In this document: piece after piece, positions 1-64,000 of the stretch
How positions within the stretch are numbered: the stretch's first letter is position 1
Layout of the letters: each line of letters opens with the position of its first letter
Origin: Verrucomicrobiota bacterium
GTDB taxonomy: Bacteria; Verrucomicrobiota; Verrucomicrobiia; Limisphaerales; UBA11358
Assembly: GCA_049523555.1 (NCBI GenBank)
Contig: JBEKMU010000013.1
Location: 2,707-66,706, forward strand
Length of the DNA stretch: 64,000 bases
Direction: 5' to 3'
Notes under the pieces: model-generated
Told to the model about the DNA's origin: nothing
What the model saw: only the letters and a program-made list of their open reading frames with translations
The model's database searches: none
Translations under genes and position numbers: made by a program

Positions 1-11
1 GCGCCAACGAA

Positions 12-329
12 TCAACCTTTGAAAAGGTTCTGCAAGGCTAGGGCCGCAATCGTCACCACCAGCATCAGGCCGCTCGGCATGAACTTTTTCGTCTTCGCCA
101 GCCGCACGGCAAACACAACAATCAACAACGCCATGAGGATGTTCGCCAAATCCCGCGCGAACGCTGGCTGGAAAATCCCGCGCAGCGTCGTCAGCACCAG
201 CAATGCTGCAAACACCGCTGACGTGACGAGCGAGACCTTGCTCTTCGCCTTCAAAAAACCAATCAACCCGCCGACGAGCAGCAGGATGATGTAAATCCAG
301 AGAACTGTGTTGGCAAAATTGTGCATCAC
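12..329 (-). CDS. TMEM14-family small integral membrane protein
   Basis: 105-aa ORF with four hydrophobic helices. The motif VGGLIGFLKAKSKVSLVTS resembles the GGxxGYxKxGSxxSL signature of the TMEM14/UPF0136 family (from memory). Confidence 0.65.
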   Translation of the reverse strand: MMHNFANTVLWIYIILLLVGGLIGFLKAKSKVSLVTSAVFAALLVLTTLRGIFQPAFARDLANILMALLIVVFAVRLAKTKKFMPSGLMLVVTIAALALQNLFKG

Positions 330-341
330 GCGCAGGCTGCC

Positions 342-521
342 TTAATTCGCCATCGCGTCCAAGCTCAGAATTTCACCCGGCTCGCATTCCGCGATGATCT
401 CGAATGGGCGGCAGCATACCTCGCAATCCGTCGTGAACCGCTGGAACGGCACGCTCGTGTCCACCACCAGTTCGAACGCCTGCCCGCAGAATGGGCATTG
501 GATTTTCCCGGAAACTTCCAT
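342..521 (-). CDS. CPXCG-motif cysteine-rich (zinc-ribbon) protein
   Basis: The ORF 342..554 contains CPFCG ... CEVCCRPF, typical of the small CPXCG family. The likely start is the internal ATG (MEVSGKIQCPFCG) at 521. Confidence 0.7.
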   Translation of the reverse strand: MEVSGKIQCPFCGQAFELVVDTSVPFQRFTTDCEVCCRPFEIIAECEPGEILSLDAMAN

Positions 522-580
522 CGTGCAATCTAGTCCAGTGACGGCAAATCGCAACCCTTACCCTGCCATCGCCCCTGAAT

Positions 581-606
581 AAAAAAAGGCCGGCAACGTG
601 CCGGCC
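581..606 (-). terminator. Rho-independent terminator downstream of the outer-membrane protein gene
   Basis: On the minus strand, GGCCGGCA-CGT-TGCCGGCC is followed by a run of 7 T. It lies about 35 nt after the stop of ORF 641..1534. Confidence 0.75.
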
Positions 607-640
607 TTCCCGCAATCGGGAAATGTTTTCCGCACCCAGT

Positions 641-1534
641 CTAGAAACGCTTCGTGAGGGTCAGCGTGACGGCGTTGCCCTGCGCCCGGTTCTCGGCCAT
701 GAATTCGTAATTGTAGCGGAGCGAGACGAAGAACATCTGCTTCGGAAAAGCCACGTTGACTTCCGGGCCGACGGCCGCCACGCGATTGCGGCTGCTGGAC
801 GGCGAGCCGCTGTTGGCGGTCACCTGTTGCTGGTAGTAGCCCACCGCGCCCAGGTCAACGACCTTCGCCACCGTCTTGCTGACGCCCCATTCCAGCGTGT
901 AGGCATCTCCGTAAGTAACCTCTGTGTCACGCTGCTCGGTGTTGAACTCGAAGCGGTTCAACGCCGACACCGCCCAAGTCTTTTCCTCATCAATATACCA
1001 AGTGGCCCCGGCGGTTTGCATGAACGTCCAATAGCCCTGGCCGGGCTTCGTCGTAGGCCCGGGACTGGTTGGGGAGTCGCCCGTGGGCATGTCAACGCCG
1101 CTGCCGATCGCAAAGTCAAACTGCTTGAGATGCCACGACAGCGTACCTTCGGCGAACAAGTCACCGACACCGAACGTGTTGGCGCTGAACCCCGGGTTGG
1201 CACTGGCCTGCTGGTAAACGAGCGGCAAAAAACCGTCCACGCCCACGTTACCGCCGAGCAATTTCGTGTCCGTAATCCAGAGCAGACGGGGAAGGTTGAC
1301 GTAGGTAAACGCGTCGAGGTCGGCCGGGCCAATTTTATTGCCGGACGAATCGTTCAACTGGTCGGCCCAGTAGAAGTAATTGTAGTCGCGGAAATAGACG
1401 CCCGGCGGCGGCAGTGAGGCGCCTTTGATGCCTTCCACGCCGGGCGCGTAATGGGCCGAGGGTTGGGCCTGCAAAATACCCGGCAGCGCCATCAGTGACG
1501 CCGCCAGCAAGAGGAATTGGATTCGAGTTTTCAT
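641..1534 (-). CDS. Outer-membrane beta-barrel protein, MetA-pathway/phenol-degradation-like transporter family
   Basis: Signal peptide MKTRIQFLLLAASLMALPGILQA, alternating beta-strand pattern, aromatic-rich sequence and a C-terminal F. The N-terminal GxYFRDYNxFY pattern resembles Pfam Phenol_MetA_deg (from memory). Confidence 0.6.
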   Translation of the reverse strand: MKTRIQFLLLAASLMALPGILQAQPSAHYAPGVEGIKGASLPPPGVYFRDYNYFYWADQLNDSSGNKIGPADLDAFTYVNLPRLLWITDTKLLGGNVGVDGFLPLVYQQASANPGFSANTFGVGDLFAEGTLSWHLKQFDFAIGSGVDMPTGDSPTSPGPTTKPGQGYWTFMQTAGATWYIDEEKTWAVSALNRFEFNTEQRDTEVTYGDAYTLEWGVSKTVAKVVDLGAVGYYQQQVTANSGSPSSSRNRVAAVGPEVNVAFPKQMFFVSLRYNYEFMAENRAQGNAVTLTLTKRF

Positions 1535-1564
1535 GGTTGTTTTTTTGAAGGTTGGAGTTGAGGG

Positions 1565-2890
1565 TTAAACATCCTGCAATTTGCCGGTCAGGAAGGCCTC
1601 ATAGGCGCTCAAATCGAGCAGGCCGTGGCCGGAAAGGTTGAAGAGAATAACGCGTTTCTTTCCGGCGTCGCGGGCTTTCTTCGCTTCTTCGATGACCGCG
1701 GCAATCGCGTGCGCGGATTCTGGGGCGGGCACAATCCCTTCGCTGCGCGCAAAGAGTGTTCCGGCCTCGAAGACTTTCGTCTGATGATAAGCTTCCGCCT
1801 CGATAAGTCCGAGTTTGAGGGCGTGGCTGACCATCGGCGACATGCCGTGATAACGCAGTCCGCCCGCGTGGATCGGCGGCGGCATGAAATCATGTCCCAG
1901 CGTGTACATCATCAGCAGCGGCGTGGTCATGGCCGTGTCGCCGAAATCGTAGCGCAGTTCACCCTTGGTCATCGAAGGACAGGCGGAAGGTTCGACGGCG
2001 ACAATGCGATACTTCTTTTTCCCGGTGATTTTCTTGTGGATGAACGGAAACGCGATGCCGGCGAAATTGCTCCCGCCGCCGCAGCAGGCGATGATCGAGT
2101 CCGGCTCCTCGCCGGCCATTTCCATCTGTTTGATGGATTCCTGGCCGATGACGGTCTGGTGGAGGCATACGTGATTCAGCACACTGCCGAGCGAGTATTT
2201 CGTGTTCGGATGCTTGGCGGTATCTTCAATGGCTTCGCTGATGGCGATGCCGAGGCTGCCCGGACACTTCGGGTTCTGCGCCCGTACTTTGCGCCCGTAT
2301 TCGGTCTGGTCACTGGGGCTGGGATGCACCGTCGCGCCCCAAGTGTGCATGAGCATCCGGCGATAGGGCTTTTGCTCGTAGCTGACCTTGACCATGTAAA
2401 CGTTGCACTCCAGGCCAAAGAGTTTGCACCCCAGTGCCAAGGCCGAACCCCACTGGCCTGCGCCCGTTTCGGTGGCGAGCCGTTTGGTGCCGGCGACCTT
2501 GTTGTAATAAGCTTGCGCAACGGCGGTGTTGGGCTTGTGGCTGCCGGCGGGGCTGGCGCCTTCGTATTTGTAATAAATGTGCGCCGGTGTCTGGAGCGCC
2601 TTCTCGAAGCGCAACGCACGCAGCAGGGGCGTTGGCCGCCACAGCGCGTAGATGTCGCGGATCTCATCGGGAATCGGAACCCAGCGGTCGGGGCACATTT
2701 CCTGTTTGACGAGGTTCTCTGGAAAAATTGCCAGTAACGCGTCCGGCGGCACGGGCTGTTTGGTGCCCGGATGCAGCGGCGGCGGCAGCGGTTCCGGAAA
2801 GTCAGCCAGCAGATTGTACCATTGCTTGGGAATGTCAGCCTGTGTCAACGCGAAGTGGGTTTGCGTGTTCATAATGGTTGAAGTTGGCAA
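1565..2890 (-). CDS. TrpB-like PLP-dependent enzyme (tryptophan synthase beta chain 2 type)
   Basis: 441 aa. [13 protein letters not shown] at the N-terminus, the [20 protein letters not shown]-lysine motif and a GGGSNFAG glycine loop are characteristic of the TrpB2 clade. Confidence 0.9.
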
Positions 2891-3522
2891 ATAGTTTACC
2901 AGCCGTCAAACCCCTTGTCACGCAAATATTAGCGGACTGCTATAGTGCTAATAATTAAAACAACTGGAAGTTATTCAAATGGCTGGCGCCGGCCCGCCGG
3001 TTTCTGTCGTAGTGATGTCCTCAACGCTTTCGCCGGCAAGCGTTGACGTCATCTCCCGCCCGCACCCGGACGTTTATGCGAAGTGATATGAGCGCGAGGG
3101 CAAATCAGAATGGCGCATTCGAAACGAATGCTAAATCAATTCAGCCACGAAGCCTCAGAATAGGCTGCATTTGTAGTGTCAAACATTATAAAAAGAGTCG
3201 TATCCCAACTGATAGACAAATTTTGCCGGTCTGTCAAAATAAGCGGTATGAAATCGCGATGCCGCCGACATCACCGGTGGTCTTCTGGCACTTCTGACGA
3301 TCAACGTCCCGGCAACCGTGCGTTATGCGAATGTGAGCAGAAACGAGGCATTTCCGGACACAGGATTGTACTAACAACCTATCCGGCCGACGAAGCACCT
3401 CCACTTCGACATGTTTCATCAGGTGGAAACGCTTCAACCATTATCCGCCAAGCTTTTTTCCTAGATACAGATAAGGAAGGCGTACAAAGGAAGTTGTTGA
3501 GGAAAATTTTGGAGTCGAAAGC

Positions 3523-6500
3523 ATGAAACCGAAAATGCTCCTTCTGGTCATGATGGCAAGTGCCGGTACTATTCTCAGGCCACCCTTTGCGACGGCACAG
3601 CAGATTTTACATGGTCATGTGCCGGAGGCTGTGGTGCGCCTGCGGTTGCAGCCGATTGGCCGGCTTGCCGGCACGAATCATCTGTCACTGGCGATCGGAC
3701 TGCCGTTACGGAACCGGGAATCACTCACCAATTTGCTTCAGCAGCTTTATGATCCGGCCAGCACCAATTACCACCACTATCTTACACCGCAACAATTCAC
3801 CGAAGCCTTTGGTCCGACCGAACAGGATTATAAGGCGGTCATCGCTTTTGCAAAAGCGAACAACCTGACAGTGGCGACAACCCATCCCAACCGACTGTTG
3901 CTCGACGTGAGCGGAACGGTGGCGGAAATTGAGCAAGCGCTCAAGGTAACGCTGCGCGTTTACCAGCATCCGACGGAAAAGCGCACTTTTTACGCGCCGG
4001 ACACGGCGCCTTCACTCGCCTTGACCGTTCCGGTCTTGCACATCAGCGGCCTGGATAATTACGCGTTGCCGCATCCCCGGCTCAAGGCCAGCCATATTGC
4101 GAAAAACAACACCGCGTCGCCCAACACCGGTTCGGGACCTGACGGCTGCTATATGGGGAACGATTTCCGGGCCGCTTACGTTCCGGATTCGTCATTGACC
4201 GGTTCGGGACAGGTGGTCGGTTTGTTGCAGTTTGATGGATATACGGCCAGCGACATCATTTACTACGAGAATCTGGCCGGGCTGCCAAATGTTACATTGA
4301 CCAATGTGCTGTTGGACGAATTCGACGGCTACCCGACTGGTTATGGAGATATTGAGGTCTGTCTGGACATTGAAATGGCCATTTCGATGGCACCGGATTT
4401 ATCCCAGGTGATTGTTTATGAAGCGCCGAACGGCAGTCCGTTTGAGGACATCATGAACCGTATGGCCACGGACAACCTGGCCAGGCAGTTGAGTTGTTCA
4501 TGGTATATACCCGACGGTAGGCCCGATGCGACCGCCGACCAGATTTGGCAAGAGATGGCGGCGCAGGGCCAGTCATTTTTCAACGCGTCAGGTGACTACG
4601 GAGCCTATACCGGTTTGATTAGCTTTCCCGGTGACACGCCCTATATCACCCAGGTTGGCGGAACAACTTTGACGACGAGCGGTCCGGGCGGAGTCCGGCT
4701 GTCTGAAACCGTTTGGAACCGGAACAATGGCATCGCCAGCGGCGGCGGAATCAGCACGAGTTATCCAATTCCGGACTGGCAAGCAGGGCTCGACATGACA
4801 GCCTGTCAAGGCTCGGTGACGATGCGCAACACGCCGGATGTGGCGCTGACCGCTGACGATATTTACGTCCGAGCCGATGGTCAGGACTACTCTGTCGGCG
4901 GAACCAGTTGTGCCGCCCCATTGTGGGCGGGATTCATGGCCCTGGTCAACCAGCAGGTCGCCGCCTACGGCAGGCCGCCCGCCGGCTTCATCAACCCGGC
5001 CATCTATGCCCTGGCCAAAGGATCGTTTTATGGCGCCTGCTTTCATGACATCACCACCGGCAATAACACCAACAACAGCAGCCCAAATCTTTACTATGCC
5101 GTTCCCGGCTACGACCTCTGCACGGGTTGGGGCACGCCCAACGGCGCGAACCTCATCAACGCCCTGGCTCCGCCCGACTGGCTGGTTATTACTCCATCCT
5201 ACGGCTTCACTTCCAGCGGCAATCCTGGTGGGCCATTCTCCGTCAATTCACAGAGCTTGAACTTGACCAACGCAGGAACCAACCAGTTTGCCTGGTCTCT
5301 CAGCAATACTTCACCCTGGCTGAATGTCTCGACCAACGGAGGCACACTGACGCCGGGCGGAGCCTCAGCCACGGTGATGGTGAGCCTTAGCCCGGCGGCC
5401 AGCGACCTGCCCCCCGGCGTATACACCGCAACGCTCTGGTTCACCAACCTCGATGATTCAATCGGACAGGGTCGCACCTTTACTTTGATCGTGCTGGGCG
5501 CACCTATGATAGCTGTGCAGCCAAAGAATCAAGTGGCTGTAGCGGGTGGCACTGCAACTTTCACCATCAAAGTAACGGGTGCCACACCCTTGAGTTACAC
5601 CTGGCAGAGGAACGGCAGCTACATCCCTGGCGCGACCAATGCGATTTACACCAACAACAACGCGCAATTGTCCGACTCCGGCAGCCAGTTCTGTTGCATG
5701 GTCACCAACGCCTTTGGCGCCATCACCAGTTCGGTCGCGTCGTTGACAGTCTTCAGTCCTCCCTGGCACTTGTTTAGCGGATTCGATGGCGCCAATCCTG
5801 CCGGCGCTCTGGTGCTGGGCAGTGACGGCAACTTCTATGGCACGACCGAGGGCGGTGGGTTCTACGGCTGTGGAACCATATTCAGAATGACAACGAATGG
5901 GGAGTTGACCACCTTGGTCTCGTTCAACAACGCGAATGGAGTCTTTCCTGCAGCCGGTCTGGTGCAGGGCAGCGACGGCAACTTCTACGGCACCGCGGAA
6001 TACGGCGGAGCCTACAGCTATGGAACCATTTTCAGAATGACTGCCAATGGCGCGCTGACCACCCTGGTTTCGTTCAATGGCACGAATGGTTCAATACCCC
6101 AAGCCGTTCTGGTGCAGGGCAGCGACGGCAATTTTTATGGCACGACGTCTTATGGCGGAGCGGACTTTAACGGATCCGTGCAGAGCGGCAACGGCACCGT
6201 CTTTAGAATAACGCCCAACGGCCTGCTGACCACCCTGGTTCTGTTCGACATGACGAACACTGGCGCCGATCCCTGCGGTGGCCTAGTGCAGGCCGGTGAT
6301 GGGAATTTCTATGGCACAACCCTTTATGGCACAACCCTGAATGGACCAACCTACGGTACCGTATTCAGAATGACAACCAATGGCGTGTTGACAACGTTGG
6401 TTACGTTCAATGCGCCGTATGCGATGGATGGCGGCGCCCCCTATGCCGGCCTGGTGCAGGGCAATGACGGGAATCTCTATGGCACGACCGCGGCAGGCGG

Positions 6501-8574
6501 AGCCTACAACCTTGGAACCGTATTCAGAGTGACCACCAATGGCTTGCTGACCACCCTGGTTTCGTTCAATGGCACGAATGGGATGAAGCCCCAAGCCGCG
6601 CTGGTGCGGGGCAGCGACGGCAATTTCTATGGCGTCACGTCGTTCGGCGGACCCTACGGTGACGGAACTGTGTTCAGCGTGGCAAGCGATGGGACATTGC
6701 ACACGTTCCTCGTGTTCGCGGGCATCAATGGCTTCTGGCCCACAGCCGCGCTGGTGCAAGGCAGTGATGGCAATTTCTATGGCACGACTTTTTATGGCGG
6801 CGACGGCTACGACCCCCTGTTGGACTTTAGTGGCAATGGCATCGTCTTCCGCCTGGTGCCGCCTCCAAGCCCAAGCCCGCCGCTAATTGTCGTGCAACCT
6901 CTGAATCAGACCGCGGTGGTCGGCGACACCGCGTCCTTCTCCATCATCGCCATCGGCAGCGCAGCTTTGAGTTATTCCTGGATGCACCAAGGTGCCTTGG
7001 TTCCCGGTGCAACGAGCGCCACTTGCACGCTGACGAACGTTTCCGCGGCGGACGCGGGCAGTTACTACGCTGTCGTGACCAATGACTACGGCAGTGTCAC
7101 CAGCCGCGTAGCCACCTTAACCATAACCGCGTTGGTGGCGGCTGAACTCGGAGTTTACGGCCAGCAACTGGTGGTATTTTTTCCGACCACTACCAGAACC
7201 AATTATACGCTGCAAATCACCACCAATCCAGCTTCCGGCAATTGGGTGACGGTCACCAACGGCATTCCCTTGAGCGGCTTGGAAATTGACAGCGTCCCCG
7301 GCCCAGCCTTTTTCCGGTTTAGCCGCGGTAGGCCAAGCGTAACATGTCTTGCTGCCGGCTATTCCCACAGCCTGTTTGTGAAACACGACGGCAGTCTGTG
7401 GGCCATGGGCAACAACAGTTGCGGCCAGTTGGGCAACGGTACTTACAACAGCACCAACCTCCCCGAGGAAATTGTGGCCGACAACGTCATGGCAATGGCC
7501 GGCGGTTGGACACATAGTCTATTTGTGGAACGCGACGGCAGTTTGTGGGGTATGGGCTGCAACACTTTTGGCCAGTTGGGCAACGGCGCTTTCAGCACCG
7601 ACACCCCCGAGGAGATTGTGACCACCAACGTCACAGCCATTGCCGCCGGCGGTTTGCATACCCTGTTTATCAAGGGCGATGGCAGCCTGTGGGCCATGGG
7701 TTGGAACCAGTCTGGCCAGTTGGGTGACGGAACTTACATTAACACCAACCGTCCCGAACAAATTGTGACCAGTGATGTTATGGCCATCGCCGGCGGATAT
7801 TGTCACAGTCTTTTCCTGAAGAGTGACGGCAGCCTGTGGGCCATGGGCAACAACAGTTGCGGCCAGTTGGGTGACGGAATTTACATTAACACCAACCACC
7901 CCGAACAGATCGTGGCCAGCAATGTTATGGCCATTGCCTGCGGATATAGCCACAGCCTTTTCTTGAAGAGTGACGGCAGCCTGTGGGCCATGGGCGATAA
8001 TTCTTACGGCGAATTGGGCGACGGCTCTTACAACCGGACGAACCGGCCCGAGCAGATCGTTGCCAGCAATGTCACAGCCATTGCTGCCGGAAATGGTTTC
8101 AGTTTGTTTTCCGAGCGCGACGGCAGCCTGTGGGCCATGGGTTGGAACCAGTCTGGCCAGTTGGGTAACGGAACTTACATCAACACCAACCGCCCCGAAC
8201 AGATCATGGCCAGCAATGTTATGGCCATTGCCTGCGGATATAGCCACAGCCTTTTCCTGAAGAGTGACGGCAGCCTGTGGGCCATGGGCGATAATTCTTA
8301 CGGCGAATTGGGCGACGGCTCTTACGCCACCAACTTCCCCTACGGAATCAACCACCCCGAGGAGGTTGTGGGCATTAGTGTACCCGTGCTGGGTATTGGT
8401 ACCTGGAGCAATCAGCCGGTGGTTTTTTACCCGGTCGCCACCGCCACCAATGATTTGCTGCTGATTACGACCAATCTCACATCCGGCAATTGGGCGCCAT
8501 TCAGCACCGGCATTCCCTTCAGCATCCTGCAAATCCCCAACGTCCCCAGCCCCTTCTTTTTCCGGCTGTATTAA
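3523..8574 (+). CDS. Secreted multidomain protein: pro-kumamolisin/sedolisin (S53) peptidase + BACON/Ig-like domains + 7x Gloeo_Verruco repeats + Ig-like + 7x RCC1 repeats
   Basis: Signal peptide MKPKMLLLVMMASAG...ATAQQ. An S53 pro-domain and catalytic domain with the serine motif VGGTSCAAPLWAG (about nt 4890-4930). Two Ig I-set-like modules (PxIxVQPxNQxAVxGxTAxF...YxxVVTNxxGSVTS). Seven xGSDGNFYGTT...GTIFRMTxNGxLTTLVSFN units. Seven HSLFxKSDGSLWAMGxNxxGQLGDG units. Confidence 0.9.
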   Translation: MKPKMLLLVMMASAGTILRPPFATAQQILHGHVPEAVVRLRLQPIGRLAGTNHLSLAIGLPLRNRESLTNLLQQLYDPASTNYHHYLTPQQFTEAFGPTEQDYKAVIAFAKANNLTVATTHPNRLLLDVSGTVAEIEQALKVTLRVYQHPTEKRTFYAPDTAPSLALTVPVLHISGLDNYALPHPRLKASHIAKNNTASPNTGSGPDGCYMGNDFRAAYVPDSSLTGSGQVVGLLQFDGYTASDIIYYENLAGLPNVTLTNVLLDEFDGYPTGYGDIEVCLDIEMAISMAPDLSQVIVYEAPNGSPFEDIMNRMATDNLARQLSCSWYIPDGRPDATADQIWQEMAAQGQSFFNASGDYGAYTGLISFPGDTPYITQVGGTTLTTSGPGGVRLSETVWNRNNGIASGGGISTSYPIPDWQAGLDMTACQGSVTMRNTPDVALTADDIYVRADGQDYSVGGTSCAAPLWAGFMALVNQQVAAYGRPPAGFINPAIYALAKGSFYGACFHDITTGNNTNNSSPNLYYAVPGYDLCTGWGTPNGANLINALAPPDWLVITPSYGFTSSGNPGGPFSVNSQSLNLTNAGTNQFAWSLSNTSPWLNVSTNGGTLTPGGASATVMVSLSPAASDLPPGVYTATLWFTNLDDSIGQGRTFTLIVLGAPMIAVQPKNQVAVAGGTATFTIKVTGATPLSYTWQRNGSYIPGATNAIYTNNNAQLSDSGSQFCCMVTNAFGAITSSVASLTVFSPPWHLFSGFDGANPAGALVLGSDGNFYGTTEGGGFYGCGTIFRMTTNGELTTLVSFNNANGVFPAAGLVQGSDGNFYGTAEYGGAYSYGTIFRMTANGALTTLVSFNGTNGSIPQAVLVQGSDGNFYGTTSYGGADFNGSVQSGNGTVFRITPNGLLTTLVLFDMTNTGADPCGGLVQAGDGNFYGTTLYGTTLNGPTYGTVFRMTTNGVLTTLVTFNAPYAMDGGAPYAGLVQGNDGNLYGTTAAGGAYNLGTVFRVTTNGLLTTLVSFNGTNGMKPQAALVRGSDGNFYGVTSFGGPYGDGTVFSVASDGTLHTFLVFAGINGFWPTAALVQGSDGNFYGTTFYGGDGYDPLLDFSGNGIVFRLVPPPSPSPPLIVVQPLNQTAVVGDTASFSIIAIGSAALSYSWMHQGALVPGATSATCTLTNVSAADAGSYYAVVTNDYGSVTSRVATLTITALVAAELGVYGQQLVVFFPTTTRTNYTLQITTNPASGNWVTVTNGIPLSGLEIDSVPGPAFFRFSRGRPSVTCLAAGYSHSLFVKHDGSLWAMGNNSCGQLGNGTYNSTNLPEEIVADNVMAMAGGWTHSLFVERDGSLWGMGCNTFGQLGNGAFSTDTPEEIVTTNVTAIAAGGLHTLFIKGDGSLWAMGWNQSGQLGDGTYINTNRPEQIVTSDVMAIAGGYCHSLFLKSDGSLWAMGNNSCGQLGDGIYINTNHPEQIVASNVMAIACGYSHSLFLKSDGSLWAMGDNSYGELGDGSYNRTNRPEQIVASNVTAIAAGNGFSLFSERDGSLWAMGWNQSGQLGNGTYINTNRPEQIMASNVMAIACGYSHSLFLKSDGSLWAMGDNSYGELGDGSYATNFPYGINHPEEVVGISVPVLGIGTWSNQPVVFYPVATATNDLLLITTNLTSGNWAPFSTGIPFSILQIPNVPSPFFFRLY
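5773..6862 (+). repeat. Seven tandem Gloeo_Verruco (GloVer, choice-of-anchor type) repeats inside the giant CDS
   Basis: I counted seven occurrences of G(S/N/G)DGN(F/L)YG, each followed by G(T/I)(I/V)F(R/S). The period is about 50 aa. Confidence 0.8.
7345..8370 (+). repeat. Seven tandem RCC1-type propeller blades inside the giant CDS
   Basis: Seven DGSLW(A/G)MG...GQLG(D/N)G units with a period of about 49 aa. Some pairs are nearly identical at the DNA level. Confidence 0.85.
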
Positions 8575-8789
8575 AACTGTTCAGCACTTGGCGAATCATA
8601 ATGGCAGCGTCATGACGGTTGGTGGTGGTGATAAGCTTCGCTTCAATCTCAACACGATCGGATTCCTTTAAAACACGTTCACGCATTGCATTGAACGCCT
8701 CATATCAAAACCGGGTCGCCACTGGGGTTGAACAACCCCAACCGCGGCAAAAGAAAAAATCCGACTGAGGAATTGGTCAGGGTTGGGAT

Positions 8790-9479
8790 TTAGAGCGAGC
8801 CTTCGGCTTGCATCCAATGGATGGCGTGTTGCAGGAGGTCGTTGGCATCTTTGAGGTTCAACTTCTCCTTGATGCGGGCGCGGTAGGTTTCAACGGTCCG
8901 CATGTCCAGATGAAGTTCGTCCGCGATCTGGCGCGTGCCGTGACCCTGACCGATCATTTCAAAGACCAGCAATTCGCGATCGGAAAGTTTGTCCATGGGC
9001 AGGCTGGGTTTGGCCCGCGCACCGCCAACCGCGGCAGCGGCGATTTGCGCCGCCATTTTTTCACTCAGGTAAATGTCACCGTTCAACACCGTGCGAATGG
9101 CCAGCATGATTTTCCGGGTGGCCTCCTGCTTGGTGATGTAGCCGCGGGCCCCGGCGCGAATCACCCGTTCCGCATGGAGCATTTCATCGTGCATCGAAAC
9201 CACCAGCACCACCAAATCCGGATACTGACTGCGAATGTCCTTGATCAATTCCATGCCATGCGAACGTTTGAGCGTGAGGTCCACGATGGCCAGATGCGGA
9301 CGCGTGGCAGCAATCAATTCCAGGGCCCGGAAACGGTCTTCCGCTTCGCCGCAGACGGCCAGATCCGGCTCGCGTTGGATGACTTCCGCCAGACGCTCGC
9401 GAACCATCGGGTGATCGTCCACCAGCAAGATGCGCATTTTTTCCGGCGGCGCTATTCCAGACTTTTTGTCCATTGCCAT
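8790..9479 (-). CDS. Response regulator, NarL/FixJ family (REC + LuxR-type HTH)
   Basis: MRILLVDDHPMVRE receiver start, a phospho-acceptor D in AIVDLTL, and a C-terminal LSDRELLVFEMIGQGHGTRQIADELHLDMRTVETYR HTH. Confidence 0.9.
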   Translation of the reverse strand: MAMDKKSGIAPPEKMRILLVDDHPMVRERLAEVIQREPDLAVCGEAEDRFRALELIAATRPHLAIVDLTLKRSHGMELIKDIRSQYPDLVVLVVSMHDEMLHAERVIRAGARGYITKQEATRKIMLAIRTVLNGDIYLSEKMAAQIAAAAVGGARAKPSLPMDKLSDRELLVFEMIGQGHGTRQIADELHLDMRTVETYRARIKEKLNLKDANDLLQHAIHWMQAEGSL

Positions 9480-9488
9480 AAATTGAAT

Positions 9489-11024
9489 TCAAACGGATGG
9501 CCGCGGAGCGAAGCACGAAACCACTGTCCCACCCTTCGGCCCACGCTCGATATTTAACACGCCACCAATCGTCCGCGCGCGGTAAGCCATGATGTGCATT
9601 CCCATCCCGCGGGTCGCGTTCAACGGAAGGGAAATGCCGATGCCGTCGTCGCTGATTTTCAATTCAACCCGGTTTTGGCTGGCTTGCAACTGAATTAAAA
9701 TCGAACCAGCCCGGCTGTGTTTGACCGCGTTGTTCACTGCTTCCTGTGCGATACGGTAAAGGTGTGTCGCCACAGTGTTGTCGCGGACAAACACGGGTTG
9801 CGGACAGTCCACCCGGCAATTCACCTTGGTGCGGGCGCATGTGCTCGCGGCCAGTTGTTGCAACGCCAGGTTTAAGCCATCCGTTTCCAGTTGCACGGGG
9901 AAAAGCCCCCGCGACAAGGCGCGAGCTTCCGTGATCACGTCATCGAGCACCTCGCCCATTTTTTGGGCGGCGGCAGTTTCGGGCAGCGCGCGGGCGGCGA
10001 GTTGTTGCTCGAGGGAATGGTTGTCGAAACCAAGGCTGACCAACTGCTGGCAAAGCCCGTCGTGCAAGTCCTGCCCGATGCGCGCCTGTTCGCGATCGCT
10101 GATTTCCAGAATTTCGCGCTCCAGCCGGTGCCGCTCTGTAATGTCTTCTGCAATGCCGACAATGCGGATAACTTTGCCGTGGCTGTCGCGAATCGGAAAG
10201 GCGCGGTCGCGAATCCATCGCAGGGTGCCATCCGGCCTTACGATACGGTATTCCTGGTTGTATTCCCCGGTGGTTTGTTTCGTGAGCATGGCTTGGGCAA
10301 CCTGTTCACGATCCTCCGGGTGAATGGCCTCCAGCCATGCGTGCGGGGATTGGTACAGATCCTTGCAACTGCGCCCCCAGATTTTTTCGTACGCCGGGCT
10401 GACATAGACCATGTGGGTTTCTTCCGAGTCTCTCATCCAGAAAGCATCGCTGATGTTTTCAGCCAGTTGGCGCAACTGTTGCATGGTTTTACGCAATTGT
10501 TCCTCGGTTTGTTTGCGGTCGCCGATTTCACGTTCCAACGCGGTGGTCCGTTCCTTGACCCGCTGCTCGAGATGTTCGGTCAAGCTGCGGACAGCGGATA
10601 CCAGCAAAACGACGAATAATGAAATCCCGATCTGCACCGCCAAATTCCAGTAAAGAATCCCAAGCTGTGAGCTGTGATTGACCTCATCCACGAACGAAGC
10701 GAGCGAACTGACCAGCGCGATTAGTACCCCGGCCTTTCTGCCACCTTTCCATGCGGCATAGGATGCGATTAACAGATAAAACAAGGTAAAACTGACTCGT
10801 TGAACAGACCGGTAGTCAATGATTGCAGCCAGAATGGTCAGGAAAAGGCAGACGACGCTGATAGCGGCTTCCGAAGGTTGTTTCAGCCGACGGGTCGGAT
10901 TCCGCTCATTGGCATGGGGAATGGCGTAATAGTCAACGACCGCGCTCAGAATGGCCGGGAGGGAGACAATCATGCCCACCACAGCTTCGAAACGCTGCCT
11001 TAGCCAGTTGCCCGGTTTTTGCAT
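9489..11024 (-). CDS. Membrane sensor histidine kinase (PAS + HisKA_3 + HATPase_c)
   Basis: N-terminal TM helices and a PAS-like segment (VYVSPAYEKIWG...). H-box IGQDLHDGLCQQL, N-box AQEAVNNAVKHS and G-box DDGIGI. It ends 9 nt upstream of the response-regulator gene. Confidence 0.9.
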   Translation of the reverse strand: MQKPGNWLRQRFEAVVGMIVSLPAILSAVVDYYAIPHANERNPTRRLKQPSEAAISVVCLFLTILAAIIDYRSVQRVSFTLFYLLIASYAAWKGGRKAGVLIALVSSLASFVDEVNHSSQLGILYWNLAVQIGISLFVVLLVSAVRSLTEHLEQRVKERTTALEREIGDRKQTEEQLRKTMQQLRQLAENISDAFWMRDSEETHMVYVSPAYEKIWGRSCKDLYQSPHAWLEAIHPEDREQVAQAMLTKQTTGEYNQEYRIVRPDGTLRWIRDRAFPIRDSHGKVIRIVGIAEDITERHRLEREILEISDREQARIGQDLHDGLCQQLVSLGFDNHSLEQQLAARALPETAAAQKMGEVLDDVITEARALSRGLFPVQLETDGLNLALQQLAASTCARTKVNCRVDCPQPVFVRDNTVATHLYRIAQEAVNNAVKHSRAGSILIQLQASQNRVELKISDDGIGISLPLNATRGMGMHIMAYRARTIGGVLNIERGPKGGTVVSCFAPRPSV

Positions 11025-11227
11025 ATTTGCCCTCGTCGTGCAGGCGACACGGTTCTTTGGGGAAAACTTGCACTGGGGATTTTATCAGCCCAGATCGCTG
11101 ACAAATACTATCCATTTTATCGTGTGGAAACAACACCTGTATGTCCTTAAAAGGACAGTCCTCGTTTTGGGATTTGCCAGTGCCGCCAATTTCAGGGATA
11201 TTGTCTCCCGTTTTTTCATGGCCATTT

Positions 11228-12787
11228 ATGAAACCCCAGGTCGAAATCTATGACACGACCCTGCGCGACGGTTCGCAGGGTGAAGGCATCAATTTCTCGG
11301 TCGCGGACAAGCTCCGCATCGCCGAGAAGCTCGACGCGTTCGGGGTGCATTACATCGAAGGCGGCTGGCCCGGCTCGAACCCCAAGGACATGGAATTTTT
11401 TGCGCAGGCCAGCCGGCACAAGTGGAAGAACGCCCAAATCGCCGCGTTCAGCATGACCCGCCGCAAGGGCGTCACCGTCGAGAAGGACGAGTTGATGCGG
11501 CAGATTCTCGATGCGAAAACACCGGTCGTCACCGTCGTCGGCAAAACGTGGCTGTTGCACGTCACCGAGGTGTTGCGCGCCAAGCCGGATGAAAACCTCG
11601 CGATGATCGGCGACACCATCCGCTTTTTGAAGGACCACGGCAAAACGGTCATCTACGACGCCGAGCACAGCTTCGACGGTTTCAAGGACGAACCGGAATA
11701 CGCGCTGGCCACATGGCAGGCCGCGGAGAAAGCGGGCGCGGAGTGCATCGCGTTGTGCGACACGAATGGCGGCTGTCTGCCGGAGGAAATCGCGCGCATC
11801 ACGGCGTTTGCGAAAAGCAAACTCACGGCCCGCCTCGGCATCCACACACACAACGATTGCGGTGTGGGTGTGGCCAATGCCCTCGCCGGCCTCGAAGCCG
11901 GTGCCACGCAGGTGCAGGGCACCATCAACGGCTACGGCGAACGCACGGGCAATTGCAATCTGACCAGCGTCATTCCGCTGATTCATTTCAAGTTGAAAAA
12001 AATCGGCGTGCCAGTGAAGTCATTACCCAAGCTCAAGGAGCTTTCCGAATTCGTGGATGAGATGGCCAACGTTCGGCACGATCCGCGCCAGCCGTGGGTG
12101 GGACAGACGGCTTTTGCGCACAAGGGCGGGATGCACGTGCACGCGATTGACCGCGTGGCGCGCAGCTACGAACACATTGACCCGGCCGCCGTTGGGAATT
12201 TCCGCCGCGTGCTCATCAGCGACATGTCGGGCCGCACGAACATTTTGATGAAGGGCGCGGAGCTCGGGTTCAAGCTCAAGCCGGAAATGCCGGAAGTGAA
12301 AACTATCACGCAGCGCGTCAAGGAACTGGAAAACCAAGGTTACGAGTTCGAGGCCGCCGAAGGTTCGCTCGCGCTGCTGATCAGCAAGACGCTCAAACAT
12401 CGCGACCCGCTGTTTCACGTGGACGCCTATCACGTTTCCATGCGGCGTGATGCCAGGGAGTCCGTCTGTGAAGCGACGGTCAAGGTCGGCGTCGGCACCC
12501 GGCAGGCGCAGACGGTGGCCGAGGGCGACGGCCCCGTGAACGCGCTCGACGGCGCATTGCGCTCGGCGCTGGTGAAGTTTTATCCGCAGCTTAAAAAGGT
12601 GACGCTCACGGATTACAAGGTGCGCATTCTTAACAGCGACACCGGCACCGCCGCCAAGACGCGCGTGCTCATCGAATCCAGCGACGGCCGGCGCGAATGG
12701 GGCACCGTCGGCGTGAGCGAGAACATCATCGAAGCCAGCCTCCAGGCGCTCGTGGACAGCATGGAATATGCGCTGTTAAAAAAATGA
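11228..12787 (+). CDS. cimA: Citramalate synthase / LeuA-related (isoleucine pathway)
   Basis: MKPQVEIYDTTLRDGSQGEGINFSVADKLRIAEKLDAFGVHYIEGGWPGSNPKDMEFF matches the citramalate synthase subfamily pattern. The ATG at 11228 lies inside ORF 11141..12787. Confidence 0.85.
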   Translation: MKPQVEIYDTTLRDGSQGEGINFSVADKLRIAEKLDAFGVHYIEGGWPGSNPKDMEFFAQASRHKWKNAQIAAFSMTRRKGVTVEKDELMRQILDAKTPVVTVVGKTWLLHVTEVLRAKPDENLAMIGDTIRFLKDHGKTVIYDAEHSFDGFKDEPEYALATWQAAEKAGAECIALCDTNGGCLPEEIARITAFAKSKLTARLGIHTHNDCGVGVANALAGLEAGATQVQGTINGYGERTGNCNLTSVIPLIHFKLKKIGVPVKSLPKLKELSEFVDEMANVRHDPRQPWVGQTAFAHKGGMHVHAIDRVARSYEHIDPAAVGNFRRVLISDMSGRTNILMKGAELGFKLKPEMPEVKTITQRVKELENQGYEFEAAEGSLALLISKTLKHRDPLFHVDAYHVSMRRDARESVCEATVKVGVGTRQAQTVAEGDGPVNALDGALRSALVKFYPQLKKVTLTDYKVRILNSDTGTAAKTRVLIESSDGRREWGTVGVSENIIEASLQALVDSMEYALLKK

Positions 12788-12792
12788 TTTTT

Positions 12793-12861
12793 CAACGCAA
12801 AGGCGCAAAGAAGCAAAGTCGCCAGGAGAAGAAAAATCTTTGCGTCTCTGCGTCTTGGCGT
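12793..12861. repeat. Imperfect inverted-repeat (hairpin) element in the cimA-valS gap
   Basis: CAACGCAAAGGCGCAAAGAAGCAAAG ... CTTTGCGTCTCTGCGTCTTGGCGT. The arms are reverse-complementary with a few mismatches. Confidence 0.7.
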
Positions 12862-12870
12862 CAAATTCCC

Positions 12871-15800
12871 ATGAGTGAAATTCCCAAGGCCTACGAACCG
12901 CAAGCAGTCGAAGACAAGTGGTACCAGTTCTGGCTCGACCAGAAGTGCTTCGTCGCCGATGCGCAGTCGAAGAAGCCTGCTTATTCCATTGTCATCCCGC
13001 CGCCGAATGTCACCGGCATGCTCACGATGGGCCACGTCCTCAACAACACCATCCAGGACATCCTCGCCCGCAAAGCGCGCATGGACGGCAAGGAGGTCCT
13101 CTGGCTGCCCGGCACCGATCACGCCGGCATTGCCACGCAGACGGTGGTGGAACGCACGTTAAAAAAGGCCGGTGAAATCAAACATCGTGACGATTTGGGC
13201 CGCGAAAAATTCCTCGAACGCGTCTGGCAATGGAAGGAAAAGCACGGCGGTATCATCATCCAGCAATTGAAGAAGCTCGGCGCGTCGTGCGACTGGACGC
13301 GTGAACGGTTCACCATGGACCCGGAATATTCGCGCTGTGTCCAGAAGGTATTTGTGGAGCTTTACAAAAAGGGCCTTATCTATCGCGGCAAGCGCATGGT
13401 GAACTGGGACCCTGCCGCCCGCACCGCGCTCTCCGACGAGGAAGTCGAAATGATCGAGGAAAAGGGGCACCTCTGGCACATCAAATATCCGCTGCTCGAC
13501 GACCAGGGCCAACCCAAGGCTGATGAATTCGTGGTCGTCGCCACGACCCGCCCGGAAACGATGCTCGGCGACGAAGCGGTGGCAGTGAATCCGTCCGACC
13601 CGCGTTACACGAAGCTGGTCGGGCGGAAGGTGCTGTTGCCGCTCCAGAACAAGCCCATCCCGGTCATTGCTGACGCACTGGTGGACCCGAAGTTCGGTAC
13701 CGGTTGCGTGAAGGTGACGCCCGCACACGATCCGGCCGACTACGAGATAGCGCTACGGCACAACCTGCCGATCACCGTCGTCATCGGCCTCGACGGCCAC
13801 ATGACGCCGGCCGCCGGCAAGGAGTTTGAGGGCTTGAACCGTTCGAAAGTGCGCCAGGCCGCAGTCGAGAAACTGACCGAGCAGGGCTTGTTGCTGAAGA
13901 CCGAGGATTACGTCCACAATGTCGGTTACAGCCAGCGCAGCCATGTGCCCATCGAACCGTATCTGAGCGAGCAATGGTTTTTGAAATATCCAAGCGTGGA
14001 AAAATCGCGGGCGTGCGTGGAGCAAGCCGACGTCGGAGGGGCGAGTTCCACGAGCCCCACTTCAAGTCAGGGCGTCGCAGAGCTCCGCCCTCCGAAAGAT
14101 GGGAAAATGCAGTTCCATCCGCAGCGCTGGGCGAAGGTCTATGACCACTGGATGGGCAACATCCAGGACTGGTGCATCAGCCGCCAGCTTTGGTGGGGAC
14201 ACCGGATTCCGGTGTGGACTCTGGCGTGGAATGACGAATGTGCCGGCGGTGCAATTGAAGAGGAAGAATTTTTGATGGGTATCAATGCATGGGTGAAGGA
14301 AGTCGGTTTAGTTGGCAAACTTGAAATTCACATCGCCCGTGATTTGCCCTATACAGCTCGCATTTTGACATTGGACTCGGAAGCGGATGCTCGTCTGGCA
14401 GAACTGGCTGAAGTCGCAAGCAAACATGATGAACAAGCTTCGTCTGAGTATGAAGCGCGCTTTACGACAGAAGCGAAGATTCTTTACACGATTGATACAC
14501 TCACCCAAGACCCCGATGTGCTCGATACGTGGTTCAGCTCCTGGCTCTGGCCGTTTGCGACGATGGGCTGGACGGGTGACAAATCCCAGGACTCCAACAA
14601 CCCAACACTCCGGGCCTTTTATCCGACCACCGACCTGGTCACCGGGCCGGACATCATTTTCTTCTGGGTCGCGCGCATGATTATGGCGGGCTACGAATTC
14701 ATGGGGGATTTGCCGTTCCGGAACGTCTATTTCACCGGCATCATCCGCGACAAGCAGGGCCGCAAGATGTCCAAGAGCCTCGGCAATTCGCCTGACCCGC
14801 TCGACCTCATCGCCAAGTTCGGCGCCGATGCGCTCCGGTTCGGCACCATGCGCAGCGCGCCGCTTGGTCAGGACATTTTGTTCGACGAACAAAACGTCGA
14901 GTTGGGCCGCAATTTCTGCAACAAGCTCTGGAACGCCTGCCGCTTCCGCCAGATGGTCGGCAGTGCCGACTTCCCAATTCAGGGGGAGATTAATCCAAAA
15001 CTATTAACGTCAGACGACAAATGGATTTTGCTCAAGCTCGATCAGGCGATTCGTGAAATGAACACCGCATTCGCCGAATACAAATTCAGCGACGCGACGG
15101 CGACGCTCTACCGCTTTTTCTGGAGCGAGTATTGCGATTGGTACGTCGAGGCGAGCAAAGCTGTGCTGTCGCACAGCGTTGAACCGTTAAAACGCGAAAC
15201 CGTTGAATCGGCCACCGGTTCAACGATTCAACCTTTCAACGATTCAACGGCTCGCAAAGCGAATACTCTGGCCGTGATTGATTTTGTTCTCTCGCATACG
15301 CTGCGGCTGTTTCATCCGTTTCTGCCGTTCATCACGGAGGAACTCTGGCATGGGATGGGTTATGCCGAGGACATGCCACAAGATCAGGGCGGCAAAACCA
15401 TCATGTTCGCGCCCTGGCCGAAGCCGCTCGGCGACGATTTCAAATCACACTACGACCTGACCGAACAGGACGAAAAACACATCGAAGCCCGCAACGAATT
15501 TGTCACGCAAGGCCGCAATCTGCGCCGCACGGCGAACATCGCCGCGAACAAGAAGGTCAAATTCATTCTCAAACCGGCGCGCGAATTGCCGGCTCACGAC
15601 CTCGAAGTGCTAAGGCTGTTGCTGAATGCCGAGGCGGTCGAGGTGAACACGAATTTTCAGCCGGCAAAAAACACGATGACGGTGCGCACCGCGTTGGGCG
15701 ATTTGTTTCTGCCGCTGGAAGGTTTGATTGACATCGAGGCGGAAAAAGCGCGGCTGAAAAAGGAGTTGGAAAAAATCGAGGCCGAGACCGCCAAAGTCGA

Positions 15801-15933
15801 ACAGAAGCTGGCCAACCCGAACTTCACGCAAAAGGTTCCAGCGCAAGTCTTGGAGGAACACAAGCAGCGTCTCGCCGAGTGGCATGGCAAACGCGACCAC
15901 GTGAAATCCGCACTGGCCGCCCTGCAAGGTTGA
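12871..15933 (+). CDS. valS: Valine--tRNA ligase
   Basis: MSEIPKAYEPQAVEDKWYQFW start, the class I HIGH-type motif PPPNVTGMLTMGHV and KMSKS (RKMSKSLGN). A C-terminal coiled coil is present. The ATG at 12871 lies inside ORF 12697..15933. Confidence 0.95.
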   Translation: MSEIPKAYEPQAVEDKWYQFWLDQKCFVADAQSKKPAYSIVIPPPNVTGMLTMGHVLNNTIQDILARKARMDGKEVLWLPGTDHAGIATQTVVERTLKKAGEIKHRDDLGREKFLERVWQWKEKHGGIIIQQLKKLGASCDWTRERFTMDPEYSRCVQKVFVELYKKGLIYRGKRMVNWDPAARTALSDEEVEMIEEKGHLWHIKYPLLDDQGQPKADEFVVVATTRPETMLGDEAVAVNPSDPRYTKLVGRKVLLPLQNKPIPVIADALVDPKFGTGCVKVTPAHDPADYEIALRHNLPITVVIGLDGHMTPAAGKEFEGLNRSKVRQAAVEKLTEQGLLLKTEDYVHNVGYSQRSHVPIEPYLSEQWFLKYPSVEKSRACVEQADVGGASSTSPTSSQGVAELRPPKDGKMQFHPQRWAKVYDHWMGNIQDWCISRQLWWGHRIPVWTLAWNDECAGGAIEEEEFLMGINAWVKEVGLVGKLEIHIARDLPYTARILTLDSEADARLAELAEVASKHDEQASSEYEARFTTEAKILYTIDTLTQDPDVLDTWFSSWLWPFATMGWTGDKSQDSNNPTLRAFYPTTDLVTGPDIIFFWVARMIMAGYEFMGDLPFRNVYFTGIIRDKQGRKMSKSLGNSPDPLDLIAKFGADALRFGTMRSAPLGQDILFDEQNVELGRNFCNKLWNACRFRQMVGSADFPIQGEINPKLLTSDDKWILLKLDQAIREMNTAFAEYKFSDATATLYRFFWSEYCDWYVEASKAVLSHSVEPLKRETVESATGSTIQPFNDSTARKANTLAVIDFVLSHTLRLFHPFLPFITEELWHGMGYAEDMPQDQGGKTIMFAPWPKPLGDDFKSHYDLTEQDEKHIEARNEFVTQGRNLRRTANIAANKKVKFILKPARELPAHDLEVLRLLLNAEAVEVNTNFQPAKNTMTVRTALGDLFLPLEGLIDIEAEKARLKKELEKIEAETAKVEQKLANPNFTQKVPAQVLEEHKQRLAEWHGKRDHVKSALAALQG

Positions 15934-15966
15934 TTCTGAACTGAACGTTGGCCGTGGTAAACATAG

Positions 15967-16066
15967 CGGCAGAGGCCCGCCGCACTCCAAGACCTGTCGG
16001 AAATTCCGACGGTCCCCCCCCCGCATCGCGCATCAGCGTCTTGGACTGCGCCAGCCCCCTGGCGCT
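15967..16066. repeat. ~100-bp composite inverted repeat downstream of valS
   Basis: Arms GCGGCAGAGGCCCGCCGCACTCCAAGAC and GTCTTGGACTGCGCCAGCCCCCTGGCGC. An inner hairpin GTCGGAAATTCCGAC and a C9 tract are also present. Confidence 0.65.
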
Positions 16067-16162
16067 TTGGGAGGTTGTTATGGCAATTTCACCCGGATTT
16101 TGTGCGGATTTCAAAACCACTCCTCGACGGCGTTGCAGTTCTTCGCTTAAGCTCGCGCCCGC

Positions 16163-17875
16163 ATGGAGCACGGACTCGTTACCGACATTGCCATTTGCAT
16201 CATCGCCGCGTGGGTGTTGGCGGTGGTGTCACAGGTGGCGCGCCAGCCGGTGCTGCTCGCCTACCTTGTCGCGGGCTTTGTCATCGGCCCGCACGGTTTT
16301 CAATGGATCACCAACGCCCGTAACATCCAGACCATATCCGAAATCGGCCTGTCGCTGCTGCTGTTTATGATTGGGCTGGAGATTGACCTCAAAAAAATGT
16401 TGAGCGCGGGCAAGGTCATCACGGTTACCGCGCTGGTGCAAATCCTTGGCTGCGTACTGCTCGGCTGGCTGGTGTTCGATTGTATTGGCCCGGCGGCAAC
16501 GCGATTGGAAGCGCTTTACCTCGGCGTGGCGGCGGCCATGAGCAGCACGGTCATCATCGTCAAAATCCTTTACGACAAACGCGAACTCGAATCGCTCGTC
16601 GGTCGCGTCACGCTGGGCGTGCTGGTGTTGCAGGACTTGTTCGTCATCCTGTTCCTCGCCCTCCAGCCGAACCTGAAAAATCCCGCCATCAGCCCGCTGG
16701 CGCATGCTTTCGGCAATGTGATTCTGCTCCTGACGGTGGCATTTTTGGCCAGCCGGTTTGTGTTGCCGCCGGTGTTCCGGTCCGTTGCGCGCCTGCCGGA
16801 ACTGGTCCTGGTCGGCGCCCTGGCCTGGTGCCTGGCGATGGCCGGTTTTGCCGGCTGGCTCGGTTTGTCCACAGCGATGGGCGCGCTCATCGCCGGCGTG
16901 ATGGTTTCCACGTTCCCTTACACGCTCGACGTGGTTGCCAAGGTCACGAGCATCCGCGATTTTTTTGTGACGCTTTTCTTCGTCGCGCTCGGCATGACCA
17001 TTCCCGTGCCGACGTGGGGTTACCTGCTCTGGGCGGTCTTCTTCTGTCTGTTCCTCGTGGCCAGCCGTTTCGCGACGGTCTTCCCGCCGCTTTATTGCAT
17101 GCGGCAGGGCTATCGCGTCAGCCTGTTGCCCACGGTCAACCTTTGCCAGTTGAGTGAGCTTTCCCTCGTGCTGCTCGCGCTCGGCAGGACCAGCGGTGAC
17201 GTCACGGAAAATTCCATTGGCATCGCGGCGTTTTCCTTCGCGTTCCTCGCAATCGGCTCAACTTACGCGATTCTGAAAAACGATCTGCTGCTCCGCAAAG
17301 CCACCCCGTGGCTGAACCAACTGGATTTGCACGATCTTGACCAAACCGTGCCCGAACCCGGCGGCGAAACAAAACCGAAACGCATCTGCCTGCTCGGTTT
17401 TTCGTGGACGGCCAGTTCGTTGCTCGAAGAAATCAGCCGGGAACGCTCCGATCTGCTGACGGAAATCGTCGTCGTGGATTTCAACCCGAACGTTTATGAA
17501 AAACTTCGCCAGCGCGGCCTGCGCGTTGCCTACGGCGACATCACACAACGCGAAACCCTGCTCCACGCCGGCATCGCGGAATGCGAAATCATCATCTGCT
17601 CCCTGCCCAACACCGTGCTCAAGGGCGCGGACAACCTGAAAATGCTCCGGCAACTGCGCGAACTGAATCCGGACTCGAAAATTGTCGTACACGCCGAATT
17701 GTTGGAGGACATCCCAAAGCTTTACGCCGCCGGCGCGAATCACGTCACCGCGCCGCGCCTGCTGGAAGCCGTCAGTCTGCTCAGCGTCATCGAAGCCGCC
17801 GAAAACAATCTCCTCGACCAGAAACGCAAGGAACAGGAAAAACAACTGGCCGGACGCAACGAGGTTATTCCCTAG
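16163..17875 (+). CDS. Cation:proton antiporter (CPA2/Kef-type) with C-terminal TrkA-N/RCK domain
   Basis: About 11 TM helices beginning AICIIAAWVLAVVSQVARQPVLLAYLVAGFVIGPHG. The C-terminal Rossmann-like segment is ICLLGFSWTASSLLEEI...VVVDFNP. Confidence 0.85.
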   Translation: MEHGLVTDIAICIIAAWVLAVVSQVARQPVLLAYLVAGFVIGPHGFQWITNARNIQTISEIGLSLLLFMIGLEIDLKKMLSAGKVITVTALVQILGCVLLGWLVFDCIGPAATRLEALYLGVAAAMSSTVIIVKILYDKRELESLVGRVTLGVLVLQDLFVILFLALQPNLKNPAISPLAHAFGNVILLLTVAFLASRFVLPPVFRSVARLPELVLVGALAWCLAMAGFAGWLGLSTAMGALIAGVMVSTFPYTLDVVAKVTSIRDFFVTLFFVALGMTIPVPTWGYLLWAVFFCLFLVASRFATVFPPLYCMRQGYRVSLLPTVNLCQLSELSLVLLALGRTSGDVTENSIGIAAFSFAFLAIGSTYAILKNDLLLRKATPWLNQLDLHDLDQTVPEPGGETKPKRICLLGFSWTASSLLEEISRERSDLLTEIVVVDFNPNVYEKLRQRGLRVAYGDITQRETLLHAGIAECEIIICSLPNTVLKGADNLKMLRQLRELNPDSKIVVHAELLEDIPKLYAAGANHVTAPRLLEAVSLLSVIEAAENNLLDQKRKEQEKQLAGRNEVIP

Positions 17876-17887
17876 CAACCCGATTTT

Positions 17888-18736
17888 ATGAAAGCCCTAT
17901 TATTGAATAAATCACTGGCCGTGGCCGTCAAAGCCGCGCGCGCCGCGGGGAAACTCATGCGCGACAACTGGCACGCGCCCAAGCGCGTCAACGCCACCGA
18001 TGCCCACGACATCAAGCTTGAACTCGATGTGCGCAGCCAGAAACTCATCGAAAAAAACCTGTGTGCCGCGTTTCCAAAAATTCCTTTGCTCGGCGAGGAA
18101 GGTTGCACGGGCGACATGAACGCCGAATATCGCTGGGTGGTGGACCCGATTGACGGCACGGTGAATTATTTCCTTGGCATTCCGCACGCTGCCGTATCTA
18201 TCGCTTTGCAGCGGTGGGGCGAGAGTCTCTCGAGCCCCGACTCAAAAACAAAAAAATCAGGGCTCGACAGAGTCTCGCCCCACCAAAATTTTGAAACAAT
18301 CCTCGGAGTAATCTATGGTCCGTTCACGGATGAACTCTGGACGGTGATTCGCGGCGGGCCGACGCGATTGAATGGGTGCGTCGTCCGTGTCAGCCGCCGC
18401 CAAAACCTGAAGGAGGCCGTCGTGGCCATGGGCTTTTCCAAGAGCAAACAAAACCTGGCAAAAAGCCTGCCGCACCTGAACCGGCTTTCCCGGCGCACGT
18501 TGAAAATGCGCATCATGGGTTCGGCAGCGCTCGAACTTGCCTACGTCGCCTCCGGCCGCCTCGACGCCTACATCGAGCGCACCATCAATTTGTGGGACAT
18601 CGCGGCGGGCGCATTGATGGTTGAATGTTCCGGCGGCGAATTTTACACCCGGCCCGCGCCGGGCGGGAAACTCCGGATGATCGCCAGCAACGGCCTGCTC
18701 CGCCGGAAACTTCAGCTTGGAAACTTGCTGAAGTGA
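17888..18736 (+). CDS. Inositol monophosphatase family protein (SuhB-like), with a repeat-derived internal insert
   Basis: Motifs LLGEEG and WVVDPIDGTVNYFLGIPHAAVSIAL, and a C-terminal WDIAAGALMV. Confidence 0.85.
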   Translation: MKALLLNKSLAVAVKAARAAGKLMRDNWHAPKRVNATDAHDIKLELDVRSQKLIEKNLCAAFPKIPLLGEEGCTGDMNAEYRWVVDPIDGTVNYFLGIPHAAVSIALQRWGESLSSPDSKTKKSGLDRVSPHQNFETILGVIYGPFTDELWTVIRGGPTRLNGCVVRVSRRQNLKEAVVAMGFSKSKQNLAKSLPHLNRLSRRTLKMRIMGSAALELAYVASGRLDAYIERTINLWDIAAGALMVECSGGEFYTRPAPGGKLRMIASNGLLRRKLQLGNLLK

Positions 18737-18766
18737 ATTCAGGTCGGGACGCGCGGTAGCGCAGCC

Positions 18767-19579
18767 CTACCGCAATTTGTTCGCGATGAAAAATGCCTTC
18801 AATTTTTCCAACGCCCGGGCGCGATGGCTCAATTTGTTTTTCACGTCTTCGCCCAGTTCGGCAAACGTCTGCTCGAAACCAACCGGCACAAACAGCGGGT
18901 CGTAACCAAAACCGTTTTGGCCGCGTGATTCAAAATTCATGCGGCCTTTGCAAACCCCATCGAACAATTCCGTTTGCATCTCGAATTCATCCGCGTAGCA
19001 AACCGGCGACGCATTTTCGATTTTTTCAGGCAGCACCGGCGTCAACGCCAACACGCAATGAAACCGTGCGGTGCGCTTCTCCAACGGAACGTTCTTGAGC
19101 AGGCGCAACAATTTGGCGTTGTTGTCGGCGTCGGACGTGTTGCCGGACTTCGCCGAATCCAGCGCGGCAAAGCGCGCCGAATGCACGCCCGGTGCGCCGT
19201 TCAACGCGTCCACCTCCAAACCGGAATCGTCGGCGAGCACGAATAACTTTGAACCCTGAACTGTGAACCCTGAACCCTGAACATTGGAAAGCCAGCGCGC
19301 CAGTTCAACGGCTTTTTTTGTCGCGTTGCCGGCGAACGTGCCGGCGTCCTCGACGATTTTCGGCGCGCCGGGAAAATCGTTGAGCGTGAGAAACTGAAAC
19401 CGGCCGCCGAGGATGGCGCGGATTTCGCCTGCTTTGTGGGCGTTGCGCGTGGCGATGAGCAGCGTAATCACGTCCGCACAATAACAGGCGGGAAATTGGA
19501 TTGGCAGCCGCAAACTTTGGCCGGCCTGAACATTTTTTGGCAATTCTTTATCCGAAATGGTCAAAACGGGCCTGTCCAC
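18767..19579 (-). CDS. rdgB: Non-canonical purine NTP pyrophosphatase (RdgB/HAM1 family)
   Basis: LLIATRNAHKAGEIRAILG, LADDSGLEVDALNGAPGVHSARF and GFGYDPLF. The start is ambiguous: GTG at 19579 (longest ORF) or GTG at 19470 just before VITLLIATRN. Confidence 0.85.
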   Translation of the reverse strand: MDRPVLTISDKELPKNVQAGQSLRLPIQFPACYCADVITLLIATRNAHKAGEIRAILGGRFQFLTLNDFPGAPKIVEDAGTFAGNATKKAVELARWLSNVQGSGFTVQGSKLFVLADDSGLEVDALNGAPGVHSARFAALDSAKSGNTSDADNNAKLLRLLKNVPLEKRTARFHCVLALTPVLPEKIENASPVCYADEFEMQTELFDGVCKGRMNFESRGQNGFGYDPLFVPVGFEQTFAELGEDVKNKLSHRARALEKLKAFFIANKLR

Positions 19580-19713
19580 TTGTCTCCGAAGATTCTGCGC
19601 CTAGTGTCAGGAAGTGAACGCACCAGCCGGTGTTTGCCGGGTGACAACGGCCATCGTTCGCGAAACGAAACTGATCGAAAAACTGCCAAGCGCTGAATCA
19701 AACTTTTCTTGAT

Positions 19714-20661
19714 ATGAAAACACGTCGTGACTTCATCAAAGCCGGACTCGCCATCGGCGCAAGTCTGCCCCTCGCCAACCTCGGAAAATTATTCGCCGCC
19801 GATTCGCCAGCAACAACCACCAGCAATTTGCCGGTCACGCCAGCCACAGCGAAGCCCATTCTCGTGGCGGTGCGTGACGGCGAACGCGCGGCGATGCTGG
19901 ACAAGGCCATGGCCGCCCTCGGCGGCATGGAAGCGTTCGTGAAAAAGGGGCAGACCGTGCTCGTGAAGCCCAACATCGGCTGGGATTCGCCCCCGGAGCG
20001 CGGCGCGGACACGCATCCGGAAACCGTGAAGCGCGTAATCGAGATGTGTTTTGCCGCCGGCGCGAAGTCGGTGAGCATGTTCGACAATCCCTGTGACCAA
20101 TGGCAGCGCACCTACGCGAACAGCGGCATCGAAAAGGTGGCGAAGGACACCGGTGCCCGGCTCGTCAACGGCAAGGACCAAACCCTTTATCGTCAGGCCG
20201 AAATCCCAAACGGGAAAAAATTGCACGAGGCAAAAATCCATTCGCTGGTGCTCGACAGCGACGTGTTCATCAACGTCCCCGTGCTCAAACATCATGCCGG
20301 CTCGTTGATAACCGGGTGCATGAAAAATTTGATGGGCATAGTTTGGGACCGGGGATTTTATCATCGCACCGATTTGCACCAGTGCATCGCCGACTTGCTG
20401 ACGCTGAAGAAACCTTCGCTCAACATCCTCGACGCCTACGCGCCCATGGTCCGTAACGGCCCGCGCGGCAAATCGGCGGACGATCTGGTCGTCATGCGCA
20501 CGCTGTTGGTCTCGACCGACATTGTGGCCATTGATGCTGCCGGGGCGAAACTGCTCAATCACCAGCCGTCCGAGGTCCGCCATATTGCCATCGCCGCCGA
20601 CATGAAACTGGGCACGATGGACCTGGAACAAGTGGACATCCGCCGGTTCAAACTGGCATGA
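19714..20661 (+). CDS. TAT-exported DUF362 domain protein
   Basis: Twin-arginine leader MKTRRDFIKAGLAIGASLPLA. The core KPNIGWDSPPERGADTHPETVKRVIEMC resembles DUF362 (from memory). Confidence 0.7.
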   Translation: MKTRRDFIKAGLAIGASLPLANLGKLFAADSPATTTSNLPVTPATAKPILVAVRDGERAAMLDKAMAALGGMEAFVKKGQTVLVKPNIGWDSPPERGADTHPETVKRVIEMCFAAGAKSVSMFDNPCDQWQRTYANSGIEKVAKDTGARLVNGKDQTLYRQAEIPNGKKLHEAKIHSLVLDSDVFINVPVLKHHAGSLITGCMKNLMGIVWDRGFYHRTDLHQCIADLLTLKKPSLNILDAYAPMVRNGPRGKSADDLVVMRTLLVSTDIVAIDAAGAKLLNHQPSEVRHIAIAADMKLGTMDLEQVDIRRFKLA

Positions 20662-20665
20662 AGCC

Positions 20666-22255
20666 GTGCCGCCCAAATTCCTGAAATGGCTGCGGATCGT
20701 GGTGGCGCTGGCGGTGTTGGCCGCGCTTACTGCCGCGTTTGTTGATTTTCGGGGTCTGGTTCCACCACCAGTCGGGCATCGTCTGGCCGAAATTCAATTC
20801 GTGCCTTCGCTGGTCGCGTTGCTCACCGGCGCAAGCTTGTCGCTCGCCTGCGTCATCATCGCCATTGTCACGCTGGCGTTGGGAAGGATTTATTGCTCGG
20901 CCATCTGCCCGTTGGGAATTTTGCAGGACGTGGTCATTCGCCTGACACAATGGCTAAAATCCAAGCCCGCGCCTTACTCGCGTCCGCGCCTTTGGCTGAG
21001 GCAAACATTTCTGTGGGGGACAATCATCGCCGCCGTGGCAGGCTGGGGCGGTTTCGCGCTTTCGCTGCTCGACCCTTACAGCAATTTCGGGCGCATCGCC
21101 TCGGACATTTTTCGTCCGCTGGTAACGTTGGCTAACAACGCCGCAGTGGGTCCGGCGGACAAGCTGGGCTGGCACGGACTTTTCCGCGTCGTGCCGTCGT
21201 GGGCTGGAATCGGCGCACTGATGGTGCCGGGGTTCGTTCTCGTGCTGATTGTCGTGCTGGCCGCGTGGCGCGGGCGGCTTTACTGCAACACGGTTTGCCC
21301 GGTCGGCACGTTGCTGGGCTGGCTTTCGCAACGCGCGGCGTTTCGATTGCAAATTGACCAGAGTGCCTGCCGCAAATGCGCGGCGTGCCTGCGCGCCTGC
21401 AAAGCACACTGCATTGACCTGCGTGCCGGTTCGATTGATTTCTCCCGTTGCGTGGCGTGTTACGATTGCATGGATGTCTGTGACGAACACGGCATCGGCT
21501 ACCGCTTTGCCTGGGCGCGAAAGACTCCGATTTCAACGCCCGCTCCATCAGCAACACCTGACGCCGTGAGCGACCCGCAACGGCGTGCGTTCATTTCCAA
21601 AACGATTGTGGGGATTGCCGGAGTCGCGGGCATCAGTCGTGTTTTGCTCGCGGACGAAAAACCGCCCGCCAGAAATGCCGGGGAAACCAAAAAATTTTCT
21701 CCGGTGATTTGTCCGCCGGGCTCTTCGGGCGTCGAACGGTTCCTTGACCGCTGCACCGCCTGTCATTTGTGCATCAGCGAATGTCCGACCGGCGTATTGC
21801 AACCGGCCTTCCTCGAATACGGCCTCCTTGGCCTCATGAAGCCGCGCATGGATTACCGCATCGCGTTCTGCAACTTCGATTGCCGGCGTTGCGGCGAGGT
21901 TTGTCCGGACGGTGCGATTGATTTGCTGGATCTTGCCGCCAAACACCTCGCGAAAATCGGCGAAGCGCATTTTTACCGCGACAAATGCGTGGTGGTGACG
22001 AATGGCACGGACTGCGCTGCCTGTTCCGAGCATTGCCCGACGAAAGCCGTGACCACCATTCCCTACGGCAACAATCTCCGCCTGCCGTCATTGAACGACG
22101 AATTGTGCATTGGCTGCGGCGCGTGCGAACACGCCTGCCCGGTCAAACCCGACAAAGCCATCACCGTGACCGGCCTGCGCGCGCACAGCATCGCCAAAAA
22201 ATTCACCGAGCCGAAGGCGACCTTGCCAAAACCCGCCGGGGATTTTCAGTTCTGA
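20666..22255 (+). CDS. Membrane-bound polyferredoxin (NapH/MauN-like N-terminus plus several 4Fe-4S ferredoxin motifs)
   Basis: TM helices carrying the CxxxCPxG motifs CSAICPLG and CNTVCPVG. Then CRKCAACLRAC, CVACYDCMDVC, CTACHLCISECP, CRRCGEVCP, CAACSEHCP and CIGCGACEHACP. GTG start 5 nt after the DUF362 stop. Confidence 0.85.
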   Translation: MPPKFLKWLRIVVALAVLAALTAAFVDFRGLVPPPVGHRLAEIQFVPSLVALLTGASLSLACVIIAIVTLALGRIYCSAICPLGILQDVVIRLTQWLKSKPAPYSRPRLWLRQTFLWGTIIAAVAGWGGFALSLLDPYSNFGRIASDIFRPLVTLANNAAVGPADKLGWHGLFRVVPSWAGIGALMVPGFVLVLIVVLAAWRGRLYCNTVCPVGTLLGWLSQRAAFRLQIDQSACRKCAACLRACKAHCIDLRAGSIDFSRCVACYDCMDVCDEHGIGYRFAWARKTPISTPAPSATPDAVSDPQRRAFISKTIVGIAGVAGISRVLLADEKPPARNAGETKKFSPVICPPGSSGVERFLDRCTACHLCISECPTGVLQPAFLEYGLLGLMKPRMDYRIAFCNFDCRRCGEVCPDGAIDLLDLAAKHLAKIGEAHFYRDKCVVVTNGTDCAACSEHCPTKAVTTIPYGNNLRLPSLNDELCIGCGACEHACPVKPDKAITVTGLRAHSIAKKFTEPKATLPKPAGDFQF

Positions 22256-22258
22256 ATC

Positions 22259-23185
22259 TCAGGTAGGGAGCGTTCTCCGAACGCGCCGCGGCTCGTCCCA
22301 ACAAACTCCAATCAAGGCCGCGCCGATGACGCCGGCGGAATCGCCGAGCTGGTGTTTGACGATGGGCGTTTCCAGTGAATCACTGAAAACCTGGCGGGCG
22401 ACTTCCGCGACGCCTTCCGTGTAAAGCGCATCGAAATTGGAGACGCCTCCACCGAGCACGACCACGTCCGGGTCCAACACGTCAATGAGATTGGCCAGTG
22501 ACCGGCCGAAATTGCGGAAGAACGTTTTTATGAATTCCGCAGCCTTCGGTTCGCCGGTGCGGTAATCCTTCACGATTTCCTTGAACGGCCGTTTCGCGCC
22601 GAACTGTTCGGCGTAGCGCGCCTCCAATCCGCCGCCGCTGATGAACGTCTCCACGCAACCGCGCTGGCCGCAGTAGCACAGCGGGCCGTCCGGGGCGATG
22701 GACATGTGGCCCCATTCACCGGCGATGGCTTGCGGGCCGGTGATGACTTCGCCCTTGTGAACAATCCCGCCGCCGCAACCCGTGCCCATGATGACGCCGA
22801 AGACCAGTTTCTTGCCCCGGCCCGCGCCGTGCAACGCCTCAGCCAGGGCAAAACAATTCGCGTCGTTCTGGATTTCGATTTTCCGGCCAAGCATCCGTTT
22901 GAGATCCGCCTTCAACGGCCGGCCGTTCATGCAAACGGTGTTGGAATTTTTCAGCAGGCCGGTGCGCGGGGAGATGGCCCCGGGCGTGCCGATGCCGAAT
23001 GTGTGCGGCTGGCTTTGAATGTGTGCGGCGAGTTCGTCGTGCAGTCCTTTGACGCGATTCAGGATGTGGGCATAACCCTTTTCCTGCTGCGTATCCACGC
23101 GCTTGCGGAGAAGTTCCTTGCCTTGGGCATCGAGAACAATGCCTTCGATCTTGGTGCCGCCGAGGTCTATGCCGATGCGAAACAT
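22259..23185 (-). CDS. ROK-family sugar kinase (NagK/N-acetylglucosamine kinase-like)
   Basis: MFRIGIDLGGTKIEG, NDANCFALAEA, and the zinc motif GEWGHMSIAPDGPLCYCGQRGCVETFISG. It looks collinear with E. coli NagK from memory. The ATG at 23185 lies inside ORF 22259..23221. Confidence 0.85.
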   Translation of the reverse strand: MFRIGIDLGGTKIEGIVLDAQGKELLRKRVDTQQEKGYAHILNRVKGLHDELAAHIQSQPHTFGIGTPGAISPRTGLLKNSNTVCMNGRPLKADLKRMLGRKIEIQNDANCFALAEALHGAGRGKKLVFGVIMGTGCGGGIVHKGEVITGPQAIAGEWGHMSIAPDGPLCYCGQRGCVETFISGGGLEARYAEQFGAKRPFKEIVKDYRTGEPKAAEFIKTFFRNFGRSLANLIDVLDPDVVVLGGGVSNFDALYTEGVAEVARQVFSDSLETPIVKHQLGDSAGVIGAALIGVCWDEPRRVRRTLPT

Positions 23186-23348
23186 TTTGCAAATCTTCCG
23201 CGATGGCGACGAATGATTCAAGCGCGCAACGATAGTCGGTCACTTTTCCCAATCGGCTTGTCTCCCTTGTGCCAATTTTTGTGGATGCGAACCGAGAGTT
23301 TTCACAGACCACGGCTTGACCGTGACGGCAAAAACCGGTTTGCTTTTC

Positions 23349-24575
23349 ATGGACACTTTTATGAGTTCATCCAAACCTCCGCTCGACGATTTGCGGATCG
23401 AACGCAGCGCAGAGCAGAAACCTCAACCGAAAACAGGGTTGGTCGTTGCTGCGGCCGCGGTTTTGATTGTGGCGGGCGCGGCGATTTGGTGGCATTCGGG
23501 TTCGGACGCCGTTGCCGTGCGCACGGCGGTCGTGCGCGAAATTGGCGGCGCCAGCGGGGACCACACGGTGTTGAACGCCTCCGGTTACGTCACCGCCCGG
23601 CGTGAGGCGACCGTTTCCTCCAAAGTCACCGGCAAGGTTGTGGAGGTGCTCATCGAGGAGGGCATGAAAGTGAAGGAAGGCCAGATTCTGGCGCGGTTGG
23701 ACGACACAAATATCAAGGCCGGCCTGGAGGTGGCCCAGGCTCAGTTGGCGTCGGCGAAGGCGGCGCTGGCGGAAACCGAAGCGCAACTCAAGAACGCGGA
23801 CCAGGAATTCCAACGCACGACCGAGCTGGCCAAACAACACATCGCGTCGCAATCCGACCTGGACCTAACCGAGTCGAACGCAAAGTCTTTGCAAGCCCAC
23901 CTGGCACAGCAGAAACTCGACGTCGTTGTCGCGGAACGCCAGGTGACGACGTGGCAGCAGCAAATGGACGACATGGTCATCCGCGCGCCGTTCGACGGCG
24001 TGGTCACGACCAAAGACGCCCAGCCCGGCGAGATGATTTCCCCGGTCTCCGCCGGCGGCGGTTACACGCGTACGGGCATCGGCACCGTCGTGGACATGAA
24101 CTCGCTGGAAATTGAAATTGACGTCAACGAGAGCTACATCAACCGGGTCGAGCCAGGCCAGCCGGTCGAAGCGACGCTGGACGCGTATCCCGACTGGAAA
24201 ATTCCCTGCAAGGTCATTGCCATCATCCCGACCGCCGACCGACAGAAGTCCACGGTCAAAGTGCGCGTCGGTTTTGATCAGCTCGATCCGCGCATCTTGC
24301 CGGACATGTCGGTGAAGGTGGCCTTCCGCGGTGTCAAGGGAGTAACGGCAATCCGCGCGGTGATGGTCCCGAAAAGCGCTGTGCAGAACCAGGACGGGCG
24401 CGACGTGGTGTTTGTCGTCCAGGGCGGCCGCGCCCAACGCCGCGCGGTCACGGTCAGCGACACGCAAGGCGACGACTCCGTGTTGAGTGCGGGCGTGTCC
24501 GCCGGTGAAAACGTCATTGTGAACGCGCCGACCGGTTTGAACGATGGCACAAAGGTGAAAGAGGTGAAGCCGTGA
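23349..24575 (+). CDS. Efflux transporter periplasmic adaptor subunit (HlyD/MacA-like)
   Basis: N-terminal TM anchor, coiled-coil hairpin (AQAQLASAKAALAETEAQLKNADQEF...) and beta-barrel/lipoyl motifs. The start is uncertain: ATG 23349 or 23361, or the ORF's TTG at 23316. Confidence 0.8.
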   Translation: MDTFMSSSKPPLDDLRIERSAEQKPQPKTGLVVAAAAVLIVAGAAIWWHSGSDAVAVRTAVVREIGGASGDHTVLNASGYVTARREATVSSKVTGKVVEVLIEEGMKVKEGQILARLDDTNIKAGLEVAQAQLASAKAALAETEAQLKNADQEFQRTTELAKQHIASQSDLDLTESNAKSLQAHLAQQKLDVVVAERQVTTWQQQMDDMVIRAPFDGVVTTKDAQPGEMISPVSAGGGYTRTGIGTVVDMNSLEIEIDVNESYINRVEPGQPVEATLDAYPDWKIPCKVIAIIPTADRQKSTVKVRVGFDQLDPRILPDMSVKVAFRGVKGVTAIRAVMVPKSAVQNQDGRDVVFVVQGGRAQRRAVTVSDTQGDDSVLSAGVSAGENVIVNAPTGLNDGTKVKEVKP

Positions 24576-24645
24576 GTCGTGGAAATTCGTCACCGTTTTG
24601 TAATTGGCTTCGCAACCACGAATCTGAAACGCTATTTGGAGAATC

Positions 24646-25347
24646 ATGAATGCTCAAGGTAACAGTACGCTTGTGAACGTTGACGGGGTGGGAAAAGTTT
24701 TTCATCGCGGCTCGGAAGACATCCACGTTCTGGCGGACCTGCATTTGCAGGCATCCGCCGGCGAATTTCTCGCGTTGATGGGGCCGTCGGGTTCGGGCAA
24801 AACCACGCTGTTGAACCTGATTGGCGGGCTCGACCGCCCGACAAAAGGCGCGGTCACGGTCGCCGGCGAACGCCTCGATCAATTGTCCGATCGCCGGCTG
24901 GCCGCGTGGCGCGCACGGCACATCGGCTTCGTTTTCCAGCTTTACAATCTGATGCCGATGCTGACGGCGGAGCGCAACGTGGAACTGCCGTTGTTGCTGA
25001 CGCATCTTTCCCGGACGGAGCGGCAGAAACACGTGGAAACGGCGCTCGCGGTGGTGGGGCTGTCGCATCGCGCGAAGCATTATCCGCGCACGCTTTCCGG
25101 CGGCGAACAACAGCGTGCGGGCATCGCCCGCGGTATTGTCACCGACCCGACGCTGCTGCTTTGCGACGAGCCGACGGGCGATTTGGACCGCAAGGCCGGC
25201 AACGAAATCCTGGACTTGCTTCAGGCGCTGAACCGGGAGCACGGCAAGACCATCATCATGGTCACGCACGATCCGCACGCCTCGGCGCGCGCGTCGCGGA
25301 CGGTCTATCTGGACAAAGGACAATTGAGCAACGAACCGGTCAAATGA
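24646..25347 (+). CDS. ABC transporter ATP-binding protein (MacB/LolD-like)
   Basis: Walker [10 protein letters not shown], signature LSGGEQQR and Walker [13 protein letters not shown]. Confidence 0.95.
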
Positions 25348-25352
25348 AGACG

Positions 25353-25450
25353 AATGGAGTAATGGAGTGTTGGGGCGATGGAGTATTGGGTTCACGCGCA
25401 AGCATGTCAGGCCTTTCCATCACTCCATCACTTCAATACTCCACCATCCC
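25353..25450. repeat. AATGGAGT-type inverted-repeat hairpin element
   Basis: Left arm AATGGAGTAATGGAGTGTTGGGGCGATGGAGTATTGGG. Right arm CATCACTCCATCACTTCAATACTCCACCATCCC. It belongs to the same family as 37952..38030. Confidence 0.8.
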
Positions 25451-25459
25451 GTGTTTCCC

Positions 25460-26617
25460 GTGAAATTTCTTCACCTCATCTGGTGCAATCTGAAGCGGAA
25501 AAAGCTGCGCACGTCGCTGACGCTGTTGTCCATTGTCGTGGCGTTCGTCCTGTTCGGATTTCTTTCGGCCATCCAGCAGGCGCTGGTCGGGGGCGTGGCA
25601 ATGGCGGGTGCGGACCGGTTGATTGTGCGGCACAAAGTGTCCATCATCCAATTGCTGCCGGTAAGTTACGAAGCGCGAATGGACCGAATCCCCGGCGTGG
25701 ATTTCGCAACGCACCAGACCTGGTTCGGCGGCATTTACCAGGACCCGAGAAATTTCTTCATGCAAAACCCCGTCGAGCTGGAAAAATTTCTCAAGATGCA
25801 TCCCGAAATCATCCTGCCGCCGGAACAGGAGAAAGCCTGGCTGGCAATGCGGACGGGCGCGATTGTCGGACGGCGGACGGCGAACCGCTTCCATTGGAAA
25901 ATCGGCGACAAGGCTCCAATTCAATCAACCATTTGGACGAGGCCGGATGGAAGCCGCACATGGGAATTTGACATCGTGGGCATTTACGACGGGAAAGACA
26001 AGGGGACCGACACCACACCGATGTTTTTCCGCTATGATTACTTCGATGAAGCGCGGCAGGCATGGGGCAAAGGAAAAGTCGGCTGGTACACCATCCGCAT
26101 CAAAGACCCGTCGCAGGCGGCGGAAGTGGCCAAAAGGGTGGACGAGGAGTTTGAGAATTCGTCAGCGGAAACCAAGACGGAGCCGGAGGGTGCATTCATT
26201 CAGGGCTGGGCCAGGGCAATCGGCAACATCGTCTTCATCGTCGCGGCGATTCTTTCCGCGGTGTTCTTCACCATCCTGCTCGTGACCGGCAACACCATGG
26301 CGCAGGCCGTGCGCGAGCGGACCGGCGAGTTGGGTGTGCTCAAAGCCATCGGCTTCACCAATGGGCAGATTGTCGCGCTCGTGCTCGCCGAATCGTGCCT
26401 GCTGACGGTGCTTGGCGGAACGCTCGGCCTCGGATTGGCGTGGATGATGATTTCGCGCGGCGACCCGACATCCGGTCTGCTGCCCATGTTCTTTTTCCCC
26501 ACGCGCGATTTGCTGATCGGGTTCGGCCTCAGCATCGTGCTGGGTTTCGTCACTGGAATTATTCCCGCGCTCCAAGCTATGCGCCTGCGCGTGGCGGACG
26601 CTTTGAGGAGAATGTAA
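25460..26617 (+). CDS. ABC transporter permease (FtsX-like, MacB periplasmic-domain type)
   Basis: VKFLHLIWCNLKRKKLRTSLTLLSIVVAFVLFG start, a large periplasmic loop and a C-terminal FtsX 3-TM bundle. GTG at 25460; the upstream part of ORF 25367 is encoded by the repeat. Confidence 0.85.
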   Translation: MKFLHLIWCNLKRKKLRTSLTLLSIVVAFVLFGFLSAIQQALVGGVAMAGADRLIVRHKVSIIQLLPVSYEARMDRIPGVDFATHQTWFGGIYQDPRNFFMQNPVELEKFLKMHPEIILPPEQEKAWLAMRTGAIVGRRTANRFHWKIGDKAPIQSTIWTRPDGSRTWEFDIVGIYDGKDKGTDTTPMFFRYDYFDEARQAWGKGKVGWYTIRIKDPSQAAEVAKRVDEEFENSSAETKTEPEGAFIQGWARAIGNIVFIVAAILSAVFFTILLVTGNTMAQAVRERTGELGVLKAIGFTNGQIVALVLAESCLLTVLGGTLGLGLAWMMISRGDPTSGLLPMFFFPTRDLLIGFGLSIVLGFVTGIIPALQAMRLRVADALRRM

Positions 26618-26619
26618 AT

Positions 26620-27819
26620 ATGGCCGGCCCCATTAACTGGTTTTCCCAAATCGGATCCATTACCAAGTTCGGGTTGATGAGCCTCCCGCAACGGCGCGGC
26701 GCGGTCGCGGCCACGATCATCGGCATCGCCGGCGTCGTCGCCGTCCTCGTGGGCGTGCTGTCCATCGCGGCGGGCTTCCGGCAGGCCATGACCGTTTCCG
26801 GCTCGCCCGATGGCGCGATTGTTCTTCGCAGCGGCGCCGACAGCGAGATGGTCAGCGGCTTCGGGCGCGATGAGACGCGCGTCATCGCCGACGCGCCGGG
26901 CGTGGCGCGCGACGCCCAAGGCCCGCTCGCGTCTGCTGAATTGTTCGTCATCATCAACCTGCCCAAACGCTCGACCGGCACGGACGCGAACGTGCCGTTG
27001 CGCGGCGTGGAATCGGCCGCGCTGCAAGTGCGCGACAACCTGAAAATCATCCAGGGCCGGATGTTTGACTGGGGCAAGGACGAAGTCATCGTCGGCAGCG
27101 GCGCGGCCCGGGAATTCGCCGGCTTGGAAGTCGGCTCGAAAATAAAAGTGGGCCGTTACGAATGGCCGGTCGTCGGCCTCTTCACGGCCAACGGCGGTGT
27201 TGCGGAATCGGAAATCTGGACCGACGCGAAGGTGTTGCAGGACGCGTATAATCGCGGTGACTCGTTTCAGTCCGTCTCCGTCAGGCTCAATTCGCCGGGC
27301 GCGTTTCAGGAGTTCAAAGATTCGCTCACCTCGAATCCGCAATTGAGCGTGAAAGTCGTCCGGCAAGCCGAGTATTACGCCCAACAATCCGAAACCATAA
27401 CGCGGCTGATTACGACGCTCGGCTTCTTGATTGCGTTTTTAATGGCCATTGGCGCGGTGTTCGGCGCGCTGAACACGATGTACAGCGCAGTCGCAGCGCG
27501 CACGCGGGAGATCGCCACGCTGCGGGCGCTCGGTTTTGGCGGCGGCGCGGTGGTGGTGTCGTTGATGCTCGAATCGCTGCTGCTGGCATTGGTCGGTGGC
27601 GCAGTCGGTGGCAGCCTGGCCTATCTCGCCTTCAATAATTTTCACACCTCGACGATGAACTGGCAGAGTTTCAGCCAGATCACGTTCGCCTTCCGCGTCA
27701 CGCCGGAATTGCTGGTGCGCGGGGTGGTCTGGGCCGCCGTGATTGGTTTGATTGGCGGCTTGTTCCCGGCCATCCGCGCCGCGCGATTGCCCATCGCGAC
27801 GGCGTTGCGGGAACTGTGA
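26620..27819 (+). CDS. ABC transporter permease (second FtsX-like subunit)
   Basis: The ATG at 26620 gives MAGPINWFSQIGSITKFGLMSLPQRRGAVAATIIGIAGVVAV. The topology matches the preceding permease. Confidence 0.85.
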   Translation: MAGPINWFSQIGSITKFGLMSLPQRRGAVAATIIGIAGVVAVLVGVLSIAAGFRQAMTVSGSPDGAIVLRSGADSEMVSGFGRDETRVIADAPGVARDAQGPLASAELFVIINLPKRSTGTDANVPLRGVESAALQVRDNLKIIQGRMFDWGKDEVIVGSGAAREFAGLEVGSKIKVGRYEWPVVGLFTANGGVAESEIWTDAKVLQDAYNRGDSFQSVSVRLNSPGAFQEFKDSLTSNPQLSVKVVRQAEYYAQQSETITRLITTLGFLIAFLMAIGAVFGALNTMYSAVAARTREIATLRALGFGGGAVVVSLMLESLLLALVGGAVGGSLAYLAFNNFHTSTMNWQSFSQITFAFRVTPELLVRGVVWAAVIGLIGGLFPAIRAARLPIATALREL

Positions 27820-27936
27820 CTTGAGGCTGATGCGGCAGAGAAATAACGCTGCGCATTCAAATGAACTGGAGCGGTATCACGTTGGAATCTTCAGTCTTGC
27901 AGAGTGCATACGCAGGGCAATAATGTCGAGGTAGCC

Positions 27937-29052
27937 ATGAAACCGTGCGCACGATTGATTTTCGCACTCGTGCTCCTGATGCTGTGGGTATCAGGCGGCG
28001 GTGCATATTCTCAGGACGACGCGGTTTTCGTCGCGGGGGCGCGCCACCAGGGGACCTTTGACAGCCGGCCCGTTACCAACACTCCTTCGGTCGTTTGGAA
28101 GTATGAAATGCCGTACAGCGCTTCAGGCGAGGTGGTTTTGTACCAGGACAGGGTCCTGGCCGGTTGTCATGACAGGCGGGGAAACAAGGAATACGGCGTT
28201 CAGTTCGCGTTGGACAAAAACACCGGCAAGGTAATCTGGCAGCGTTCGATGCCGGAACAACTGTCCGCTCCGTCTGTGGCAGCAGGGACGGCATACTACG
28301 GTTCCAAACTGAACCGGGTGGTTGCTTTGAAAACCGATACGGGGATCCCGATCTGGGAGTGTGCCGGATTAAAAGGGCCTGTGTGCTCGCCGCCGGCCGT
28401 TCTCAACCACAGGGTTTTCTTCGGGAACCATGGGAAGGAATGGTGCGTCCTGGATGCCACAACCGGGAAATTAATTCGACAACTTTCCCTGAGCAACGGC
28501 ATATGCTGCTATCCTTCAATGGATGACGGGAAAATCTTTTTTGTGGATTGGGATGGCCAGTTGCACCGGTATGACAGCCTCTCACTTGAGGACAGCGTGA
28601 TCTACCAGGCGCAAAAACCCTCCGAGGTCGCGCCAACCATAGCAAAACACAACGGCTGCTTTTTTACGGAGGACGGAGTCCTTTATGTTGTCAACCTGAT
28701 GACTGGCAAATTACTTTGGACCTTCCGCGCCGATGGACAAGTCTGGCAAAGTCCGGCCATTGCCGGGAACGTTTGCGTCTTTGTCACCGACAAGGGCCAC
28801 ATTTACGCACTCGACACCGGAACCGGAAGCCTCCTGTGGGATATCCGAAAAACAGGAGCAGTCAATACCTCGGCGTCCATCACGGAGCAAACGGTTTATG
28901 TGGGGGGAGGCAACCATTCGCTGTATGCGTTCCAATTAACGACGGGCCGGGAATTGTGGGAATTCCAAACGGCCGATGCGGTCAGCACCCCGTGGCTGGA
29001 AAATGGAGTTGCATATTTTTCTTCCGGCAAATGGGTGTATGCCATCAAGTAG
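27937..29052 (+). CDS. Secreted PQQ-like (BamB-type) beta-propeller repeat protein
   Basis: Signal peptide MKPCARLIFALVLLMLWVSGG. Repeated G(K/S)(V/L)(I/L)W motifs (GKVIWQ, GIPIWE, GKLLWT, GSLLWD, GRELWE). Confidence 0.7.
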   Translation: MKPCARLIFALVLLMLWVSGGGAYSQDDAVFVAGARHQGTFDSRPVTNTPSVVWKYEMPYSASGEVVLYQDRVLAGCHDRRGNKEYGVQFALDKNTGKVIWQRSMPEQLSAPSVAAGTAYYGSKLNRVVALKTDTGIPIWECAGLKGPVCSPPAVLNHRVFFGNHGKEWCVLDATTGKLIRQLSLSNGICCYPSMDDGKIFFVDWDGQLHRYDSLSLEDSVIYQAQKPSEVAPTIAKHNGCFFTEDGVLYVVNLMTGKLLWTFRADGQVWQSPAIAGNVCVFVTDKGHIYALDTGTGSLLWDIRKTGAVNTSASITEQTVYVGGGNHSLYAFQLTTGRELWEFQTADAVSTPWLENGVAYFSSGKWVYAIK

Positions 29053-29088
29053 GCACATGCCGTGCGACTCATCAAACTGATCAATACC

Positions 29089-30165
29089 ATGAAAACAATA
29101 ACATCGCTCCTCGTTCTTTCGTTTCTGGTGGTGCTCGGGTTTTGCTCCCCGGCACGTGGCGCCGAATTCGACATCAAAGTGCAGCGGCTCAGTCCCCGCA
29201 CCGCTGTGTTTTACGGCGACCAATGGGACAACGCCATTGTGGCAATCGCGACGCAGAAAGGAATCGTTGTCGTGGACGCGCCGTTTTCGAAAACAATCGC
29301 CACCGGGTTTCGCGATGCGATCCAGGCTGAATTCAAGCGCAACGATTTTGCGTACCTGATCAACACGCACGAGCATCCCTGTCACATCGGCGGCAACTGC
29401 GCCTACGCCGATCTCCCGATTGTCGGCCATGAATCTCTACGCCGCGAAATGCTCAAAATGATGTCCGATCCCACAAACCAGACCGCGCTCCTGACCAGCG
29501 GGGAAAGAGAAATCGCCGACTATCGCGAAACGCTGCTCAAGTCCAATCCCGCAAAGCTCCAGAGCCGCGAATACACCAATTTCCTGAAGTGTTGGAAGCT
29601 GGTCGAGGACGATTACCACCGCGGCAATGTTCTCGTCCCGCCAACCCTGACCTTTGATCGCCAGATGACTTTATATCTCGGCGACGTCACGGTGCGGCTG
29701 ATGTACTACGGTTACGCCCATTCAGTGTCGGATACCATCATCAGCATTCCCGAGGAGAACCTCATGTTGACCGCCGGCATTTTTCATCCCAAGCAGATCC
29801 CCATCGCAGGCAAAGTAACGGAAGAAGCTACACCGCAGGTCGTGGACAACTGGTTTGTGGTCATGCACGGGCTGTTGAACGAAGCCGACGGGAACACCCG
29901 GTTCATCGCCAGTCATGGCCGCGCCATCATGAGGAAGGAACAGTGCGCGCAATTCGTCTCCTACTTGGAAAAGCTCTGGACTGAAGTGCGCCGCGCCAAA
30001 GCCGGGGGGAAAACGCTGGAACAGGCCAAGGCTGATCTGCCGTTGCAAGGGCGCTTCCCCGAGGTGGCCAAACTCGAGAACCAGTCTTTGCCCGGCACGC
30101 AATGGGAAATTCTGGACATCCACCAACAAAACATCGAGCACCTGTGGAAGGTGCTGGAGAAATGA
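29089..30165 (+). CDS. Secreted MBL-fold metallo-hydrolase-like protein with a variant metal motif
   Basis: Signal peptide MKTITSLLVLSFLVVLGFCSPARG. INTHEHPCHIGGN occupies the position of the HxHxDH motif. Confidence 0.6.
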   Translation: MKTITSLLVLSFLVVLGFCSPARGAEFDIKVQRLSPRTAVFYGDQWDNAIVAIATQKGIVVVDAPFSKTIATGFRDAIQAEFKRNDFAYLINTHEHPCHIGGNCAYADLPIVGHESLRREMLKMMSDPTNQTALLTSGEREIADYRETLLKSNPAKLQSREYTNFLKCWKLVEDDYHRGNVLVPPTLTFDRQMTLYLGDVTVRLMYYGYAHSVSDTIISIPEENLMLTAGIFHPKQIPIAGKVTEEATPQVVDNWFVVMHGLLNEADGNTRFIASHGRAIMRKEQCAQFVSYLEKLWTEVRRAKAGGKTLEQAKADLPLQGRFPEVAKLENQSLPGTQWEILDIHQQNIEHLWKVLEK

Positions 30166-30315
30166 CTCTTGCTCGACGGACGAATTGTGAGGCGCCCGGA
30201 ACGTTCTTGGGGCAACAGACCCGCGGTTTTCATAGGGCAAGGAACATGGTTTCCCCCTCAGCCCGGTTGCCCATCGCCGCGGCGTTGTGGGAGCTGTAAA
30301 ACCAGAGGATCCTGG

Positions 30316-30345
30316 AATAAAAAGGCGAACGGTCTCCCGTTCGCC
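30316..30345 (-). terminator. Rho-independent terminator downstream of ahcY
   Basis: On the minus strand, GGCGAACGG-GAGA-CCGTTCGCC is followed by TTTTTATT. It lies about 40 nt after the ahcY stop. Confidence 0.75.
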
Positions 30346-30386
30346 CCTGTTTAAATTCGCACTTCCTGTTTCGACCTTCGCACTTC

Positions 30387-31975
<1,589 letters not shown>

Positions 31976-31985
31976 GTATCAGAAC

Positions 31986-33179
<1,194 letters not shown>

Positions 33180-33220
33180 TCAATTTAGAGGCGTTGTTTT
33201 GGCTACAATTTCATATTGAC

Positions 33221-33240
33221 GTATCAAGATAAGATGATAT
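33221..33240. promoter_or_regulatory. 20-bp palindromic candidate operator in the metK / regulator divergent promoter region
   Basis: GTATCA-AGATAAGA-TGATAT has 6-nt arms with one mismatch. It sits in a 90-117 bp AT-rich divergent gap next to a TTGACG (33216..33221) -35-like hexamer. Confidence 0.5.
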
Positions 33241-33296
33241 ATGGGAAATGACGCGCGTCAAACGGTTTTTTGAAAATTTTTGATGCACAAGATACC

Positions 33297-34229
33297 ATGT
33301 CCTCAACCCTGAAATCATTGCGGGCTTTGTCCGACCCGACGCGGCTGCGCATCGTGGCGCTGCTGGAGCGGGATGAATTGTCCGTGCACGAGCTGCAGGA
33401 AATCACGCGGCTCGGCCAGTCACGCATTTCCACGCATCTCGGCCTGCTGCAGGATTCGGAACTGGTACAATCGCGGCGCGACGGCAAACGGACGTTCTAC
33501 AAGCTGAACCCGGCTGCGGATGGCGCCGCGCGCGAATTCATCCAACTGGCCATTCGCGGCGCGAAGGAACTGCCCGAGCACGCAGGCGACCAGATCAATC
33601 TCAAGCGCATCCTCGGCCGCCGGCGCGAACAAGCACAGGTCTATTTCAATCAGGTTGCCGGCCGGTTCGACCGCGTTTATGGTCCCGGCCGTTCGTGGCA
33701 GGCCTTTGGGCATCTGCTGTTGCGGATTTTGCCGCCGCTGGTCGTGGCCGACCTCGGCGCGGGCGAAGGCCTGTTGAGCGAACTGCTCGCGCGCCGCTGC
33801 AAAAAAGTCATCGCCGTGGACAACTCGGAAAAGATCGTCGCCTTCGGCGCGGCGAAGGCAAAAAAGAACGGGTTGAAAAATCTGGAGTTCCGCCTCGGCG
33901 ATTTGCAGAACCCACCCATTGAAGCCGGCAGCGTTGACCTGGTGATTTTGAGCCAAGCATTGCATCACGCCGAAGCCCCGTCCGCGGCAATTGCCGCCGC
34001 AGCCAAAATCCTTCGCCCGCACGGGCAAATCATCATCCTCGATTTGCTCAAGCACAATTTTGAGAAGGCGCACGGGCTTTACGGCGACCGTTGGCCGGGC
34101 TTTGCCGAGAGCGATTTGCAGCGCTGGCTGGAGGAGGCGGGTTTCAGGAAGATCGAAATCAGTGTCGTCGCCCGCGAGGAATCGCCGCCGCATTTTCAGA
34201 CCATTCTGGCGGGCGGGGAAAAAACGTAG
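33297..34229 (+). CDS. ArsR-family wHTH fused to a class I SAM-dependent methyltransferase-like domain (SahR-like regulator)
   Basis: LSDPTRLRIVALLERDELSVHELQEITRLGQSRISTHLGLLQDSELV (ArsR HTH). VVADLGAGEGLLSELLARRCKKVIAVDNS (SAM-binding motif I). The ATG at 33297 lies inside the TTG-started ORF 33270. Confidence 0.8.
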   Translation: MSSTLKSLRALSDPTRLRIVALLERDELSVHELQEITRLGQSRISTHLGLLQDSELVQSRRDGKRTFYKLNPAADGAAREFIQLAIRGAKELPEHAGDQINLKRILGRRREQAQVYFNQVAGRFDRVYGPGRSWQAFGHLLLRILPPLVVADLGAGEGLLSELLARRCKKVIAVDNSEKIVAFGAAKAKKNGLKNLEFRLGDLQNPPIEAGSVDLVILSQALHHAEAPSAAIAAAAKILRPHGQIIILDLLKHNFEKAHGLYGDRWPGFAESDLQRWLEEAGFRKIEISVVAREESPPHFQTILAGGEKT

Positions 34230-34292
34230 GACAGGCGTCGCGCCTGTCTCCATTTTCTCCTAACGTTGAGACAGGCTGGAAGCCTGTCCTAC
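34226..34292. repeat. 67-bp REPIN-like inverted doublet (GTAGGACAGGC...GCCTGTCCTAC)
   Basis: Arms GTAGGACAGGCGTCGCGCCTGTCTC and GAGACAGGCTGGAAGCCTGTCCTAC with a 17-nt spacer. It exactly fills the convergent gap between the regulator gene and leuS. The regulator's TAG stop lies inside the terminal GTAG. Confidence 0.85.
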
Positions 34293-34295
34293 ACT

Positions 34296-37136
34296 TTACG
34301 CCACGGCGATGTTCACCAGTTTTTTCGGCACGACGATGACTTTCCTGATCGTCTTGCCGGCCAGGAACGGCTTCACTTTTTCAGAGGCGCGAGCAGCGGC
34401 TTCGAGCGCGGCATTGTCAGCGTTGGCCGGGACTTTGATGACGTCGCGCAACTTGCCGTTCACCTGCACGGGAATTTCCAGTGTGTCCTCGACGAGCAAC
34501 GTTGCATCAAACTTTGGCCAGCAGGCGTAAGCCAGCGCGATTCGATGTTGGATGTTCGATGTTGGATGTTCGATGTTCAGCTTTTCCCACAACTCCTCCG
34601 CCAAGTGCGGCGCGAAAGGCTGGAGTAGAATCAAAAAATCGCGCAGCACCACAACCGGCTTTGTTTCCCAGGTGATGGCGTCGTTTACAAAGACCATCAG
34701 CGCCGAAATAGCCGTGTTGAAACGAAAGCCGTCCAAATCCGCCGTCACCTTTTTGATGCAGGCGTGCAACGTTTTAAGCTGCTCGCGCGCCGGTTCGACA
34801 TCTTTAATCGAGCCGCTGAGTTGGATTTTTTTGAGCAGTTCTGGGCCTTTCTGCGGCTGAATTGTTTCCGCCTGCTCGAATTCCGTTTCAGATTTTTCGT
34901 CCACGAACAGCCGCCAGACGCGGCCGAGGAAACGATAAACGCCTTCGACGCCCTTGGTGCTCCACGGCTTGACCATTTCAAGCGGGCCCATGAACATTTC
35001 GTAAAGACGCAACGCATCCGTGCCGAAATCTCTCAAAACATCATCGGGGTTCACCACGTTGCCGCGCGATTTGGACATTTTCTGGCCGTCCTCGCCGAGA
35101 ATCAGTCCTTGATTGACGAGCTTGAAGAACGGTTCGGGCGTCGAGACGTAGCCGAGGTCGAACAAGACCTTGTGCCAGAACCGTGCGTAAAGCAGATGTA
35201 ATACGGCGTGCTCGGTACCGCCGACATATAAATCCACGCCTGGAGTCGTGGACTTGGAGTCTGGGGTCTGGGATTTCGGTTCTTGGGAACCCATCCAATA
35301 TTGCTCCGCCTCCTTGCCGACGAACGATTGCGCATTCTTCGCGTCGAGGTAACGCAAATAATACCAGCAACTGCCGGCCCATTGCGGCATGGTGTTCGTC
35401 TCGCGCTGTGAGCCGTCGGGCAGATTCACCCAATCCTTCGCGCGCGCGAGCGGCGGCTGGCCATCAGGAGTGGGTTTGTAATCGTCAAGCGGCGGCGGCA
35501 AGACCGGCAGCGCGCTTTCGGGCAGGGCTTCGTGATACAAATTTCCAGCGGCATCCTTTTTCCAAATAATCGGGAAAGGCTCGCCCCAGTAACGTTGCCG
35601 GCTGAACAGCCAGTCGCGGAGTTTGTAATTGATGGTTTTCTTTCCAAGGCCTCTCGATTCGAGCCAAGCGGTGATTTTCTTTTTGGCTTCGGGCGTGGGC
35701 AGGCCGGTGATGGAAATCTCCGGCCCAGTGGAATTCACCGAAGTGCCGTCGTCCACGAATCCGCGCCAATCTGTCTTCTGGTCGGGTGGCTGAACGACTT
35801 GAATAATGGGCAGGTTGAATTTGGTGGCGAACTCGAAGTCGCGCGTGTCATGTGCCGGCACGGCCATGATGGCACCGGTCCCATAGCTGGCGAGAACGTA
35901 ATCAGCAATCCAAATGGGAATTTTTTCTCCGTTGACCGGGTTGATGACGTAAGCACCGGTGAAGACGCCAGTTTTCTCTTTGGCCAACTCGGTGCGTTCG
36001 AGGTCGGACTTCTTGGCAACGTCGGTTTTATACTTGGCAATCGCGGCGCGCAGTTCCGCAGTGGTAACTTGGTCAACGAGTTTGTGTTCCGGCGCGAGCA
36101 CCATGTAAGTTGCGCCGAAGAGCGTATCGGGTCGCGTAGTAAAAACTTCGATGAAGTTTGCAACGTCTGAAAACTGAACATTTGAAACTTGAAATCTCAC
36201 TGTGGCACCTTCGCTGCGACCAATCCAGTTCCGTTGCATTTCCTTGAGCGAATTGCTCCAGTCAATCGTGTCGAGGTCGGTGAGAAGTTTCTCGGCATAG
36301 GCGGTGATGCGGAGCATCCATTGGCGCATCGGTTTGCGGGTGACGGGAAATCCGCCGACTTCACTCTTGCCGTCCACAACTTCTTCGTTGGCCAGCACGG
36401 TGCCAAGTTGCTCGCACCACCAGACGGGTTGTTCGCTGACGTAGGCGAGGCGTTTTGAGTCGCGGTAGGCGCGGCGGCGGGCTTCGAGGTCTTGTTCGTC
36501 AGTAGGGCCGACCTGCCGGTCGGCCTGGACGCGCGGCAGCGCGTCCCTACCGGAAAGTTCCGCCGGATACTTCAGCGTCTCAATCGGCTCGGCCTTGTTC
36601 GTTTCCGGATTGAACCACGAGTTGTAAAGCTTCAGGAAAATCCACTGGGTCCACTTGAAATAATCGGGGTCGGTGGTGGCGAGTTCGCGCGACCAATCGT
36701 AACTGAAGCCAAGCGATTGAATCTGGCGCTTGAACGTGGCGATGTTGGCCTCGGTGGTCTGGCGGGGGTGCAGGCCGGTCTTGACGGCATATTGCTCGGC
36801 GGGCAGGCCGAAGGCGTCCCAGCCCATCGGATGCAGGACGTTGAAGCCGAGCGCGCGCCGGTAACGGGCGAGGATGTCCGTGGCGGTGTAACCTTCCGGA
36901 TGCCCAACGTGCAAACCCGCGCCGCTAGGATACGGAAACATGTCGAGGATGTAAAATTTGGGTGGCAACTGCGTGGCGGCCACCTTGCCGGAAAGACGAT
37001 GGCGTTTGGCGAAAGGGTGCCCGTCCGGGAGGACTTCGCCCGGATTAAACGCGCGAAAGGTCTGCTGTTCGTTCCAAAATTGCTGCCACTTAGGTTCAAT
37101 CAAATGAAACGGATATTGCCTGCGGCTGCTCGACAT
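34296..37136 (-). CDS. leuS: Leucine--tRNA ligase
   Basis: [23 protein letters not shown] (HIGH region), KMSKSRGN, and the CP1 editing domain. It is 946 aa, longer than usual because of several inserts. Confidence 0.97.
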
Positions 37137-37194
37137 AGAGGCGGGATTTTGCGGAAAGTTGAGCGAAGGGGCAATCGCGGAATGAACCCCGACG

Positions 37195-37953
37195 CTAATG
37201 TTTGACCGGTAAACTTCGCCAGACGAGTCGCAACCCTTCGAGCGTCAAGTTGGGTTCGACGGCTGAAATTTCCGGCAAACGTGCGGCAATTAATCCGGCG
37301 TAACCGCCCGTCGCCACCACCGGCAAATGTTTCACCTGCAATTCGCGCTTCAACTCGGCGATCAATTCACGAACCAGCCCGCGATAACCATGCACCGCGC
37401 CGACGAGCATCGCTTGTTCAGTGCTCCTGCCAATGCTCGTTTTGACTTCGCGGATTTTGATGCGCGGCAGCAACGCCGTTTTCTCGTGCAGATAATCCGT
37501 CATCGCCGCCAGCCCCGGCGCAATGATGCCCCCCGCGTAATTGCCCGCGCGATTGACGACATCAAACGTCACCGCCGTTCCGAAATCCACCACCACCACC
37601 GGCGCGCCAAAGCGCTTGCGCGCAGCCACGGCGTTTGCCAGGCGATCCTCCCCGATTGTGTCCGGCTTCGGATAATCAATGCCCACGCCGCAAAGTGTTT
37701 TTCGCGTGAGTTCGAATGCGTTCAAATTCCAAAGTCGGCGGACGGTTTTGCGGACGTGCGGTGTCGCGCGCGGCACCACGCTGCATAGCGCAGCGCCCTT
37801 CAAACTCGCGCGGCCAACAAATTTTTTCGCCAATTTCTCCGCCGCGCCCTTGAACCAGAACGATGTGGGCATGTTTGTGTGCTTCATCACACACCGGTCG
37901 TTGGCCAGACCGAGATGCGTGTTCGTGTTGCCGATGTCGAAAAGCAAAAGCAT
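37195..37953 (-). CDS. coaX: Type III pantothenate kinase
   Basis: [16 protein letters not shown] start, then [12 protein letters not shown] and ATGGYA. The ATG at 37953 lies inside ORF 37195..38043, whose 5' part is repeat-encoded. Confidence 0.9.
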
Positions 37954-38030
37954 GGAGTAATGGAGTAATGGAGTAATGGAGTGTTGGAAATCTTTTTCGG
38001 TGCCGCACCACTCCACCACTCCATCACTCC
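37952..38030. repeat. AATGGAGT-type inverted-repeat hairpin element (second copy)
   Basis: ATGGAGTAATGGAGTAATGGAGTAATGGAGTGTTGG ... CCACTCCACCACTCCATCACTCCG. It fills the birA-coaX gap. Confidence 0.8.
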
Positions 38031-38032
38031 GT

Positions 38033-39010
38033 TCATTTCTCAAGCGTTACATCCCCACCCGTGATGCGTTCCAAATGTCCATGTTCGGTCCGCAGCAACA
38101 GCGCGCCATCGTCATCCAGCGACTCGGCCCGACCGCTCACGCGCCGCCCGCCGATTTGAATCGTCACCGCGCGGCCAATTGTCGTGCAATGCGCTTCCCA
38201 CTCGTCAGCCACGTCTGCAAAAAAATCGCCACAGACGCGCGCGTAATCACAGTCGAGTTCGCGCAAAATGGCCGTTGCCAGCTCCGGACGGGAAATGGTT
38301 TTGCCGGCTTCAATTCTCAACGACGTCGCCGTCCTGCGCAATTCCGCCGGAAATTCATTCACGCTCAGGTTCACATCCACGCCGATGCCGAGGATGACGT
38401 GCTTGACGCAGTCCAATTCCGCGCTCATTTCCGTCAGAATGCCCGCGACTTTCCTGCCGCGAATCAAAATGTCGTTCGGCCATTTGATTTCCGGGTTCAG
38501 GCCGGTTTCGGATTGAATCGCACGCCGCAGAGCCATGGCGGAAGCAACGGTGAGTCGCGTTGTTTCCTGCGGGCGCAAATCCGGTCGCAGCAAAATGGAA
38601 AACCAAAGGCCTTTTCGCGCCGGCGACATCCACGCGCGACCGAGCCGGCCCCGGCCTTTCGTCTGCGATTCCGCAAAAACGACGGCGCCTTCCTTCACAC
38701 CGTCGCGCGCGAGCTTTTCAATCACGTCGTTGGTCGAAGTCGTCTGTTCAAACACGCGGATGTCGCGCCCGACGATTTTCGTTTTGCCGAGGCGCGCGAG
38801 CAAATCGTCCGCGTACAGCGCGTCGGGAACGCTCACGAGCCGGTAGCCGAAGTGCGGGCTGGCCTCGATGTCGTAGCCAAGCTGGCGCAACTCCTCGATG
38901 TGTCCCCAAATCGCCGCGCGCGTGACGCCCAGTTGCTCGGCGATTTCCGCACCCGACACCCCGTCGGTATTCGCGCGCAACGCGGTAAGAATTTTTGCGT
39001 CCGTCGTCAT
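38033..39010 (-). CDS. birA: Bifunctional biotin--[acetyl-CoA-carboxylase] ligase / biotin operon repressor
   Basis: N-terminal HTH (SGAEIAEQLGVTRAAIWGHIEELRQLGY) and the ligase motif ESQTKGRGRLGRAWMSP. Confidence 0.92.
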   Translation of the reverse strand: MTTDAKILTALRANTDGVSGAEIAEQLGVTRAAIWGHIEELRQLGYDIEASPHFGYRLVSVPDALYADDLLARLGKTKIVGRDIRVFEQTTSTNDVIEKLARDGVKEGAVVFAESQTKGRGRLGRAWMSPARKGLWFSILLRPDLRPQETTRLTVASAMALRRAIQSETGLNPEIKWPNDILIRGRKVAGILTEMSAELDCVKHVILGIGVDVNLSVNEFPAELRRTATSLRIEAGKTISRPELATAILRELDCDYARVCGDFFADVADEWEAHCTTIGRAVTIQIGGRRVSGRAESLDDDGALLLRTEHGHLERITGGDVTLEK

Positions 39011-39016
39011 TTTACA

Positions 39017-39084
39017 ATCGTCCTCGTCGTCGTCCTCGTTCTCGAAATCGAATCATCGAGGAGAAGGACGAGAATGAGGACGAT
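39017..39084. repeat. GTCCTCGT-type inverted-repeat hairpin element
   Basis: ATCGTCCTCGTCGTCGTCCTCGTTCTCG ... CGAGGAGAAGGACGAGAATGAGGACGAT. It fills the nadC-birA gap. Confidence 0.8.
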
Positions 39085-39088
39085 AAAA

Positions 39089-40024
39089 TCATGTTTCAAA
39101 ATCCAAACCGATGTCCACCGCGCGCGCGGAATGTGTGAGCGCGCCGACGGAAATGAAATCCACGCCGGTCCCGGCAATCGCGCGGACATTCGCCAGATTC
39201 ACGCCGCCGCTGGCCTCGGTCTTCATGCGGCCTTTGACTTTCTGCACCGCCAGCCGCAGTTGAATCGGGTTCATGTTGTCGAGCAAAATGATGTCCGCCC
39301 ACGCATCGGCGGCCTGCTCGACCTGCTCCAGCTTGTCGGCTTCGACCTCAATTTTCAGTTTCGGAAACTTTTCGCGCGCGCGCTGGACGGCGGCGGCGAT
39401 GGCATTCGGTTTTTCACCGCGCAGCGCCGCGAGGTGATTGTCCTTGATGAGCACCATGTCGAACAGGCCGGTGCGATGGTTGTGCCCGCCACCGCACGCG
39501 ACGGCGTATTTCTCGAAACGCCGCCAGCCGGGCGTGGTTTTGCGCGTGTCCAGAATCTGCGCGTGAGTTCCTTTGATGGCTTCGACAAATTGCGCAGTAA
39601 GCGTGGCGATGCCGGAAAGCCGCTGGACGAAATTCAACGCGACACGCTCGGCGCTCAAAAGGGCGCGGGCCGGGCCGGAAATTTTCAGCAAGGTTTCATT
39701 CTCACCGACATGTTGGCCGTCATTCGCCAGCCGCTCAATTTTGATTTCCCCTTCGGAGGGCGGAGTTCCACGACGCCCTGATTCATTTTGAGATTTTGGG
39801 GGCTCGCAGCGCTCGCCCCTCCGATTGATGAATTGTAAGACTTCGCAGAACGCAGCTTCGGCGAAGGCGAGTCCGGCCACGACGAGCGGTTCGCGCGCAC
39901 GCATGAGCGCTTTGGCCGTCGCGGTTGCGGGCACGATGGATAAAGTCGTGGCGTCACCGCTGCCGATGTCCTCGGCAAGGGCCAGCTTGACGGCCTGACG
40001 GATTTCTGCGGCGGACAATTCCAC
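39089..40024 (-). CDS. nadC: Nicotinate-nucleotide diphosphorylase (carboxylating)
   Basis: AEIRQAVKLALAEDIGSGDATT, LDTRKTTPGWR and IEVEADKLEQVEQAADAWADIILLDNM. The likely GTG start at 40024 gives M-ELSAAEI. The longest ORF reaches 40144 but would overlap the divergent gene. Confidence 0.85.
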   Translation of the reverse strand: MELSAAEIRQAVKLALAEDIGSGDATTLSIVPATATAKALMRAREPLVVAGLAFAEAAFCEVLQFINRRGERCEPPKSQNESGRRGTPPSEGEIKIERLANDGQHVGENETLLKISGPARALLSAERVALNFVQRLSGIATLTAQFVEAIKGTHAQILDTRKTTPGWRRFEKYAVACGGGHNHRTGLFDMVLIKDNHLAALRGEKPNAIAAAVQRAREKFPKLKIEVEADKLEQVEQAADAWADIILLDNMNPIQLRLAVQKVKGRMKTEASGGVNLANVRAIAGTGVDFISVGALTHSARAVDIGLDFET

Positions 40025-40132
40025 GCCGTTAAAATGAAGGCGAATGGCAGAAGGGAAAAGGAAAAATGCGCGGTGGAGAAAGCGGTTGAAATTGTAATGG
40101 CACGGCCTGCGGCTTTGGTTTAGAACAACCGT

Positions 40133-40825
40133 GTGCAAACCCAAATCCCATTGGCGATACCGTTTCTAATTGTGGTGGTGATTGTCGTTGCGGTGATCAG
40201 CGCCATTTACAGCATGATTCAGGCGCGCAAACGACGGGAGGGACTGTTTGAGCTGGCGCAACAGTTGGGTCTGGATTTCAGCGCGGCGGAAGATTACGCC
40301 CTCGCCGACCAGTACGGCTTTCTCAAACAACTGGCACAGGGCGAAAACCGCTACGCCCGCAATGTCCTCTCCGGAACCTATCAACAAAACCAGGTGCTGG
40401 CGTTCGATTATCATTACGAGACGCACTCGACTGATTCCAAGGGCAACCGCCAGACGCAGCACCACTGGTTTTCCTTTTTCATTTTGACGCTACCGGCGGT
40501 TTTCCCCGACCTGACCATCCGGCGCGAAAATTTCTTCACAAAAGTTGCCGAAGCATTTGGCTACCAGGACATCAAGTTCGAGTCCGCCGAATTTTCCAAG
40601 GCTTTCTGCGTGCGGTCGCCGGACAAAAAATACGCCTACGACGTCTGCAACGCAAAGATGATGGAATACCTGCTGGCCAATCGCGACTTGAGCGTCGAAA
40701 TCGAAAATCAGGTGCTGGCGCTGGCATTCGACACCTGCCTGTCGGTCGGACAAGTCGAATCCAATTTGCAGCGGCTGGTGGAAATCCGGTCGCGCCTGCC
40801 CGACTATTTGTTTGTCAAAACCTGA
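40133..40825 (+). CDS. Membrane-anchored hypothetical protein (paralog 1; possibly DUF3137-like)
   Basis: N-terminal TM IPFLIVVVIVVAVISAIYSMI. Conserved blocks LAQGENRYARNVLSG and VLAFDYHYE are present. About half of the residues are shared with the next ORF by eye. Confidence 0.6.
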   Translation: MQTQIPLAIPFLIVVVIVVAVISAIYSMIQARKRREGLFELAQQLGLDFSAAEDYALADQYGFLKQLAQGENRYARNVLSGTYQQNQVLAFDYHYETHSTDSKGNRQTQHHWFSFFILTLPAVFPDLTIRRENFFTKVAEAFGYQDIKFESAEFSKAFCVRSPDKKYAYDVCNAKMMEYLLANRDLSVEIENQVLALAFDTCLSVGQVESNLQRLVEIRSRLPDYLFVKT

Positions 40826-40838
40826 CAGCCTGAAAAAT

Positions 40839-41435
40839 ATGGACTACGCGGAAACGAAGGAATTGGCGACCCGCCTTGGGCTTCGTTTCGATCCCGCACA
40901 GAATTACGTCCTCGCCGACGACTACGGGTTCCTGCATCACCTGGCGCAAGGCGAGAACCGTTACGCTTTCAACGTCCTGTCCGGCCGTCACCGGCAGAAT
41001 GAAGTGCTGGCTTTCGATTATCATTATGAAATACCGGCGAAGGGCTCGAACCGCGAAGCCTCCAGCTCCCATTGCTACCTGACGACAGCCATCGTGTTGA
41101 TGCCGGCATATTTTCCGGAGCTGCGCATTGCGCCGGAAGGGTTGTTGTCGAAAATCGCCGAAGCATTTGGCGAGGAGGATATTCATTTCGAATCGGCCGA
41201 ATTCACCCGCGCCTTTCGTGTATGGTCAAAGGACAAACGGTTTGCCTACGATATCTGCAATCCACAGGTGATTGATTACCTGCTGGAAAATCGCGACTTG
41301 AACATCCAAATCCAGAATTGCACGCTGGCGCTGGTGTCGGATACACAGTGGCCGGCAAAACAAGTCGAAAACAACCTGGAACGGTTGAGCGAGATCCGCT
41401 CGCGTCTGCCGGAATATCTGTTCACGAAAACATGA
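40839..41435 (+). CDS. Hypothetical protein (paralog 2, no TM anchor)
   Basis: Collinear with the previous ORF (LAQGENRYAFNVLSG, VLAFDYHYE, FESAEFTRAF, IRSRLPEYLF). The ATG at 40839 lies inside ORF 40812. Its stop overlaps the lemA start (ATGA). Confidence 0.6.
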   Translation: MDYAETKELATRLGLRFDPAQNYVLADDYGFLHHLAQGENRYAFNVLSGRHRQNEVLAFDYHYEIPAKGSNREASSSHCYLTTAIVLMPAYFPELRIAPEGLLSKIAEAFGEEDIHFESAEFTRAFRVWSKDKRFAYDICNPQVIDYLLENRDLNIQIQNCTLALVSDTQWPAKQVENNLERLSEIRSRLPEYLFTKT

Positions 41436-42001
41436 ACCCGATCCCGCTCATCATTGTCGCCGTCATCGTTTTGTTGCCGTTCATTTATGTGCTGGTGCAA
41501 TACAACGCGCTCGTCGCCCTGCGCAATTACATCCGCGAATCGTGGAGCGACGTGGACGTGGAATTGAAGCGCCGCTACGACCTCATCCCGAATCTCGTGG
41601 CCGTGGTCAAGGGCTACGCCACGCACGAACGCGAGGTGTTCGAGCGCGTGACGGAACTGCGCAACCGCTGCGCCGCCAACAACGGCCCGGTGGCCGACCA
41701 GTCCCGCGACGAAGTCCAGCTCGTGGATGCGCTGAAACAACTGCTCGTGGTGGTGGAAAATTATCCGCAGCTCAAGGCCGACCAGAATTTTCTCAAGCTG
41801 CAAACGGAACTTGTGAATACGGAAGACCGGATTCAGGCCGCGCGCCGGTTTTACAACGGCAACGTGCGCGACTACCGCAACAAATGCGAAACCTTCCCGA
41901 GCAACCTTGTGGCGCGGACGTTCGGCTTCAAATCGGAAGGCGACTTTTTCAGCGTGCCGCCATCGGTCCGGGACGTGCCGAATGTAGATTTTGCAAATTG
42001 A
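41432..42001 (+). CDS. lemA: LemA family protein
   Basis: MNPIPLIIVAVIVLLPFIYVLVQYNALV TM anchor, then ESWSDVDVELKRRYDLIPNLV and ENYPQLKADQNFLKLQTEL...RRFYN. Confidence 0.9.
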   Translation: MNPIPLIIVAVIVLLPFIYVLVQYNALVALRNYIRESWSDVDVELKRRYDLIPNLVAVVKGYATHEREVFERVTELRNRCAANNGPVADQSRDEVQLVDALKQLLVVVENYPQLKADQNFLKLQTELVNTEDRIQAARRFYNGNVRDYRNKCETFPSNLVARTFGFKSEGDFFSVPPSVRDVPNVDFAN

Positions 42002-42086
42002 GAGTTTTCCCCCATCATTTAAACCAATGTGGCTTCAAAATTTATCAATTGACGCCTCTTTTGGGGGCTCTGCTATTCTGTTCCGC

Positions 42087-42965
42087 ATGAAACTCAAAAA
42101 TTTATCATTCCCAAAAATAATCGTTGCGGCGGCTTCGGTCGCACTTGTGGCCGGTTGCGCAATGTTCGGTGTAAGCCACCATCGCGCCACCAGCGTGATG
42201 CAATACCTCTACCCGAACCAATCCGAACACGTGGACACGCCAACGGTTCCGGTGTTGTCGCTGCCTTTGAAGGTGGGCATTGCCTTTGTGCCGGAGGAGC
42301 AATCACAGACACGTGGCAACGTTTTTATTCCCATGGAGGATGCACAATTCAGCGAGAAGCAGAAAATGGCCTTGATGAAGGCGGTCAGCGATAATTTCAA
42401 AAAACTTCCTTTTGTACAGTCCATCGAATTAATTCCTTCGGCCTACGTCACCCCTCGTGGCAGCTTCGCCAATCTCGACCAGCTCCGCTCCATGTTCGGG
42501 GTTGACGTGATCGTTTTGCTCTCCTACGACCAGGTGCAATTCACGGACGAAGGGATGCTGTCAATGACGTACTGGACCGTGGTGGGCGCTTATGTCATCC
42601 AAGGCGAAAAGAACGACACCAAAACCATGATGGATGCAGTGGTGTATGACATTGCCAGCCGCAAGCTGCTCTTTCGCGCACCGGGCATCAGCCAGATCAA
42701 GGCCTCAGCCACGCCGGTGAACTTGAGCGAACAATTACGGATCGACAGCGAGCGTGGTTTTAATCAGGCCACCACCAATTTGGTTTCCAATCTCCAGGAT
42801 CAACTCACCCTCTTCAAGGAACGGGTGAAAAGTTCGCCCGAGGAATTCAAAGTGGTTGCGAAGCCCGGTTACAAAGGCGCCGCAAGCCTGGGCGGTTTGG
42901 ATTTGATTCTGGTCGCCGGCATGGGAGTGTTTTTCTTGTGGTCGCGCAGAACCAAGTCCGTTTGA
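42087..42965 (+). CDS. Rhombotail-type lipoprotein (lipobox N-terminus + GlyGly-CTERM-like tail)
   Basis: Lipobox VALVAGC. The C-terminus GAASLGGLDLILVAGMGVFFLWSRRTKSV has a Gly-Gly, a TM helix and a basic cluster. Its stop overlaps the rhombosortase ATG by 1 nt. Confidence 0.7.
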   Translation: MKLKNLSFPKIIVAAASVALVAGCAMFGVSHHRATSVMQYLYPNQSEHVDTPTVPVLSLPLKVGIAFVPEEQSQTRGNVFIPMEDAQFSEKQKMALMKAVSDNFKKLPFVQSIELIPSAYVTPRGSFANLDQLRSMFGVDVIVLLSYDQVQFTDEGMLSMTYWTVVGAYVIQGEKNDTKTMMDAVVYDIASRKLLFRAPGISQIKASATPVNLSEQLRIDSERGFNQATTNLVSNLQDQLTLFKERVKSSPEEFKVVAKPGYKGAASLGGLDLILVAGMGVFFLWSRRTKSV

Positions 42966-43546
42966 TGCGGCGGATTCCCGTCGTTACGCTGACCATTGTC
43001 GGGGCGGCGGTGGTGGTGTGCTTTCTCCCCCGCATCCATCCCGCATTGGTTTATGACCGACCGGCCATTCTTGGCGGGGAGCTTTGGCGGCTGATCACCG
43101 GACAGTGGGTGCACTTTTCGGCAGGCCATTTTCTTTACGACACGCTGGCACTCGGCATTGCCGGCTGGATGATCGAAAGCCGCGGTTACCCGAACTTTGG
43201 ATGGCTGTGCGCGCTTTCGCCGCTGGTAATCGGAATCACCCTGCTCGCGTTGGAACCGCAGCTTAAAATTTGCGGCGGATTGTCTGGTGTGGCGACCGCC
43301 GCTGTCGTCTTTCTCACACTCCACGGGTTGGCGGAAAATGGCGCGTGGCGTTGGATTTGCCTTGCCGTTTTGACGGCGACCGTTGGCAAGATCGTGTACG
43401 AGACGATGACGGGCCGGTTCATTTTTGTGAATTTCCCGGATCCTTCGCTTGCCCTCGTCCCGGCCAGTCACATCGCCGGCGGCTTAACGGCGCTCGCGGT
43501 CTATTTGTGGGGCAAAATTCGCCATCGTTCGCATATTTCTCCGTAA
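42965..43546 (+). CDS. rrtA: Rhombosortase (rhomboid-family intramembrane serine protease)
   Basis: About 194 aa and 6 TM helices. WRLITGQWVHFSAGHFLYDTL, the catalytic-type GGLSGV and a later His (ASHIAGG). Adjacent to a GlyGly-CTERM-like substrate gene. Confidence 0.75.
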   Translation: MRRIPVVTLTIVGAAVVVCFLPRIHPALVYDRPAILGGELWRLITGQWVHFSAGHFLYDTLALGIAGWMIESRGYPNFGWLCALSPLVIGITLLALEPQLKICGGLSGVATAAVVFLTLHGLAENGAWRWICLAVLTATVGKIVYETMTGRFIFVNFPDPSLALVPASHIAGGLTALAVYLWGKIRHRSHISP

Positions 43547-43550
43547 ATTG

Positions 43551-44678
43551 TCAGCTGGATTTCCTTGCTTGTTCGCCTGTCGCCAGGGCGCCATTCAAAA
43601 CCTTCAGGCACCGCTCGTTTTCCTGCGGCGTGCCGATGGAAATGCGGATCCATTCCGGCAATTGATAACCGCCCATCGGACGCACAATTACGCCCTGCCT
43701 TTGTAGCGCCTCGAAAACTTTCCGGCCGTTACCGACGCGGACCAGAATGAAATTGGCCGCCGAGGGAATGAATTCGAGCTTCAGGTCGCGAAACGCCCGC
43801 TCGAAAAATTCCAATCCGGCAAAATTGTTCTGCCGCGTCTTGCGGACGTGTTCAACGTCGTCCAACGCGGCGAGCGCGGCGGTTTGCGCCAGCAGATTGA
43901 GGTTGAACGGCTGCCGGATTTTTTCCAGCGCGGCCACGAATGCGGGATTTCCGATGCCGTAACCGATGCGCAGGCCGGCCAGTCCATATATTTTTGAGAA
44001 CGTCCGCATCAAAATCAGGTTGGGCCGGACGTTTTGGCGGACGAGCGGTGTCAAATCCACTGGGTCGTTCAAAAAATCAATGTAAGCCTCGTCCATCACC
44101 AGCAGCACGTCGGCGGGCACTTCGTTGATGAACCGGATGACTTCCTCGCGCGGCGCGCGCGTGCCGGTGGGATTGTTCGGGTTCGCCACGAACACGATGC
44201 GCGTGCGCGGCGTGATGGCTTTGAGCATCGCGGGCAGATCGTGGCCGTAATTTTTCGCCGGAACGGTGATGAGATTCGCGCCGAACAATTTCGTTACGAT
44301 GGGATAAACCGCGAAACAGTATTGCGAAACGACCACGTCTGGGATGGCAGTGGCGCCACCGCCACCGAGCAGCGCGTGTCCGGCAAACTCGATGATTTCG
44401 TTCGAGCCGTTGCCGAGAATCAGGTTCGCCGGTTCGACGCCGAGTTTGGCCGCGAGTTTTTGTTTGAGATAAAACGCATTGCCGTCGGGATACAAATTCA
44501 CGCCAGCCAGCGCCTTTTGCATGGCCGCCAGCGCGAGCGGTGACGGCCCGAACGGATTTTCGTTCGACGCGAGCTTGATGATGCCGGCGGCGGGCAGGCC
44601 GAGTTCGCGCGCGACCTCCTCAATCGGACGGCCTGGTTGATAAACCGGCAAATCGTTCAGTGCGGGATTTATTTTCAA
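43551..44678 (-). CDS. hisC: Histidinol-phosphate aminotransferase
   Basis: LASNENPFGPSP, and the PLP lysine in FSKIYGLAGLRIGYG. The likely TTG start at 44678 gives LKINPALNDLPVYQPG. The longest ORF to 44771 would overlap pta. Confidence 0.88.
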   Translation of the reverse strand: MKINPALNDLPVYQPGRPIEEVARELGLPAAGIIKLASNENPFGPSPLALAAMQKALAGVNLYPDGNAFYLKQKLAAKLGVEPANLILGNGSNEIIEFAGHALLGGGGATAIPDVVVSQYCFAVYPIVTKLFGANLITVPAKNYGHDLPAMLKAITPRTRIVFVANPNNPTGTRAPREEVIRFINEVPADVLLVMDEAYIDFLNDPVDLTPLVRQNVRPNLILMRTFSKIYGLAGLRIGYGIGNPAFVAALEKIRQPFNLNLLAQTAALAALDDVEHVRKTRQNNFAGLEFFERAFRDLKLEFIPSAANFILVRVGNGRKVFEALQRQGVIVRPMGGYQLPEWIRISIGTPQENERCLKVLNGALATGEQARKSS

Positions 44679-44682
44679 ATTG

Positions 44683-45741
44683 TTATGGCTCCTCGCCGGG
44701 CAGGCGCGTGTCGGCACCCGGATAAAGTTTGTGGTAATCGGTCGCCTGCACGCCGATGATGGCGGCGACACCGAGGATGTCGTGCGCGTTCGAGCCGCGC
44801 GTAACGTCGGCGGCGGGGCGGTTCAGGCCGATCAGAATGTGCCCGTAGGCGTTGGCGTGGCCGACGAGCCGGACGAGTTTGCTGGCAATGTTGCCGGAAT
44901 TGAGTTCGGGGAAAATCAGCACATTAGCGCGCCCGGCGATTTTGCTGTCGAGCGATTTGCGTTCAGCGATTTCCGGCACCAGCGCGGCGTCCACCTGCAA
45001 TTCGCCGTCGAAATCGGCCTCCAGCAGCATTTGCTCGGCCTTGAGTTTGGCCATGGCCGTGGCCGCCTGCACCTTGCCAACGGACGGGTGCGATGCGCTG
45101 CCCTTGGTGGAAAACGACAGCAACGCCACGCGCGGGCGCACGTTGAGCAGATGCCGCGCGAGCTGCGCGGTGGCAATGGCGATGTCGGCCAGTTCATCCA
45201 CGCTCGGATCGGGCACAACACCGCAATCGGCCATGAACAGCACGCCGTTTTCGCCAAGGCGCGTGTCTGCAACCTCCATGACCATGCAACTCGACACTGT
45301 GGCCATGCCGGGCGCGGCCTTGATGATTTGGAACAACGGCCGCAGGACGGCGCCGGTGACGTGCGCCGCGCCGGAAACCATACCGTCCGCCTGGCGCATC
45401 GCCACCATCATCGCGCCAAAAAAATTCGGCTGGAGCAGCGCCTCGCGCGCCTCGGTGGGGCGAATGCCCTTGTCGCGGTAAAGCATGTGAAAGCGCCGGG
45501 CGAAATTTTCCATCTCCTCGCTCGTGGCAGGATCAATCACGCGGATGCCTTCGAGCGGGATGTTCAGACTCTCGGCGGTTTCCTTCACCTTTGCCTGGTT
45601 GCCGAGCACGATGGGCGCGCCGAGCCGCAAGGCATGAAACTGCCGGGCTGCCTGCAGGATGCGCGGTTCCTCGCCTTCGGGAAAAACCACCCGTTTCGGA
45701 TGCCGCTGCAATTTTTCGATGACATTGCCAATAAAACGCAT
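44683..45741 (-). CDS. pta: Phosphate acetyltransferase (PTA_PTB family)
   Basis: RVVFPEGEEPRILQAA, GMVSGAAHVTGAVLRP and ANVLIFPELNSGNIASKL. Confidence 0.85.
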   Translation of the reverse strand: MRFIGNVIEKLQRHPKRVVFPEGEEPRILQAARQFHALRLGAPIVLGNQAKVKETAESLNIPLEGIRVIDPATSEEMENFARRFHMLYRDKGIRPTEAREALLQPNFFGAMMVAMRQADGMVSGAAHVTGAVLRPLFQIIKAAPGMATVSSCMVMEVADTRLGENGVLFMADCGVVPDPSVDELADIAIATAQLARHLLNVRPRVALLSFSTKGSASHPSVGKVQAATAMAKLKAEQMLLEADFDGELQVDAALVPEIAERKSLDSKIAGRANVLIFPELNSGNIASKLVRLVGHANAYGHILIGLNRPAADVTRGSNAHDILGVAAIIGVQATDYHKLYPGADTRLPGEEP

Positions 45742-45830
45742 GACGACAGGTTACCGGCGGGCGGCAGAATCGCCAAATCATTTTGCCAGAGGAAAAGTTT
45801 CGCGCGAGGGAGGGCGCGTAACTGTGAAAG

Positions 45831-46676
45831 TTAATAAAACCAAAATGCCTGCCCGCCGCCCGTCACGTATTGCCACTGTGTCCATGCTCGGGGGTGAGTT
45901 TCCACGTGACCGTCTAAATAGCCGAGGTTGCATGACGAATAAGTGCCGCGAAAAAAATGGCCGGTATTCGGGGAGATTTTATCGACATTCGTGGATGCAA
46001 CGGAAGTCGGTGAAAAGAGCAGGCCATTACCACATTTGTCCGTGATCAAAAGCTGTCCGTTTACGGTACCATCAGAGTTTGTGTTCGGCCCACTGTTGTT
46101 GAGTGCGGTAGATACACTGCCTTGCCAGGTGCAATGGTTGGTGTCCATGCCCGGATACTGCGACGTGGCCGACGATTGGCGAGGCACCCAATAGGCATGA
46201 TTAAGGACAACGCCGCCTTTACATTGATGGTATCGCAACAAGAATTGCTGTAAGGTATCCAGACTGGTAATCGGCCCGAGATTGTTCTTAATACTTTTTT
46301 TGTTGTCCGCCTCAAATTCCTTGGATCGCACGGGACAATAATACATAGGCACCGTCATGCCGTAAGGTAGCATTGCGGTAATAAAGTCAGTGCTGACGTC
46401 CCAGGGATTGCCATCAGAACCAATAGCGCCGAAGGCCGGCAGCGAGCCCTTCTTATTATCAGAGGCATACACGTTCGCCATGGTGACCCATTGTTTAAAA
46501 TTGAAGACGCATTGGGTTACAGGAGCGCGTCCGGACCCAGCAAGTCTTGGTAGAATCAATGCCGCGACAATTACTACCATAGTGATAACGACGAACAACT
46601 CGATTAAGGTGAATGCTCGCCACATACTCAACCGCCGGGCACGGCGCAACACAGATCCATCAAAACGGATTTTCAT
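45831..46676 (-). CDS. Prepilin-type N-terminal cleavage/methylation domain protein, DUF1559 (H-X9-DG) family
   Basis: RAFTLIELFVVITMVVIVAALILP pilin-like N-terminus, and a C-terminal LGYLDGHVETH. Confidence 0.8.
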   Translation of the reverse strand: MKIRFDGSVLRRARRLSMWRAFTLIELFVVITMVVIVAALILPRLAGSGRAPVTQCVFNFKQWVTMANVYASDNKKGSLPAFGAIGSDGNPWDVSTDFITAMLPYGMTVPMYYCPVRSKEFEADNKKSIKNNLGPITSLDTLQQFLLRYHQCKGGVVLNHAYWVPRQSSATSQYPGMDTNHCTWQGSVSTALNNSGPNTNSDGTVNGQLLITDKCGNGLLFSPTSVASTNVDKISPNTGHFFRGTYSSCNLGYLDGHVETHPRAWTQWQYVTGGGQAFWFY

Positions 46677-46733
46677 AGATTTGGTAATGCTCGGTTAGTT
46701 TGGAGCTAACAATTTGACTGTAAGCTAAGGTTT

Positions 46734-47426
46734 TTAATTTCCGTATCGCAACATTCTTAATTGAGAATTAAGGTCTGCAAGTTCGTTGGCTATCCGCGCT
46801 GATTCAAGATTTGAAGCGCCTTGGTTAAGGCTTTGGTTGTAGGCTTGGCTTTCTTGGGCTGCTGCCATTCGTTCGGAAGCCAAAGCCGTCCGCTCTTGGG
46901 CTTCAAGCGTCCTGATTCTTATTTCCAAATCCAATATCTCTTTGCGTCTTTGGGCTTCCTTGACCGCTTGCTCGGCCTCTTCTTTAGCTTGTTGGGCTTT
47001 TAACGCTTTAAGGTTTTGCTCATCCACAATCCATTGACGGCTCTGGTTTACCTGTGCGTTGAATTTTTGTTTCCTGAATTCTTCGGCTTTTTGAGGGCTG
47101 TAACCATAGTGGTCGCGCCAATCATCTGGCAATTCTTCAAAAGAAATTTTAGTGATTGCCATGCCGCCCTCTTTTGGAGTGTAGCTCACAACAACTCCAT
47201 CAGGTTCTACTTTGGAAACCTGAATTTTCTCATAAACTTTTCCGCTGACGGTTGTCACGCAGTTGCTATCAAACGGCGGGTTTGGTCTGAAATCAATCGC
47301 GGCAGCGGCTTTCGCCTGAGTCTTGGGTTGGAGCGCATTGGTGGTGGGTAAGGTTTGATTGGTTTGCGCCTGTGTCTGCCCGAAAAACGCAACGCAAATG
47401 CTGAAAATTGCGAGGGCTGTTTTCAT
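46734..47426 (-). CDS. Secreted coiled-coil hypothetical protein
   Basis: Signal peptide MKTALAIFSICVAFFGQTQA, a small beta-rich N-domain and a long Q/E/A-rich helical C-terminal half. It lies in a visibly AT-richer patch. Confidence 0.6.
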   Translation of the reverse strand: MKTALAIFSICVAFFGQTQAQTNQTLPTTNALQPKTQAKAAAAIDFRPNPPFDSNCVTTVSGKVYEKIQVSKVEPDGVVVSYTPKEGGMAITKISFEELPDDWRDHYGYSPQKAEEFRKQKFNAQVNQSRQWIVDEQNLKALKAQQAKEEAEQAVKEAQRRKEILDLEIRIRTLEAQERTALASERMAAAQESQAYNQSLNQGASNLESARIANELADLNSQLRMLRYGN

Positions 47427-47847
47427 GACATGCTATCTAATCATTGTGCCAGGTTTCAGTCAATTCCGATTTGACAACCGAAAGGTTTTAATGCAAGTTT
47501 GGCCTGTAAGACACCCCGCTTCGGCGGTGGTGTCTTTTTTTATGCTGTATAATCCGAATCAAAGTTTCGCCTATCCTCAAACGGATAGCGGTGCTGGGGG
47601 CATGAACAACATTCTGTCTTTGCTGCAATCTCTGATGCAGATGAAAAACGCCCTTGGCGTTCAAAACCAGCCGATAAGTGCGGGGCGACCTGCGGGAGCA
47701 ATGAACAAACCAACATCAAATCAAGTTCCCGCCAGCTTTACTGACGATATGTTTGTTGGCGCATTAGGACAGCCAGCCTCGATAATGTCACCTGACGCGG
47801 TTGCTGCTTTAGGTGAGTACTTTGATTTCTGCTTCACGATTTGGATG

Positions 47848-47897
47848 GTAGGGCCGCGCTGCTGCGCGGCCTCGGACGACCAGCAGGTCGTCCCTAC
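47848..47897. repeat. 50-bp GTAG...CTAC double-hairpin REP-like element
   Basis: GTAG-GGCCGCGCTGCTGCGCGGCC-TC-GGACGACCAGCAGGTCGTCC-CTAC. Its architecture matches the element inside leuS at 36502..36550. Confidence 0.85.
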
Positions 47898-47971
47898 CAA
47901 CCAAAACAGCTTACTACCACCCATTCGCCTGAATTGACTTGGGGTGTTCCGGCGGCTAGTCTCCGTGTTTA

Positions 47972-48700
47972 ATGCTGGAGACGATTGAGAAGCTGCTGGT
48001 TCTACAAGACCGTGACCAAAAAATTCGTCGCGTGCAGGGGGAACTCGCCCACCTCGGTCCCGAACGCGAAGGTCTGCGCGCCAAGGCCGCCGCCACCCAG
48101 AACCAGCTCGAAACCCTCAAGTCGCGCGCCAAACAGATCGAGTCCGACCGCAAACGGCTCGAACTCGACGTCGAGACGAAGAAGCAGCAGATCGAACGAT
48201 ATGCCAACCAGCAGTTGCAGACGCGCAAGAACGAGGAATACCGCGCGCTGGCCCATGAGATTGATGCGTGCAAGGCCGACATCACAAAAATTGAGGACCA
48301 GGAAATCGAACTGATGGAGCAGGCGGAACAGGTGCAGAAGGAAAACACCCGCATTTCCCGCGAGGCCGCGGAAGCAAAAAAGTTGATGGAGGACCAGGTC
48401 GCGCAATTGGACGAGCGCGAGGCGAATTTGAAGAAGGAGCTGGCCGAGCAGCAGCAGGGCCGGGCGGAACTGGCGGCGGCGGTGGAGGAATCCGCGCGCG
48501 TGCGCTACGACCGGCTGGTCCGAAGCAAGGGCGAGAACGTCGTCGTGGGCGTGAACCACGGCGTGTGCGGCGGCTGCCACACGAAATTGCCGCCGCAAAT
48601 CCTAGTCTTTTGCATGGGCGACCAAGAAATCATCACCTGCACGAATTGCGGACGGATTCTTTACTACACGCGCGACATGGTGCTGGCGGCACCGGAGTAA
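47972..48700 (+). CDS. Coiled-coil protein with C-terminal C4 zinc ribbon (COG1579 / zf-RING_7 type)
   Basis: LLVLQDRDQKIRRVQGEL start, a long heptad-rich middle, and CGGCHTKLPPQ...CTNCGRILY. Confidence 0.8.
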   Translation: MLETIEKLLVLQDRDQKIRRVQGELAHLGPEREGLRAKAAATQNQLETLKSRAKQIESDRKRLELDVETKKQQIERYANQQLQTRKNEEYRALAHEIDACKADITKIEDQEIELMEQAEQVQKENTRISREAAEAKKLMEDQVAQLDEREANLKKELAEQQQGRAELAAAVEESARVRYDRLVRSKGENVVVGVNHGVCGGCHTKLPPQILVFCMGDQEIITCTNCGRILYYTRDMVLAAPE

Positions 48701-48734
48701 TTCCATTTCTCAACGACAACCGGAACAAACATCG

Positions 48735-48807
48735 GTAGGGCGGGCAGTCCTCTGCCCGCCGCTCATCCTCACAACGATTGCGGCGCGCACGGAGTGACGC
48801 GCCCCAC
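48735..48807. repeat. Inverted doublet of REP-like hairpins between convergent genes
   Basis: GTAGGGCGGGCAGTCCTCTGCCCGCC is on the plus strand. GTGGGGCGCGTCACTCCGTGCGCGCC is on the minus strand. Confidence 0.75.
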
Positions 48808-48896
48808 CAATGCACTGATTTCCACCGGGAATTGCTATGTTTGGCCGGCGGGAATTGCCGGGGACCAGACACAGGGCGGGATTTTCCGAAAGTGAA

Positions 48897-49130
48897 CTAG
48901 GGGCCGTTGTCGCCGATGGCTTCCACCGGGCAGCCTTCCTTGGCTTCCTTGCAGCGCGCCTCTTCTTCGGGCGAGGCCGGCTGTTTATAGACCATCGAAT
49001 AGCCGCCGTCGTCGTTGCGTTTGAAATTGGCCGGCGCCGTCTCACGGCACAGGTCGCAGTCAATGCACTGGTTGTCCACGTAATATTTTCCGGGGACGTT
49101 TTCGGGATATTTGTTTGCAACGTCAGCCAT
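48897..49130 (-). CDS. Small ferredoxin (single Fe-S cluster type)
   Basis: MADVANKYPENVPGKYYVDNQCIDCDLCRETAP...CPVEAI. The ATG at 49130 lies inside ORF 48897..49205. Confidence 0.85.
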   Translation of the reverse strand: MADVANKYPENVPGKYYVDNQCIDCDLCRETAPANFKRNDDGGYSMVYKQPASPEEEARCKEAKEGCPVEAIGDNGP

Positions 49131-49247
49131 AAATTGTGCCGGCAATATGGACGCCGTTGACGGGAATGGCAAGTGGGATTTGTTCGTTTTGTCCCCGCGC
49201 GCCAATTAAAAGCTTTTAATTGACGACAGTAGGAATATTTTTCACCC

Positions 49248-50666
49248 ATGCAACCGGGGACTGTCCGGAAAACCAAAATCATCGCCACGCTGGGGCCGGC
49301 CACCGATACAGCAGAGATGATTGCGCGGCTCATGGAGGCAGGCGTCAACCTGTTCCGCCTCAACATGTCGCACGCGCCGCATGATTGGGTGCGCCGTGTT
49401 TACAGAGACATTCGCGCCGCCGCCGCCGCCCGGCGGCAATTCATCGGCATCATGCTGGACACGCAAGGCCCGGCCATCCGCACCGGCGACATCAGCTCGC
49501 CGCTTGATTTGCAGCCCGGCCAGAAATTCACCCTCACCGTCCGCGGCGAACGCGACCTGGAGGAACATTCCGTGGACGTGAATTACGCGAATTTCGTCAA
49601 CGACATCAGCCTCGGCGACGTGGTGCTCATTGACAACGGCGCGATTCAAATGAAGGTGCTCGCCAAGGACGGCAACCGGGTCGAGTGCGAAGTCCTCACC
49701 GAAGGCACGCTCGGCAGCCGCCGCCACATCAACCTGCCCGGCGTCAAGGTCAGCCTGCCTGCGCTCACGGCCAAGGATATCCAGGACGTGAAGCTCGGCC
49801 TCGAACTCGGCGTGGATTTCATCGCGCTGTCGTTCGTCCGCGAAGTCCGCGACCTGCTCCAATTGAAGGAGCTTTTCAGCAAGGACAAACCGCCACCGCT
49901 TGTCATCGCCAAAATCGAAGACCGGCAGGCAGTTCAAAATCTGGAATCCATCGTCCGCGAAACCGACGGCATCATGGTCGCCCGCGGCGATTTGGGCATT
50001 GAAATTCCGTACGAGGAACTGCCCATTGTCCAGCGCCGCATCGTCAAATCGTGTTTGCGTCAGGGCAAACCCGTCATCGTCGCCACGCACATGCTCGAAA
50101 GCATGATTGAGTCGCCCATGCCCACGCGCGCCGAGGTCACCGATGTGGCCAATGCCGTTTATGAAGAGGCCGACGCCATCATGCTCAGCGGCGAGACGAC
50201 CGTCGGCAAATATCCGCTCAAGTGCATCGAGGTGTTTGACCGCATCGCCGCGCGCATCGAGCGCAGCGGCAGCGCGCAATTCTCCGACACGGCGGAGTTG
50301 AGCAGCCCGCGGCAGAAACTTGTCAAAAGCGCCGTCGTCATGGCCAATGAATTGAAGGCGGCGGCGATCCTGGTGATTACGCGCAGCGGCAACATGGCGC
50401 GCTATGCCGCCTGGATGCGCCCGCATTATTCGCCCATCTACGCGCTTTGTCCCGGCAACAACGTGGCCGGCGGTCTGACGTTGAGCTGGGGCGTCACGCC
50501 GTTCGTCGTGCCGTTTGACCTCATCAATCCGGAAAACACCATCGAAACCTCGCTGAAAAGCCTGGTCGAACAAGGCCGGCTGCGCAAAGGCACCACCGTC
50601 GTCATCATCGGCTCCATCCTCGTCGGCGAACAAATCGTGGACGCGGTGCAGATGCGGGTGGTGTGA
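49248..50666 (+). CDS. pyk: Pyruvate kinase
   Basis: RKTKIIATLGPA, FRLNMSHA, MVARGDLGIEIP and ATHMLESM. Confidence 0.97.
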   Translation: MQPGTVRKTKIIATLGPATDTAEMIARLMEAGVNLFRLNMSHAPHDWVRRVYRDIRAAAAARRQFIGIMLDTQGPAIRTGDISSPLDLQPGQKFTLTVRGERDLEEHSVDVNYANFVNDISLGDVVLIDNGAIQMKVLAKDGNRVECEVLTEGTLGSRRHINLPGVKVSLPALTAKDIQDVKLGLELGVDFIALSFVREVRDLLQLKELFSKDKPPPLVIAKIEDRQAVQNLESIVRETDGIMVARGDLGIEIPYEELPIVQRRIVKSCLRQGKPVIVATHMLESMIESPMPTRAEVTDVANAVYEEADAIMLSGETTVGKYPLKCIEVFDRIAARIERSGSAQFSDTAELSSPRQKLVKSAVVMANELKAAAILVITRSGNMARYAAWMRPHYSPIYALCPGNNVAGGLTLSWGVTPFVVPFDLINPENTIETSLKSLVEQGRLRKGTTVVIIGSILVGEQIVDAVQMRVV

Positions 50667-50691
50667 GGCCGGCAGAACAGACGATTGAAAA

Positions 50692-52272
50692 TTACCGCGC
50701 TCGCTTGCGTGTGAAGACCAGCAAGTTGGCATCCGCCACTTCGTTCGTTGCCAGCGGCTCCGACCAATGGCCTCCCTGTTTGTCAGTCACATAGCCGCCG
50801 ACGAGAACGTAATCCTGCTGCAAAAATTGATCCAAGAATTCATAAAATCCTGGCGGAGTTCCCACTTGCCATAACCAACTGTTTGCTGTCGGCGTGAAAA
50901 CAATCAGTTTCGGCGGGTATTCCTGCAAGTCGTCAATGGCTTCGCGCTGATATTTTCGCGCCACAGCGGTCGGTATCATCAGCGGATAAACGGTTATGAA
51001 TCGTGTATGGCTGAAGCGCTGGGCGTAATAAAGAATTTGCGGCTCGGAACCGGCGACGAAAACAAAATCGTTGGGCGAGCTTAATTCAGCCATGCGCTTG
51101 GCAACCACTGGCGAGCTGAAGAATGGGAACCCGTCCATTTTCACTTCCGCAAACCGTTCGCGCGTGCATATCAGCCAGGGCACATCGGAACGGATCACCA
51201 GAAGCACGACCGCAGCCGTGAGCAAACACCCGGTCCATCGGGCCGGTCGCGCCGACCATTCAGTGATGCGCGAAGCGAGGGCGCAGATGCCAACGGCGCT
51301 CAACAACGCCCAGAACGGCATTATCACAATATAATATTGCGGGTATCCACTCGCACCGGTCGCAAAAATTGCGCTGACGAACATGCCCAGCCAGAACCAG
51401 ACGCGCGGTCCTGGTTGCAACCAGGCGGCCCACGGGACAAAAAACAAAATCCACCAGTTGGTCCAAAAAGTTCCAAACCTGGACCAGAGGTAGGTCATGC
51501 CAAAATTATTTGATGTCACATAGTAGCGGTTGAACAGCACCGTGCATTCCCATAACCGCGCACCGCCGTCGTGGGCCAAAAAAAATCCCAATTCCAAAAT
51601 AGACGCCAGCAACGCGCCCAGAACCACCGCCAGCCAGCTTTGGCGTAACAATCTCGCGTTATGCGTCTGCCGCCACTGCTCGACCGACCAAACCGCAAAA
51701 ACGAACACAAGCACTGGTAGCGAGGTGTATTTGTAACACAACGCCGTCACACCCAAAAACCCCGCCGCCAGCCAGTATTTTGGTCTGTGGCCGCGATGCC
51801 GGCTGCGGATGTAAACGGTGATGGTTGCCAGCAGCGGCAGCAACATGAACATTTCCGTGTTGGCGGTGAATTCATCAATGCCGGGCAGTAGGATCATCGG
51901 CGTCGCCAGCCACATTGCCGGCAGGGCAAAGCCTTTTCCGAACTCCAGCCGCGCGATGTATCCCAGGAAAACCGTCGCCAGCGCCACGAACACATACGCC
52001 AGCAAACGCGGTGCCCAGAAAACATCCGGCAAAAGCAGGTTGGCAAGCGCGTAACTGTAGATGATCATTGGCGGCTTTTGGATGAAAGCGTGTTGGTATG
52101 GCGCAATACCGTGAATCAGAAGCTGGGCGGAATAGGCGTATTCCCCCTCGTCGCGAATCAACGGCGCATTGCAACTGTTCCAGCGTAGCGCAATGAACAG
52201 GAAACCGATTCCCAGAATTCCCAGCCATCTGCCCGGATGTCCGCCGCCGGGAAATGAGGTTTCTGTTTTCAT
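50692..52272 (-). CDS. Polytopic membrane glycosyltransferase, GT39/ArnT-like
   Basis: 12 or more TM helices. The first-loop acidic motif is RDEGEYAYSAQLL. A soluble domain follows at the C-terminus. Assigned from topology and motif only. Confidence 0.6.
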   Translation of the reverse strand: MKTETSFPGGGHPGRWLGILGIGFLFIALRWNSCNAPLIRDEGEYAYSAQLLIHGIAPYQHAFIQKPPMIIYSYALANLLLPDVFWAPRLLAYVFVALATVFLGYIARLEFGKGFALPAMWLATPMILLPGIDEFTANTEMFMLLPLLATITVYIRSRHRGHRPKYWLAAGFLGVTALCYKYTSLPVLVFVFAVWSVEQWRQTHNARLLRQSWLAVVLGALLASILELGFFLAHDGGARLWECTVLFNRYYVTSNNFGMTYLWSRFGTFWTNWWILFFVPWAAWLQPGPRVWFWLGMFVSAIFATGASGYPQYYIVIMPFWALLSAVGICALASRITEWSARPARWTGCLLTAAVVLLVIRSDVPWLICTRERFAEVKMDGFPFFSSPVVAKRMAELSSPNDFVFVAGSEPQILYYAQRFSHTRFITVYPLMIPTAVARKYQREAIDDLQEYPPKLIVFTPTANSWLWQVGTPPGFYEFLDQFLQQDYVLVGGYVTDKQGGHWSEPLATNEVADANLLVFTRKRAR

Positions 52273-52347
52273 TGCTTCGCAATTGAAAAAAATACAGCGG
52301 CCCTCTTCCGAAAGTCAATGAACTCAAAACCGTCCGTGGAAAAAGAA

Positions 52348-53799
52348 TTAATGCAGCGACTTCGTGGCTTCGGCGACAAAGTTCAAAACCGTGTTCGGGA
52401 AAACGCCAATCCAAAACATGCCCGCAATGCAGACCCAGATGGAAACTTTGGCCGGAGCCGAAAGCGCAATCGGCGACAAATCCGGCGCGTCCTTGCTCCA
52501 GTAAATCGCGCGGATAACGCCAAAATAGTAGTAAAGCGAAATCACCACACCCGCCAGCGCCGTGAACGCGAGGCAATAATAACCTGGATTTGTCGAGCCT
52601 TGTGCGATGACAGCTTTGAGCAGCAAAAACTTCCCGAAAAATCCGGCCAGCGGCGGGATGCCCGCCAGCGACACCATCGCCAGCGACATCGTCGCGGCCA
52701 GCAGCGGCGAACGCTGGTTCAAGCCCGCCAGCGCGGAAATGTCTTCGGCGTCCACCTGCCGCATCACGAGACAAATTACTGTAAACGCCCCCAGCACCGT
52801 GAACAGATAGCCGGCCAAATAATACAGAACCGCCACCTGGCCGCTTGTGCTCAACGCCGCCACGCCGAGCAGCAGGTAACCCGCGTGCGCGATGCTCGAA
52901 TAACCGAGCAATCGCTTGAGGTTTTGCTGCGGAATCGCGCACAGATTGCCGTAAAGAATCGTGATGCCCGAAATCACGATGAGTAGATTCGCCCAATGCG
53001 CCGTGATGCTTGGAACCGCGGTGAACAAAACGCGCAGCAACAAAACAAATCCGGCGGCCTTGGAACCAACGGCGAGAAAGGCAGTCGTCGGCGTCGGCGC
53101 ACCCTGATAAACGTCCGGCGCCCAGATTTGGAACGGAAACGCGGCGATTTTGAATCCGAGACCGACGAGTATCAGCAATACACCCAGCAAAAAGACCTTG
53201 TTGTCGGCAAACTGGGAGGCAATCATTGCCAGCTCGTTGAAATTCAATTTACCCGTTGTGCCCCACACCAGCGCGACGCCAAAAACCAGGAACGCCGACG
53301 ACAATGCACCAAGAATAAGATATTTCACACCCGCTTCGAGTGACACCAGCCGCCCGCGCTGGAAACTCGTGAGCACGTAAAACGTGATGGTGATCAGTTC
53401 GATGGAGACAAACAACATCGCGAAGTCGTTGGCCGACGCTGCGAACAACATCCCCGAAAGCGCAAAAATGGTGAGCGCGTAATATTCCGAGATGCCCGTG
53501 GCGATGCGGTCGGAAAATTCCACCGACATGAACAGCACAAGAATGGCGGCCACGATGAAAAAGCGTTTGAAAAACACGGCCAATCCATCCTCGACAAATG
53601 CGCCGTGGAACGCCGTGCCCGTCAGACTGCAACTGCCGTAGCCGCTCAGGCTGGTCAGGAGCAACAGTCCCAACGCCGCGCTGGCCGCGTAACCGAGAAA
53701 ACGCCGGCGTTCGGGGGGCATGAACAAATCCGCCAACAACAGCACGACGCCGAGGGCGATCACCGAGACTTCCAAACTTATCAAGGCAGAGTTCATCAA
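52348..53799 (-). CDS. nuoN: NADH-quinone oxidoreductase subunit N
   Basis: 483-aa antiporter-like subunit, last gene of the nuo cluster. Its ATGA start overlaps the nuoM stop. Confidence 0.92.
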   Translation of the reverse strand: MMNSALISLEVSVIALGVVLLLADLFMPPERRRFLGYAASAALGLLLLTSLSGYGSCSLTGTAFHGAFVEDGLAVFFKRFFIVAAILVLFMSVEFSDRIATGISEYYALTIFALSGMLFAASANDFAMLFVSIELITITFYVLTSFQRGRLVSLEAGVKYLILGALSSAFLVFGVALVWGTTGKLNFNELAMIASQFADNKVFLLGVLLILVGLGFKIAAFPFQIWAPDVYQGAPTPTTAFLAVGSKAAGFVLLLRVLFTAVPSITAHWANLLIVISGITILYGNLCAIPQQNLKRLLGYSSIAHAGYLLLGVAALSTSGQVAVLYYLAGYLFTVLGAFTVICLVMRQVDAEDISALAGLNQRSPLLAATMSLAMVSLAGIPPLAGFFGKFLLLKAVIAQGSTNPGYYCLAFTALAGVVISLYYYFGVIRAIYWSKDAPDLSPIALSAPAKVSIWVCIAGMFWIGVFPNTVLNFVAEATKSLH

Positions 53800-55319
53800 T
53801 TTCGGAGTTCGGAAATGGCTGCGACCTTGGGTTTATCCAAAATGGGATTTGCCATGCTCACGATTTTCTCGGCGTCCGGCGTGATTTTGTCCGTGAGCAG
53901 ACGCGGGAAACAGCCGAAGACAAACAGGCTCGCGAGCAGTAGCGCGTAGGGCAGCTTGCGCCAGACATGCGACGCGTCGGGAATGGTCGTCCATTTATCC
54001 GGCACCGGACCGTGCAAAACCTCCCGCATCGCCCGCAGCATGTAGAGCGCGCCGATCAGTAACGCGCCCCAAACGGCCAGAGCGGTCACCAGCGGGAAAA
54101 CTGTCCACGCGCCGAAGAACACCGTGACTTCGCCAACGAAATTAGCAAAGCCCGGCAAGCCGCAGGCTGCCAGTGCCGCCATCAACAGCGCCGTACCGAT
54201 AAACGGCAATTGGCGGCAAAGCCCGCCCAGCTTGCTCATTTCCAGCGTGCCGGTTTTTTGATAAATGTAGCCGCTCAAGGCAAACGTCAGCGCCGCGAGA
54301 AAGCCATGCGCGATCATGATGACCACCGCGCCGGTCACGCCGATGAGGTTCAGGCTGGCAATGCCGAGGAAGATGAAGCCCATGTGCGCCACGCTGGAAT
54401 TGCCGATGAGCAGGTTCAGGTCTTTCTGTCGCATCGCCACCCAGCCGACGTAAAGAATGTTACCCAGACAGAGCCACGCGAGAAAGTTCATCCAGTCATG
54501 GGCGGCCTGCGGCATCAACGGCAGCGCGATGCGAATCAAACCGTAAAGGCCGAACTTTTTCAGCACACCGGCATGCAGCATTGCGGTCGGCGACGGCGCG
54601 GCACCGTAACCCAGCGGCGCCCAGGAATGAAACGGCCAGAGTGAAACCAGAATGCCGAAGCCGAACAACAGCAGCGGGAAGATGAAATTTTGCGCCTTGG
54701 CCGCCAGCGGATAGGCCTTGGCGTGTTCAATCAATTTCGGAATATCGAACGTGTTCGCGCCGGATTGCAGGTAGAGCGCGATGAGTCCGATGAGCGCGAT
54801 GAGCGCGCCAATGCTCAGGTAAAGCGTGATCTGGAACGTCGCGTAATTCTTCCGTTCGCCGCGTCCCCAGACGCCGATCATGATAAACGTCGGCACCAGC
54901 GCAAGTTCATGCAGGAAATAAAAGAAGAACAAATCGAGCGACGCGAACGCGCCAAGGATACCGCCGCTCATCACCAGCAGCAGGATGTAAAATTCCTTCT
55001 CGCGCTCCTTGATTTCCCACGCGCAGCACGCCGCCGCAAACGCAACGATGGCGCCCATTAAAATCAGCCCGACGTTCAAGCCGTCCACGCCGACGTGATA
55101 GCTGATGCCGAGCGATTCGACCCACGGAATCTGCTGTTCAAACTGATAGCCGATCATGTTGGGCACGAACTGGCAGAACATTTTTATCGCCAGCACCCTC
55201 GGGACGAACGTGGCGTGAAGGGCGACAGCGCGGATGATGACGCGGTAATTGCGCGGCACGAGCACCAGCACCAGTGCTGCCAGCAGCGGCCAGCCGAAAA
55301 TGTAAGTCAGTATGGACAT
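53796..55319 (-). CDS. nuoM: NADH-quinone oxidoreductase subunit M
   Basis: 507 aa, antiporter-like, with FHSWAPLGYGAAPSPTAMLHAGVLKK-type motifs. Confidence 0.92.
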   Translation of the reverse strand: MSILTYIFGWPLLAALVLVLVPRNYRVIIRAVALHATFVPRVLAIKMFCQFVPNMIGYQFEQQIPWVESLGISYHVGVDGLNVGLILMGAIVAFAAACCAWEIKEREKEFYILLLVMSGGILGAFASLDLFFFYFLHELALVPTFIMIGVWGRGERKNYATFQITLYLSIGALIALIGLIALYLQSGANTFDIPKLIEHAKAYPLAAKAQNFIFPLLLFGFGILVSLWPFHSWAPLGYGAAPSPTAMLHAGVLKKFGLYGLIRIALPLMPQAAHDWMNFLAWLCLGNILYVGWVAMRQKDLNLLIGNSSVAHMGFIFLGIASLNLIGVTGAVVIMIAHGFLAALTFALSGYIYQKTGTLEMSKLGGLCRQLPFIGTALLMAALAACGLPGFANFVGEVTVFFGAWTVFPLVTALAVWGALLIGALYMLRAMREVLHGPVPDKWTTIPDASHVWRKLPYALLLASLFVFGCFPRLLTDKITPDAEKIVSMANPILDKPKVAAISELRN

Positions 55320-55320
55320 T

Positions 55321-57189
55321 TTATTTCACCAAAACCAGATACAGCACCACCGCCACACCCAGCACGAACAGGAAAGCGTAGGTCTGGAGATTGCCGGTTT
55401 GCACAAGGCGCAACGCACGGCCCGTGAAATCCGTGCCGCCACGAACCAAACCGATGCAAAAACCCTCCACAAACCAGCGGTCAATCACATCCATCACCGC
55501 CGCGATGAAATCGTGCGCGCGGATGAATGTGGCCTCATAAATCTCATCAAAATAAAAGCGGTTCTTCATTGCGGTCGCCAAACTACCGAGCTTCATAGGC
55601 AGCGGGTCGCTCGCGGCATTCCGATACAACGCCCGCGCGGCAAAAAAGCCGACCGCGACAAACGCAATGCCAATCAGCGCGCCCATCGGTGAATGCGCAA
55701 ACGGTTCGACGATTCTTTGCGCGAGCGAGGCGCCGGATTCGCCAGGTGAAAATTGTTCGAGGTAAATGTCACTGATGGGCAGAACTCCGCCGATAAACGC
55801 GAATACGGCGAGGACAATCAAAGGCCAGGTCATGACCGCGGGCGATTCGTGCGCGTGCCTGGCGGTTTCCGTTCGCGGCTTGCCGACGAAGGCCACGTAG
55901 AAAAGCCGGAACATGTAAAACGTCGTCAAACCCGCGACCACCACGCCAAGCGCGAAGAGCGGATAATTTTTTTGTTCCAATGCCTGCCCGATGATGCTGT
56001 CCTTCGAGTAAAATCCGCTGAAGGGCGGCACGCCGCTCAAGGCCAATGTGCCGATCAAAAACGTCCAGAAGGTGATGCCCATCTTGTCGCGCAGGCCGCC
56101 CATTTTCCAGATGTCCTGTTCCTCGTGTAACGCATGGATGACCGAGCCGGCGGCGAGGAACAACAGCGCCTTGAAAAAGGCGTGCGTGGTCAGGTGAAAC
56201 ATCGCCGGCGTCGGGCCGGCCAGACCGACGGCCATGACCATGTAACCGAGTTGCGACAGCGTCGAGTAGGCGAGGATGCGCTTGATGTCATTTTGCTGGA
56301 TGGCAATCAGCGCAGAGAGCAACGCCGTAAAACCGCCAATCCACGCGATGACGTGCAGCGCATCGGTGTTGAGCAAAAACAAAACGCGGCAAAGCATGTA
56401 CACACCGGCCGCGACCATCGTCGCCGCATGGATCAACGCGCTGACCGGCGTGGGGCCTTCCATCGCATCCGGCAACCACACATGCAGCGGGAATTGCGCA
56501 GACTTGCCCATCGCGCCGCAGAAAATCAGCAGGCCGGCAATGCTCGCAATGGTTCCGAGCGCAGCGGGATTGGCGGTGAGTTTTTCCTGAAGCTCACTGA
56601 AATTCAGCGAACCGAGCGTTGCCCACACCACCAGAATGCCGAGCATAAATCCGAAGTCGCCGAGGCGGTTGGTGAAGAACGCTTTCTTTGCCGCGTCTGC
56701 CGCGCTGGGTCTTTCGAACCAGAACCCGATGAGCAGATAGCTGGACACACCGACGAGTTCCCAGAAGATGAACAGCTCGATGAAATTGTTCGCCAGCACA
56801 ACCCCGAGCATCGAGAACGTGAACAGGCTCAGGCAGGCGAAATAACGGCTCATGCCGCGGTCGGCGTGCATGTAGCCGAAGGAATAAATGTGGATCGCGC
56901 TGCCGACGCCGGTGACGATAAGCATCATCATCAGGCTCAAGCGATCGAGCTTCAGCCCGAAATCCACATTCAGGTTGCCGATGGAAAGCCAGTTGGTCGT
57001 CAGCTCGGCTGGTGTCGGAACCCAGCCGTTGTTGACGATGAAGACAATCGTGAGGATGAAACCGACGACGATGGCGCCGATGGACAACCCGGCGCTCACG
57101 TTGCGATTTTTCAACGTGAACAGCGTGATTCCCGCCGCGGCGAGCAGCGGCAGGAACAGGATGAGCCAAGGTAGCGCTTCGAGTTTCAT
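55321..57189 (-). CDS. nuoL: NADH-quinone oxidoreductase subunit L
   Basis: 622 aa with WELVGVSSYLLIGFW and HVWLPDAMEGPTPVSALIHAATMV, plus a C-terminal lateral-helix extension. Confidence 0.95.
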   Translation of the reverse strand: MKLEALPWLILFLPLLAAAGITLFTLKNRNVSAGLSIGAIVVGFILTIVFIVNNGWVPTPAELTTNWLSIGNLNVDFGLKLDRLSLMMMLIVTGVGSAIHIYSFGYMHADRGMSRYFACLSLFTFSMLGVVLANNFIELFIFWELVGVSSYLLIGFWFERPSAADAAKKAFFTNRLGDFGFMLGILVVWATLGSLNFSELQEKLTANPAALGTIASIAGLLIFCGAMGKSAQFPLHVWLPDAMEGPTPVSALIHAATMVAAGVYMLCRVLFLLNTDALHVIAWIGGFTALLSALIAIQQNDIKRILAYSTLSQLGYMVMAVGLAGPTPAMFHLTTHAFFKALLFLAAGSVIHALHEEQDIWKMGGLRDKMGITFWTFLIGTLALSGVPPFSGFYSKDSIIGQALEQKNYPLFALGVVVAGLTTFYMFRLFYVAFVGKPRTETARHAHESPAVMTWPLIVLAVFAFIGGVLPISDIYLEQFSPGESGASLAQRIVEPFAHSPMGALIGIAFVAVGFFAARALYRNAASDPLPMKLGSLATAMKNRFYFDEIYEATFIRAHDFIAAVMDVIDRWFVEGFCIGLVRGGTDFTGRALRLVQTGNLQTYAFLFVLGVAVVLYLVLVK

Positions 57190-57200
57190 TACTGTTTAAC

Positions 57201-57328
57201 CACGGATGAACACGGATGGACACGGATAAAATTCGTAGCAGCCGAGGTAACGAGGCTCTGACTTGCATCACGCATCACGCAACACGCATCACGGCGCAGA
57301 AAAGTTAGAGCCTCCTCACGTCGGCTGC
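57201..57328. repeat. Composite repeat block in the nuoL-nuoK spacer
   Basis: Three 10-mers CACGGATGAA/CACGGATGGA/CACGGATAAA. The inverted pair GTAGCAGCCGAGGTAACGAGGCTCT ... AGAGCCTCCTCACGTCGGCTGC. A CACGCATCA-type tandem lies between the arms. Confidence 0.8.
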
Positions 57329-57359
57329 CGCGGGTTAAATGGTTTGTTTCGCTCATGCG

Positions 57360-57665
57360 CTACAGTTTCATCGTGGTCAGATCCTCGACATGCGCGGACT
57401 GGCGTTTGCGGTAAAGCGCAACGATGAGCGCCAGGCCGACCGCGACTTCCGCCGCCGCGACGGTGATGATGAAAAAGACCAGGACCTGGCCGTCCAATTT
57501 GTTGTTGAACCGTGAAAAGGAAACCAGCGCGAGATTCGCCGCATTGAGCATCAGTTCCAGCGACATGTAAATCACCAGCAGATTGCGCCGCATGACGATG
57601 CCCAAAAGTCCGAGCGCGAACAGCAAAAAGCTCACGACTAAGTATTGTTCCAAACCTACGTTCAT
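57360..57665 (-). CDS. nuoK: NADH-quinone oxidoreductase subunit K
   Basis: 101 aa, 3 TM helices, with LELMLNAANL and AAAEVAVGLA. Confidence 0.95.
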   Translation of the reverse strand: MNVGLEQYLVVSFLLFALGLLGIVMRRNLLVIYMSLELMLNAANLALVSFSRFNNKLDGQVLVFFIITVAAAEVAVGLALIVALYRKRQSAHVEDLTTMKL

Positions 57666-57669
57666 ATCT

Positions 57670-57768
57670 TGATTGAATCGTTGAATCGTTGAACGGTTGA
57701 ACGGTTGAATCGGCGAAATTCGATGTCGCCGCGCCGGTTCAACGATTCGACGCTTTTAACGATTAAAC
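57670..57768. repeat. GTTGAATCG/GTTGAACGG-type inverted-repeat element in the nuoK-nuoJ spacer
   Basis: TTGAATCGTTGAATCGTTGAACGGTTGAACGGTTGAATCGGCG ... CGCCGGTTCAACGATTCGACGCTTTTAACGATTAAACG. Confidence 0.8.
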
Positions 57769-57774
57769 GAACCT

Positions 57775-58284
57775 TCATTTCAAATCCTTTTTGCTCAACA
57801 AAATCACGCCCACCATCGCCACGAGCAGCAGCACCGAAACGATTTCAAACGGCAGCACATATTGGGTGAACAGCAGTTGGCCGAGCGCGTCGGTTCCGCC
57901 TTCAAGCTGCGGCGCGGGCAAATCCGCGCCCGGATTTGCCGATTTCAACGCCTTCAAAGAAATCGCCACGATGGCACCGACGGAAATCAATCCGCCCACA
58001 AAGCCGAACATTTTGATTTTGCGGCGCTGTTCCTCCTTCAAATCGAGCAGCATGATGACGAACAGGAACAGGACGATGACCGCGCCGGCGTAAACGATTA
58101 TTTGGACGGCGGCGAGGAAGAACGCGTGCAGCAATACAAACAAGCCGGCCATCGAAACGATGGTCAGCACCAGAAACATCGCGCTCGTGACCGGGCTGCG
58201 GCTGAACGGATTGGCCACGACGAGGACGCCGCACAACAGCGTCAATGCCGCAAACACGTAAAATAAAATGTCAGGCAGTCCCAT
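57775..58284 (-). CDS. nuoJ: NADH-quinone oxidoreductase subunit J
   Basis: 169 aa and 5 TM helices. AVQIIVYAGAVIVLFLFVIML is typical of NuoJ. Confidence 0.92.
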   Translation of the reverse strand: MGLPDILFYVFAALTLLCGVLVVANPFSRSPVTSAMFLVLTIVSMAGLFVLLHAFFLAAVQIIVYAGAVIVLFLFVIMLLDLKEEQRRKIKMFGFVGGLISVGAIVAISLKALKSANPGADLPAPQLEGGTDALGQLLFTQYVLPFEIVSVLLLVAMVGVILLSKKDLK

Positions 58285-58295
58285 GTTTTCCCGCG

Positions 58296-58853
58296 TCAGA
58301 CCTTCACTGGAAAATTCTCCTGCTCCTTCGCCTCATCCAGTTTGTGTTTCCACTTCTGGATGCCGCCGTGCTCACCACCGAGCCCGAGGAGCTTCTTTTT
58401 GTCATAAATCATCTCGTCACGGGACAAGCCGGTGAGCGAGTAATCTTTCAACAGGAAAATCGCCTCTTCCGGGCAGACTTCCTGGCAGTAGCCGCAGAAG
58501 ATGCAACGCAACATGTTGATTTCAAATTCAAGCGGCATTTTTTCCGCATTCGGACGGTCAGCCATTGGACCGGCCGGTCCCGGCGGAATGATTTTGATGG
58601 CCTTCGGCGGACAGACGAATTCACAAAGCTGGCAGCTTACGCACTTGGTGTTGCCGTCCTGATCGCGGACGAGATATGGCGCGCCGCGATAATCCGGCGG
58701 CACGGCCCATTTCTGCTCGGGATATTCCATCGTGACGGTCTTGCCGCCGAACAATGAGCGGATGGCGTGCCGGAACGTGACCTTGAATCCGCCGACAATC
58801 GCCGGCAGATAAAGTTGTTCCCAAAACGTCAACGGTTTGCGATTAACAATCAT
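58296..58853 (-). CDS. nuoI: NADH-quinone oxidoreductase subunit I
   Basis: Two ferredoxin motifs, CVSCQLCEFVCP and CIFCGYCQEVCP. The ATG at 58853 overlaps the nuoH stop (ATGA). Confidence 0.93.
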   Translation of the reverse strand: MIVNRKPLTFWEQLYLPAIVGGFKVTFRHAIRSLFGGKTVTMEYPEQKWAVPPDYRGAPYLVRDQDGNTKCVSCQLCEFVCPPKAIKIIPPGPAGPMADRPNAEKMPLEFEINMLRCIFCGYCQEVCPEEAIFLLKDYSLTGLSRDEMIYDKKKLLGLGGEHGGIQKWKHKLDEAKEQENFPVKV

Positions 58854-59914
58854 TTGACCCTCATCCACAGCACAACGGCCGTCACCAGAATGTTCGCGAG
58901 CGCCAGCGGCACGAACCGCCGCCAGCCCAGATCCATCAACTGGTCGTACCGGAAACGCGGCCACATCCAGCGCACCCAGATGAACAGCACCATGAACAAC
59001 AGCATCTTCACCAGGAAAATCAGGATGTGCGCGAGGCCCGCACCGAGCGTCGCCGCCGGACGGTCCAGCCCCCAGAATGGCAGCGTCCAGCCGCCGAAAA
59101 ACAGCGTCACCATCATCCCCGCCGACGCAATCATGTTGGAATATTCACCGAGGAAAAACAGCGCGAATTTCATCGAGCTGTATTCGGTGTGATAGCCGCC
59201 GACCAGTTCCTGCTCGGCTTCGGGAAAATCGAACGGCAGACGGTTTGTTTCCGCAAACGACGCAACCAAGAAAATGAGAAACGAGACCGGCGAGTAAAAC
59301 ACCAGCCAGCCGTGTTGCGCCTGCCAGCCGATGATCTGGCTCAGATTCAAATTGCCCACGATCAGCAGCACCGGAACCACCGACATGCCCATCGAAATTT
59401 CATAGGAAATCATCTGCGCGCTCGACCGGATGCCGCCGAGGAACGGATATTTCGAGTTCGCCGCGTAACCCGCCAGCACGATGCCATACACGCCCAGCGA
59501 CACGATGCCGAACGTGTAAAGGATGCCGATGTTCAAATCCGAGATGACCATTTGTTGATGGCCGAGTTGCGAACCAAACGGAATCACCGCAACGACCAAC
59601 ATCGAAGGAATCACCGCTATGGCCGGCGCGAGCCAGAAATAAATCTTTCGCACGCCCGCCGGCGTGAAATCCTCCTTGAGCATGAATTTCAAACCGTCCG
59701 CCAGCGGCTGGAAAAAACCGATGCGGGTCAGAAACGGCCCAACGACCGGAATATATTGGGCAAACGGCGGCGCCGTGCGGTTCGGCCCGACGCGGTCCTG
59801 AATCCACGCCGAAATTTTGCGCTCGGCCAGCACCGCATAGGCCACCATGCCCTGCACCACGCCGATGACCACGGCGATTTTGACTAGACTAAAGATGATG
59901 AAGTTCCAGTCCAT
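58850..59914 (-). CDS. nuoH: NADH-quinone oxidoreductase subunit H
   Basis: ERKISAWIQDRVGPNR and PFDFPEAEQELVGGYHTEYS. Confidence 0.95.
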   Translation of the reverse strand: MDWNFIIFSLVKIAVVIGVVQGMVAYAVLAERKISAWIQDRVGPNRTAPPFAQYIPVVGPFLTRIGFFQPLADGLKFMLKEDFTPAGVRKIYFWLAPAIAVIPSMLVVAVIPFGSQLGHQQMVISDLNIGILYTFGIVSLGVYGIVLAGYAANSKYPFLGGIRSSAQMISYEISMGMSVVPVLLIVGNLNLSQIIGWQAQHGWLVFYSPVSFLIFLVASFAETNRLPFDFPEAEQELVGGYHTEYSSMKFALFFLGEYSNMIASAGMMVTLFFGGWTLPFWGLDRPAATLGAGLAHILIFLVKMLLFMVLFIWVRWMWPRFRYDQLMDLGWRRFVPLALANILVTAVVLWMRVK

Positions 59915-59915
59915 T

Positions 59916-61664
59916 TTAGATTTTCACCGTCGCGCCCGTGTCACCGAGGCCCGCCCACGTCAAACCGTCGAACGCGGGCACGTCCTTCGCCATTTCGTTG
60001 AACAAACCCTCGATCGTCAGGAAACCGTCCTGGCCGGTGACGTTGTAAACCAAATCGTGCAAAAACTCCCACTCGGGCCGCGCGTCGCCGGGCGCCTCGA
60101 CCGCCTTCATGAATTTCTGAACGCGGCCTTTCGTGTTTGTGAACGTGCCGCGTTTCTCGACGTGCGCGCAGCCGGGCAAAAGGTAATGCGCCAGCTTCGT
60201 CGTTTCGTTCGGCAAAATGTCGCTAACGATGAGCGTGTCCAGTTTGCCGAGCAATTCGACGTCAATGCCGTTCTTGGTCACGTCCTCGCCGAAAACAATG
60301 AGTGTTTTGATTTTGCCGGCCCGGATGAATTCGGCGATCGGCCGCATTTTGATGCCCACGCTCGCCTGGCAAATGCCGATGAGCCGGGCACCGGTCTTGT
60401 TCGGATTGCGGTCGGCGTTCAGCAACAGCTTGTCGCCTTCGCCGAAACGTCCGACGGAATCGGTCATTGCCCCGAACTTGTCAGCCAGTTTTTTAAGCAG
60501 CCACAATTCCTCGTTCGTCTGCCGGGCCGAACCGATGATGGCGACCGAACCGTGCGCGGCCCGCTTAAGCTTCTCCGCGATTTCCGACAGTGCGGCAGTC
60601 CACGTTGTCTTTTGTAGGACAGGCATCTTGCCTGTCTCTGACTTTTCTTTAGATGGAGACAGGCTGGAAGCTTGTCCTACATTACGAATCAAGACGTCCT
60701 TCAAGCGATCTTCCCGACCGATCCACTTGTAGTTCAAGCGACCGTAATCACACATCCATGGACCGTTGACGGCGTCGTTCTCCCGGGGCGTGTAGCGGTA
60801 AACTTTTTCTTCGCGCGAGCCGATGATGATGTTGCAGCCGGTCGCGCAACTCGTGCAGATGCTCTTGGTTTCCTTGAGGAACCACACGCGCATTTGGAAA
60901 CGGAAATCCTTCGACGTGAGCGCGCCGACGGGACAAATATCCACAGTGTTCAGTGTGTAGTTGTTGTCGAATACCTTGCCCGGATAGGCGGTGAGCGTGC
61001 TGTAGCTGCCGCGATTGACGATGCCGAGCGCGTCGTCGCCCGCAATGTCCTTGGTGAACCGGATGCAGCGTGTGCAAAGGATGCAACGTTCGTCGTCGAG
61101 CACGATGCGCGGCCCGAGGTCAACCGTCTTGGGCTTGTGCACCTTCGGTTCCACAAAGCGGCTCGCGCTCTGGCCGTAATCCACCGAATATTCCTGCAGT
61201 TTGCATTCGCCCGCCTGGTCGCAAATCGGGCAATCGAGCGGATGGTTGATGAGCAGGAATTCCAGCACGCCCTCGCGCATTTGTTTCACGCCGGGTGTGT
61301 TCGTGTAAATTTCCATGCCGGGCGAAATCGGCGTGGCGCAGGCGATGGCTGGACGCGGCGATTTCATGATTTTCGGCGTGCCGTCGGGATTCAAAATCGG
61401 TTTGCGGTCCGGACCGAGCGCCGGTGTGCCGTACTCCACGAGGCACATGCGGCAATTGCCCGCTACGGGCAACTTCGAATGATAGCAATAATGCGGCACA
61501 TCCACCCTAGCCAGCTCGCACGCCTGAATCATCGTGGTGGGCGTCAACTTGCCGGACCAGTCCGCCGTGAGGCGCGGCACCTCGATTTCGCGCCCGTCCA
61601 CCTTCACCTTGATCTTTCCGACTGGTGGCGCGGGCTTCGTTTGCGTTGTGGCTGCGGTTGACAT
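59916..61664 (-). CDS. nuoG: NADH-quinone oxidoreductase subunit G (short form) carrying a repeat-derived in-frame insert
   Basis: The N-terminal 2Fe-2S/4Fe-4S motifs are CYHSKLPVAGNCRMCLV, HPLDCPICDQAGECKLQ and CILCTRCIRF. A molybdopterin-like domain follows. Confidence 0.93.
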   Translation of the reverse strand: MSTAATTQTKPAPPVGKIKVKVDGREIEVPRLTADWSGKLTPTTMIQACELARVDVPHYCYHSKLPVAGNCRMCLVEYGTPALGPDRKPILNPDGTPKIMKSPRPAIACATPISPGMEIYTNTPGVKQMREGVLEFLLINHPLDCPICDQAGECKLQEYSVDYGQSASRFVEPKVHKPKTVDLGPRIVLDDERCILCTRCIRFTKDIAGDDALGIVNRGSYSTLTAYPGKVFDNNYTLNTVDICPVGALTSKDFRFQMRVWFLKETKSICTSCATGCNIIIGSREEKVYRYTPRENDAVNGPWMCDYGRLNYKWIGREDRLKDVLIRNVGQASSLSPSKEKSETGKMPVLQKTTWTAALSEIAEKLKRAAHGSVAIIGSARQTNEELWLLKKLADKFGAMTDSVGRFGEGDKLLLNADRNPNKTGARLIGICQASVGIKMRPIAEFIRAGKIKTLIVFGEDVTKNGIDVELLGKLDTLIVSDILPNETTKLAHYLLPGCAHVEKRGTFTNTKGRVQKFMKAVEAPGDARPEWEFLHDLVYNVTGQDGFLTIEGLFNEMAKDVPAFDGLTWAGLGDTGATVKI

Positions 61665-61669
61665 GGCTA

Positions 61670-63103
61670 TCAGTGGTGCGCGGCGGCCAACTGTTTTTGT
61701 TCCGCCGGCTCGGCATTCTCCTTTGCGCGGCGCGCTTCATCGGCCGCGCCTTTGGCGACGAATTCATCCTTGAACTTCGCCACGAAACTTTGCACCGGCC
61801 ATGAGCAGGCCTCGCCGAATGCGCAAATCGTCCGACCGCCGGGAATGTTGTCGGCGATTTTCACCAGGTAATCGGCATCACTCGCGCGGCCTTCGCCATG
61901 CGTGAGACGATGGAGCGCCTTGCTCATCCAAAGCGAACCTTCGCGGCAGGGCGTGCATTGGCCGCAGCTTTCGTGCGCAAAGAACTCGCTGAGGTTGGCC
62001 AGCGCCTCCACGATGTCGGTTGAGTCATCAAGCACGATGATTGCTGCCGAACCGGACATGCTGCCCGCGGCGACGAGGCTGTCGAAATCGTAGGGCAAAT
62101 CCAGCACGTCCATATCCTGTACCGTTTCCCTGCCGTCCGGACTGCGCTTCCCAAGCTTCACTTTTTCGCCCGCCTTGAAAACCTTTGCCGATGCGCCGCC
62201 GGGGATGACGGCTTTCAACTGACGCCCGTCTCGCAACCCGCCGCCGAAGGCCGGATCGAAAATCAAATCGCGGAGCGTGACCTTGCCGGTCTCGATTTCG
62301 TAATAGCCGGGGCGCTTGACGTGGCCGCTAAGGCTGACGATGCGCGTGCCGGTGTTGTTGGGCGTACCGAGTTTGGCGAATTCCCCGCCGCCCATCGCGA
62401 CGATGTGTTTCACCGTGCAGAGCGTCTCGACATTGTTGACGATGGTCGGGCACATCCACAGGCCGAGCACCGCCGGAAAATACGGCGGCTTGATGCGCGG
62501 ATACGGCCGTTTGCCTTCGAGCGATTCGATGAGGCCGGTTTCCTCGCCGCAAATATAAGCGCCCGCGCCGCGGTGAATATAAATCTCCAGGTCGTAACCG
62601 GTGCCCAAAATGTTTTTGCCGAGGAAATGCTTCGCGCGAGCCTCGGCCAGCGTCTGGTTCAACCGCTTCGCGCCGTCGGGCATTTCGCCGCGGATGTAGA
62701 TGTAAGCCAAGTGCACATCGTTGGCGAAGCACGCGATGATGGTGCCTTCCAGCAATTGGTGCGGGTCTTTGTAAATGATCTGCCGATCCTTGAAGGTGCC
62801 TGGCTCAGACTCGTCGGCGTTGCAAATCAGGTAAATCGGCTTGCCGCTCTTGCGGTCAACGAAGCTCCACTTCAGTCCGCACGAGAAACCTGCACCACCA
62901 CGTCCGCGCAGGCCGGACGTCATCACGTCCTGACGGATTTGTTCCTGCGGCGACTGGGTTTTGCCATCGGGCAAGGTTTTCGGCTGAAGCGCGAGAGCCT
63001 TTTTCAGAACCTCATAGCCGCCGTGCCGCAAATAGCATTCGATGTCGGGCGTGTAACCCGGCTGGTCGGCGTATTTCAAAATCAATTTGTATTCCTGCGG
63101 CAT
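61670..63103 (-). CDS. nuoF: NADH-quinone oxidoreductase subunit F
   Basis: GLRGRGGAGFSCGLKW, the FMN/NADH motifs CNADESEPGTFKDR, and ESCGQCTPCREG. Confidence 0.96.
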   Translation of the reverse strand: MPQEYKLILKYADQPGYTPDIECYLRHGGYEVLKKALALQPKTLPDGKTQSPQEQIRQDVMTSGLRGRGGAGFSCGLKWSFVDRKSGKPIYLICNADESEPGTFKDRQIIYKDPHQLLEGTIIACFANDVHLAYIYIRGEMPDGAKRLNQTLAEARAKHFLGKNILGTGYDLEIYIHRGAGAYICGEETGLIESLEGKRPYPRIKPPYFPAVLGLWMCPTIVNNVETLCTVKHIVAMGGGEFAKLGTPNNTGTRIVSLSGHVKRPGYYEIETGKVTLRDLIFDPAFGGGLRDGRQLKAVIPGGASAKVFKAGEKVKLGKRSPDGRETVQDMDVLDLPYDFDSLVAAGSMSGSAAIIVLDDSTDIVEALANLSEFFAHESCGQCTPCREGSLWMSKALHRLTHGEGRASDADYLVKIADNIPGGRTICAFGEACSWPVQSFVAKFKDEFVAKGAADEARRAKENAEPAEQKQLAAAHH

Positions 63104-63110
63104 GGCTAAT

Positions 63111-63251
63111 CGCGTGATGCGTAATGCGTGATGCGTGAAAAAGTCGGGCAGGCGTCTCGCCTGCTCGCGCCGAGCGAAGCAAGGCAGGGAGATAGAAATG
63201 CCAAATGCTCGCGCTGATGCGCTCGCCGGGCAGGCGAGACGCCTGCCCTAC
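63111..63251. repeat. GTGATGCGT tandem plus 109-bp REPIN-like inverted doublet in the nuoF-nuoE spacer
   Basis: CGCGTGATGCGTAATGCGTGATGCGTGA. Then GTCGGGCAGGCGTCTCGCCTGC (63143..63164) and GGGCAGGCGAGACGCCTGCCCTAC (63228..63251). The arms are near-perfect reverse complements. Confidence 0.85.
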
Positions 63252-63304
63252 GTTGCCGGCTTGACTGGCCGATGAAACCCTTTAGCCTAGCCAACGCTCC
63301 GGCT

Positions 63305-63378
63305 TGCCCGATGGTGTAACGGTAGCACAGCAGACTCTGGATCTGTTTGTCATGGTTCAAATCCATGTCGGGCAGCCA
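63305..63378 (+). tRNA. tRNA-Gln (anticodon CTG), CCA-encoded
   Basis: I folded the cloverleaf by hand. Acceptor TGCCCGA/TCGGGCA has 7 perfect pairs. D arm is GTG-TAACGGTAG-CAC. Anticodon stem is GCAGA/TCTGT with loop CTCTGGA. Variable loop is 4 nt. T arm is CATGG-TTCAAAT-CCATG. Discriminator G is followed by CCA. U1-A72 and G73 fit Gln identity. Confidence 0.9.
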
Positions 63379-63387
63379 ACTTGCCAA

Positions 63388-63416
63388 GGCTGAAGGCTGA
63401 AGGCTGAAGGCTGAAT
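63388..63416. repeat. Heptamer tandem repeat (GGCTGAA x4)
   Basis: GGCTGAAGGCTGAAGGCTGAAGGCTGAA lies immediately downstream of the tRNA and upstream of the nuoE stop. Confidence 0.85.
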
Positions 63417-63425
63417 TGAACGTCT

Positions 63426-63959
63426 TCATTGGCATTTCCCCACAATCTCATCGGCCTTCGCGTGGCTGACGGCTTCGTAAAAGGCGTCGTTGCACAACAT
63501 CACCGGCGCGGTGCCGCAACTGGCGAGGCATTCGACAAATTCGACCGTGAACTTTCCATCCTTCGTCGTTTGCGGGCCGTGCTTGTGCGCGTCCAGACCC
63601 AGCCGCTCGCAAAAATGTTTGTGCAGTTCACACGCGCCGCCCAGCGCGCAGCTCAATGTCCGGCAAACTTTGATTTGATATTTGCCCATCGGCTCCTGCC
63701 GGAGCATCGGATAAAACGTCACCAATTCGTAAACGTTGATGGGCTGCAATTCGAGCTTCCGCGCCGTCCACTCGACCGCCTCCTGCGAAATCCAGCCGAA
63801 ATGCTCCTGAATGGCATGCAACACCATCAGCGACGCCGCGCGCTTCACCGGATAGTGCGTGATAAGCTCGTCAACCTCGGCTTCCAGCGTGGTCGGCACG
63901 GCAAAATCGCCCTGTTGCCGGAGTGGATTCGGAATGGGTTCGGTGTACGCGGCGTTCAT
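63426..63959 (-). CDS. nuoE: NADH-quinone oxidoreductase subunit E
   Basis: The 2Fe-2S motifs are CRTLSCALGG and ECLASCGTAPVM. The ATG at 63959 overlaps the nuoD stop (ATGA). The alternative ATG is at 63968. Confidence 0.93.
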   Translation of the reverse strand: MNAAYTEPIPNPLRQQGDFAVPTTLEAEVDELITHYPVKRAASLMVLHAIQEHFGWISQEAVEWTARKLELQPINVYELVTFYPMLRQEPMGKYQIKVCRTLSCALGGACELHKHFCERLGLDAHKHGPQTTKDGKFTVEFVECLASCGTAPVMLCNDAFYEAVSHAKADEIVGKCQ

Positions 63960-64000
63960 CGGTCGCATTCTCCCATGACAAAATCGAGCGATCCCAGGAT
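63956..64000 (-). CDS. nuoD: NADH-quinone oxidoreductase subunit D, 3' end only (runs off the window)
   Basis: The minus-strand translation ILGSLDFVMGECDR-stop matches the conserved NuoD C-terminus (IxGSxDxVxGExDR). Confidence 0.8.
   Translation of the reverse strand: MLGSLDFVMGECDR

Follow-up and report, generated by a model that had tools for sequence, protein, structure and literature searches.

The window analysed here (the whole stretch of DNA, 64 kb in length) carries, within a gene of the IMPase/SuhB family, an inverted repeat that is very probably a RAYT-associated REP doublet (REPIN type) whose in-frame translation gives the host protein a disordered loop.

Repeat finding placed the inverted repeat at 18213-18284, with a length of 72 nt and 28-nt arms that are 89% complementary (3 mismatches). 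A sequence-only reading of the same DNA had described a 70-bp inverted doublet at 18214-18283, with 24-nt arms that are reverse complements with 2 mismatches around an A-rich spacer. This doublet is real: its arms are the core of the 28-nt arms, and its spacer measures 16 nt. When the 28-mer arm was searched with up to 3 mismatches, we found exactly two sites in the window and none in 100 dinucleotide shuffles. As RNA, the segment 18205-18292 folds at -49.3 kcal/mol, against -20.8 +/- 3.1 kcal/mol for its shuffles (z = -9.2), and 0 out of 200 shuffles folded as stably. According to these two controls (0/100 arm matches and 0/200 folds), a chance palindrome is ruled out. By itself, the 11-mer GTGGGGCGAGA occurs in the window no less often than expected by chance (2 matches against 1.5), so the significance resides in the long arms and their pairing. 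We found no Rfam match for the element, and at the gathering score the sole match in the window was a tRNA at 63305-63375. The terminator scan reported no intrinsic terminator on the sense strand at the element. On the minus strand, the segment 18287-18263 runs through the right REP unit and then into the T-run of the spacer, a simple intrinsic-terminator pattern at the level of a consensus match only. Neither a target-site duplication nor a defined target motif was visible: the element is flanked by GCAGC and AAAATT, without a direct repeat. We saw no intermediate of transposition either.

The element lies in-frame in the ORF 17888-18736 (+), where it accounts for 24 codons. It is flanked by ...GIPHAAVSIALQ and ...ILGVIYGP, and the encoded peptide is RWGESLSSPDSKTKKSGLDRVSPHQ. 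Stop codons are absent from the arms in all six frames. The coordinates of the element, of its host gene and of the other cassettes discussed below are collected in Table 1.

Table 1. Location of the IMPase element, its parts and host gene, other cassettes in the window, and class B loci
Feature	Position	Strand	Description
Whole element	18213..18284	+	Probable REP doublet with REPIN-type hairpin; same architecture as the 56 short-spacer dispersed doublets aligned, among the matches listed
Left REP unit GGTGGGGCGAGAGTCTCTCGAGCCCCGA	18213..18240	+	GTGG tag at 18214-18217; encodes (R)WGESLSSP(D)
A-rich spacer CTCAAAAACAAAAAAA	18241..18256	+	16 nt; hairpin loop; encodes SKTKK
Right REP unit	18257..18284	-	Minus strand GGTGGGGCGAGACTCTGTCGAGCCCTGA, plus strand TCAGGGCTCGACAGAGTCTCGCCCCACC; plus strand encodes SGLDRVSPH
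Host gene, IMPase/SuhB family	17888..18736	+	282 aa; EE 70-71, DPIDGT 86-91 and WDIAAG 236-241 intact
ValS cassette 1	14029-14103 in ORF 12697-15933	+	aa 445-469; -37 kcal/mol; in-frame
ValS cassette 2	15181-15253 in ORF 12697-15933	+	73-nt hairpin; aa 829-853; -20.7 kcal/mol; in-frame
LeuS cassette	36500-36552 in ORF 34296-37136	-	GGTAGGG-hairpin-hairpin-CCCTACC; in-frame; -38.7 kcal/mol on the sense strand
NuoG-like cassette	60612-60682 in ORF 59916-61664	-	GTAGGACAGGC...GCCTGTCCTAC doublet; in-frame; aa 328-351
GTAG/GTCG-tagged hairpins	18741-18772; 22263; 47848-47897; 48735-48807; 63140-63254		GGTAGGG...CCCTACC clamp; mostly intergenic
Class B loci	L001 10329-10416, L002, L125, L126, L128, L131, L133		
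Class B loci, continued	L134, L165, L176, L206, L207		

The host gene is a member of the IMPase/SuhB family by several measures. Its product matches Pfam PF00459 at E = 1.4e-46, including the metal-binding motifs EE, DPxDGT and WDxxAG, and retrieves SuhB/IMPase entries of the PDB at E about 1e-34. It is collinear with the E. coli SuhB structures 6tqn and 2qfl, with query residues 112-136 lacking a counterpart. The catalytic motif residues are invariant in 59 orthologs, and the order K+/H+ exchanger, IMPase, Ham1 is kept at orthologous loci. Among orthologs with the same kind of insert (class A, described below), identity at codon positions 1 and 2 is 0.80-0.87, compared with 0.50-0.66 at position 3, so the host gene is under purifying selection.

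The location given by the sequence-only reading, between the conserved GIPHAAVSIAL and ILGVIYGP strands, holds, and so does its claim that about 24 residues are added to a normally tight hairpin. In distant family members the position of the insert is a turn of two residues, and deleting exactly 18213-18284 in silico gives a 258-aa protein reading ...SIALQQNFETILGVIYGP..., with a turn of canonical length. We also modelled the window protein with AlphaFold2 (pLDDT 83, pTM 0.84). Residues 112-132 have a pLDDT below 50 and lie between the strands 100-111 and 134-144, and we thus read the insert as an unstructured excursion. In the model the 24 residues form a low-confidence loop, and they are predicted to be a disordered surface loop at the tip of a beta-hairpin.

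The arm of the element belongs to a dispersed family. In the census we scanned one genome per GTDB species with GTGGGGCGAGANTCNNTCGAGCCC, working with 8-kb blocks and arms at up to 5 substitutions. The arm GTGGGGCGAGAC-TCC-GTCGAGCCC was found in at least 119 blocks from about 35 assemblies, nearly all of them labelled Verrucomicrobiota. Among the matches listed, the named assemblies are Limisphaerales or Pedosphaera-like, and CAYHFE01, QHPW01 and JAXMHQ01 contribute about 16-20 blocks each. The arms, at least 222 in number, comprise 74 inverted pairs with the tags pointing out, against 4 pairs in any other orientation, and 66 singlets among the matches listed. The spacing of the 24-nt cores is mostly 23-26 nt, with a second mode at 89-145 nt (among the matches listed); in the window element it is 22 nt. 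The listed matches also yielded 56 short doublets that align as GGTGGGGCGAGACTCCGTCGAGCCCTGA - spacer - TCAGGGCTCGACGGAGTCTCGCCCCACC, many with an outer layer of CATGAACC / GGTTCATG. Their unit is GT-GGGGC-GA-GAC-TCC-GTC-GA-GCCCC, and the 5' GTGG is present in essentially all of the 56. Compared with the family consensus GTGGGGCGAGACTCCGTCGAGCCC, the left unit of the window element differs at 3 of 24 positions and the right unit has 1 mismatch. The left-arm variant of the window copy recurs in the genomic copy L080 and in the orthologs L205 and L209.

These features are those of REP sequences: a short (20-40 nt) imperfect palindrome with a 5' tetranucleotide of the GTAG type, here GTGG, and many dispersed copies per genome in the census assemblies, with one copy in the 64 kb of the window. 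The excess of inverted doublets, their preferred spacing and the single hairpin that they form correspond to REPINs. The hairpins of the IMPase copies fold at -34 to -53 kcal/mol, and the longer AsnB and helicase copies at -65 to -105 kcal/mol. In one respect the window copy departs from the definition, as it lies inside a gene and not in extragenic DNA. Most of the dispersed copies, among the matches listed, have no credible gene spanning them or are located 5' of the first domain. The IMPase gene was absent from all 119 census blocks listed, so the census copies represent independent sites. Outside the IMPase gene, the arm family was found neither in the 64-kb window nor in the roughly 40 kb around three other class A loci.

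The family is associated with a RAYT homolog. In L091, the ORF 7116-7841 (-) matched the NCBIfam model NF047646 'REP-associated tyrosine transposase' with E = 1.7e-17 and 63.7 bits, a score that falls short of the curated cutoff (80 bits). It also matched E. coli TnpA_REP (4ER8) with E = 7e-7 and with the HUH and Y-x-x-NPV motifs aligned. Arms are located immediately upstream and downstream of this gene. L087 contains a RAYT ortholog with 57% identity and a doublet directly upstream. A RAYT flanked by its own REPs, at a score below the threshold, was therefore found in two genomes, neither of them the source of the window. Pfam missed both homologs, that of L091 at E <= 0.001 (Y1_Tnp) and that of L087 at E <= 0.01, and a strict HUH + Y regular expression gave no RAYT. 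A looser pattern, together with tblastn searches using consensus strings, led to L091 and to a stop-containing fragment in L019. The RAYT candidates confirmed by curated models or real sequences are L091 and L087 only. With these results, the census of the arm places the element in a dispersed, RAYT-associated REP family, and we infer that a RAYT moved it.

A second RAYT-like gene, with a weak Y1_Tnp match and HUH and Y-x-x-NPV motifs, was observed in L209 (16081-16773, -) at a distance of 7 kb from an IMPase gene of class A. The repeats on either side of it form another set (GCAGACATTCCTGTCTGC, GGGACATTCCTGTCCC and GTAGAGCAGGCATTCCTGCCTG), so these genomes hold several REP-RAYT systems.

One could argue that the palindrome originated in place, when template switching or an inverted duplication occurred in the gene, and that it is neither mobile nor dispersed. 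It is the sole copy in the 64-kb window, and quasi-palindrome correction could keep its arms matched. Such an origin is nevertheless extremely improbable: more than 100 unrelated sites, in about 35 assemblies, have nearly identical arms arranged in the same kind of doublet, and these arms flank RAYT genes. The census contradicts it for class A; for the heptad hairpin of class B, described below, a local origin is possible.

Besides the IMPase gene, other genes carry the repeat. According to their Pfam flanks, in-gene census copies are found in AsnB, DEAD helicase, ValS, glycosyltransferase, aminotransferase, UvrD-like and Cas4-Cas1 genes. The copies lie between or inside Pfam domains in ValS, a multi-glycosyltransferase, a class III aminotransferase, a UvrD-like helicase and a Cas4-Cas1 fusion. 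Between them, the copies are read in all three frames: the IMPase copy reads WGESLSSP...LDRVSPH, the asparagine synthase copy of L101 reads GGARHRRA...GSTESRPT, and the DEAD-box helicase copy of L088 reads VGRDSVEP...GSTESRPA. In L120 (2899-2991, ORF 1753-4215 -), the linker of the Cas4-Cas1 fusion holds two units of the census family, each a single REP. We discarded L039, L113, L036, L093, L006 and L109 as in-gene cases, with the repeat upstream of the first domain, and L020, L016, L047, L119 and L055, in which the repeat is in a long ORF without a Pfam family.

The window itself contains further hairpin doublets of the GTAG type and four more in-frame cassettes, distributed among three other conserved genes (Table 1). 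The minus strand of the first ValS cassette shows a GTGG-GGC... head, similar in style to the IMPase repeat, and in L013 the GTGGGGCGAGAC family itself occupies an approximately equivalent position of ValS. The second, in the anticodon-binding domain, has arms made of short tandem units resembling TTCAACGA/TTGAATCG; at this site the L001 ortholog has nothing, and L004, L209 and L210 have different cassettes. The LeuS cassette corresponds to aa 195-213, between the catalytic-domain match and the editing domain. The NuoG-like cassette folds at -36 to -43 kcal/mol depending on the strand (z = -9.5 on the plus strand of the window). It separates the Fe-S domains from the molybdopterin domain, and a sister copy lies between convergent genes at 34221-34297. 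The GTAG/GTCG-tagged hairpins elsewhere in the window, one of which begins five bases past the IMPase stop codon, point to several REP families in the source genome. Other intergenic hairpins (L001 5146-5227 and 8155-8267, window 57676-57755) have arms composed of CATCGAA, CACGAAA or TTGAATCG tandem repeats. Each of them is different in sequence, they recur between genes in these genomes, and they matched no known family.

The orthologs of the host gene show a variety of cassettes at the same codon site. All of the 120 closest proteins (72-100% identity, from Verrucomicrobiota metagenomes and MAGs) have an insert there, and the inserts fall into distinct classes. Class A is the REP doublet; it comprises 42 sequences by motif-based class assignment, among which the peptide WGES(L/P)SSP...LDGVSPH is well conserved. 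In class B, which includes the IMPase orthologs given in Table 1, four or five heptads (GTGACNN) are followed by a stretch of about 25 nt and by the inverse heptads, with folds of -40 to -59 kcal/mol. The GTGAC core hardly varies, and at three stem positions the sixth base of the heptad covaries between A-U and G-C. The class B stem is long and has a bulge every seventh base. Its arms have no further copy in the 20-kb flanks, and just one heptad array was present in the 119 census blocks listed. Class B may be a second repeat family, an array bound by protein or a locally generated structure. In class C and the short forms, the heptads stand in tandem tracts without a fold. Class D, judged from peptides only, seems to join another left half (peptide RVEGRESRVE) to the right half of class B.

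As evidence against its proposal, the sequence-only reading had named an insert shared by palindrome-less orthologs. At the site such orthologs do carry extra sequence, in the form of other cassettes that cannot be aligned with this one; an insert shared in the intended sense was not found. The site is empty and of canonical form (e.g. QHRGQSVV) in relatives at 59-68% identity, and more distant lineages carry yet other inserts. In L158 (about 53% identity), a 47-residue insert in the same loop (GGCTCCTCCCTCTCCTCC...GGAGGAGAGGG) folds at -55 to -61 kcal/mol; it would be another independent acquisition of a hairpin at the IMPase site.

After masking the insert, the nearest neighbour belonged to another class in 39 of the 120 sequences. 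Pairs of proteins that are 96-98% identical carry A versus B, B versus C, or D versus B. The DNA of these pairs is merely 87-89% identical, which weakens their description as near-identical hosts with different inserts. In such pairs the homology stops at ...TTGCAG and restarts at ACCGT, and the cassette alone differs. The total lengths of classes A and B are nearly equal, and in one close pair both genes measure 855 nt. Since the protein NJ tree was short and unsupported, we used pairwise identities instead of topology. Insert class and gene tree are discordant, so a single old insertion, vertically inherited, is not the whole story. We also considered that classes A and B could be one DNA in another frame or inverted, and rejected it: the frames give WGES.., VGRE.. 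and GGAR.., never DECRVT.., and the two DNAs are unalignable.

The arms of class A are also more similar than the rest of the gene would predict. In five class A orthologs they are 80-100% identical, with a nearly invariant right-arm core (CTCGACGGAGTCTCGCCCCACC), against 50-66% at the third codon positions of the remaining gene, which are near saturation. The spacer between the 25-nt arm cores of class A is 22 or 28 nt long, A-rich and variable. The conservation of the arms is thus far above that of synonymous sites, and more than simple neutral decay of an old insertion would predict.

The conserved class A peptide (42 orthologs) could indicate a functional loop, selected at the amino-acid level as, for example, a new interaction surface, with the palindrome being incidental. 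We regard this as very unlikely, given that hosts with 96-98% identity carry entirely different peptides at the site, that the loop is predicted to be disordered and that other genes read the DNA in the other two frames. Besides, the third codon positions of the arms are conserved too, so conservation acts on the nucleotides and not on the residues alone.

Conservation at the nucleotide level would also be expected if a co-opted REP hairpin were kept for a nucleic-acid role in the IMPase gene, as a long double-stranded stem of the mRNA serving as an RNase III or stability site, a ribosome pause site or a DNA/antisense-transcription signal, with the peptide as a by-product. Several observations speak for such a role: two unrelated long hairpins (classes A and B) of nearly equal length at the same codon site, class A arms conserved well beyond third positions, the A-U to G-C covariation in the class B stem, and the terminator-like pattern formed by the right arm and the spacer T-run on the minus strand. 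In E. coli, suhB interacts genetically with RNase III, which we counted in the same direction. We nonetheless consider this explanation unlikely. Very similar genes carry class C, class D and short forms without hairpins (-15 to 0 kcal/mol), the relatives at 59-68% identity have no insert, and the dispersed family is mostly outside genes. Moreover, ValS has alternative cassettes at one permissive site, and LeuS and the NuoG-like gene carry in-frame cassettes as well, which suggests a general property of these genomes and makes IMPase-specific regulation less likely.

The class turnover and the arm conservation may reflect recombination between old alleles, repeated insertion at a permissive site that is selected for, or a nucleic-acid function. 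A stronger proposal, which we put forward as speculative and rather improbable, is that the hairpin tip is a recurrent exchange point, where unrelated structured cassettes swap faster than the gene diverges and the arms are held at the nucleotide level. If true, it would imply an active, site-directed exchange of cassettes, RAYT-linked or recombinational, or a selected nucleic-acid function in a SuhB-like gene. Given the parallel in ValS, it could also mean a general and undescribed turnover of in-gene repeats in Verrucomicrobiota.

Returning to the REP doublet, the following course of events would explain most of these observations. Two GTGG-tagged imperfect palindromes of about 25 nt, inverted, with their tags outward and a short spacer, would constitute a mobile unit. 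Its family, dispersed in Verrucomicrobiota, is associated with a RAYT, a Y1 HUH enzyme acting on single-stranded hairpin DNA. One copy would have landed at the beta-hairpin tip of the IMPase/SuhB-family gene. It could have survived there because 72 nt make 24 codons, the arms are free of stops in every frame and a surface turn tolerates extra residues. The element would now be transcribed and translated as a disordered 24-residue loop, with the enzyme core still under purifying selection. The host protein is probably still active, and the insert would be roughly neutral for it.

These results would extend the REPIN/RAYT picture, drawn mainly from Pseudomonas and Enterobacteria, to soil and freshwater Verrucomicrobiota, and the IMPase copy would offer a clean natural case of a selfish hairpin translated within a conserved enzyme. 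They also matter for annotation, as the repeats yield recurring peptides (WGETPSSP, VGRDSVEP, GSTESRPT and LDGVSPH) and inflate loop lengths in conserved families. The ortholog series, with empty sites, REP doublets, heptad hairpins and decayed or non-hairpin tracts, provides material on the persistence of REPINs, their maintenance versus their replacement. The main remaining interest lies in how unrelated cassettes come to replace one another at a single codon position and in the nucleotide-level conservation of the arms.

Among the known systems, DDE-derived MITEs (Correia/NEMIS, ERIC) are, like this family, short, non-autonomous, hairpin-forming and dispersed, and are occasionally found in ORFs. 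Unlike them, the IMPase copy has no visible target-site duplication (...GCAGC / AAAATT), its ends are GTGG-tagged REP units and not IS-like terminal inverted repeats, and the associated enzyme is of the Y1 HUH type.

The Rickettsia palindromic elements (RPE), reportedly described by Ogata et al. in 2000, are said to lie in-frame in conserved protein genes and to be translated. What is shared with them is an in-frame palindrome that becomes a surface segment tolerated by the fold, and hosts among aminoacyl-tRNA synthetases and DNA-repair genes. They differ in phylum, their sequence is probably unrelated and RPE-1 is longer (about 100-150 bp); we treat RPE as a functional analogue only. RPE are also mentioned in the context of REPs, where RPE-4 and RPE-6 form a CGTC-tagged class without a dedicated transposase (PMC3733652). 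The window family, in contrast, is GTAG/GTGG-tagged and RAYT-associated.

The closest relatives are REPINs, defined as REP doublets forming hairpins (Bertels & Rainey 2011, PMC3116915), and the dimers of GTAG-tagged REPs, which TnpA_REP binds and cleaves only if the 5' tag is present (PMC3479197; PDB 4ER8). The window family has in common with them an imperfect palindrome of about 25 nt, a 5' GT(A/G)G tag, many dispersed copies, inverted doublets that form one long hairpin at a preferred spacing, and a Y1 HUH homolog flanked by the repeats. REPINs are mostly extragenic by definition, whereas the window copy is intragenic and translated; and the RAYT homolog found here, the putative mobiliser, scores below the curated NCBIfam cutoff. 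A tag that reads GTGG is on record for the verrucomicrobium Opitutus terrae (Di Nocera et al. 2013, PMC3733652). A minority of the REPs in such families is known to lie within genes. Intragenic GTAG REPs are most numerous in O. terrae, where dimers or groups encoding 20-30 residues make up more than half of them; helicases and, in other species, tRNA synthetases are among the hosts (PMC3733652). In the supplementary list of that work, neither the arm sequence of the window element nor its host gene appears: the string GTGGGG is absent, and so are entries for inositol or suhB. The pattern in the window fits the O. terrae record of intragenic REPs (PMC3733652). REP dimers that lie within genes and encode 20-30 residues have thus been known since 2013, and the IMPase copy belongs to that kind.

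Follow-up and report, generated by a model that had tools for sequence, protein, structure and literature searches.

An element of 49 nucleotides (nt) lying in frame within leuS, the essential leucyl-tRNA synthetase (LeuRS) gene of a Verrucomicrobiota metagenome-assembled genome (MAG) from soil, is a tail-to-tail dimer of two GTAG-tagged REP units and, as such, probably a miniature mobile element resembling REPINs and BIMEs. The phenomenon is known, but both the family and the host gene are new to it. Since the same loop is filled by other palindrome families in related genomes, we read this part of LeuRS as a permissive site that has been hit repeatedly or whose occupant has been replaced.

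Anatomy of the leuS element and its host gene

The features described below are collected in Table 1, in which positions are those of the window, that is, the whole 64-kb stretch of DNA that was analysed, unless another contig is named. Each half of the leuS element consists of a GTAG tag followed by an 8-bp stem and a 4-nt loop (a 20-nt palindrome). GTAG-tagged REPs are defined by the GTAG tetranucleotide and a short palindrome (PMC3733652), and both halves fall within the limits used here for that class (GTAG at the end of a short stem-loop with a stem of 5–13 bp and a loop of 2–20 nt). Head-to-head or tail-to-tail dimers are a further mark of the class, and the leuS element is a tail-to-tail heterodimer of REP units 1 and 2, its GTAG heads pointing outward and its tails lying 1 nt apart (1–2 nt across the copies compared), with inner stems that differ between the halves (CGACC and CGCGC). 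An earlier note on this DNA had proposed a GTAG...CTAC double hairpin of REP type; its coordinates and hairpins hold, but the spacer that it gave as TG is really the single base T, and the core is therefore 49 nt long. The element is predicted to fold into a three-way junction whose two hairpins stay separate instead of forming one long hairpin, and this fold is strong both as RNA (− 40.5 kcal/mol, z = − 4.5) and as DNA (z = − 5.1). Positions 36501..36551 score 72 bits with our covariance model R1, and an Rfam search at the element returned no family match.

Table 1. Positions of the element, its host gene, the second copy and the transposase genes found in related DNA
Feature	Location	Strand	Description
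leuS, host gene	34296..37136	-	946 aa; sole long ORF there
Lineage-specific loop	36456..36617	-	LeuRS aa 174-227; no counterpart in solved LeuRS; element in its middle
17-codon unit	36501..36551	-	51 nt; GGTAGGGACGCGCTGCCGCGCGTCCAGGCCGACCGGCAGGTCGGCCCTACT as read in the gene; 17-residue peptide, LeuRS aa 196-212
Core	36502-36550	+	49 nt; GTAG GGCCGACC TGCC GGTCGGCC T GGACGCGC GGCA GCGCGTCC CTAC
REP unit 1	36502..36525	+	GTAG tag and palindrome GGCCGACC-TGCC-GGTCGGCC; head on + strand
Spacer between the tails of both units	36526..36526	.	1 nt, T
REP unit 2	36527..36550	-	GTAG tag and palindrome GGACGCGC-TGCC-GCGCGTCC; head on - strand
Second copy, subfamily B	47848..47897	.	50-nt core; spacer TC (2 nt)
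RAYT	L018:5605-6423		80.7 bits against a cut-off of 80; also Pfam Y1_Tnp; directly downstream of that genome's leuS
RAYT	L120:4064-4645		NF047646 match
RAYT	L139:239-1036		NF047646 match

The leuS open reading frame (ORF) is unbroken through the element and retains the HIGH-type (HVGH) and KMSKS motifs, which bears out the earlier claim that the element is carried in frame. Its product matches a database entry from a Verrucomicrobiota MAG residue for residue, and the nearest relatives are annotated as Limisphaerales. The blocks that flank the loop (...LYKK and GLxY...) are contiguous in every LeuRS of the PDB; the residues inserted between them thus place the element in a lineage-specific loop, in agreement with the expanded loop anticipated in the earlier note. 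We take this loop to be exposed on the catalytic domain, immediately ahead of the ZN-1 module. An AlphaFold2 model of LeuRS built with 42 close homologs was too poor to place the loop (mean pLDDT 41.9, pTM 0.24).

The second copy in the window, likewise expected to share the architecture of the leuS element and found to do so, lies between the divergent genes 46734-47426 (-) and 47972-48700 (+); a 192-aa ORF that overlaps it had no Pfam match. With the CGCGC-type and CGACC-type hairpins matched to one another, the two copies stand in opposite orientation and differ by compensatory stem changes. The pattern GTAGG-N30-50-CCTAC occurs at these two places in the window against 0.06 expected (0 of 100 shuffles reached two), and a search with the covariance model with filters off gave no further strong copy.

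A dispersed family with covarying stems

The pattern used to scan metagenome contigs held the tags constant and, of the eight pairs in each stem, only four. It recovered the architecture on at least 120 contigs, and 2.9 million viral contigs gave no match. Among the matches listed, 56 copies are of the leuS type (subfamily A), 19 are of the type at 47848 (subfamily B) and several others have quite different stems; only three of the listed copies lie in leuS. The spacer base varies among the other copies and may be A, T, G or C. Of the cells at the eight stem pairs not fixed by the pattern, 98.7% are paired, a value that none of 500 shuffles reached and that compares with 31–45% in controls in which the stems were slid. 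Double changes total 324 and occur at all eight pairs, each with three to five pair types; stem sequence thus varies between subfamilies while pairing is kept, as in GTAG-tagged REPs. In 122 copies, direct repeats of 2–5 bp at the flanks were no more frequent than in the control. Insertion without target-site duplication is also a trait of REPIN-RAYT systems; the result speaks against a DDE-type MITE and is in keeping with a Y1/HUH mechanism.

Subfamily A has a G before the core in 55 of 56 copies and a C after it in 55 of 56, which makes the unit 51 nt or 17 codons long (the leuS copy has T in place of the consensus 3′ C), and its termini are perfect 7-bp inverted repeats (GGTAGGG/CCCTACC). 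Nearly half of its copies (24/54) sit in long open frames, defined as open for at least 100 codons on each side of the element. All 13 of the host ORFs other than leuS that were tested carry Pfam domains, of unrelated families, flanking or around the element: two aminotransferases, a DUF7133/cytochrome c protein, a PMT/TPR glycosyltransferase, PurD, a DUF255 thioredoxin, a DEAD helicase, a Ser/Thr kinase, HypF, an MbnP/di-haem peroxidase, LigA, dihydrolipoyl dehydrogenase (Lpd) and a radical-SAM enzyme. Genic copies occur in either orientation and give two alternative 17-residue peptides. The GGT-AGG phase is used in all 16 genic copies (these 13 and the three in leuS), and the GTA-GGG phase is also free of stops. 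Subfamily B, with its 50-nt core, lies mostly outside long ORFs; it is nevertheless found in frame in a prolyl-tRNA synthetase gene (two contigs), an Fe-S/NuoB-like gene and a C39 peptidase gene. We consequently rejected the idea that genic copies are confined to the 51-nt subfamily, and the in-frame copies with a 50-nt core indicate that the junctions are not uniform and that the exact inserted length varies with the junction.

Orthologous loops in LeuRS and Lpd

An alignment of LeuRS orthologs had been named beforehand as a possible refutation, on the grounds that repeat-free relatives might hold the same residues; they do not. In 80 leuS loci from GTDB species representatives, many relatives at 56–75% identity have a 33-residue loop with neither a palindrome nor the residues of the element, and six of 120 close orthologs (75–84% identity) have no insert. 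Another 22 of the 120 bear the element's own class of peptide (class-1), and 66 fall into six other recurrent classes (GQASSLS...DRQDACPT; GRASSRA...SVASPHQ; RAAGILPA...QDAGST; ASGLRPDSSAHSADTT; SAGVPPANPAGTAGL; GRVTPCAP...RRAEDCPPY), at least seven other palindrome families being found at the element's place among the close orthologs. Seen as DNA, the other classes prove to be palindromes rich in GC that fold at about − 38 to − 89 kcal/mol, and most of them have GTAG-like ends.

The neighbour-joining tree of LeuRS is star-like, with a mutual distance among class-1 proteins of 0.1213 against 0.1214 to the rest and a class-1 nearest neighbour for eight of the 22, and it therefore offers weak evidence that the insert was gained repeatedly, replaced or recombined, and does not separate several gains from a single origin. 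For some members of class-1, shared residues at the 3′ junction (NDAE and similar) are a hint of common ancestry. Among the leuS copies of the window, L104 and L196, which were compared as DNA, the 51 nt are 94–96% identical, whereas third-codon positions of the upstream flank are 72–78% identical (Fisher p 0.0002–0.006 against the element) and the codons just 3′ of the element vary in sequence and number (DEQD, DAA, KEAE). A decayed copy in L065 is 82–86% identical and has a compensatory change in its second stem. Simple neutral decay of an old insertion would not explain this pattern of conservation; recent re-insertion, conversion from other copies or selection on the hairpins may account for it.

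Lpd behaves in the same way at one beta-turn. Its empty alleles read ELSNGKKLTAK, most orthologs carry the leuS-element family in the other orientation, and others carry at least five other repeat-derived peptides. In neither LeuRS nor Lpd does the filled loop equal the empty loop plus exactly 17 residues, which points to insertion that is imprecise or layered.

Search for a transposase

The window was found to contain no RAYT gene. Three ORFs in related DNA that we fetched match NCBIfam NF047646, the REP-associated tyrosine transposase (Table 1); tblastn with an E. coli RAYT-like probe and then with these three confirmed RAYTs yielded no further genes. The L120 gene is bracketed by a different GTAG family and has a subfamily-B element 530 nt away. 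The L139 gene is adjoined by a tail-to-tail dimer of the same GTAGGG...CCCTAC design, and each of its four homologs on other contigs (L201-L204) is bracketed by GTAGGGGCACGC-CATG-GCGTGCCCCTAC units, with copies even within their own ORFs; the units around all of these homologs thus belong to a separate GGGGCACGC-CATG family and to neither subfamily A nor subfamily B. This sister family abuts RAYT genes on both sides in four of four loci examined and forms the classic REPtron arrangement. In the 2.2 Mb of fetched DNA no RAYT was flanked by units of subfamily A or B, and a scan for lone A or B units bracketing an ORF also returned none; we infer from the kind of element, therefore, that the leuS subfamily would be mobilised by an enzyme of this type.

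Relation to known systems

Families of GTAG-tagged REPs comprise tens to thousands of units per genome, and RAYTs cleave at the GTAG (PMC3733652). In the survey of Di Nocera, De Gregorio and Rocco (2013, PMC3733652), the verrucomicrobium Opitutus terrae had the most intragenic GTAG REPs (families GTAG-17 to -20), with in-frame REPs at about 70 sites in genes of many functions. More than half of the intragenic inserts overall were dimers or grouped repeats, and the tight dimers of O. terrae have spacers of 1–2 bp and encode about 15–16 residues; tRNA synthetase genes carry intragenic REPs in other species, and recB of two Xanthomonas species carries different REPs at about the same site (PMC3733652). 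The leuS element shares with the O. terrae REPs the phylum, the GTAG tag with a short palindrome, the dimers with 1–2 bp spacers and the position in frame. It differs in that its Limisphaerales-like MAG belongs to another order and in its 17-residue peptide (those of O. terrae are of the VAGVADPGPGSASPA or GTGVPPV types), and leuS is absent from the gene list of that study (PMC3733652). Our literature searches beyond that study found nothing more specific. What goes beyond this precedent is the filling of one LeuRS loop by at least eight families across orthologs, as against a single remark on recB; the large genic share of the 17-codon subfamily, with its single phase, and the conservation of the leuS element above neutral sites also go somewhat further than what was known.

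The REPIN-RAYT systems and BIMEs of Pseudomonas and Escherichia coli (Bertels and Rainey 2011, PMC3116915; Nunvar et al. 2010, PMC2817692) likewise have two inverted REPs as the mobile unit, a GTAG tag and no target duplications, and their RAYT is flanked by cognate REPs, as in the sister family described here. A REPIN is made of near-identical REPs that form one long hairpin, whereas the leuS element has unlike halves, as its inner stems show, and forms two hairpins closed by GTAGGG/CCCTAC. The spacer of a REPIN measures tens of nt compared with 1–2 nt in the leuS family, in which, moreover, many copies are genic.

Rickettsia palindromic elements (RPEs), reportedly described by Ogata and colleagues in 2000, are said to be selfish palindromes that sit in frame in many unrelated and often essential genes, and they resemble the leuS element in being translated as extra surface loops, as is predicted here. 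RPE-1 is about 100–150 bp long, AT-rich and without a GTAG tag, and its host is an alphaproteobacterium. RPE-4 and RPE-6 are CGTC-tagged (PMC3733652). Membership of the RPEs, whether by the sequence of RPE-1 to -8 or by a CGTC tag, was rejected for the leuS element, which is GTAG-tagged, GC-rich, 49–51 nt long and without an Rfam match; the two have no sequence relation.

Origin and persistence of the element

In the mechanism that we propose, a REP-associated tyrosine (HUH/Y1) transposase acting in trans would make or move copies of the unit in the form of single-stranded DNA hairpins; enzymes of this class leave no target duplication. One copy would have been inserted in a LeuRS surface loop already expanded in the lineage. 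The element would persist in leuS because it is exactly 17 codons long, is free of stops in the frame used and encodes a hydrophilic Gly/Arg/Asp/Pro-rich peptide that the loop may tolerate; it would be transcribed and translated as a passenger with no function of its own. The identity as a GTAG REP dimer, the dispersal, the covariation, the in-frame position in many genes and the empty or otherwise filled orthologous sites are established by the data; that a RAYT mobilises the leuS element, that it is neutral and that it is really translated is what we infer. Four findings count against this reading: only two copies of the family lie in the 64-kb window, no RAYT flanked by subfamily A or B units turned up in the window or in the fetched DNA, the conservation of the leuS copies does not fit simple neutral decay, and the filled loops differ from the empty ones by something other than exactly 17 residues.

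A bolder version, to which we give a low probability, holds that the 51-nt subfamily is a REP dimer adapted to life inside genes and that permissive loops serve as safe havens in which families are swapped. The length of 17 codons, freedom from stops in the same register in both orientations, the use of one phase in all 16 genic copies examined, the share of copies in ORFs and the identity of the leuS copies while adjacent codons and synonymous sites drift would all suit such an adaptation. If it were true, RAYTs acting at GTAG sites would exchange resident REPs, amounting to cassette exchange in essential proteins, and the havens would include LeuRS aa 174-227 and the Lpd beta-turn.

Co-option of the element, such that its mRNA hairpins or its 17-residue peptide are useful in leuS, appears unlikely to us. 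Possible roles would be to pause the ribosome while the protein folds co-translationally, to protect the mRNA or to make a protein contact, and three observations are in keeping with them: the strong fold, the identity of the element above that of third-codon positions and adjoining loop codons, and the co-occurrence in LeuRS orthologs of Asp3 with Val8 and of Ala3 with Gly8, which keeps the first hairpin paired. Yet the high identity is explained equally well by recent re-insertion or conversion from other copies, the same unit is found in either orientation in unrelated enzymes, and the close orthologs that have no insert (6) or unrelated palindromes at the same spot (at least 66) indicate that LeuRS needs neither the peptide nor the hairpin.

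We consider it very unlikely that the element is a MITE that owes its mobility to a DDE transposase, encoded by an unseen insertion sequence, and not to a RAYT. Its small size and perfect terminal inverted repeats are those of a MITE, but the target-site duplications that define the class together with such termini are absent, each end is the GTAG tag of a REP unit that folds on itself and whose internal stem covaries, and sister elements adjoin RAYT genes. That the palindrome arose locally as LeuRS coding sequence, or was created in assembly, is hardly credible: the loop is of variable length, and the L195 contig switches from leuS to unrelated DNA exactly at the element, a place at which assemblers can mis-join, but at least 50 other contexts, among them 13 unrelated genes as well as intergenic DNA, hold nearly the same 49-nt core, independent assemblies (L104, L196 and many protein entries) contain the leuS insert too, and the ORF is intact.

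Significance

Read as an inserted REP dimer, the leuS element suggests that many odd low-complexity loops in the proteins of Verrucomicrobiota may be translated mobile DNA rather than a lineage-specific function, which bears on annotation. For assembly, it implies that such repeats can break or mis-join metagenomes, L195 being an example. Loop alleles that are filled, empty or differently filled would amount to a natural map of the tolerance of essential enzymes for 15–25 extra residues. The LeuRS and Lpd alleles could also reveal whether one REP family takes over a site in which another is resident, which bears on the spread of REPIN/RAYT systems.

Other repeats in the window

Several of the palindrome families seen in LeuRS orthologs also occur separately in the window, at 34226-34292, 60614-60680, 48735-48809 and 18213-18284. 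Inserts of such a kind were observed in four genes of the window, namely leuS, valS, nuoG and an inositol monophosphatase gene.

Repeat families shared between LeuRS and other genes

Palindromic repeats stand in frame within several genes of the window besides leuS and recur between genes (table), and some of their families also supply peptides to the lineage-specific LeuRS loop (aa 174-227) of other genomes. A role as a terminator for transcription from either side is conceivable for the double hairpin of the GTAGGACAGGC family that follows leuS. The member of this family in nuoG encodes NuoG aa 328-351 (NVGQASSLSPSKEKSETGKMPVLQ), which lie between the Fe-S domain and the molybdopterin domain, and the LeuRS loop class GQASSLS...DRQDACPT of other genomes belongs to the same family. 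The valS insert encodes aa 446-467 of valyl-tRNA synthetase (VGGASSTSPTSSQGVAELRPPK) and breaks the Pfam match of that protein into two stretches, and the family of the long-hairpin element in the inositol monophosphatase family gene also makes up the LeuRS loop class GRASSRA...SVASPHQ of contigs L002, L005, and L060. The LeuRS loop of orthologs P0051 and P0079 appears to contain a translated repeat of the CCGTTGAATCG type (NRCTV...STVQQFN).

Repeat features and length-variable LeuRS loops in the window
Feature	Window positions	Location and remarks
GTAGGACAGGC...GCCTGTCCTAC double hairpin, 67 nt	34226-34292	Between convergent genes, 4 nt past leuS stop
GTAGGACAGGC-family insert, 69 nt	60613-60681	In frame in nuoG (59916-61664, minus strand)
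GGAGGGGCGAG...CTCCGCCCTCC palindromic insert	14033-14095	In frame in valS (12697-15933, plus strand)
GGTGGGGCGAG...CTCGCCCCACC long-hairpin element	18213-18284	In frame in inositol monophosphatase family gene (17888-18736), aa 109-133
LeuRS loop	36153-36182	aa 319-328
LeuRS loop	35241-35294	aa 615-632
LeuRS loop	34536-34577	aa 854-867
GTAG-type doublet	48735-48809	Outside confirmed genes; matches insert class GRVTPCAP...RRAEDCPPY seen in LeuRS elsewhere
GTAG-type doublet, 107-nt hairpin	63145-63251	Outside confirmed genes; tRNA gene (63305-63375) about 50 nt away
AT-richer short tandem and inverted repeats, TGGAGTAATGGAGTG type and CCGTTGAATCG type	25355-25450, 37967-38033, 15181-15253, 57676-57755	Intergenic

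Dihydrolipoyl dehydrogenase and RAYT genes

One beta-turn of dihydrolipoyl dehydrogenase (orthologs P0121-P0240; contig L166:590-2215), which in its empty form reads ELSNGKKLTAK, holds the leuS-type 17-codon element in reversed orientation in most orthologs, and at least five different repeat-derived peptides in others. Genes of one family of REP-associated tyrosine transposases (L139:239-1036; L201-L204:1501-2227) are flanked on each side by their cognate REP, GTAGGGGCACGCCATGGCGTGCCCCTAC, and also contain between one and three copies of it within the coding sequence. On contig L195, the leuS sequence ends at the element (1491-1539) and unrelated DNA lies directly beyond it, a junction probably created when the assembler mis-joined sequences at the repeat.

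Further variable sites in LeuRS

The three further length-variable loops of LeuRS likewise hold discrete repeat-like peptide classes among the orthologs, examples being IADCGLRIADSEK, VGSSRCDDRTAQRAVPT, NPSTLNPQPSTKST, and a 12-residue peptide that looks like translated heptanucleotide tandem repeats. The peptide ASGLRPD..SAHS..DTT is found in two separate LeuRS loops, depending on the ortholog.

Larger inserts were also observed. Some orthologs, P0006, P0015, P0055, P0061, and P0076 among them, carry 87 residues with Pfam PF05198 (IF3 N-terminal domain) at aa 358-364 of the query, and in others 80 residues are inserted at aa 682-685.

Follow-up and report, generated by a model that had tools for sequence, protein, structure and literature searches.

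A REP Doublet Inserted in Frame in the nadC Gene of a Verrucomicrobiota Bacterium

We found that the nadC gene (quinolinate phosphoribosyltransferase) in the 64-kb stretch of DNA analyzed here (hereafter the window) carries an inverted doublet of a short repeat family inserted in frame, and that its sequence reads as described in the first-pass annotation. The element is most probably a tolerated in-frame insertion of a RAYT-associated REP doublet (REPIN-like) of the TCGGAGGG family, with its peptide as a passenger. The insertion in nadC is old and widespread and not peculiar to this genome, and the nadC copy exemplifies a habit that extends across the genome in this lineage.

The host ORF is NadC. 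The minus-strand ORF that contains the gene spans 39089..40144, and the protein showed both domains of the enzyme in Pfam (QRPTase_N, E = 3e-17; QRPTase_C, E = 3e-60), matched QPRTases in the PDB (1x1o at E = 7e-68), and was 100% identical to a protein from an NCBI "Verrucomicrobiota bacterium" MAG. The QPRTase fold was found as well, since the predicted structure aligned in Foldseek with solved QPRTases at TM-scores, normalised to target length, of 0.78-0.85. The translation reads ...CEVLQFIN-RRGERCEPPKSQNESGRRGTPPSE-GEIKIERLANDGQHV, with the element peptide (N)RRGERCEPPKSQNESGRRGTPPSE between CEVLQFIN and GEIKIERL. Two other features were observed beside the gene. An inverted repeat with 29-nt arms at 39017-39084 (ATCGTCCTCGTCGTCGTCCTCGTTCTCGA / TCGAGGAGAAGGACGAGAATGAGGACGAT) occupies the whole interval from the nadC stop codon to birA; it looks like another inserted element because nadC and birA overlap in relatives (e.g. 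L201 and L208). In addition, two adjacent paralogous genes on the opposite strand (40133-40825 and 40812-41435) share ~72-75% DNA identity in parts of their sequence.

The element reads TCGGAGGGCGGAGTTCCACGACGCCC, a 20-nt spacer, and GGGGCTCGCAGCGCTCGCCCCTCCGA (table 1). Its plus strand, which is antisense to nadC, has the commonest order of the family (TTCCA-spacer arm first), and on the nadC strand arm 1 encodes ...GRRGTPPSE and arm 2 encodes RRGERCEP. The spacer was absent from every other family member examined. The element had been described as 72 nt and 24 codons. The length holds for the core, but the core does not consist of whole codons: it begins on the third base of an Asn codon and amounts to 24 codon-equivalents. 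Nor is 72 nt the size of the whole insertion, because filled alleles differ from empty-site orthologs by a net 84 nt (28 aa), composed of the 72-nt core, AGGGGAA, and a repeated ATCAA. The TTGAT at 39825-39829 repeats the TTGAT at 39741-39745, and this repetition (ATCAA on the coding strand) is possibly a 5-bp target duplication (79 + 5 = 84 nt); we make this proposal tentatively because a consistent target duplication was not seen in other family copies. The hairpin formed by the whole element was moderately better than shuffles when folded as RNA (z = -3.05) and not better than shuffles as DNA (z = -1.07).

Table 1.— Features of the nadC element, its relative in valS, and states of the nadC site in related genomes. 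Coordinates are window positions unless a locus is named.
Feature	Location	Strand	Description
Second copy of the nadC-element family	14033..14096	+	In frame inside valS (12697..15933, +)
nadC (quinolinate phosphoribosyltransferase), host gene	39089..40024	-	311 aa; GTG start near 40024
Seven extra bases AGGGGAA (coding strand)	39746..39752	-	Inserted segment outside the palindromic core; from filled vs empty alleles
72-nt REP doublet core (REPIN-like)	39753..39824	+	Two inverted 26-nt REP-like arms
Arm 1	39753..39778	+	TCGGAG tag; GGGCG/CGCCC 5-bp stem variant; TTCCA in loop
20-nt spacer	39779..39798		Private to nadC copies
Arm 2	39799..39824	-	Minus strand TCGGAGGGGCGAG-CGCTG-CGAGCCCC; GGGGC/GCCCC stem variant
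Derived flank codons VLQFI(N)	39825..39841	-	Replace ancestral LSTAI(K)
Full nadC insert	L001, L002, L003, L005, L006, L007, L024, L032		
nadC insert with second insertion	L008 6257-6319		63 nt, in frame, inside one arm
nadC insert, spacer shortened	L016		
nadC insert, left arm lost	L004, L011		
Different octamer-like repeat at nadC site	L069, ~2630-2730		CAAAGTC/CAAAGTT runs encoding KVQSPKSK...FKVQSSKS
Small indels at nadC site	L021, L076		
nadC site empty	Nearly all other genomes of the 80		

The family to which the element belongs has the consensus TCGGAGGG-RCGAG-N5-CGAGYCCC and is abundant in peat and soil metagenomes. In a metagenome scan, the arm TCGGAGGGRCGAGTTCCACGAGYCCC was present in at least 120 contigs, mostly as inverted doublets. 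The unit consists of a TCGGAG tag, GG-NN-GAG, 5 nt, and CGA-NN-CCC, followed by a variable spacer of 12-40 nt and a second, reverse-complemented arm, which as reverse complement ends CCCTCCGA(A). Of the 121 elements flanked on each side by 300 nt or more, 89 were two-arm +/- doublets; single arms were also found in the family. The flanks outside the unit were unrelated among 130 metagenome copies, and a conserved sequence beyond the palindrome, for which the CAAGCC-like left flank of the valS, nadC, and L057 copies had been a candidate, was therefore rejected.

The stems of the arms were analyzed in 103 arms that the scan pattern had not selected. The two variable dinucleotides of an arm were complementary to each other (AC/GT 35, GC/GC 23, CG/CG 17, and GC/GT 13), and three compensatory stem types occurred among the arms. 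Counted as pairs, these positions comprised 179 Watson-Crick, 19 G-T, and 8 mismatched combinations, compared with 100, 25, and 81, respectively, expected under independent assortment. Thus, each arm is a small hairpin, with 11 nt of loop closed by a 5-bp stem and a tag on its 5' side. The tolerance of G-T pairs and the near absence of A-C pairs point to a strand-specific structure. These observations agree with REP/REPIN-RAYT systems in that the repeat is a multi-copy short imperfect palindrome and occurs as an inverted doublet with a short spacer; the tag, however, was GGAG in 99 of the 103 arms and not the canonical GTAG.

A transposase gene was found with the family. A 163-aa ORF scored 85.8 bits against the NCBIfam model NF047646, REP-associated tyrosine transposase (curated cut-off 80), and contains an HLH (HUH-type) motif and a YLWENPIKDGLV motif; a Pfam search of the same ORF returned no match. 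This RAYT gene is present on five contigs (L174, L105, L168, L119, and L103), in all of which a doublet lies 8-10 nt past its stop codon. One arm lies 47-85 nt upstream of the gene where the contig extends there (L174, L105, and L168), and L119 and L103, which are cut at the upstream end of the gene, show the downstream doublet; in metagenome contigs, the RAYT gene is flanked by REPs of this same family. No RAYT gene was found by tblastn within the 64-kb window, and the link of this genome to the transposase thus rests on the shared repeat family. We also observed, at positions 1-1511 of L054, a locus with an empty nadC site, DNA like that just past the RAYT stop codon, together with its doublet; its distance upstream of nadC is ~6 kb, and the RAYT gene would sit just outside the fetched locus.

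When the window was searched with the nadC arm at up to three mismatches, one other match was obtained, at 14070-14095 on the minus strand inside valS, and no second match arose in 100 shuffled sequences. The crosswise relationship between the nadC arms and the valS copy, which had been estimated by eye in the first-pass annotation, was borne out (27/30 and 22/26 identical positions). Both window copies of the TCGGAGGG family are intragenic and are doublets. The valS copy is translated in another frame than the nadC copy, as VGGASSTSPTSSQGVAELRPPK, and adds ~24 aa compared with the Thermus thermophilus ValRS (PDB 1gax). Similarity of this kind by chance, or descent of the whole repeat family from the nadC stretch, is scarcely credible: only the GC-rich, low-complexity look of the arms speaks for it, but none of the shuffles reproduced the match, hundreds of copies occur in unrelated contexts, including around the RAYT gene, and outgroup NadC proteins do not have the segment.

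Doublets of other REP families were also found in the window. A GTGG-tagged doublet (GGTGGGGCGAGAGTCTCTCGAGCCCC...) at 18213-18284 is in frame in an inositol-monophosphatase-family gene (ORF 17888..18736, +) and encodes RWGESLSSPDSKTKKSGLDRVSPHQ, and a GTAG-tagged doublet (GTAGGACAGGC...) at 60613-60681 is in frame in nuoG (ORF 59916..61664, -) and encodes ...NVGQASSLSPSKEKSETGKMPVLQ.... A GTAG-tagged sister of the latter is located at 34221-34297, and 63140-63254 holds a doublet of the GTAGGGCAGGC type, also with the GTAG tag; no read-through ORF was found at either of these two doublets. At least four housekeeping genes in 64 kb (valS, the IMPase-family gene, nadC, and nuoG) therefore carry in-frame doublets, and three REP families are represented among them.

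Several repeats of other kinds were observed in the window. The ValS protein has 1020 aa against a profile of 860 positions, which makes further insertions in it likely, and octamer-type tandem/inverted repeats (CGTTGAAY / TTCAACG) lie at 15177-15253 within the valS reading frame (...VEPLKRETVESATGSTIQPFNDSTARK...). A related octamer array is located at 57671-57755, and other octamer arrays at 25342-25443 and 37932-38033 (ATGGAGTA) and at 57268-57293 and 63113-63138 (TCACGCA). Long tandem coding repeats at 5772-6800 and 7276-8448, which have 150-nt and 147-nt periods and the motif ...LVQGSDGNFYGTT..., show no relation to the REP families.

Members of the TCGGAGGG family are routinely found inserted in frame. 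The family arms are free of stop codons in all six frames, as read directly from the sequence, and in 54 of the 121 elements (45%) a frame stays open for 60 codons or more to either side, compared with 59% of random windows from the same loci. When 10 of the longest read-through ORFs were tested, nine proved to be recognisable genes, and the confirmed hosts are IleS, MetH, PrmC, RsmA, Mfd, ArgS, PheT, an acyl-ACP-phospholipid acyltransferase/ligase, and CstA; in most of them, the profile match spans the insert or covers both of its sides. The family does not keep to the extragenic location of REP/REPIN-RAYT systems, and, as with Rickettsia palindromic elements (RPEs), it is inserted in frame in many unrelated functional genes. 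The lengths of the intragenic cores were uniform modulo 3 (14/12/11); an enrichment of lengths divisible by three was accordingly rejected, and the boundaries of insertion are therefore not the ends of the palindrome. A prmC-like methyltransferase gene (L095, 4405-4723) was observed to contain two separate family doublets, and the orthologous positions are occupied in L116 and L130 too.

We addressed the history of the insert by comparing NadC orthologs. Among the 120 closest NadC clusters, ~97 carry the insert (~87 full-length and ~10 shortened) and 23 are empty; two full-length clusters have a further nested insertion of 21 aa. Empty NadC is 283 aa long (...ELS-TAIKIE...), and the ortholog alignment that the first-pass annotation had proposed gave only ELS(T/A)A at the site in insert-free proteins, with all more distant orthologs and several close ones reading ELS(T/A)A(I/V)KIE. 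The insertion reading had been made to depend on the segment being missing from orthologs in repeat-free genomes. Many orthologs do share the segment, but their genomes are not repeat-free, and the more distant orthologs are empty at the site; thus, the insertion reading stands. We also surveyed 80 GTDB species genomes, of which 12 species-level Limisphaerales genomes carry the nadC insert (table 1). All 80 are MAGs of Verrucomicrobiota/Limisphaerales recovered from peat, bog, and soil, and some of the contigs bear evidently wrong organism labels. The nested insert of L008 encodes ~21 aa (DHGSRSEHFNLGNKLVAGLGS) and is also present in proteins P0076 and P0095; no other copy of its 63 nt was found in the 1.6 Mb of DNA searched. 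The octamer-like repeat of L069 and the indels of L076 and L021 are observed in the same NadC loop, which appears as a permissive hot spot.

The spacer CAAAA(A)TCTCAAAA(C/T)GAATCA and the derived flank GTCTTTnnnTTCATCAAT recur in every filled allele, and the spacer was found nowhere else in the same 1.6 Mb. Since a nadC-private spacer and a derived flank are common to all filled alleles, the insert arose once. Its distribution is patchy. On a neighbour-joining NadC tree built with the insert masked and unbootstrapped, filled and empty alleles interleave; the filled allele of L007 is 92-97% identical in DNA to the empty allele of L026 and ~81% identical to the window allele. The empty alleles are not simple deletions of the filled one because they keep the outgroup sequence. 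The simplest reading of the patchiness is allele exchange by homologous recombination among related lineages. We infer such exchange, as no hitch-hiking tract was visible beside the insert and the tree is unbootstrapped; hitch-hiking was rejected because the similarity profiles of filled-filled, empty-empty, and filled-empty pairs were the same outside the insert.

The site had been thought to be a short beta-hairpin, a location that the structural model did not support. In an AlphaFold2 run with 79 homologues (mean pLDDT 74), the insert follows helix 52-69 and precedes strand 95-98 (IKIE) in the N-terminal domain, and is thus placed in a helix-to-strand connection. Residues 65-91 have pLDDT < 50, and the model predicts that the insert loop is disordered.

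The selection regime differs between the insert and its host. In 16 filled alleles, identity at codon positions 1/2/3 was 0.90/0.91/0.70 outside the insert (mean dN 0.096, dS 0.55) and 0.76/0.76/0.77 within it (mean dN 0.27, dS 0.36), and dN/dS was 0.18 in the rest of the gene and ~0.8 in the insert. The host enzyme is under normal purifying selection, and the insert peptide is nearly unconstrained as a protein. A function of the 28-aa loop in NadC, acquired by co-option and serving, for example, regulation or contacts within an oligomer, is accordingly very improbable, even though the insert persists in most of the closest NadC clusters, SGRRGTPPSE recurs even in alleles at 76-80% identity, and the flank codons have changed from LSTA to V(F/L)xF, through which the model extends the preceding helix. 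Besides the high dN/dS, such a function is disfavored by the low pLDDT of the loop, by the existence of derivatives that are degenerate, truncated, or broken up by the additional in-frame insertion of 63 nt, by sister species without the insert, and by the many unrelated proteins that the same family decorates.

As DNA, the insert has diverged less rapidly than synonymous sites in other parts of nadC; because its dS of 0.36 is below 0.55, it is either not simply neutral or younger than the species splits. The in-arm stems were 91.8% paired across 17 orthologous inserts (alignment A2), with a covariation score that was matched by none of 500 shuffles. These values, together with the equal conservation of the three codon positions, the lower dS, the comparison of the window allele with that of L007 (91% identical in the insert and 65% at third positions elsewhere), and the abundance of G-T and rarity of A-C pairs on the tagged strand, would fit an insert kept for a nucleic-acid role, for example as a hairpin, in mRNA or ssDNA, that adjusts translation or mRNA stability or as a binding site of the kind that extragenic REPs provide, with the peptide as a by-product. 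We regard this role as improbable, although less so than co-option of the peptide. A few switches of whole-arm type account for the in-arm covariation: the arms are of types GGGGC + GGGCG in the window allele, GGGGC + GGGAC in L002, and GGGAC on both sides in L001. All three alleles keep a homologous spacer, and the switches may reflect gene conversion by other copies of the family. Pairing in the long inter-arm hairpin was 75.6%, with four positions mismatched in 15 of the 17 alleles, and no excess covariation or compensatory evolution of this hairpin was found among the 17. Moreover, the left arm or part of the spacer has been lost in L004, L011, and L016 with the gene kept, close relatives manage without the insert, and a younger, horizontally spread allele explains the low divergence equally well. 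We similarly give only a small chance to the broader idea that intragenic doublets still interact with the REP population, with arms swapped frame-neutrally and the element either passing as a short cassette between the nadC orthologs of different species or having a strand-specific nucleic-acid role within essential genes.

We therefore favor a tolerated insertion and propose the following course. REPIN-like units are not self-mobile but are mobilised by a RAYT, an HUH/Y1 transposase, and a RAYT presumably performed the insertion in nadC. A single entry of one copy placed the element in the surface helix-strand connection of the N-terminal domain, and the gene stayed open because the net gain was 84 nt with no stop codon in that frame. 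In the resulting QPRTase, the loop is 28 residues longer, is predicted to be disordered, and has a high content of Arg, Pro, Ser, Glu, and Lys. The enzyme is presumably active with this loop, whose peptide would be a tolerated passenger and not a selected domain, and the short in-arm stem is still retained in the DNA. The filled allele has persisted across species-level divergence in Limisphaerales beside empty alleles in close relatives, which would imply allele exchange by homologous recombination.

The element works like RPEs and intragenic REPs, and it has the REP palindrome, the doublet organization, and the RAYT association of known systems; it is distinguished by the GGAG tag, the high intragenic fraction, and the host order. 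A survey of GTAG- and CGTC-tagged REPs reported that some are intragenic in several species, most numerously in Opitutus terrae (Verrucomicrobia) and Rickettsia conorii, and that more than half of the intragenic inserts are dimers encoding 20-30 aa, with tRNA synthetase and repair genes included among the hosts (Di Nocera et al. 2013; PMC3733652). The same survey reported the tag variants GYAG, GYRG, GTRG, GTMG, and GTGG in the GTAG superfamily and described RAYT genes as flanked by their own REPs (PMC3733652). By their description, the O. terrae and GTAG REPs resemble the nadC family in its short tagged stem-loops, often inverted dimers in frame in housekeeping genes, in the 20-30 aa that the dimers encode, in the RAYT association, and in the host phylum. 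It differs in its GGAG tag, with GTAG or GTGG carried by the sister families in the window, in its occurrence in another order (Limisphaerales MAGs), and in a stem of only 5 bp with an 11-nt loop.

REPINs have been described as extragenic and as two inverted REPs with a spacer in many copies per genome (Bertels and Rainey 2011; PMC3116915). The nadC family shares with REPIN-RAYT systems the inverted REP pair with its spacer, the many copies, and the presence of these REPs around a RAYT gene; however, read-through ORFs hold ~45% of the sampled TCGGAGGG-family copies, and what is conserved in the nadC copy is not the long REPIN hairpin. The classical in-frame palindromic selfish DNA is the RPE (Ogata et al. 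2000); in later summaries (PMC10969869 and PMC3733652), RPE-1 is described as ~100-150 bp long, with a conserved peptide, in an obligate intracellular alphaproteobacterium, and without a known active transposase. Both RPEs and the nadC family are palindromic selfish repeats that lie in frame in many unrelated, still-functional genes and add surface peptides, but RPE-1 is longer and belongs to Rickettsia and not to Verrucomicrobiota, so that the resemblance is one of analogy only.

Bacterial MITEs (Correia/NEMIS, ERIC, and Nezha) are small non-autonomous inverted-repeat elements that occasionally form in-frame fusions, with IS-derived terminal inverted repeats and regular target-site duplications. 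The TCGGAGGG family resembles them as small inverted-repeat elements that give in-frame fusions. Its arms act as inverted termini, and TTGAT flanks the nadC unit, but a consistent duplication was not seen in other copies, and the enzyme associated with the family is a RAYT.

Intragenic REPs have already been published for another verrucomicrobium, and the novelty here lies in the series of alleles, the switching of arms, and the patchiness of the distribution. In an uncultured Limisphaerales lineage of peat soil, repeats of the REP/REPIN type are not really "extragenic". For annotation, the family accounts for unusual low-complexity loops (RRGE...GRRGTPPSE, SEGRVPRVP...) that many Verrucomicrobiota proteins contain. 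Taken together, the nadC alleles form a natural series of filled, empty, degenerate, and doubly inserted states, which could be used to gauge the tolerance of a protein to insertions of selfish DNA, the lifetime of such insertions, and any action of RAYTs on coding DNA.

Follow-up and report, generated by a model that had tools for sequence, protein, structure and literature searches.

The nuoG gene of an uncultured Verrucomicrobiota MAG (protein match P0001) contains a 67-bp palindromic element within its coding sequence. This raises the question of how such an element came to lie in the gene of a complex I subunit and what became of it there. We analyzed the surrounding 64-kb stretch of DNA (the window), to which all positions refer, together with orthologous alleles and further genomes. 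The best explanation, in which we have considerable confidence, is that a GTAG-type REP doublet landed in a turn of NuoG and was kept as a tolerated in-frame loop.

The REP doublet and its copies in the window

The gene, its neighbours and the parts of the element are located as follows.

59916..61664, minus strand: nuoG, 582 aa, with the domains Fer2_4, NADH-G_4Fe-4S_3, Fer4_Nqo3, Fer4_NDSU1 and Molybdopterin
61670-63103 and 58850-59914: the neighbouring genes nuoF and nuoH, respectively
60614..60680, minus strand: 67-bp REP doublet (REPIN), in frame in nuoG, encoding (N)VGQASSLSPSKEKSETGKMPVL(QK)
60614..60638, plus strand: left REP unit, composed of GTAG, stem GACAGGC, loop ATCTT, stem GCCTGTC and TC
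60639..60655, no strand assigned: spacer of 17 nt, TGACTTTTCTTTAGATG
60656..60680, minus strand: right REP unit, inverted, with a single stem mismatch (GCTTGTC for GCCTGTC)

The element consists of GTAGGACAGGCATCTTGCCTGTCTC, the 17-nt spacer and GAGACAGGCTGGAAGCTTGTCCTAC, and its position inside the NuoG coding sequence was given correctly in the preliminary description. Two 25-nt GTAG-tagged hairpins of the plan GTAG-GACAGGC-5 nt-GCCTGTC are inverted around the spacer; each arm forms its own 7-bp hairpin with a 5' GTAG, and the element is therefore a REP doublet. Each unit is a short GC-rich imperfect palindrome with GTAG at one end, as is typical of GTAG-type REPs. The inverted pair can furthermore form one long hairpin, which defines a REPIN: in the minimum-free-energy structure the two arms pair end to end, with -35.9 kcal/mol for the mRNA strand (z = -7.4) and -44.2 kcal/mol for the other strand (z = -7.7). 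Across 18 REP units, 98.4% of the stem cells were paired and one stem pair varied by double changes (A-U 11 times, G-C five times, U-A once). The arm pattern matched four times in the window as compared to 0 expected from 100 dinucleotide shuffles, and the hairpin core matched 10 times as compared to 0.15 expected.

Altogether, the window harbors two doublets and one variant doublet of this REP. Four more genes, namely leuS, valS, nadC and the inositol monophosphatase gene, contain in-frame palindromic inserts of other families.

34226..34292, no strand assigned: extragenic copy of the 67-bp doublet, which takes up all the space separating two convergent genes
63140..63254, no strand assigned: variant doublet of the REP family of the nuoG insert, stem GGGCAGGC/GCCTGCCC, 59-nt spacer, located in the nuoE-nuoF spacer
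36502-36550, minus strand: GTAG...CTAC doublet of another REP family, GTAGGGCCGACCTGCCGGTCGGCC-TG-GACGCGCGGCAGCGCGTCCCTAC, in frame in leuS (leucyl-tRNA synthetase)
14033-14096: palindromic doublet, in frame in the Pfam-verified valS
39752-39824: palindromic doublet, in frame in the Pfam-verified nadC, where the Pfam match is split in two around it
18213-18284: palindromic doublet, in frame in the Pfam-verified inositol monophosphatase gene, where the Pfam match is likewise split in two

The extragenic copy had been described as matching the nuoG element in length, spacer length and arms, except for 1 nt in the right arms and the loop of the left arms. Both are indeed 67 bp long and have 17 nt between the arms; the right arms are 1 nt apart (T/C), and the left arms differ in the 5-nt loop only (ATCTT vs GTCGC). 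The GTAG of the extragenic copy provides the TAG stop of an ORF at 33270-34229 (plus strand), and the end of leuS (34296-37136, minus strand) lies 4 nt past the copy. The doublets in valS, nadC and the phosphatase gene belong to the TCGGAGGGGCGAG.. and GGTGGGGCGAGAG.. families; the valS insert is missing from valS of another Verrucomicrobia MAG (L043). A search of the 64 kb of the window yielded no RAYT gene.

Other repeats were observed in the window as well. The nuoE-nuoF spacer (63104-63425) is a 320-nt gap in the nuo operon with a tRNA-Gln(CTG) on the opposite strand at 63305-63378; it contains the heptamer arrays CCTTCAG just past nuoE and CACGCAT (four times) directly 5' of the nuoF start codon. 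Intergenic tandem arrays of 7-8 nt occur, for example, at 57268-57293, 57671-57714 and 37932-37995. Long in-frame tandem repeats with periods of 147-150 nt (..GSDGNFYGTT..) at 5772-8565 suggest a large repeat protein and are unrelated to the nuoG insert.

Alleles at the nuoG site

The insert corresponds to NuoG residues ~328-350. The best 120 NuoG proteins, with identities of 80-100%, were found to be length-polymorphic exactly at the insert point; the closest orthologues compared were 80-92% identical. The segment was wholly absent from 14 of these closest proteins, as the proposed insertion implies; these empty alleles read DVLVRG-QKTTW and comprise 560-561 aa. Another 30 proteins have an unrelated 5-residue loop, and 75 carry REP-derived inserts. 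Most frequent among the latter is type A, the doublet of the window (..VGQASSLSPSKEKSETG[KRA][MT]PVL.., 51 proteins), followed by type B, a shorter-spacer doublet with the second REP in another frame (..VGQASSLSPSNSGQAGSLTHSK.., 22 proteins); a single REP was found once and a composite insert twice.

A set of 80 orthologous metagenome loci derived by tblastn was compared at the DNA level. The empty site reads GTT CGC GGA CAA AAA ACC (…GTTCGCGGACAAAAAACC…) and DVLVRGQK is kept down to ~73% protein identity; the empty state is therefore ancestral. The window reads CGT AAT GTA GGA CAA GCT..CCT GTC CTA CAA AAG, which is a net difference of +66 nt or 22 codons as compared to the empty site. Hence the insertion described previously holds as an in-frame gain of 22 codons, but it is not a clean split, as one Gly codon was replaced. 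The single-REP allele (L200) reads CGC AAC GCAGGACAGGCTTCCAGCCTGTCTCAC TCT, and a composite allele (L201) contains a doublet of another family, GTGGCACGGGCGTCCCGCCCGT..ACGGGCGAGGACGCCCGTGCCAC, beside a decayed type-B REP. Thus, orthologous sites differ in the presence and absence of the element, as required for mobility, with empty, single-REP, doublet and composite alleles at one nuoG codon. REP-derived inserts at this site were found in more than 70 independently assembled proteins and in 12 DNA loci besides the window. Of the 80 loci, 79 have one frame throughout the site; L165 gave no match to the anchor pattern. Net insert lengths range from 27 to 90 nt, and all alleles seen are in frame and stop-free.

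Heptamer repeats, similar to the intergenic tandem arrays of the window, were also observed in frame at the NuoG turn of many orthologues, with the units AAGTCCA, GTGCGGA, AGGGCAG, GGAGGAC and GTTCACA (e.g. L146, L169, L130, L159, L175 and L173). Four copies of AAGTCCA are read as SPKSKVQSPK and five of GTGCGGA as KCGVRSAECGVR; L173 has a 71-residue region at the site, 56 residues more than the empty allele.

A protein NJ tree was too poorly resolved and was replaced by a codon-aligned nucleotide NJ tree with bootstraps. Filled alleles occupied at least five separate positions beside empty or other alleles, and the clades containing them had 97-100% bootstrap support. Four empty alleles joined the window and L119 in a clade of 97%, and the sequence nearest to the window was that of the empty L123 (88.3% nucleotide identity). 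L126 grouped with L127 (100%) and L154 with L157 (99%); L133 was placed within a 100% clade of empty alleles; L171, which has a heptamer-type loop, shared a 100% clade with L134 and L136. The junctions vary among alleles (VR[NDK]V-GQ, VLV-GQ, VLA-GQ, VTV-GQ), as do spacer length, the frame of the second REP and the loop subfamily (KM/RM vs AT).

These differences bear on a single ancient insertion kept by selection, either as a useful loop or as an mRNA or DNA hairpin, with the empty alleles as secondary losses or recombinants. Common descent would account for the type-A spacers, which share 13-16 of 17 nt across distant clades, as compared to 7 of 17 shared with the window's own extragenic copy. 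It would likewise fit the identity of the REPIN among distant nuoG alleles, which amounts to 82-96% and is far above that of the flanking four-fold sites (55-69%), and the strong enrichment at the site: no other copy of the REP was found in 618 kb of nuoG-flanking DNA from 79 related loci. However, all empty alleles share VRGQK with distant relatives, and its regeneration from a filled allele would take two separate deletions. The filled alleles differ in junctions, spacers, frames and loop subfamilies, and one has a different REP family; the flanks of the window and L134 are no more similar near the insert than elsewhere. Moreover, the spacer type of the window (tgactttt..agatg) recurs in intragenic copies within unrelated genes of other genomes (L036, L041, L056 and L100), so the shared spacer is no proof of shared descent. 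We therefore regard a single ancient insertion as unlikely.

We conclude from the comparison of alleles that the site probably underwent several independent gains or replacements and is highly permissive and possibly preferred. The REPIN identity being far above the four-fold identity, the insert is not evolving as a free neutral loop; either it is young in each lineage, or it is homogenized against other copies, or it is constrained at the DNA or RNA level. Since the 618 kb of flanks are free of the REP, retention or targeting at the nuoG site is far stronger than a random-hit model predicts. The greater likeness of type-A spacers to one another than to the window's extragenic copy likewise speaks against purely random hits. 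A more far-reaching idea, which we put forward tentatively and consider rather doubtful at present, is that the NuoG turn is a true recurrent hot spot. A "coding-competent" REPIN subfamily, i.e. a TCTC/GAGA-extended doublet with the tgactttt..agatg spacer, stop-free in one frame, would have colonized it in many independent events within Verrucomicrobiota, and this subfamily would persist in essential genes and exchange with the genomic REPIN pool.

With respect to targeting, no common target sequence was found at the junctions, and microhomology was the sole recurring feature: GGACAA of the empty nuoG overlaps with GGACAG at the start of the REP.

The encoded loop and its place in NuoG

On the coding strand the insert is read as NVGQASSLSPSKEKSETGKMPVLQK, of which the element itself encodes NVGQASSLSPSKEKSETGKMPVL; the tryptic peptides NVGQASSLSPSK and MPVLQK are predicted from it. 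Identity of the flanking nuoG sequence between the window and L119 was 0.94/0.96/0.71 at codon positions 1/2/3. Therefore, nuoG is under purifying selection and functional, and the insert has to be readable. Apparently, the segment is an in-frame coding insert: it is stop-free, adds a net multiple of three, lies in a gene under purifying selection and is absent from orthologues. A Pfam search with the ORF 59916-61664 returned NuoG domains only. From the conservation of the frame we infer that the insert is translated as part of NuoG.

The location of the insert was examined using solved complex I structures. Alignments of the insert-bearing query with 75-kDa/Nqo3 chains mostly stopped at ~328, and a PDB search with an insert-bearing fragment aligned only downstream of the insert, whereas the empty allele crosses the site. 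Its sequence rlkdvlvrgqk....ttwtaalneia aligns through RLNTPLVKGAKglenATWSAAFDAI (7arc_G) and RLSDPMIRDsdgrfKAVSWRDALAVV (7ar7_G), the solved subunits having only 4-5 extra residues at this point. As the empty allele aligns straight through and the structures add 4-5 residues, the site is a turn of variable length. This turn is preceded by the strand RLxxPh(V/I)(R/K) and followed by the helix (T/S)Wxx(A/a)(L/F), with which the molybdopterin-like domain begins. This agrees with the preliminary description, which had placed the insert between an R-L-x-x-P-L-I-R segment and a W-x-x-A-L helix. An AlphaFold2 model based on 76 close homologues was poor (mean pLDDT 50.7) and was used for the local pattern only, which comprised a strand at 324-327, a low-confidence stretch at 329-348, a strand at 350-353 and a helix at 355-367.

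Removal of the segment from RNA or protein as an intron- or intein-like intervening sequence is very improbable. Nothing direct speaks for it; the strong hairpin is the sole feature in its favor. With 67 nt or 22 aa, the segment falls far short of the size of inteins and group I/II introns, and neither splicing domains nor a catalytic RNA fold were found. No intron family of Rfam matched; two microRNA-precursor families matched over the insert with 25.9 and 24.1 bits, as compared to gathering thresholds of 68 and 58 bits, respectively, and these are chance hairpin matches. Furthermore, the frame is kept without stops in every allele seen despite the variable insert length, which is expected only if the insert is translated. 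A native NuoG loop with chance likeness to a repeat, or an assembly artefact, has a negligible probability and is refuted by the near-identical extragenic copy in the window, the closest orthologues without the segment, the REP-derived inserts at orthologous sites and the REP in at least 118 stretches of public genomes.

In the explanation that we prefer, namely a REP doublet tolerated in a turn, the element would be a non-autonomous mobile GTAG-tagged REP in the form of a tail-to-tail doublet (REPIN), presumably mobilized in this lineage as a single-stranded hairpin by a RAYT (HUH/Y1) transposase. One copy would have landed in the turn that links the strand ...DVLVR to the helix TWTAAL... and would have been kept as a 22-residue hydrophilic loop. 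Being stop-free on the nuoG strand with a net length of 66 nt, a multiple of three, the element left the gene open. The complementary strand has a TAG in the spacer in the same codon register, so that the reverse orientation at the same position is not viable in the gene. Most likely, the loop is neutral or nearly so. As the site is permissive and variable in length, it accommodates different inserts by lineage, i.e. different REP architectures, a second REP family and heptamer repeats. Repeat-derived peptides such as GQASSLS, ETGKMPVL and DRQDACPT, which occur in proteins of Verrucomicrobiota, Planctomycetota and Acidobacteriota, are not to be annotated as motifs.

The REP family in other genomes and in known systems

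Species-representative genomes were scanned with GTAGGACAGGC-N5-GCCTGTC. The at least 118 stretches containing the REP core frequently had plus/minus pairs a few to ~100 nt apart among the matches listed, which belong to Verrucomicrobiota, Acidobacteriota, Planctomycetota, Cyanobacteria, Chloroflexota, Nitrospirota and others. That isolates and MAGs from seven or more phyla (L001-L118) share the 18 specified REP bases is unusual, as REPs are usually lineage-specific; MAG labels such as Bifidobacteriaceae and Akkermansia among the matches may reflect mis-binning.

Two matches linked the REP to a RAYT. A Y1_Tnp protein (Pfam PF01797, E=2.8e-7) of Cylindrospermum sp. NIES-4074 (L008), 177 aa long and with an HUH motif, has the REP on both sides (GACAGGCGAGACGCCTGTC units). 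The sources of its homologues call these "REP element-mobilizing transposase RayT"; nearly all of them are cyanobacterial and thus not informative on the lineage of the window. The RAYT of the Verrucomicrobia MAG L043 is flanked by doublets including GTAGGACAGGCGTCCCGCCTGTC; it matched the RAYT profile with E=4e-31 and Pfam Y1_Tnp with 22.0 bits, below the cutoff of 23. The claim of a mobile palindrome in a complex I subunit is supported by copies elsewhere, by presence/absence polymorphism and by the RAYT association in other genomes, with the correction that each arm is a REP hairpin of its own. Taken together, these comparisons provide good support for a REP doublet that would be mobilized by a RAYT and is tolerated in a variable turn.

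Two observations concern the RAYT genes themselves. At L008:3930-3960 the RAYT gene holds an in-frame REP-like unit, GAACAGGCGAGACGCCTGTTCTAC, read as ..VNRRDACSTEY... At L043:97-2340 (Bin_73_16, VFJO01000280.1) a complete RAYT (IMPNHVH) lies in the open frame of valS, between HRIPVWY and DVLDTWFSS. It contains no stop codon and no evident start codon of its own, and thus resembles a transposase gene carried in frame by the essential valS; if the NuoG turn is indeed a recurrent hot spot, this would be the extreme case.

Of 183 REP matches within the retrieved loci, 68 fall in open frames of 200 aa or more. Ten genes with an in-frame REP were verified by Pfam: purM, an ABC ATPase, an N6-methylase, glnS/gltX, dnaE, a class-III aminotransferase, mfd, an alpha-2-macroglobulin, a regulator propeller protein and a DUF5107/TPR protein. 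The doublet of the aminotransferase (L113:952-2661) begins exactly at the conserved TGFGRTG motif, right after GRTG, where the codons resemble the REP head. Together with GGACAA of nuoG, this hints at microhomology at the insertion points.

GTAG-tagged REPs are known as a superfamily that is present across phyla including Verrucomicrobia (Di Nocera, De Gregorio, Rocco 2013, BMC Genomics 14:522, PMC3733652). They are mostly extragenic, lie between convergent genes and often supply a TAG stop with their termini, and a subset is located wholly within ORFs; intragenic dimers encoding 20-30 residues have been catalogued and are most abundant in the verrucomicrobium Opitutus terrae (PMC3733652). The window element shares the 5' GTAG, the 7-bp GC-rich stem and the inverted dimers with the REPs as described there, and the copy at 34226, between convergent genes and with its GTAG as TAG stop, occupies their typical setting. 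That paper distinguishes 24 families, to which the GACAGGC-stem family may belong. Its table does not name nuoG; Oter_0480, a "ferredoxin" of 628 aa with a REP at residues 331-338, may be nuoG with the insert at the same site. A protein search for an Opitutus-type NuoG with the published REP peptide (local NuoG plus VGPALAAG) gave only short frameshifted NuoG fragments, and a text search on Oter_0480 gave no match.

REPINs and RAYT transposases have been described previously (Bertels and Rainey 2011; Nunvar et al. 2010; both as cited in PMC3733652). The nuoG element resembles REPINs in that an inverted REP pair forms one long hairpin and in that the REP flanks a Y1/HUH RAYT in L008 and L043. 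The loops of the two REPs in the nuoG doublet are not complementary, which makes it a heterodimer; furthermore, its core spans many phyla, in contrast to classical REPINs with their lineage specificity. Rickettsia palindromic elements (RPEs; Ogata et al. 2000, via PMC10969869 and PMC3733652) are likewise described as palindromes in frame in housekeeping genes that are absent from orthologues and encode a tolerated peptide. RPEs of the RPE-1 type comprise ~100-150 bp and belong to other families, and by these published descriptions of length and tag the nuoG element is set apart from them. The short rickettsial intragenic RPE-4 and RPE-6 are regarded as CGTC-tagged REPs without a dedicated transposase (PMC3733652).

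Intragenic GTAG REP dimers and in-frame RPEs having been described already, the former for Verrucomicrobia in particular, the nuoG case adds an example to a known phenomenon; in this respect the preliminary interpretation, otherwise supported, is corrected. Population-level polymorphism and repeated hits at one codon are not described in PMC3733652. What goes beyond earlier reports appears to be the fine-scale polymorphism that a complex I subunit shows at a single codon, the presence of at least two REP families and heptamer repeats at one turn, and the density of five genes with in-frame inserts per 64 kb. The nuoG site represents a clean natural experiment, at the scale of populations, on the incorporation of a selfish DNA hairpin into a conserved respiratory enzyme. 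Its dozens of related empty, single, double and composite alleles allow asking about REPIN targeting as opposed to selective filtering, about the rate of turnover and about the tolerance of complex I.
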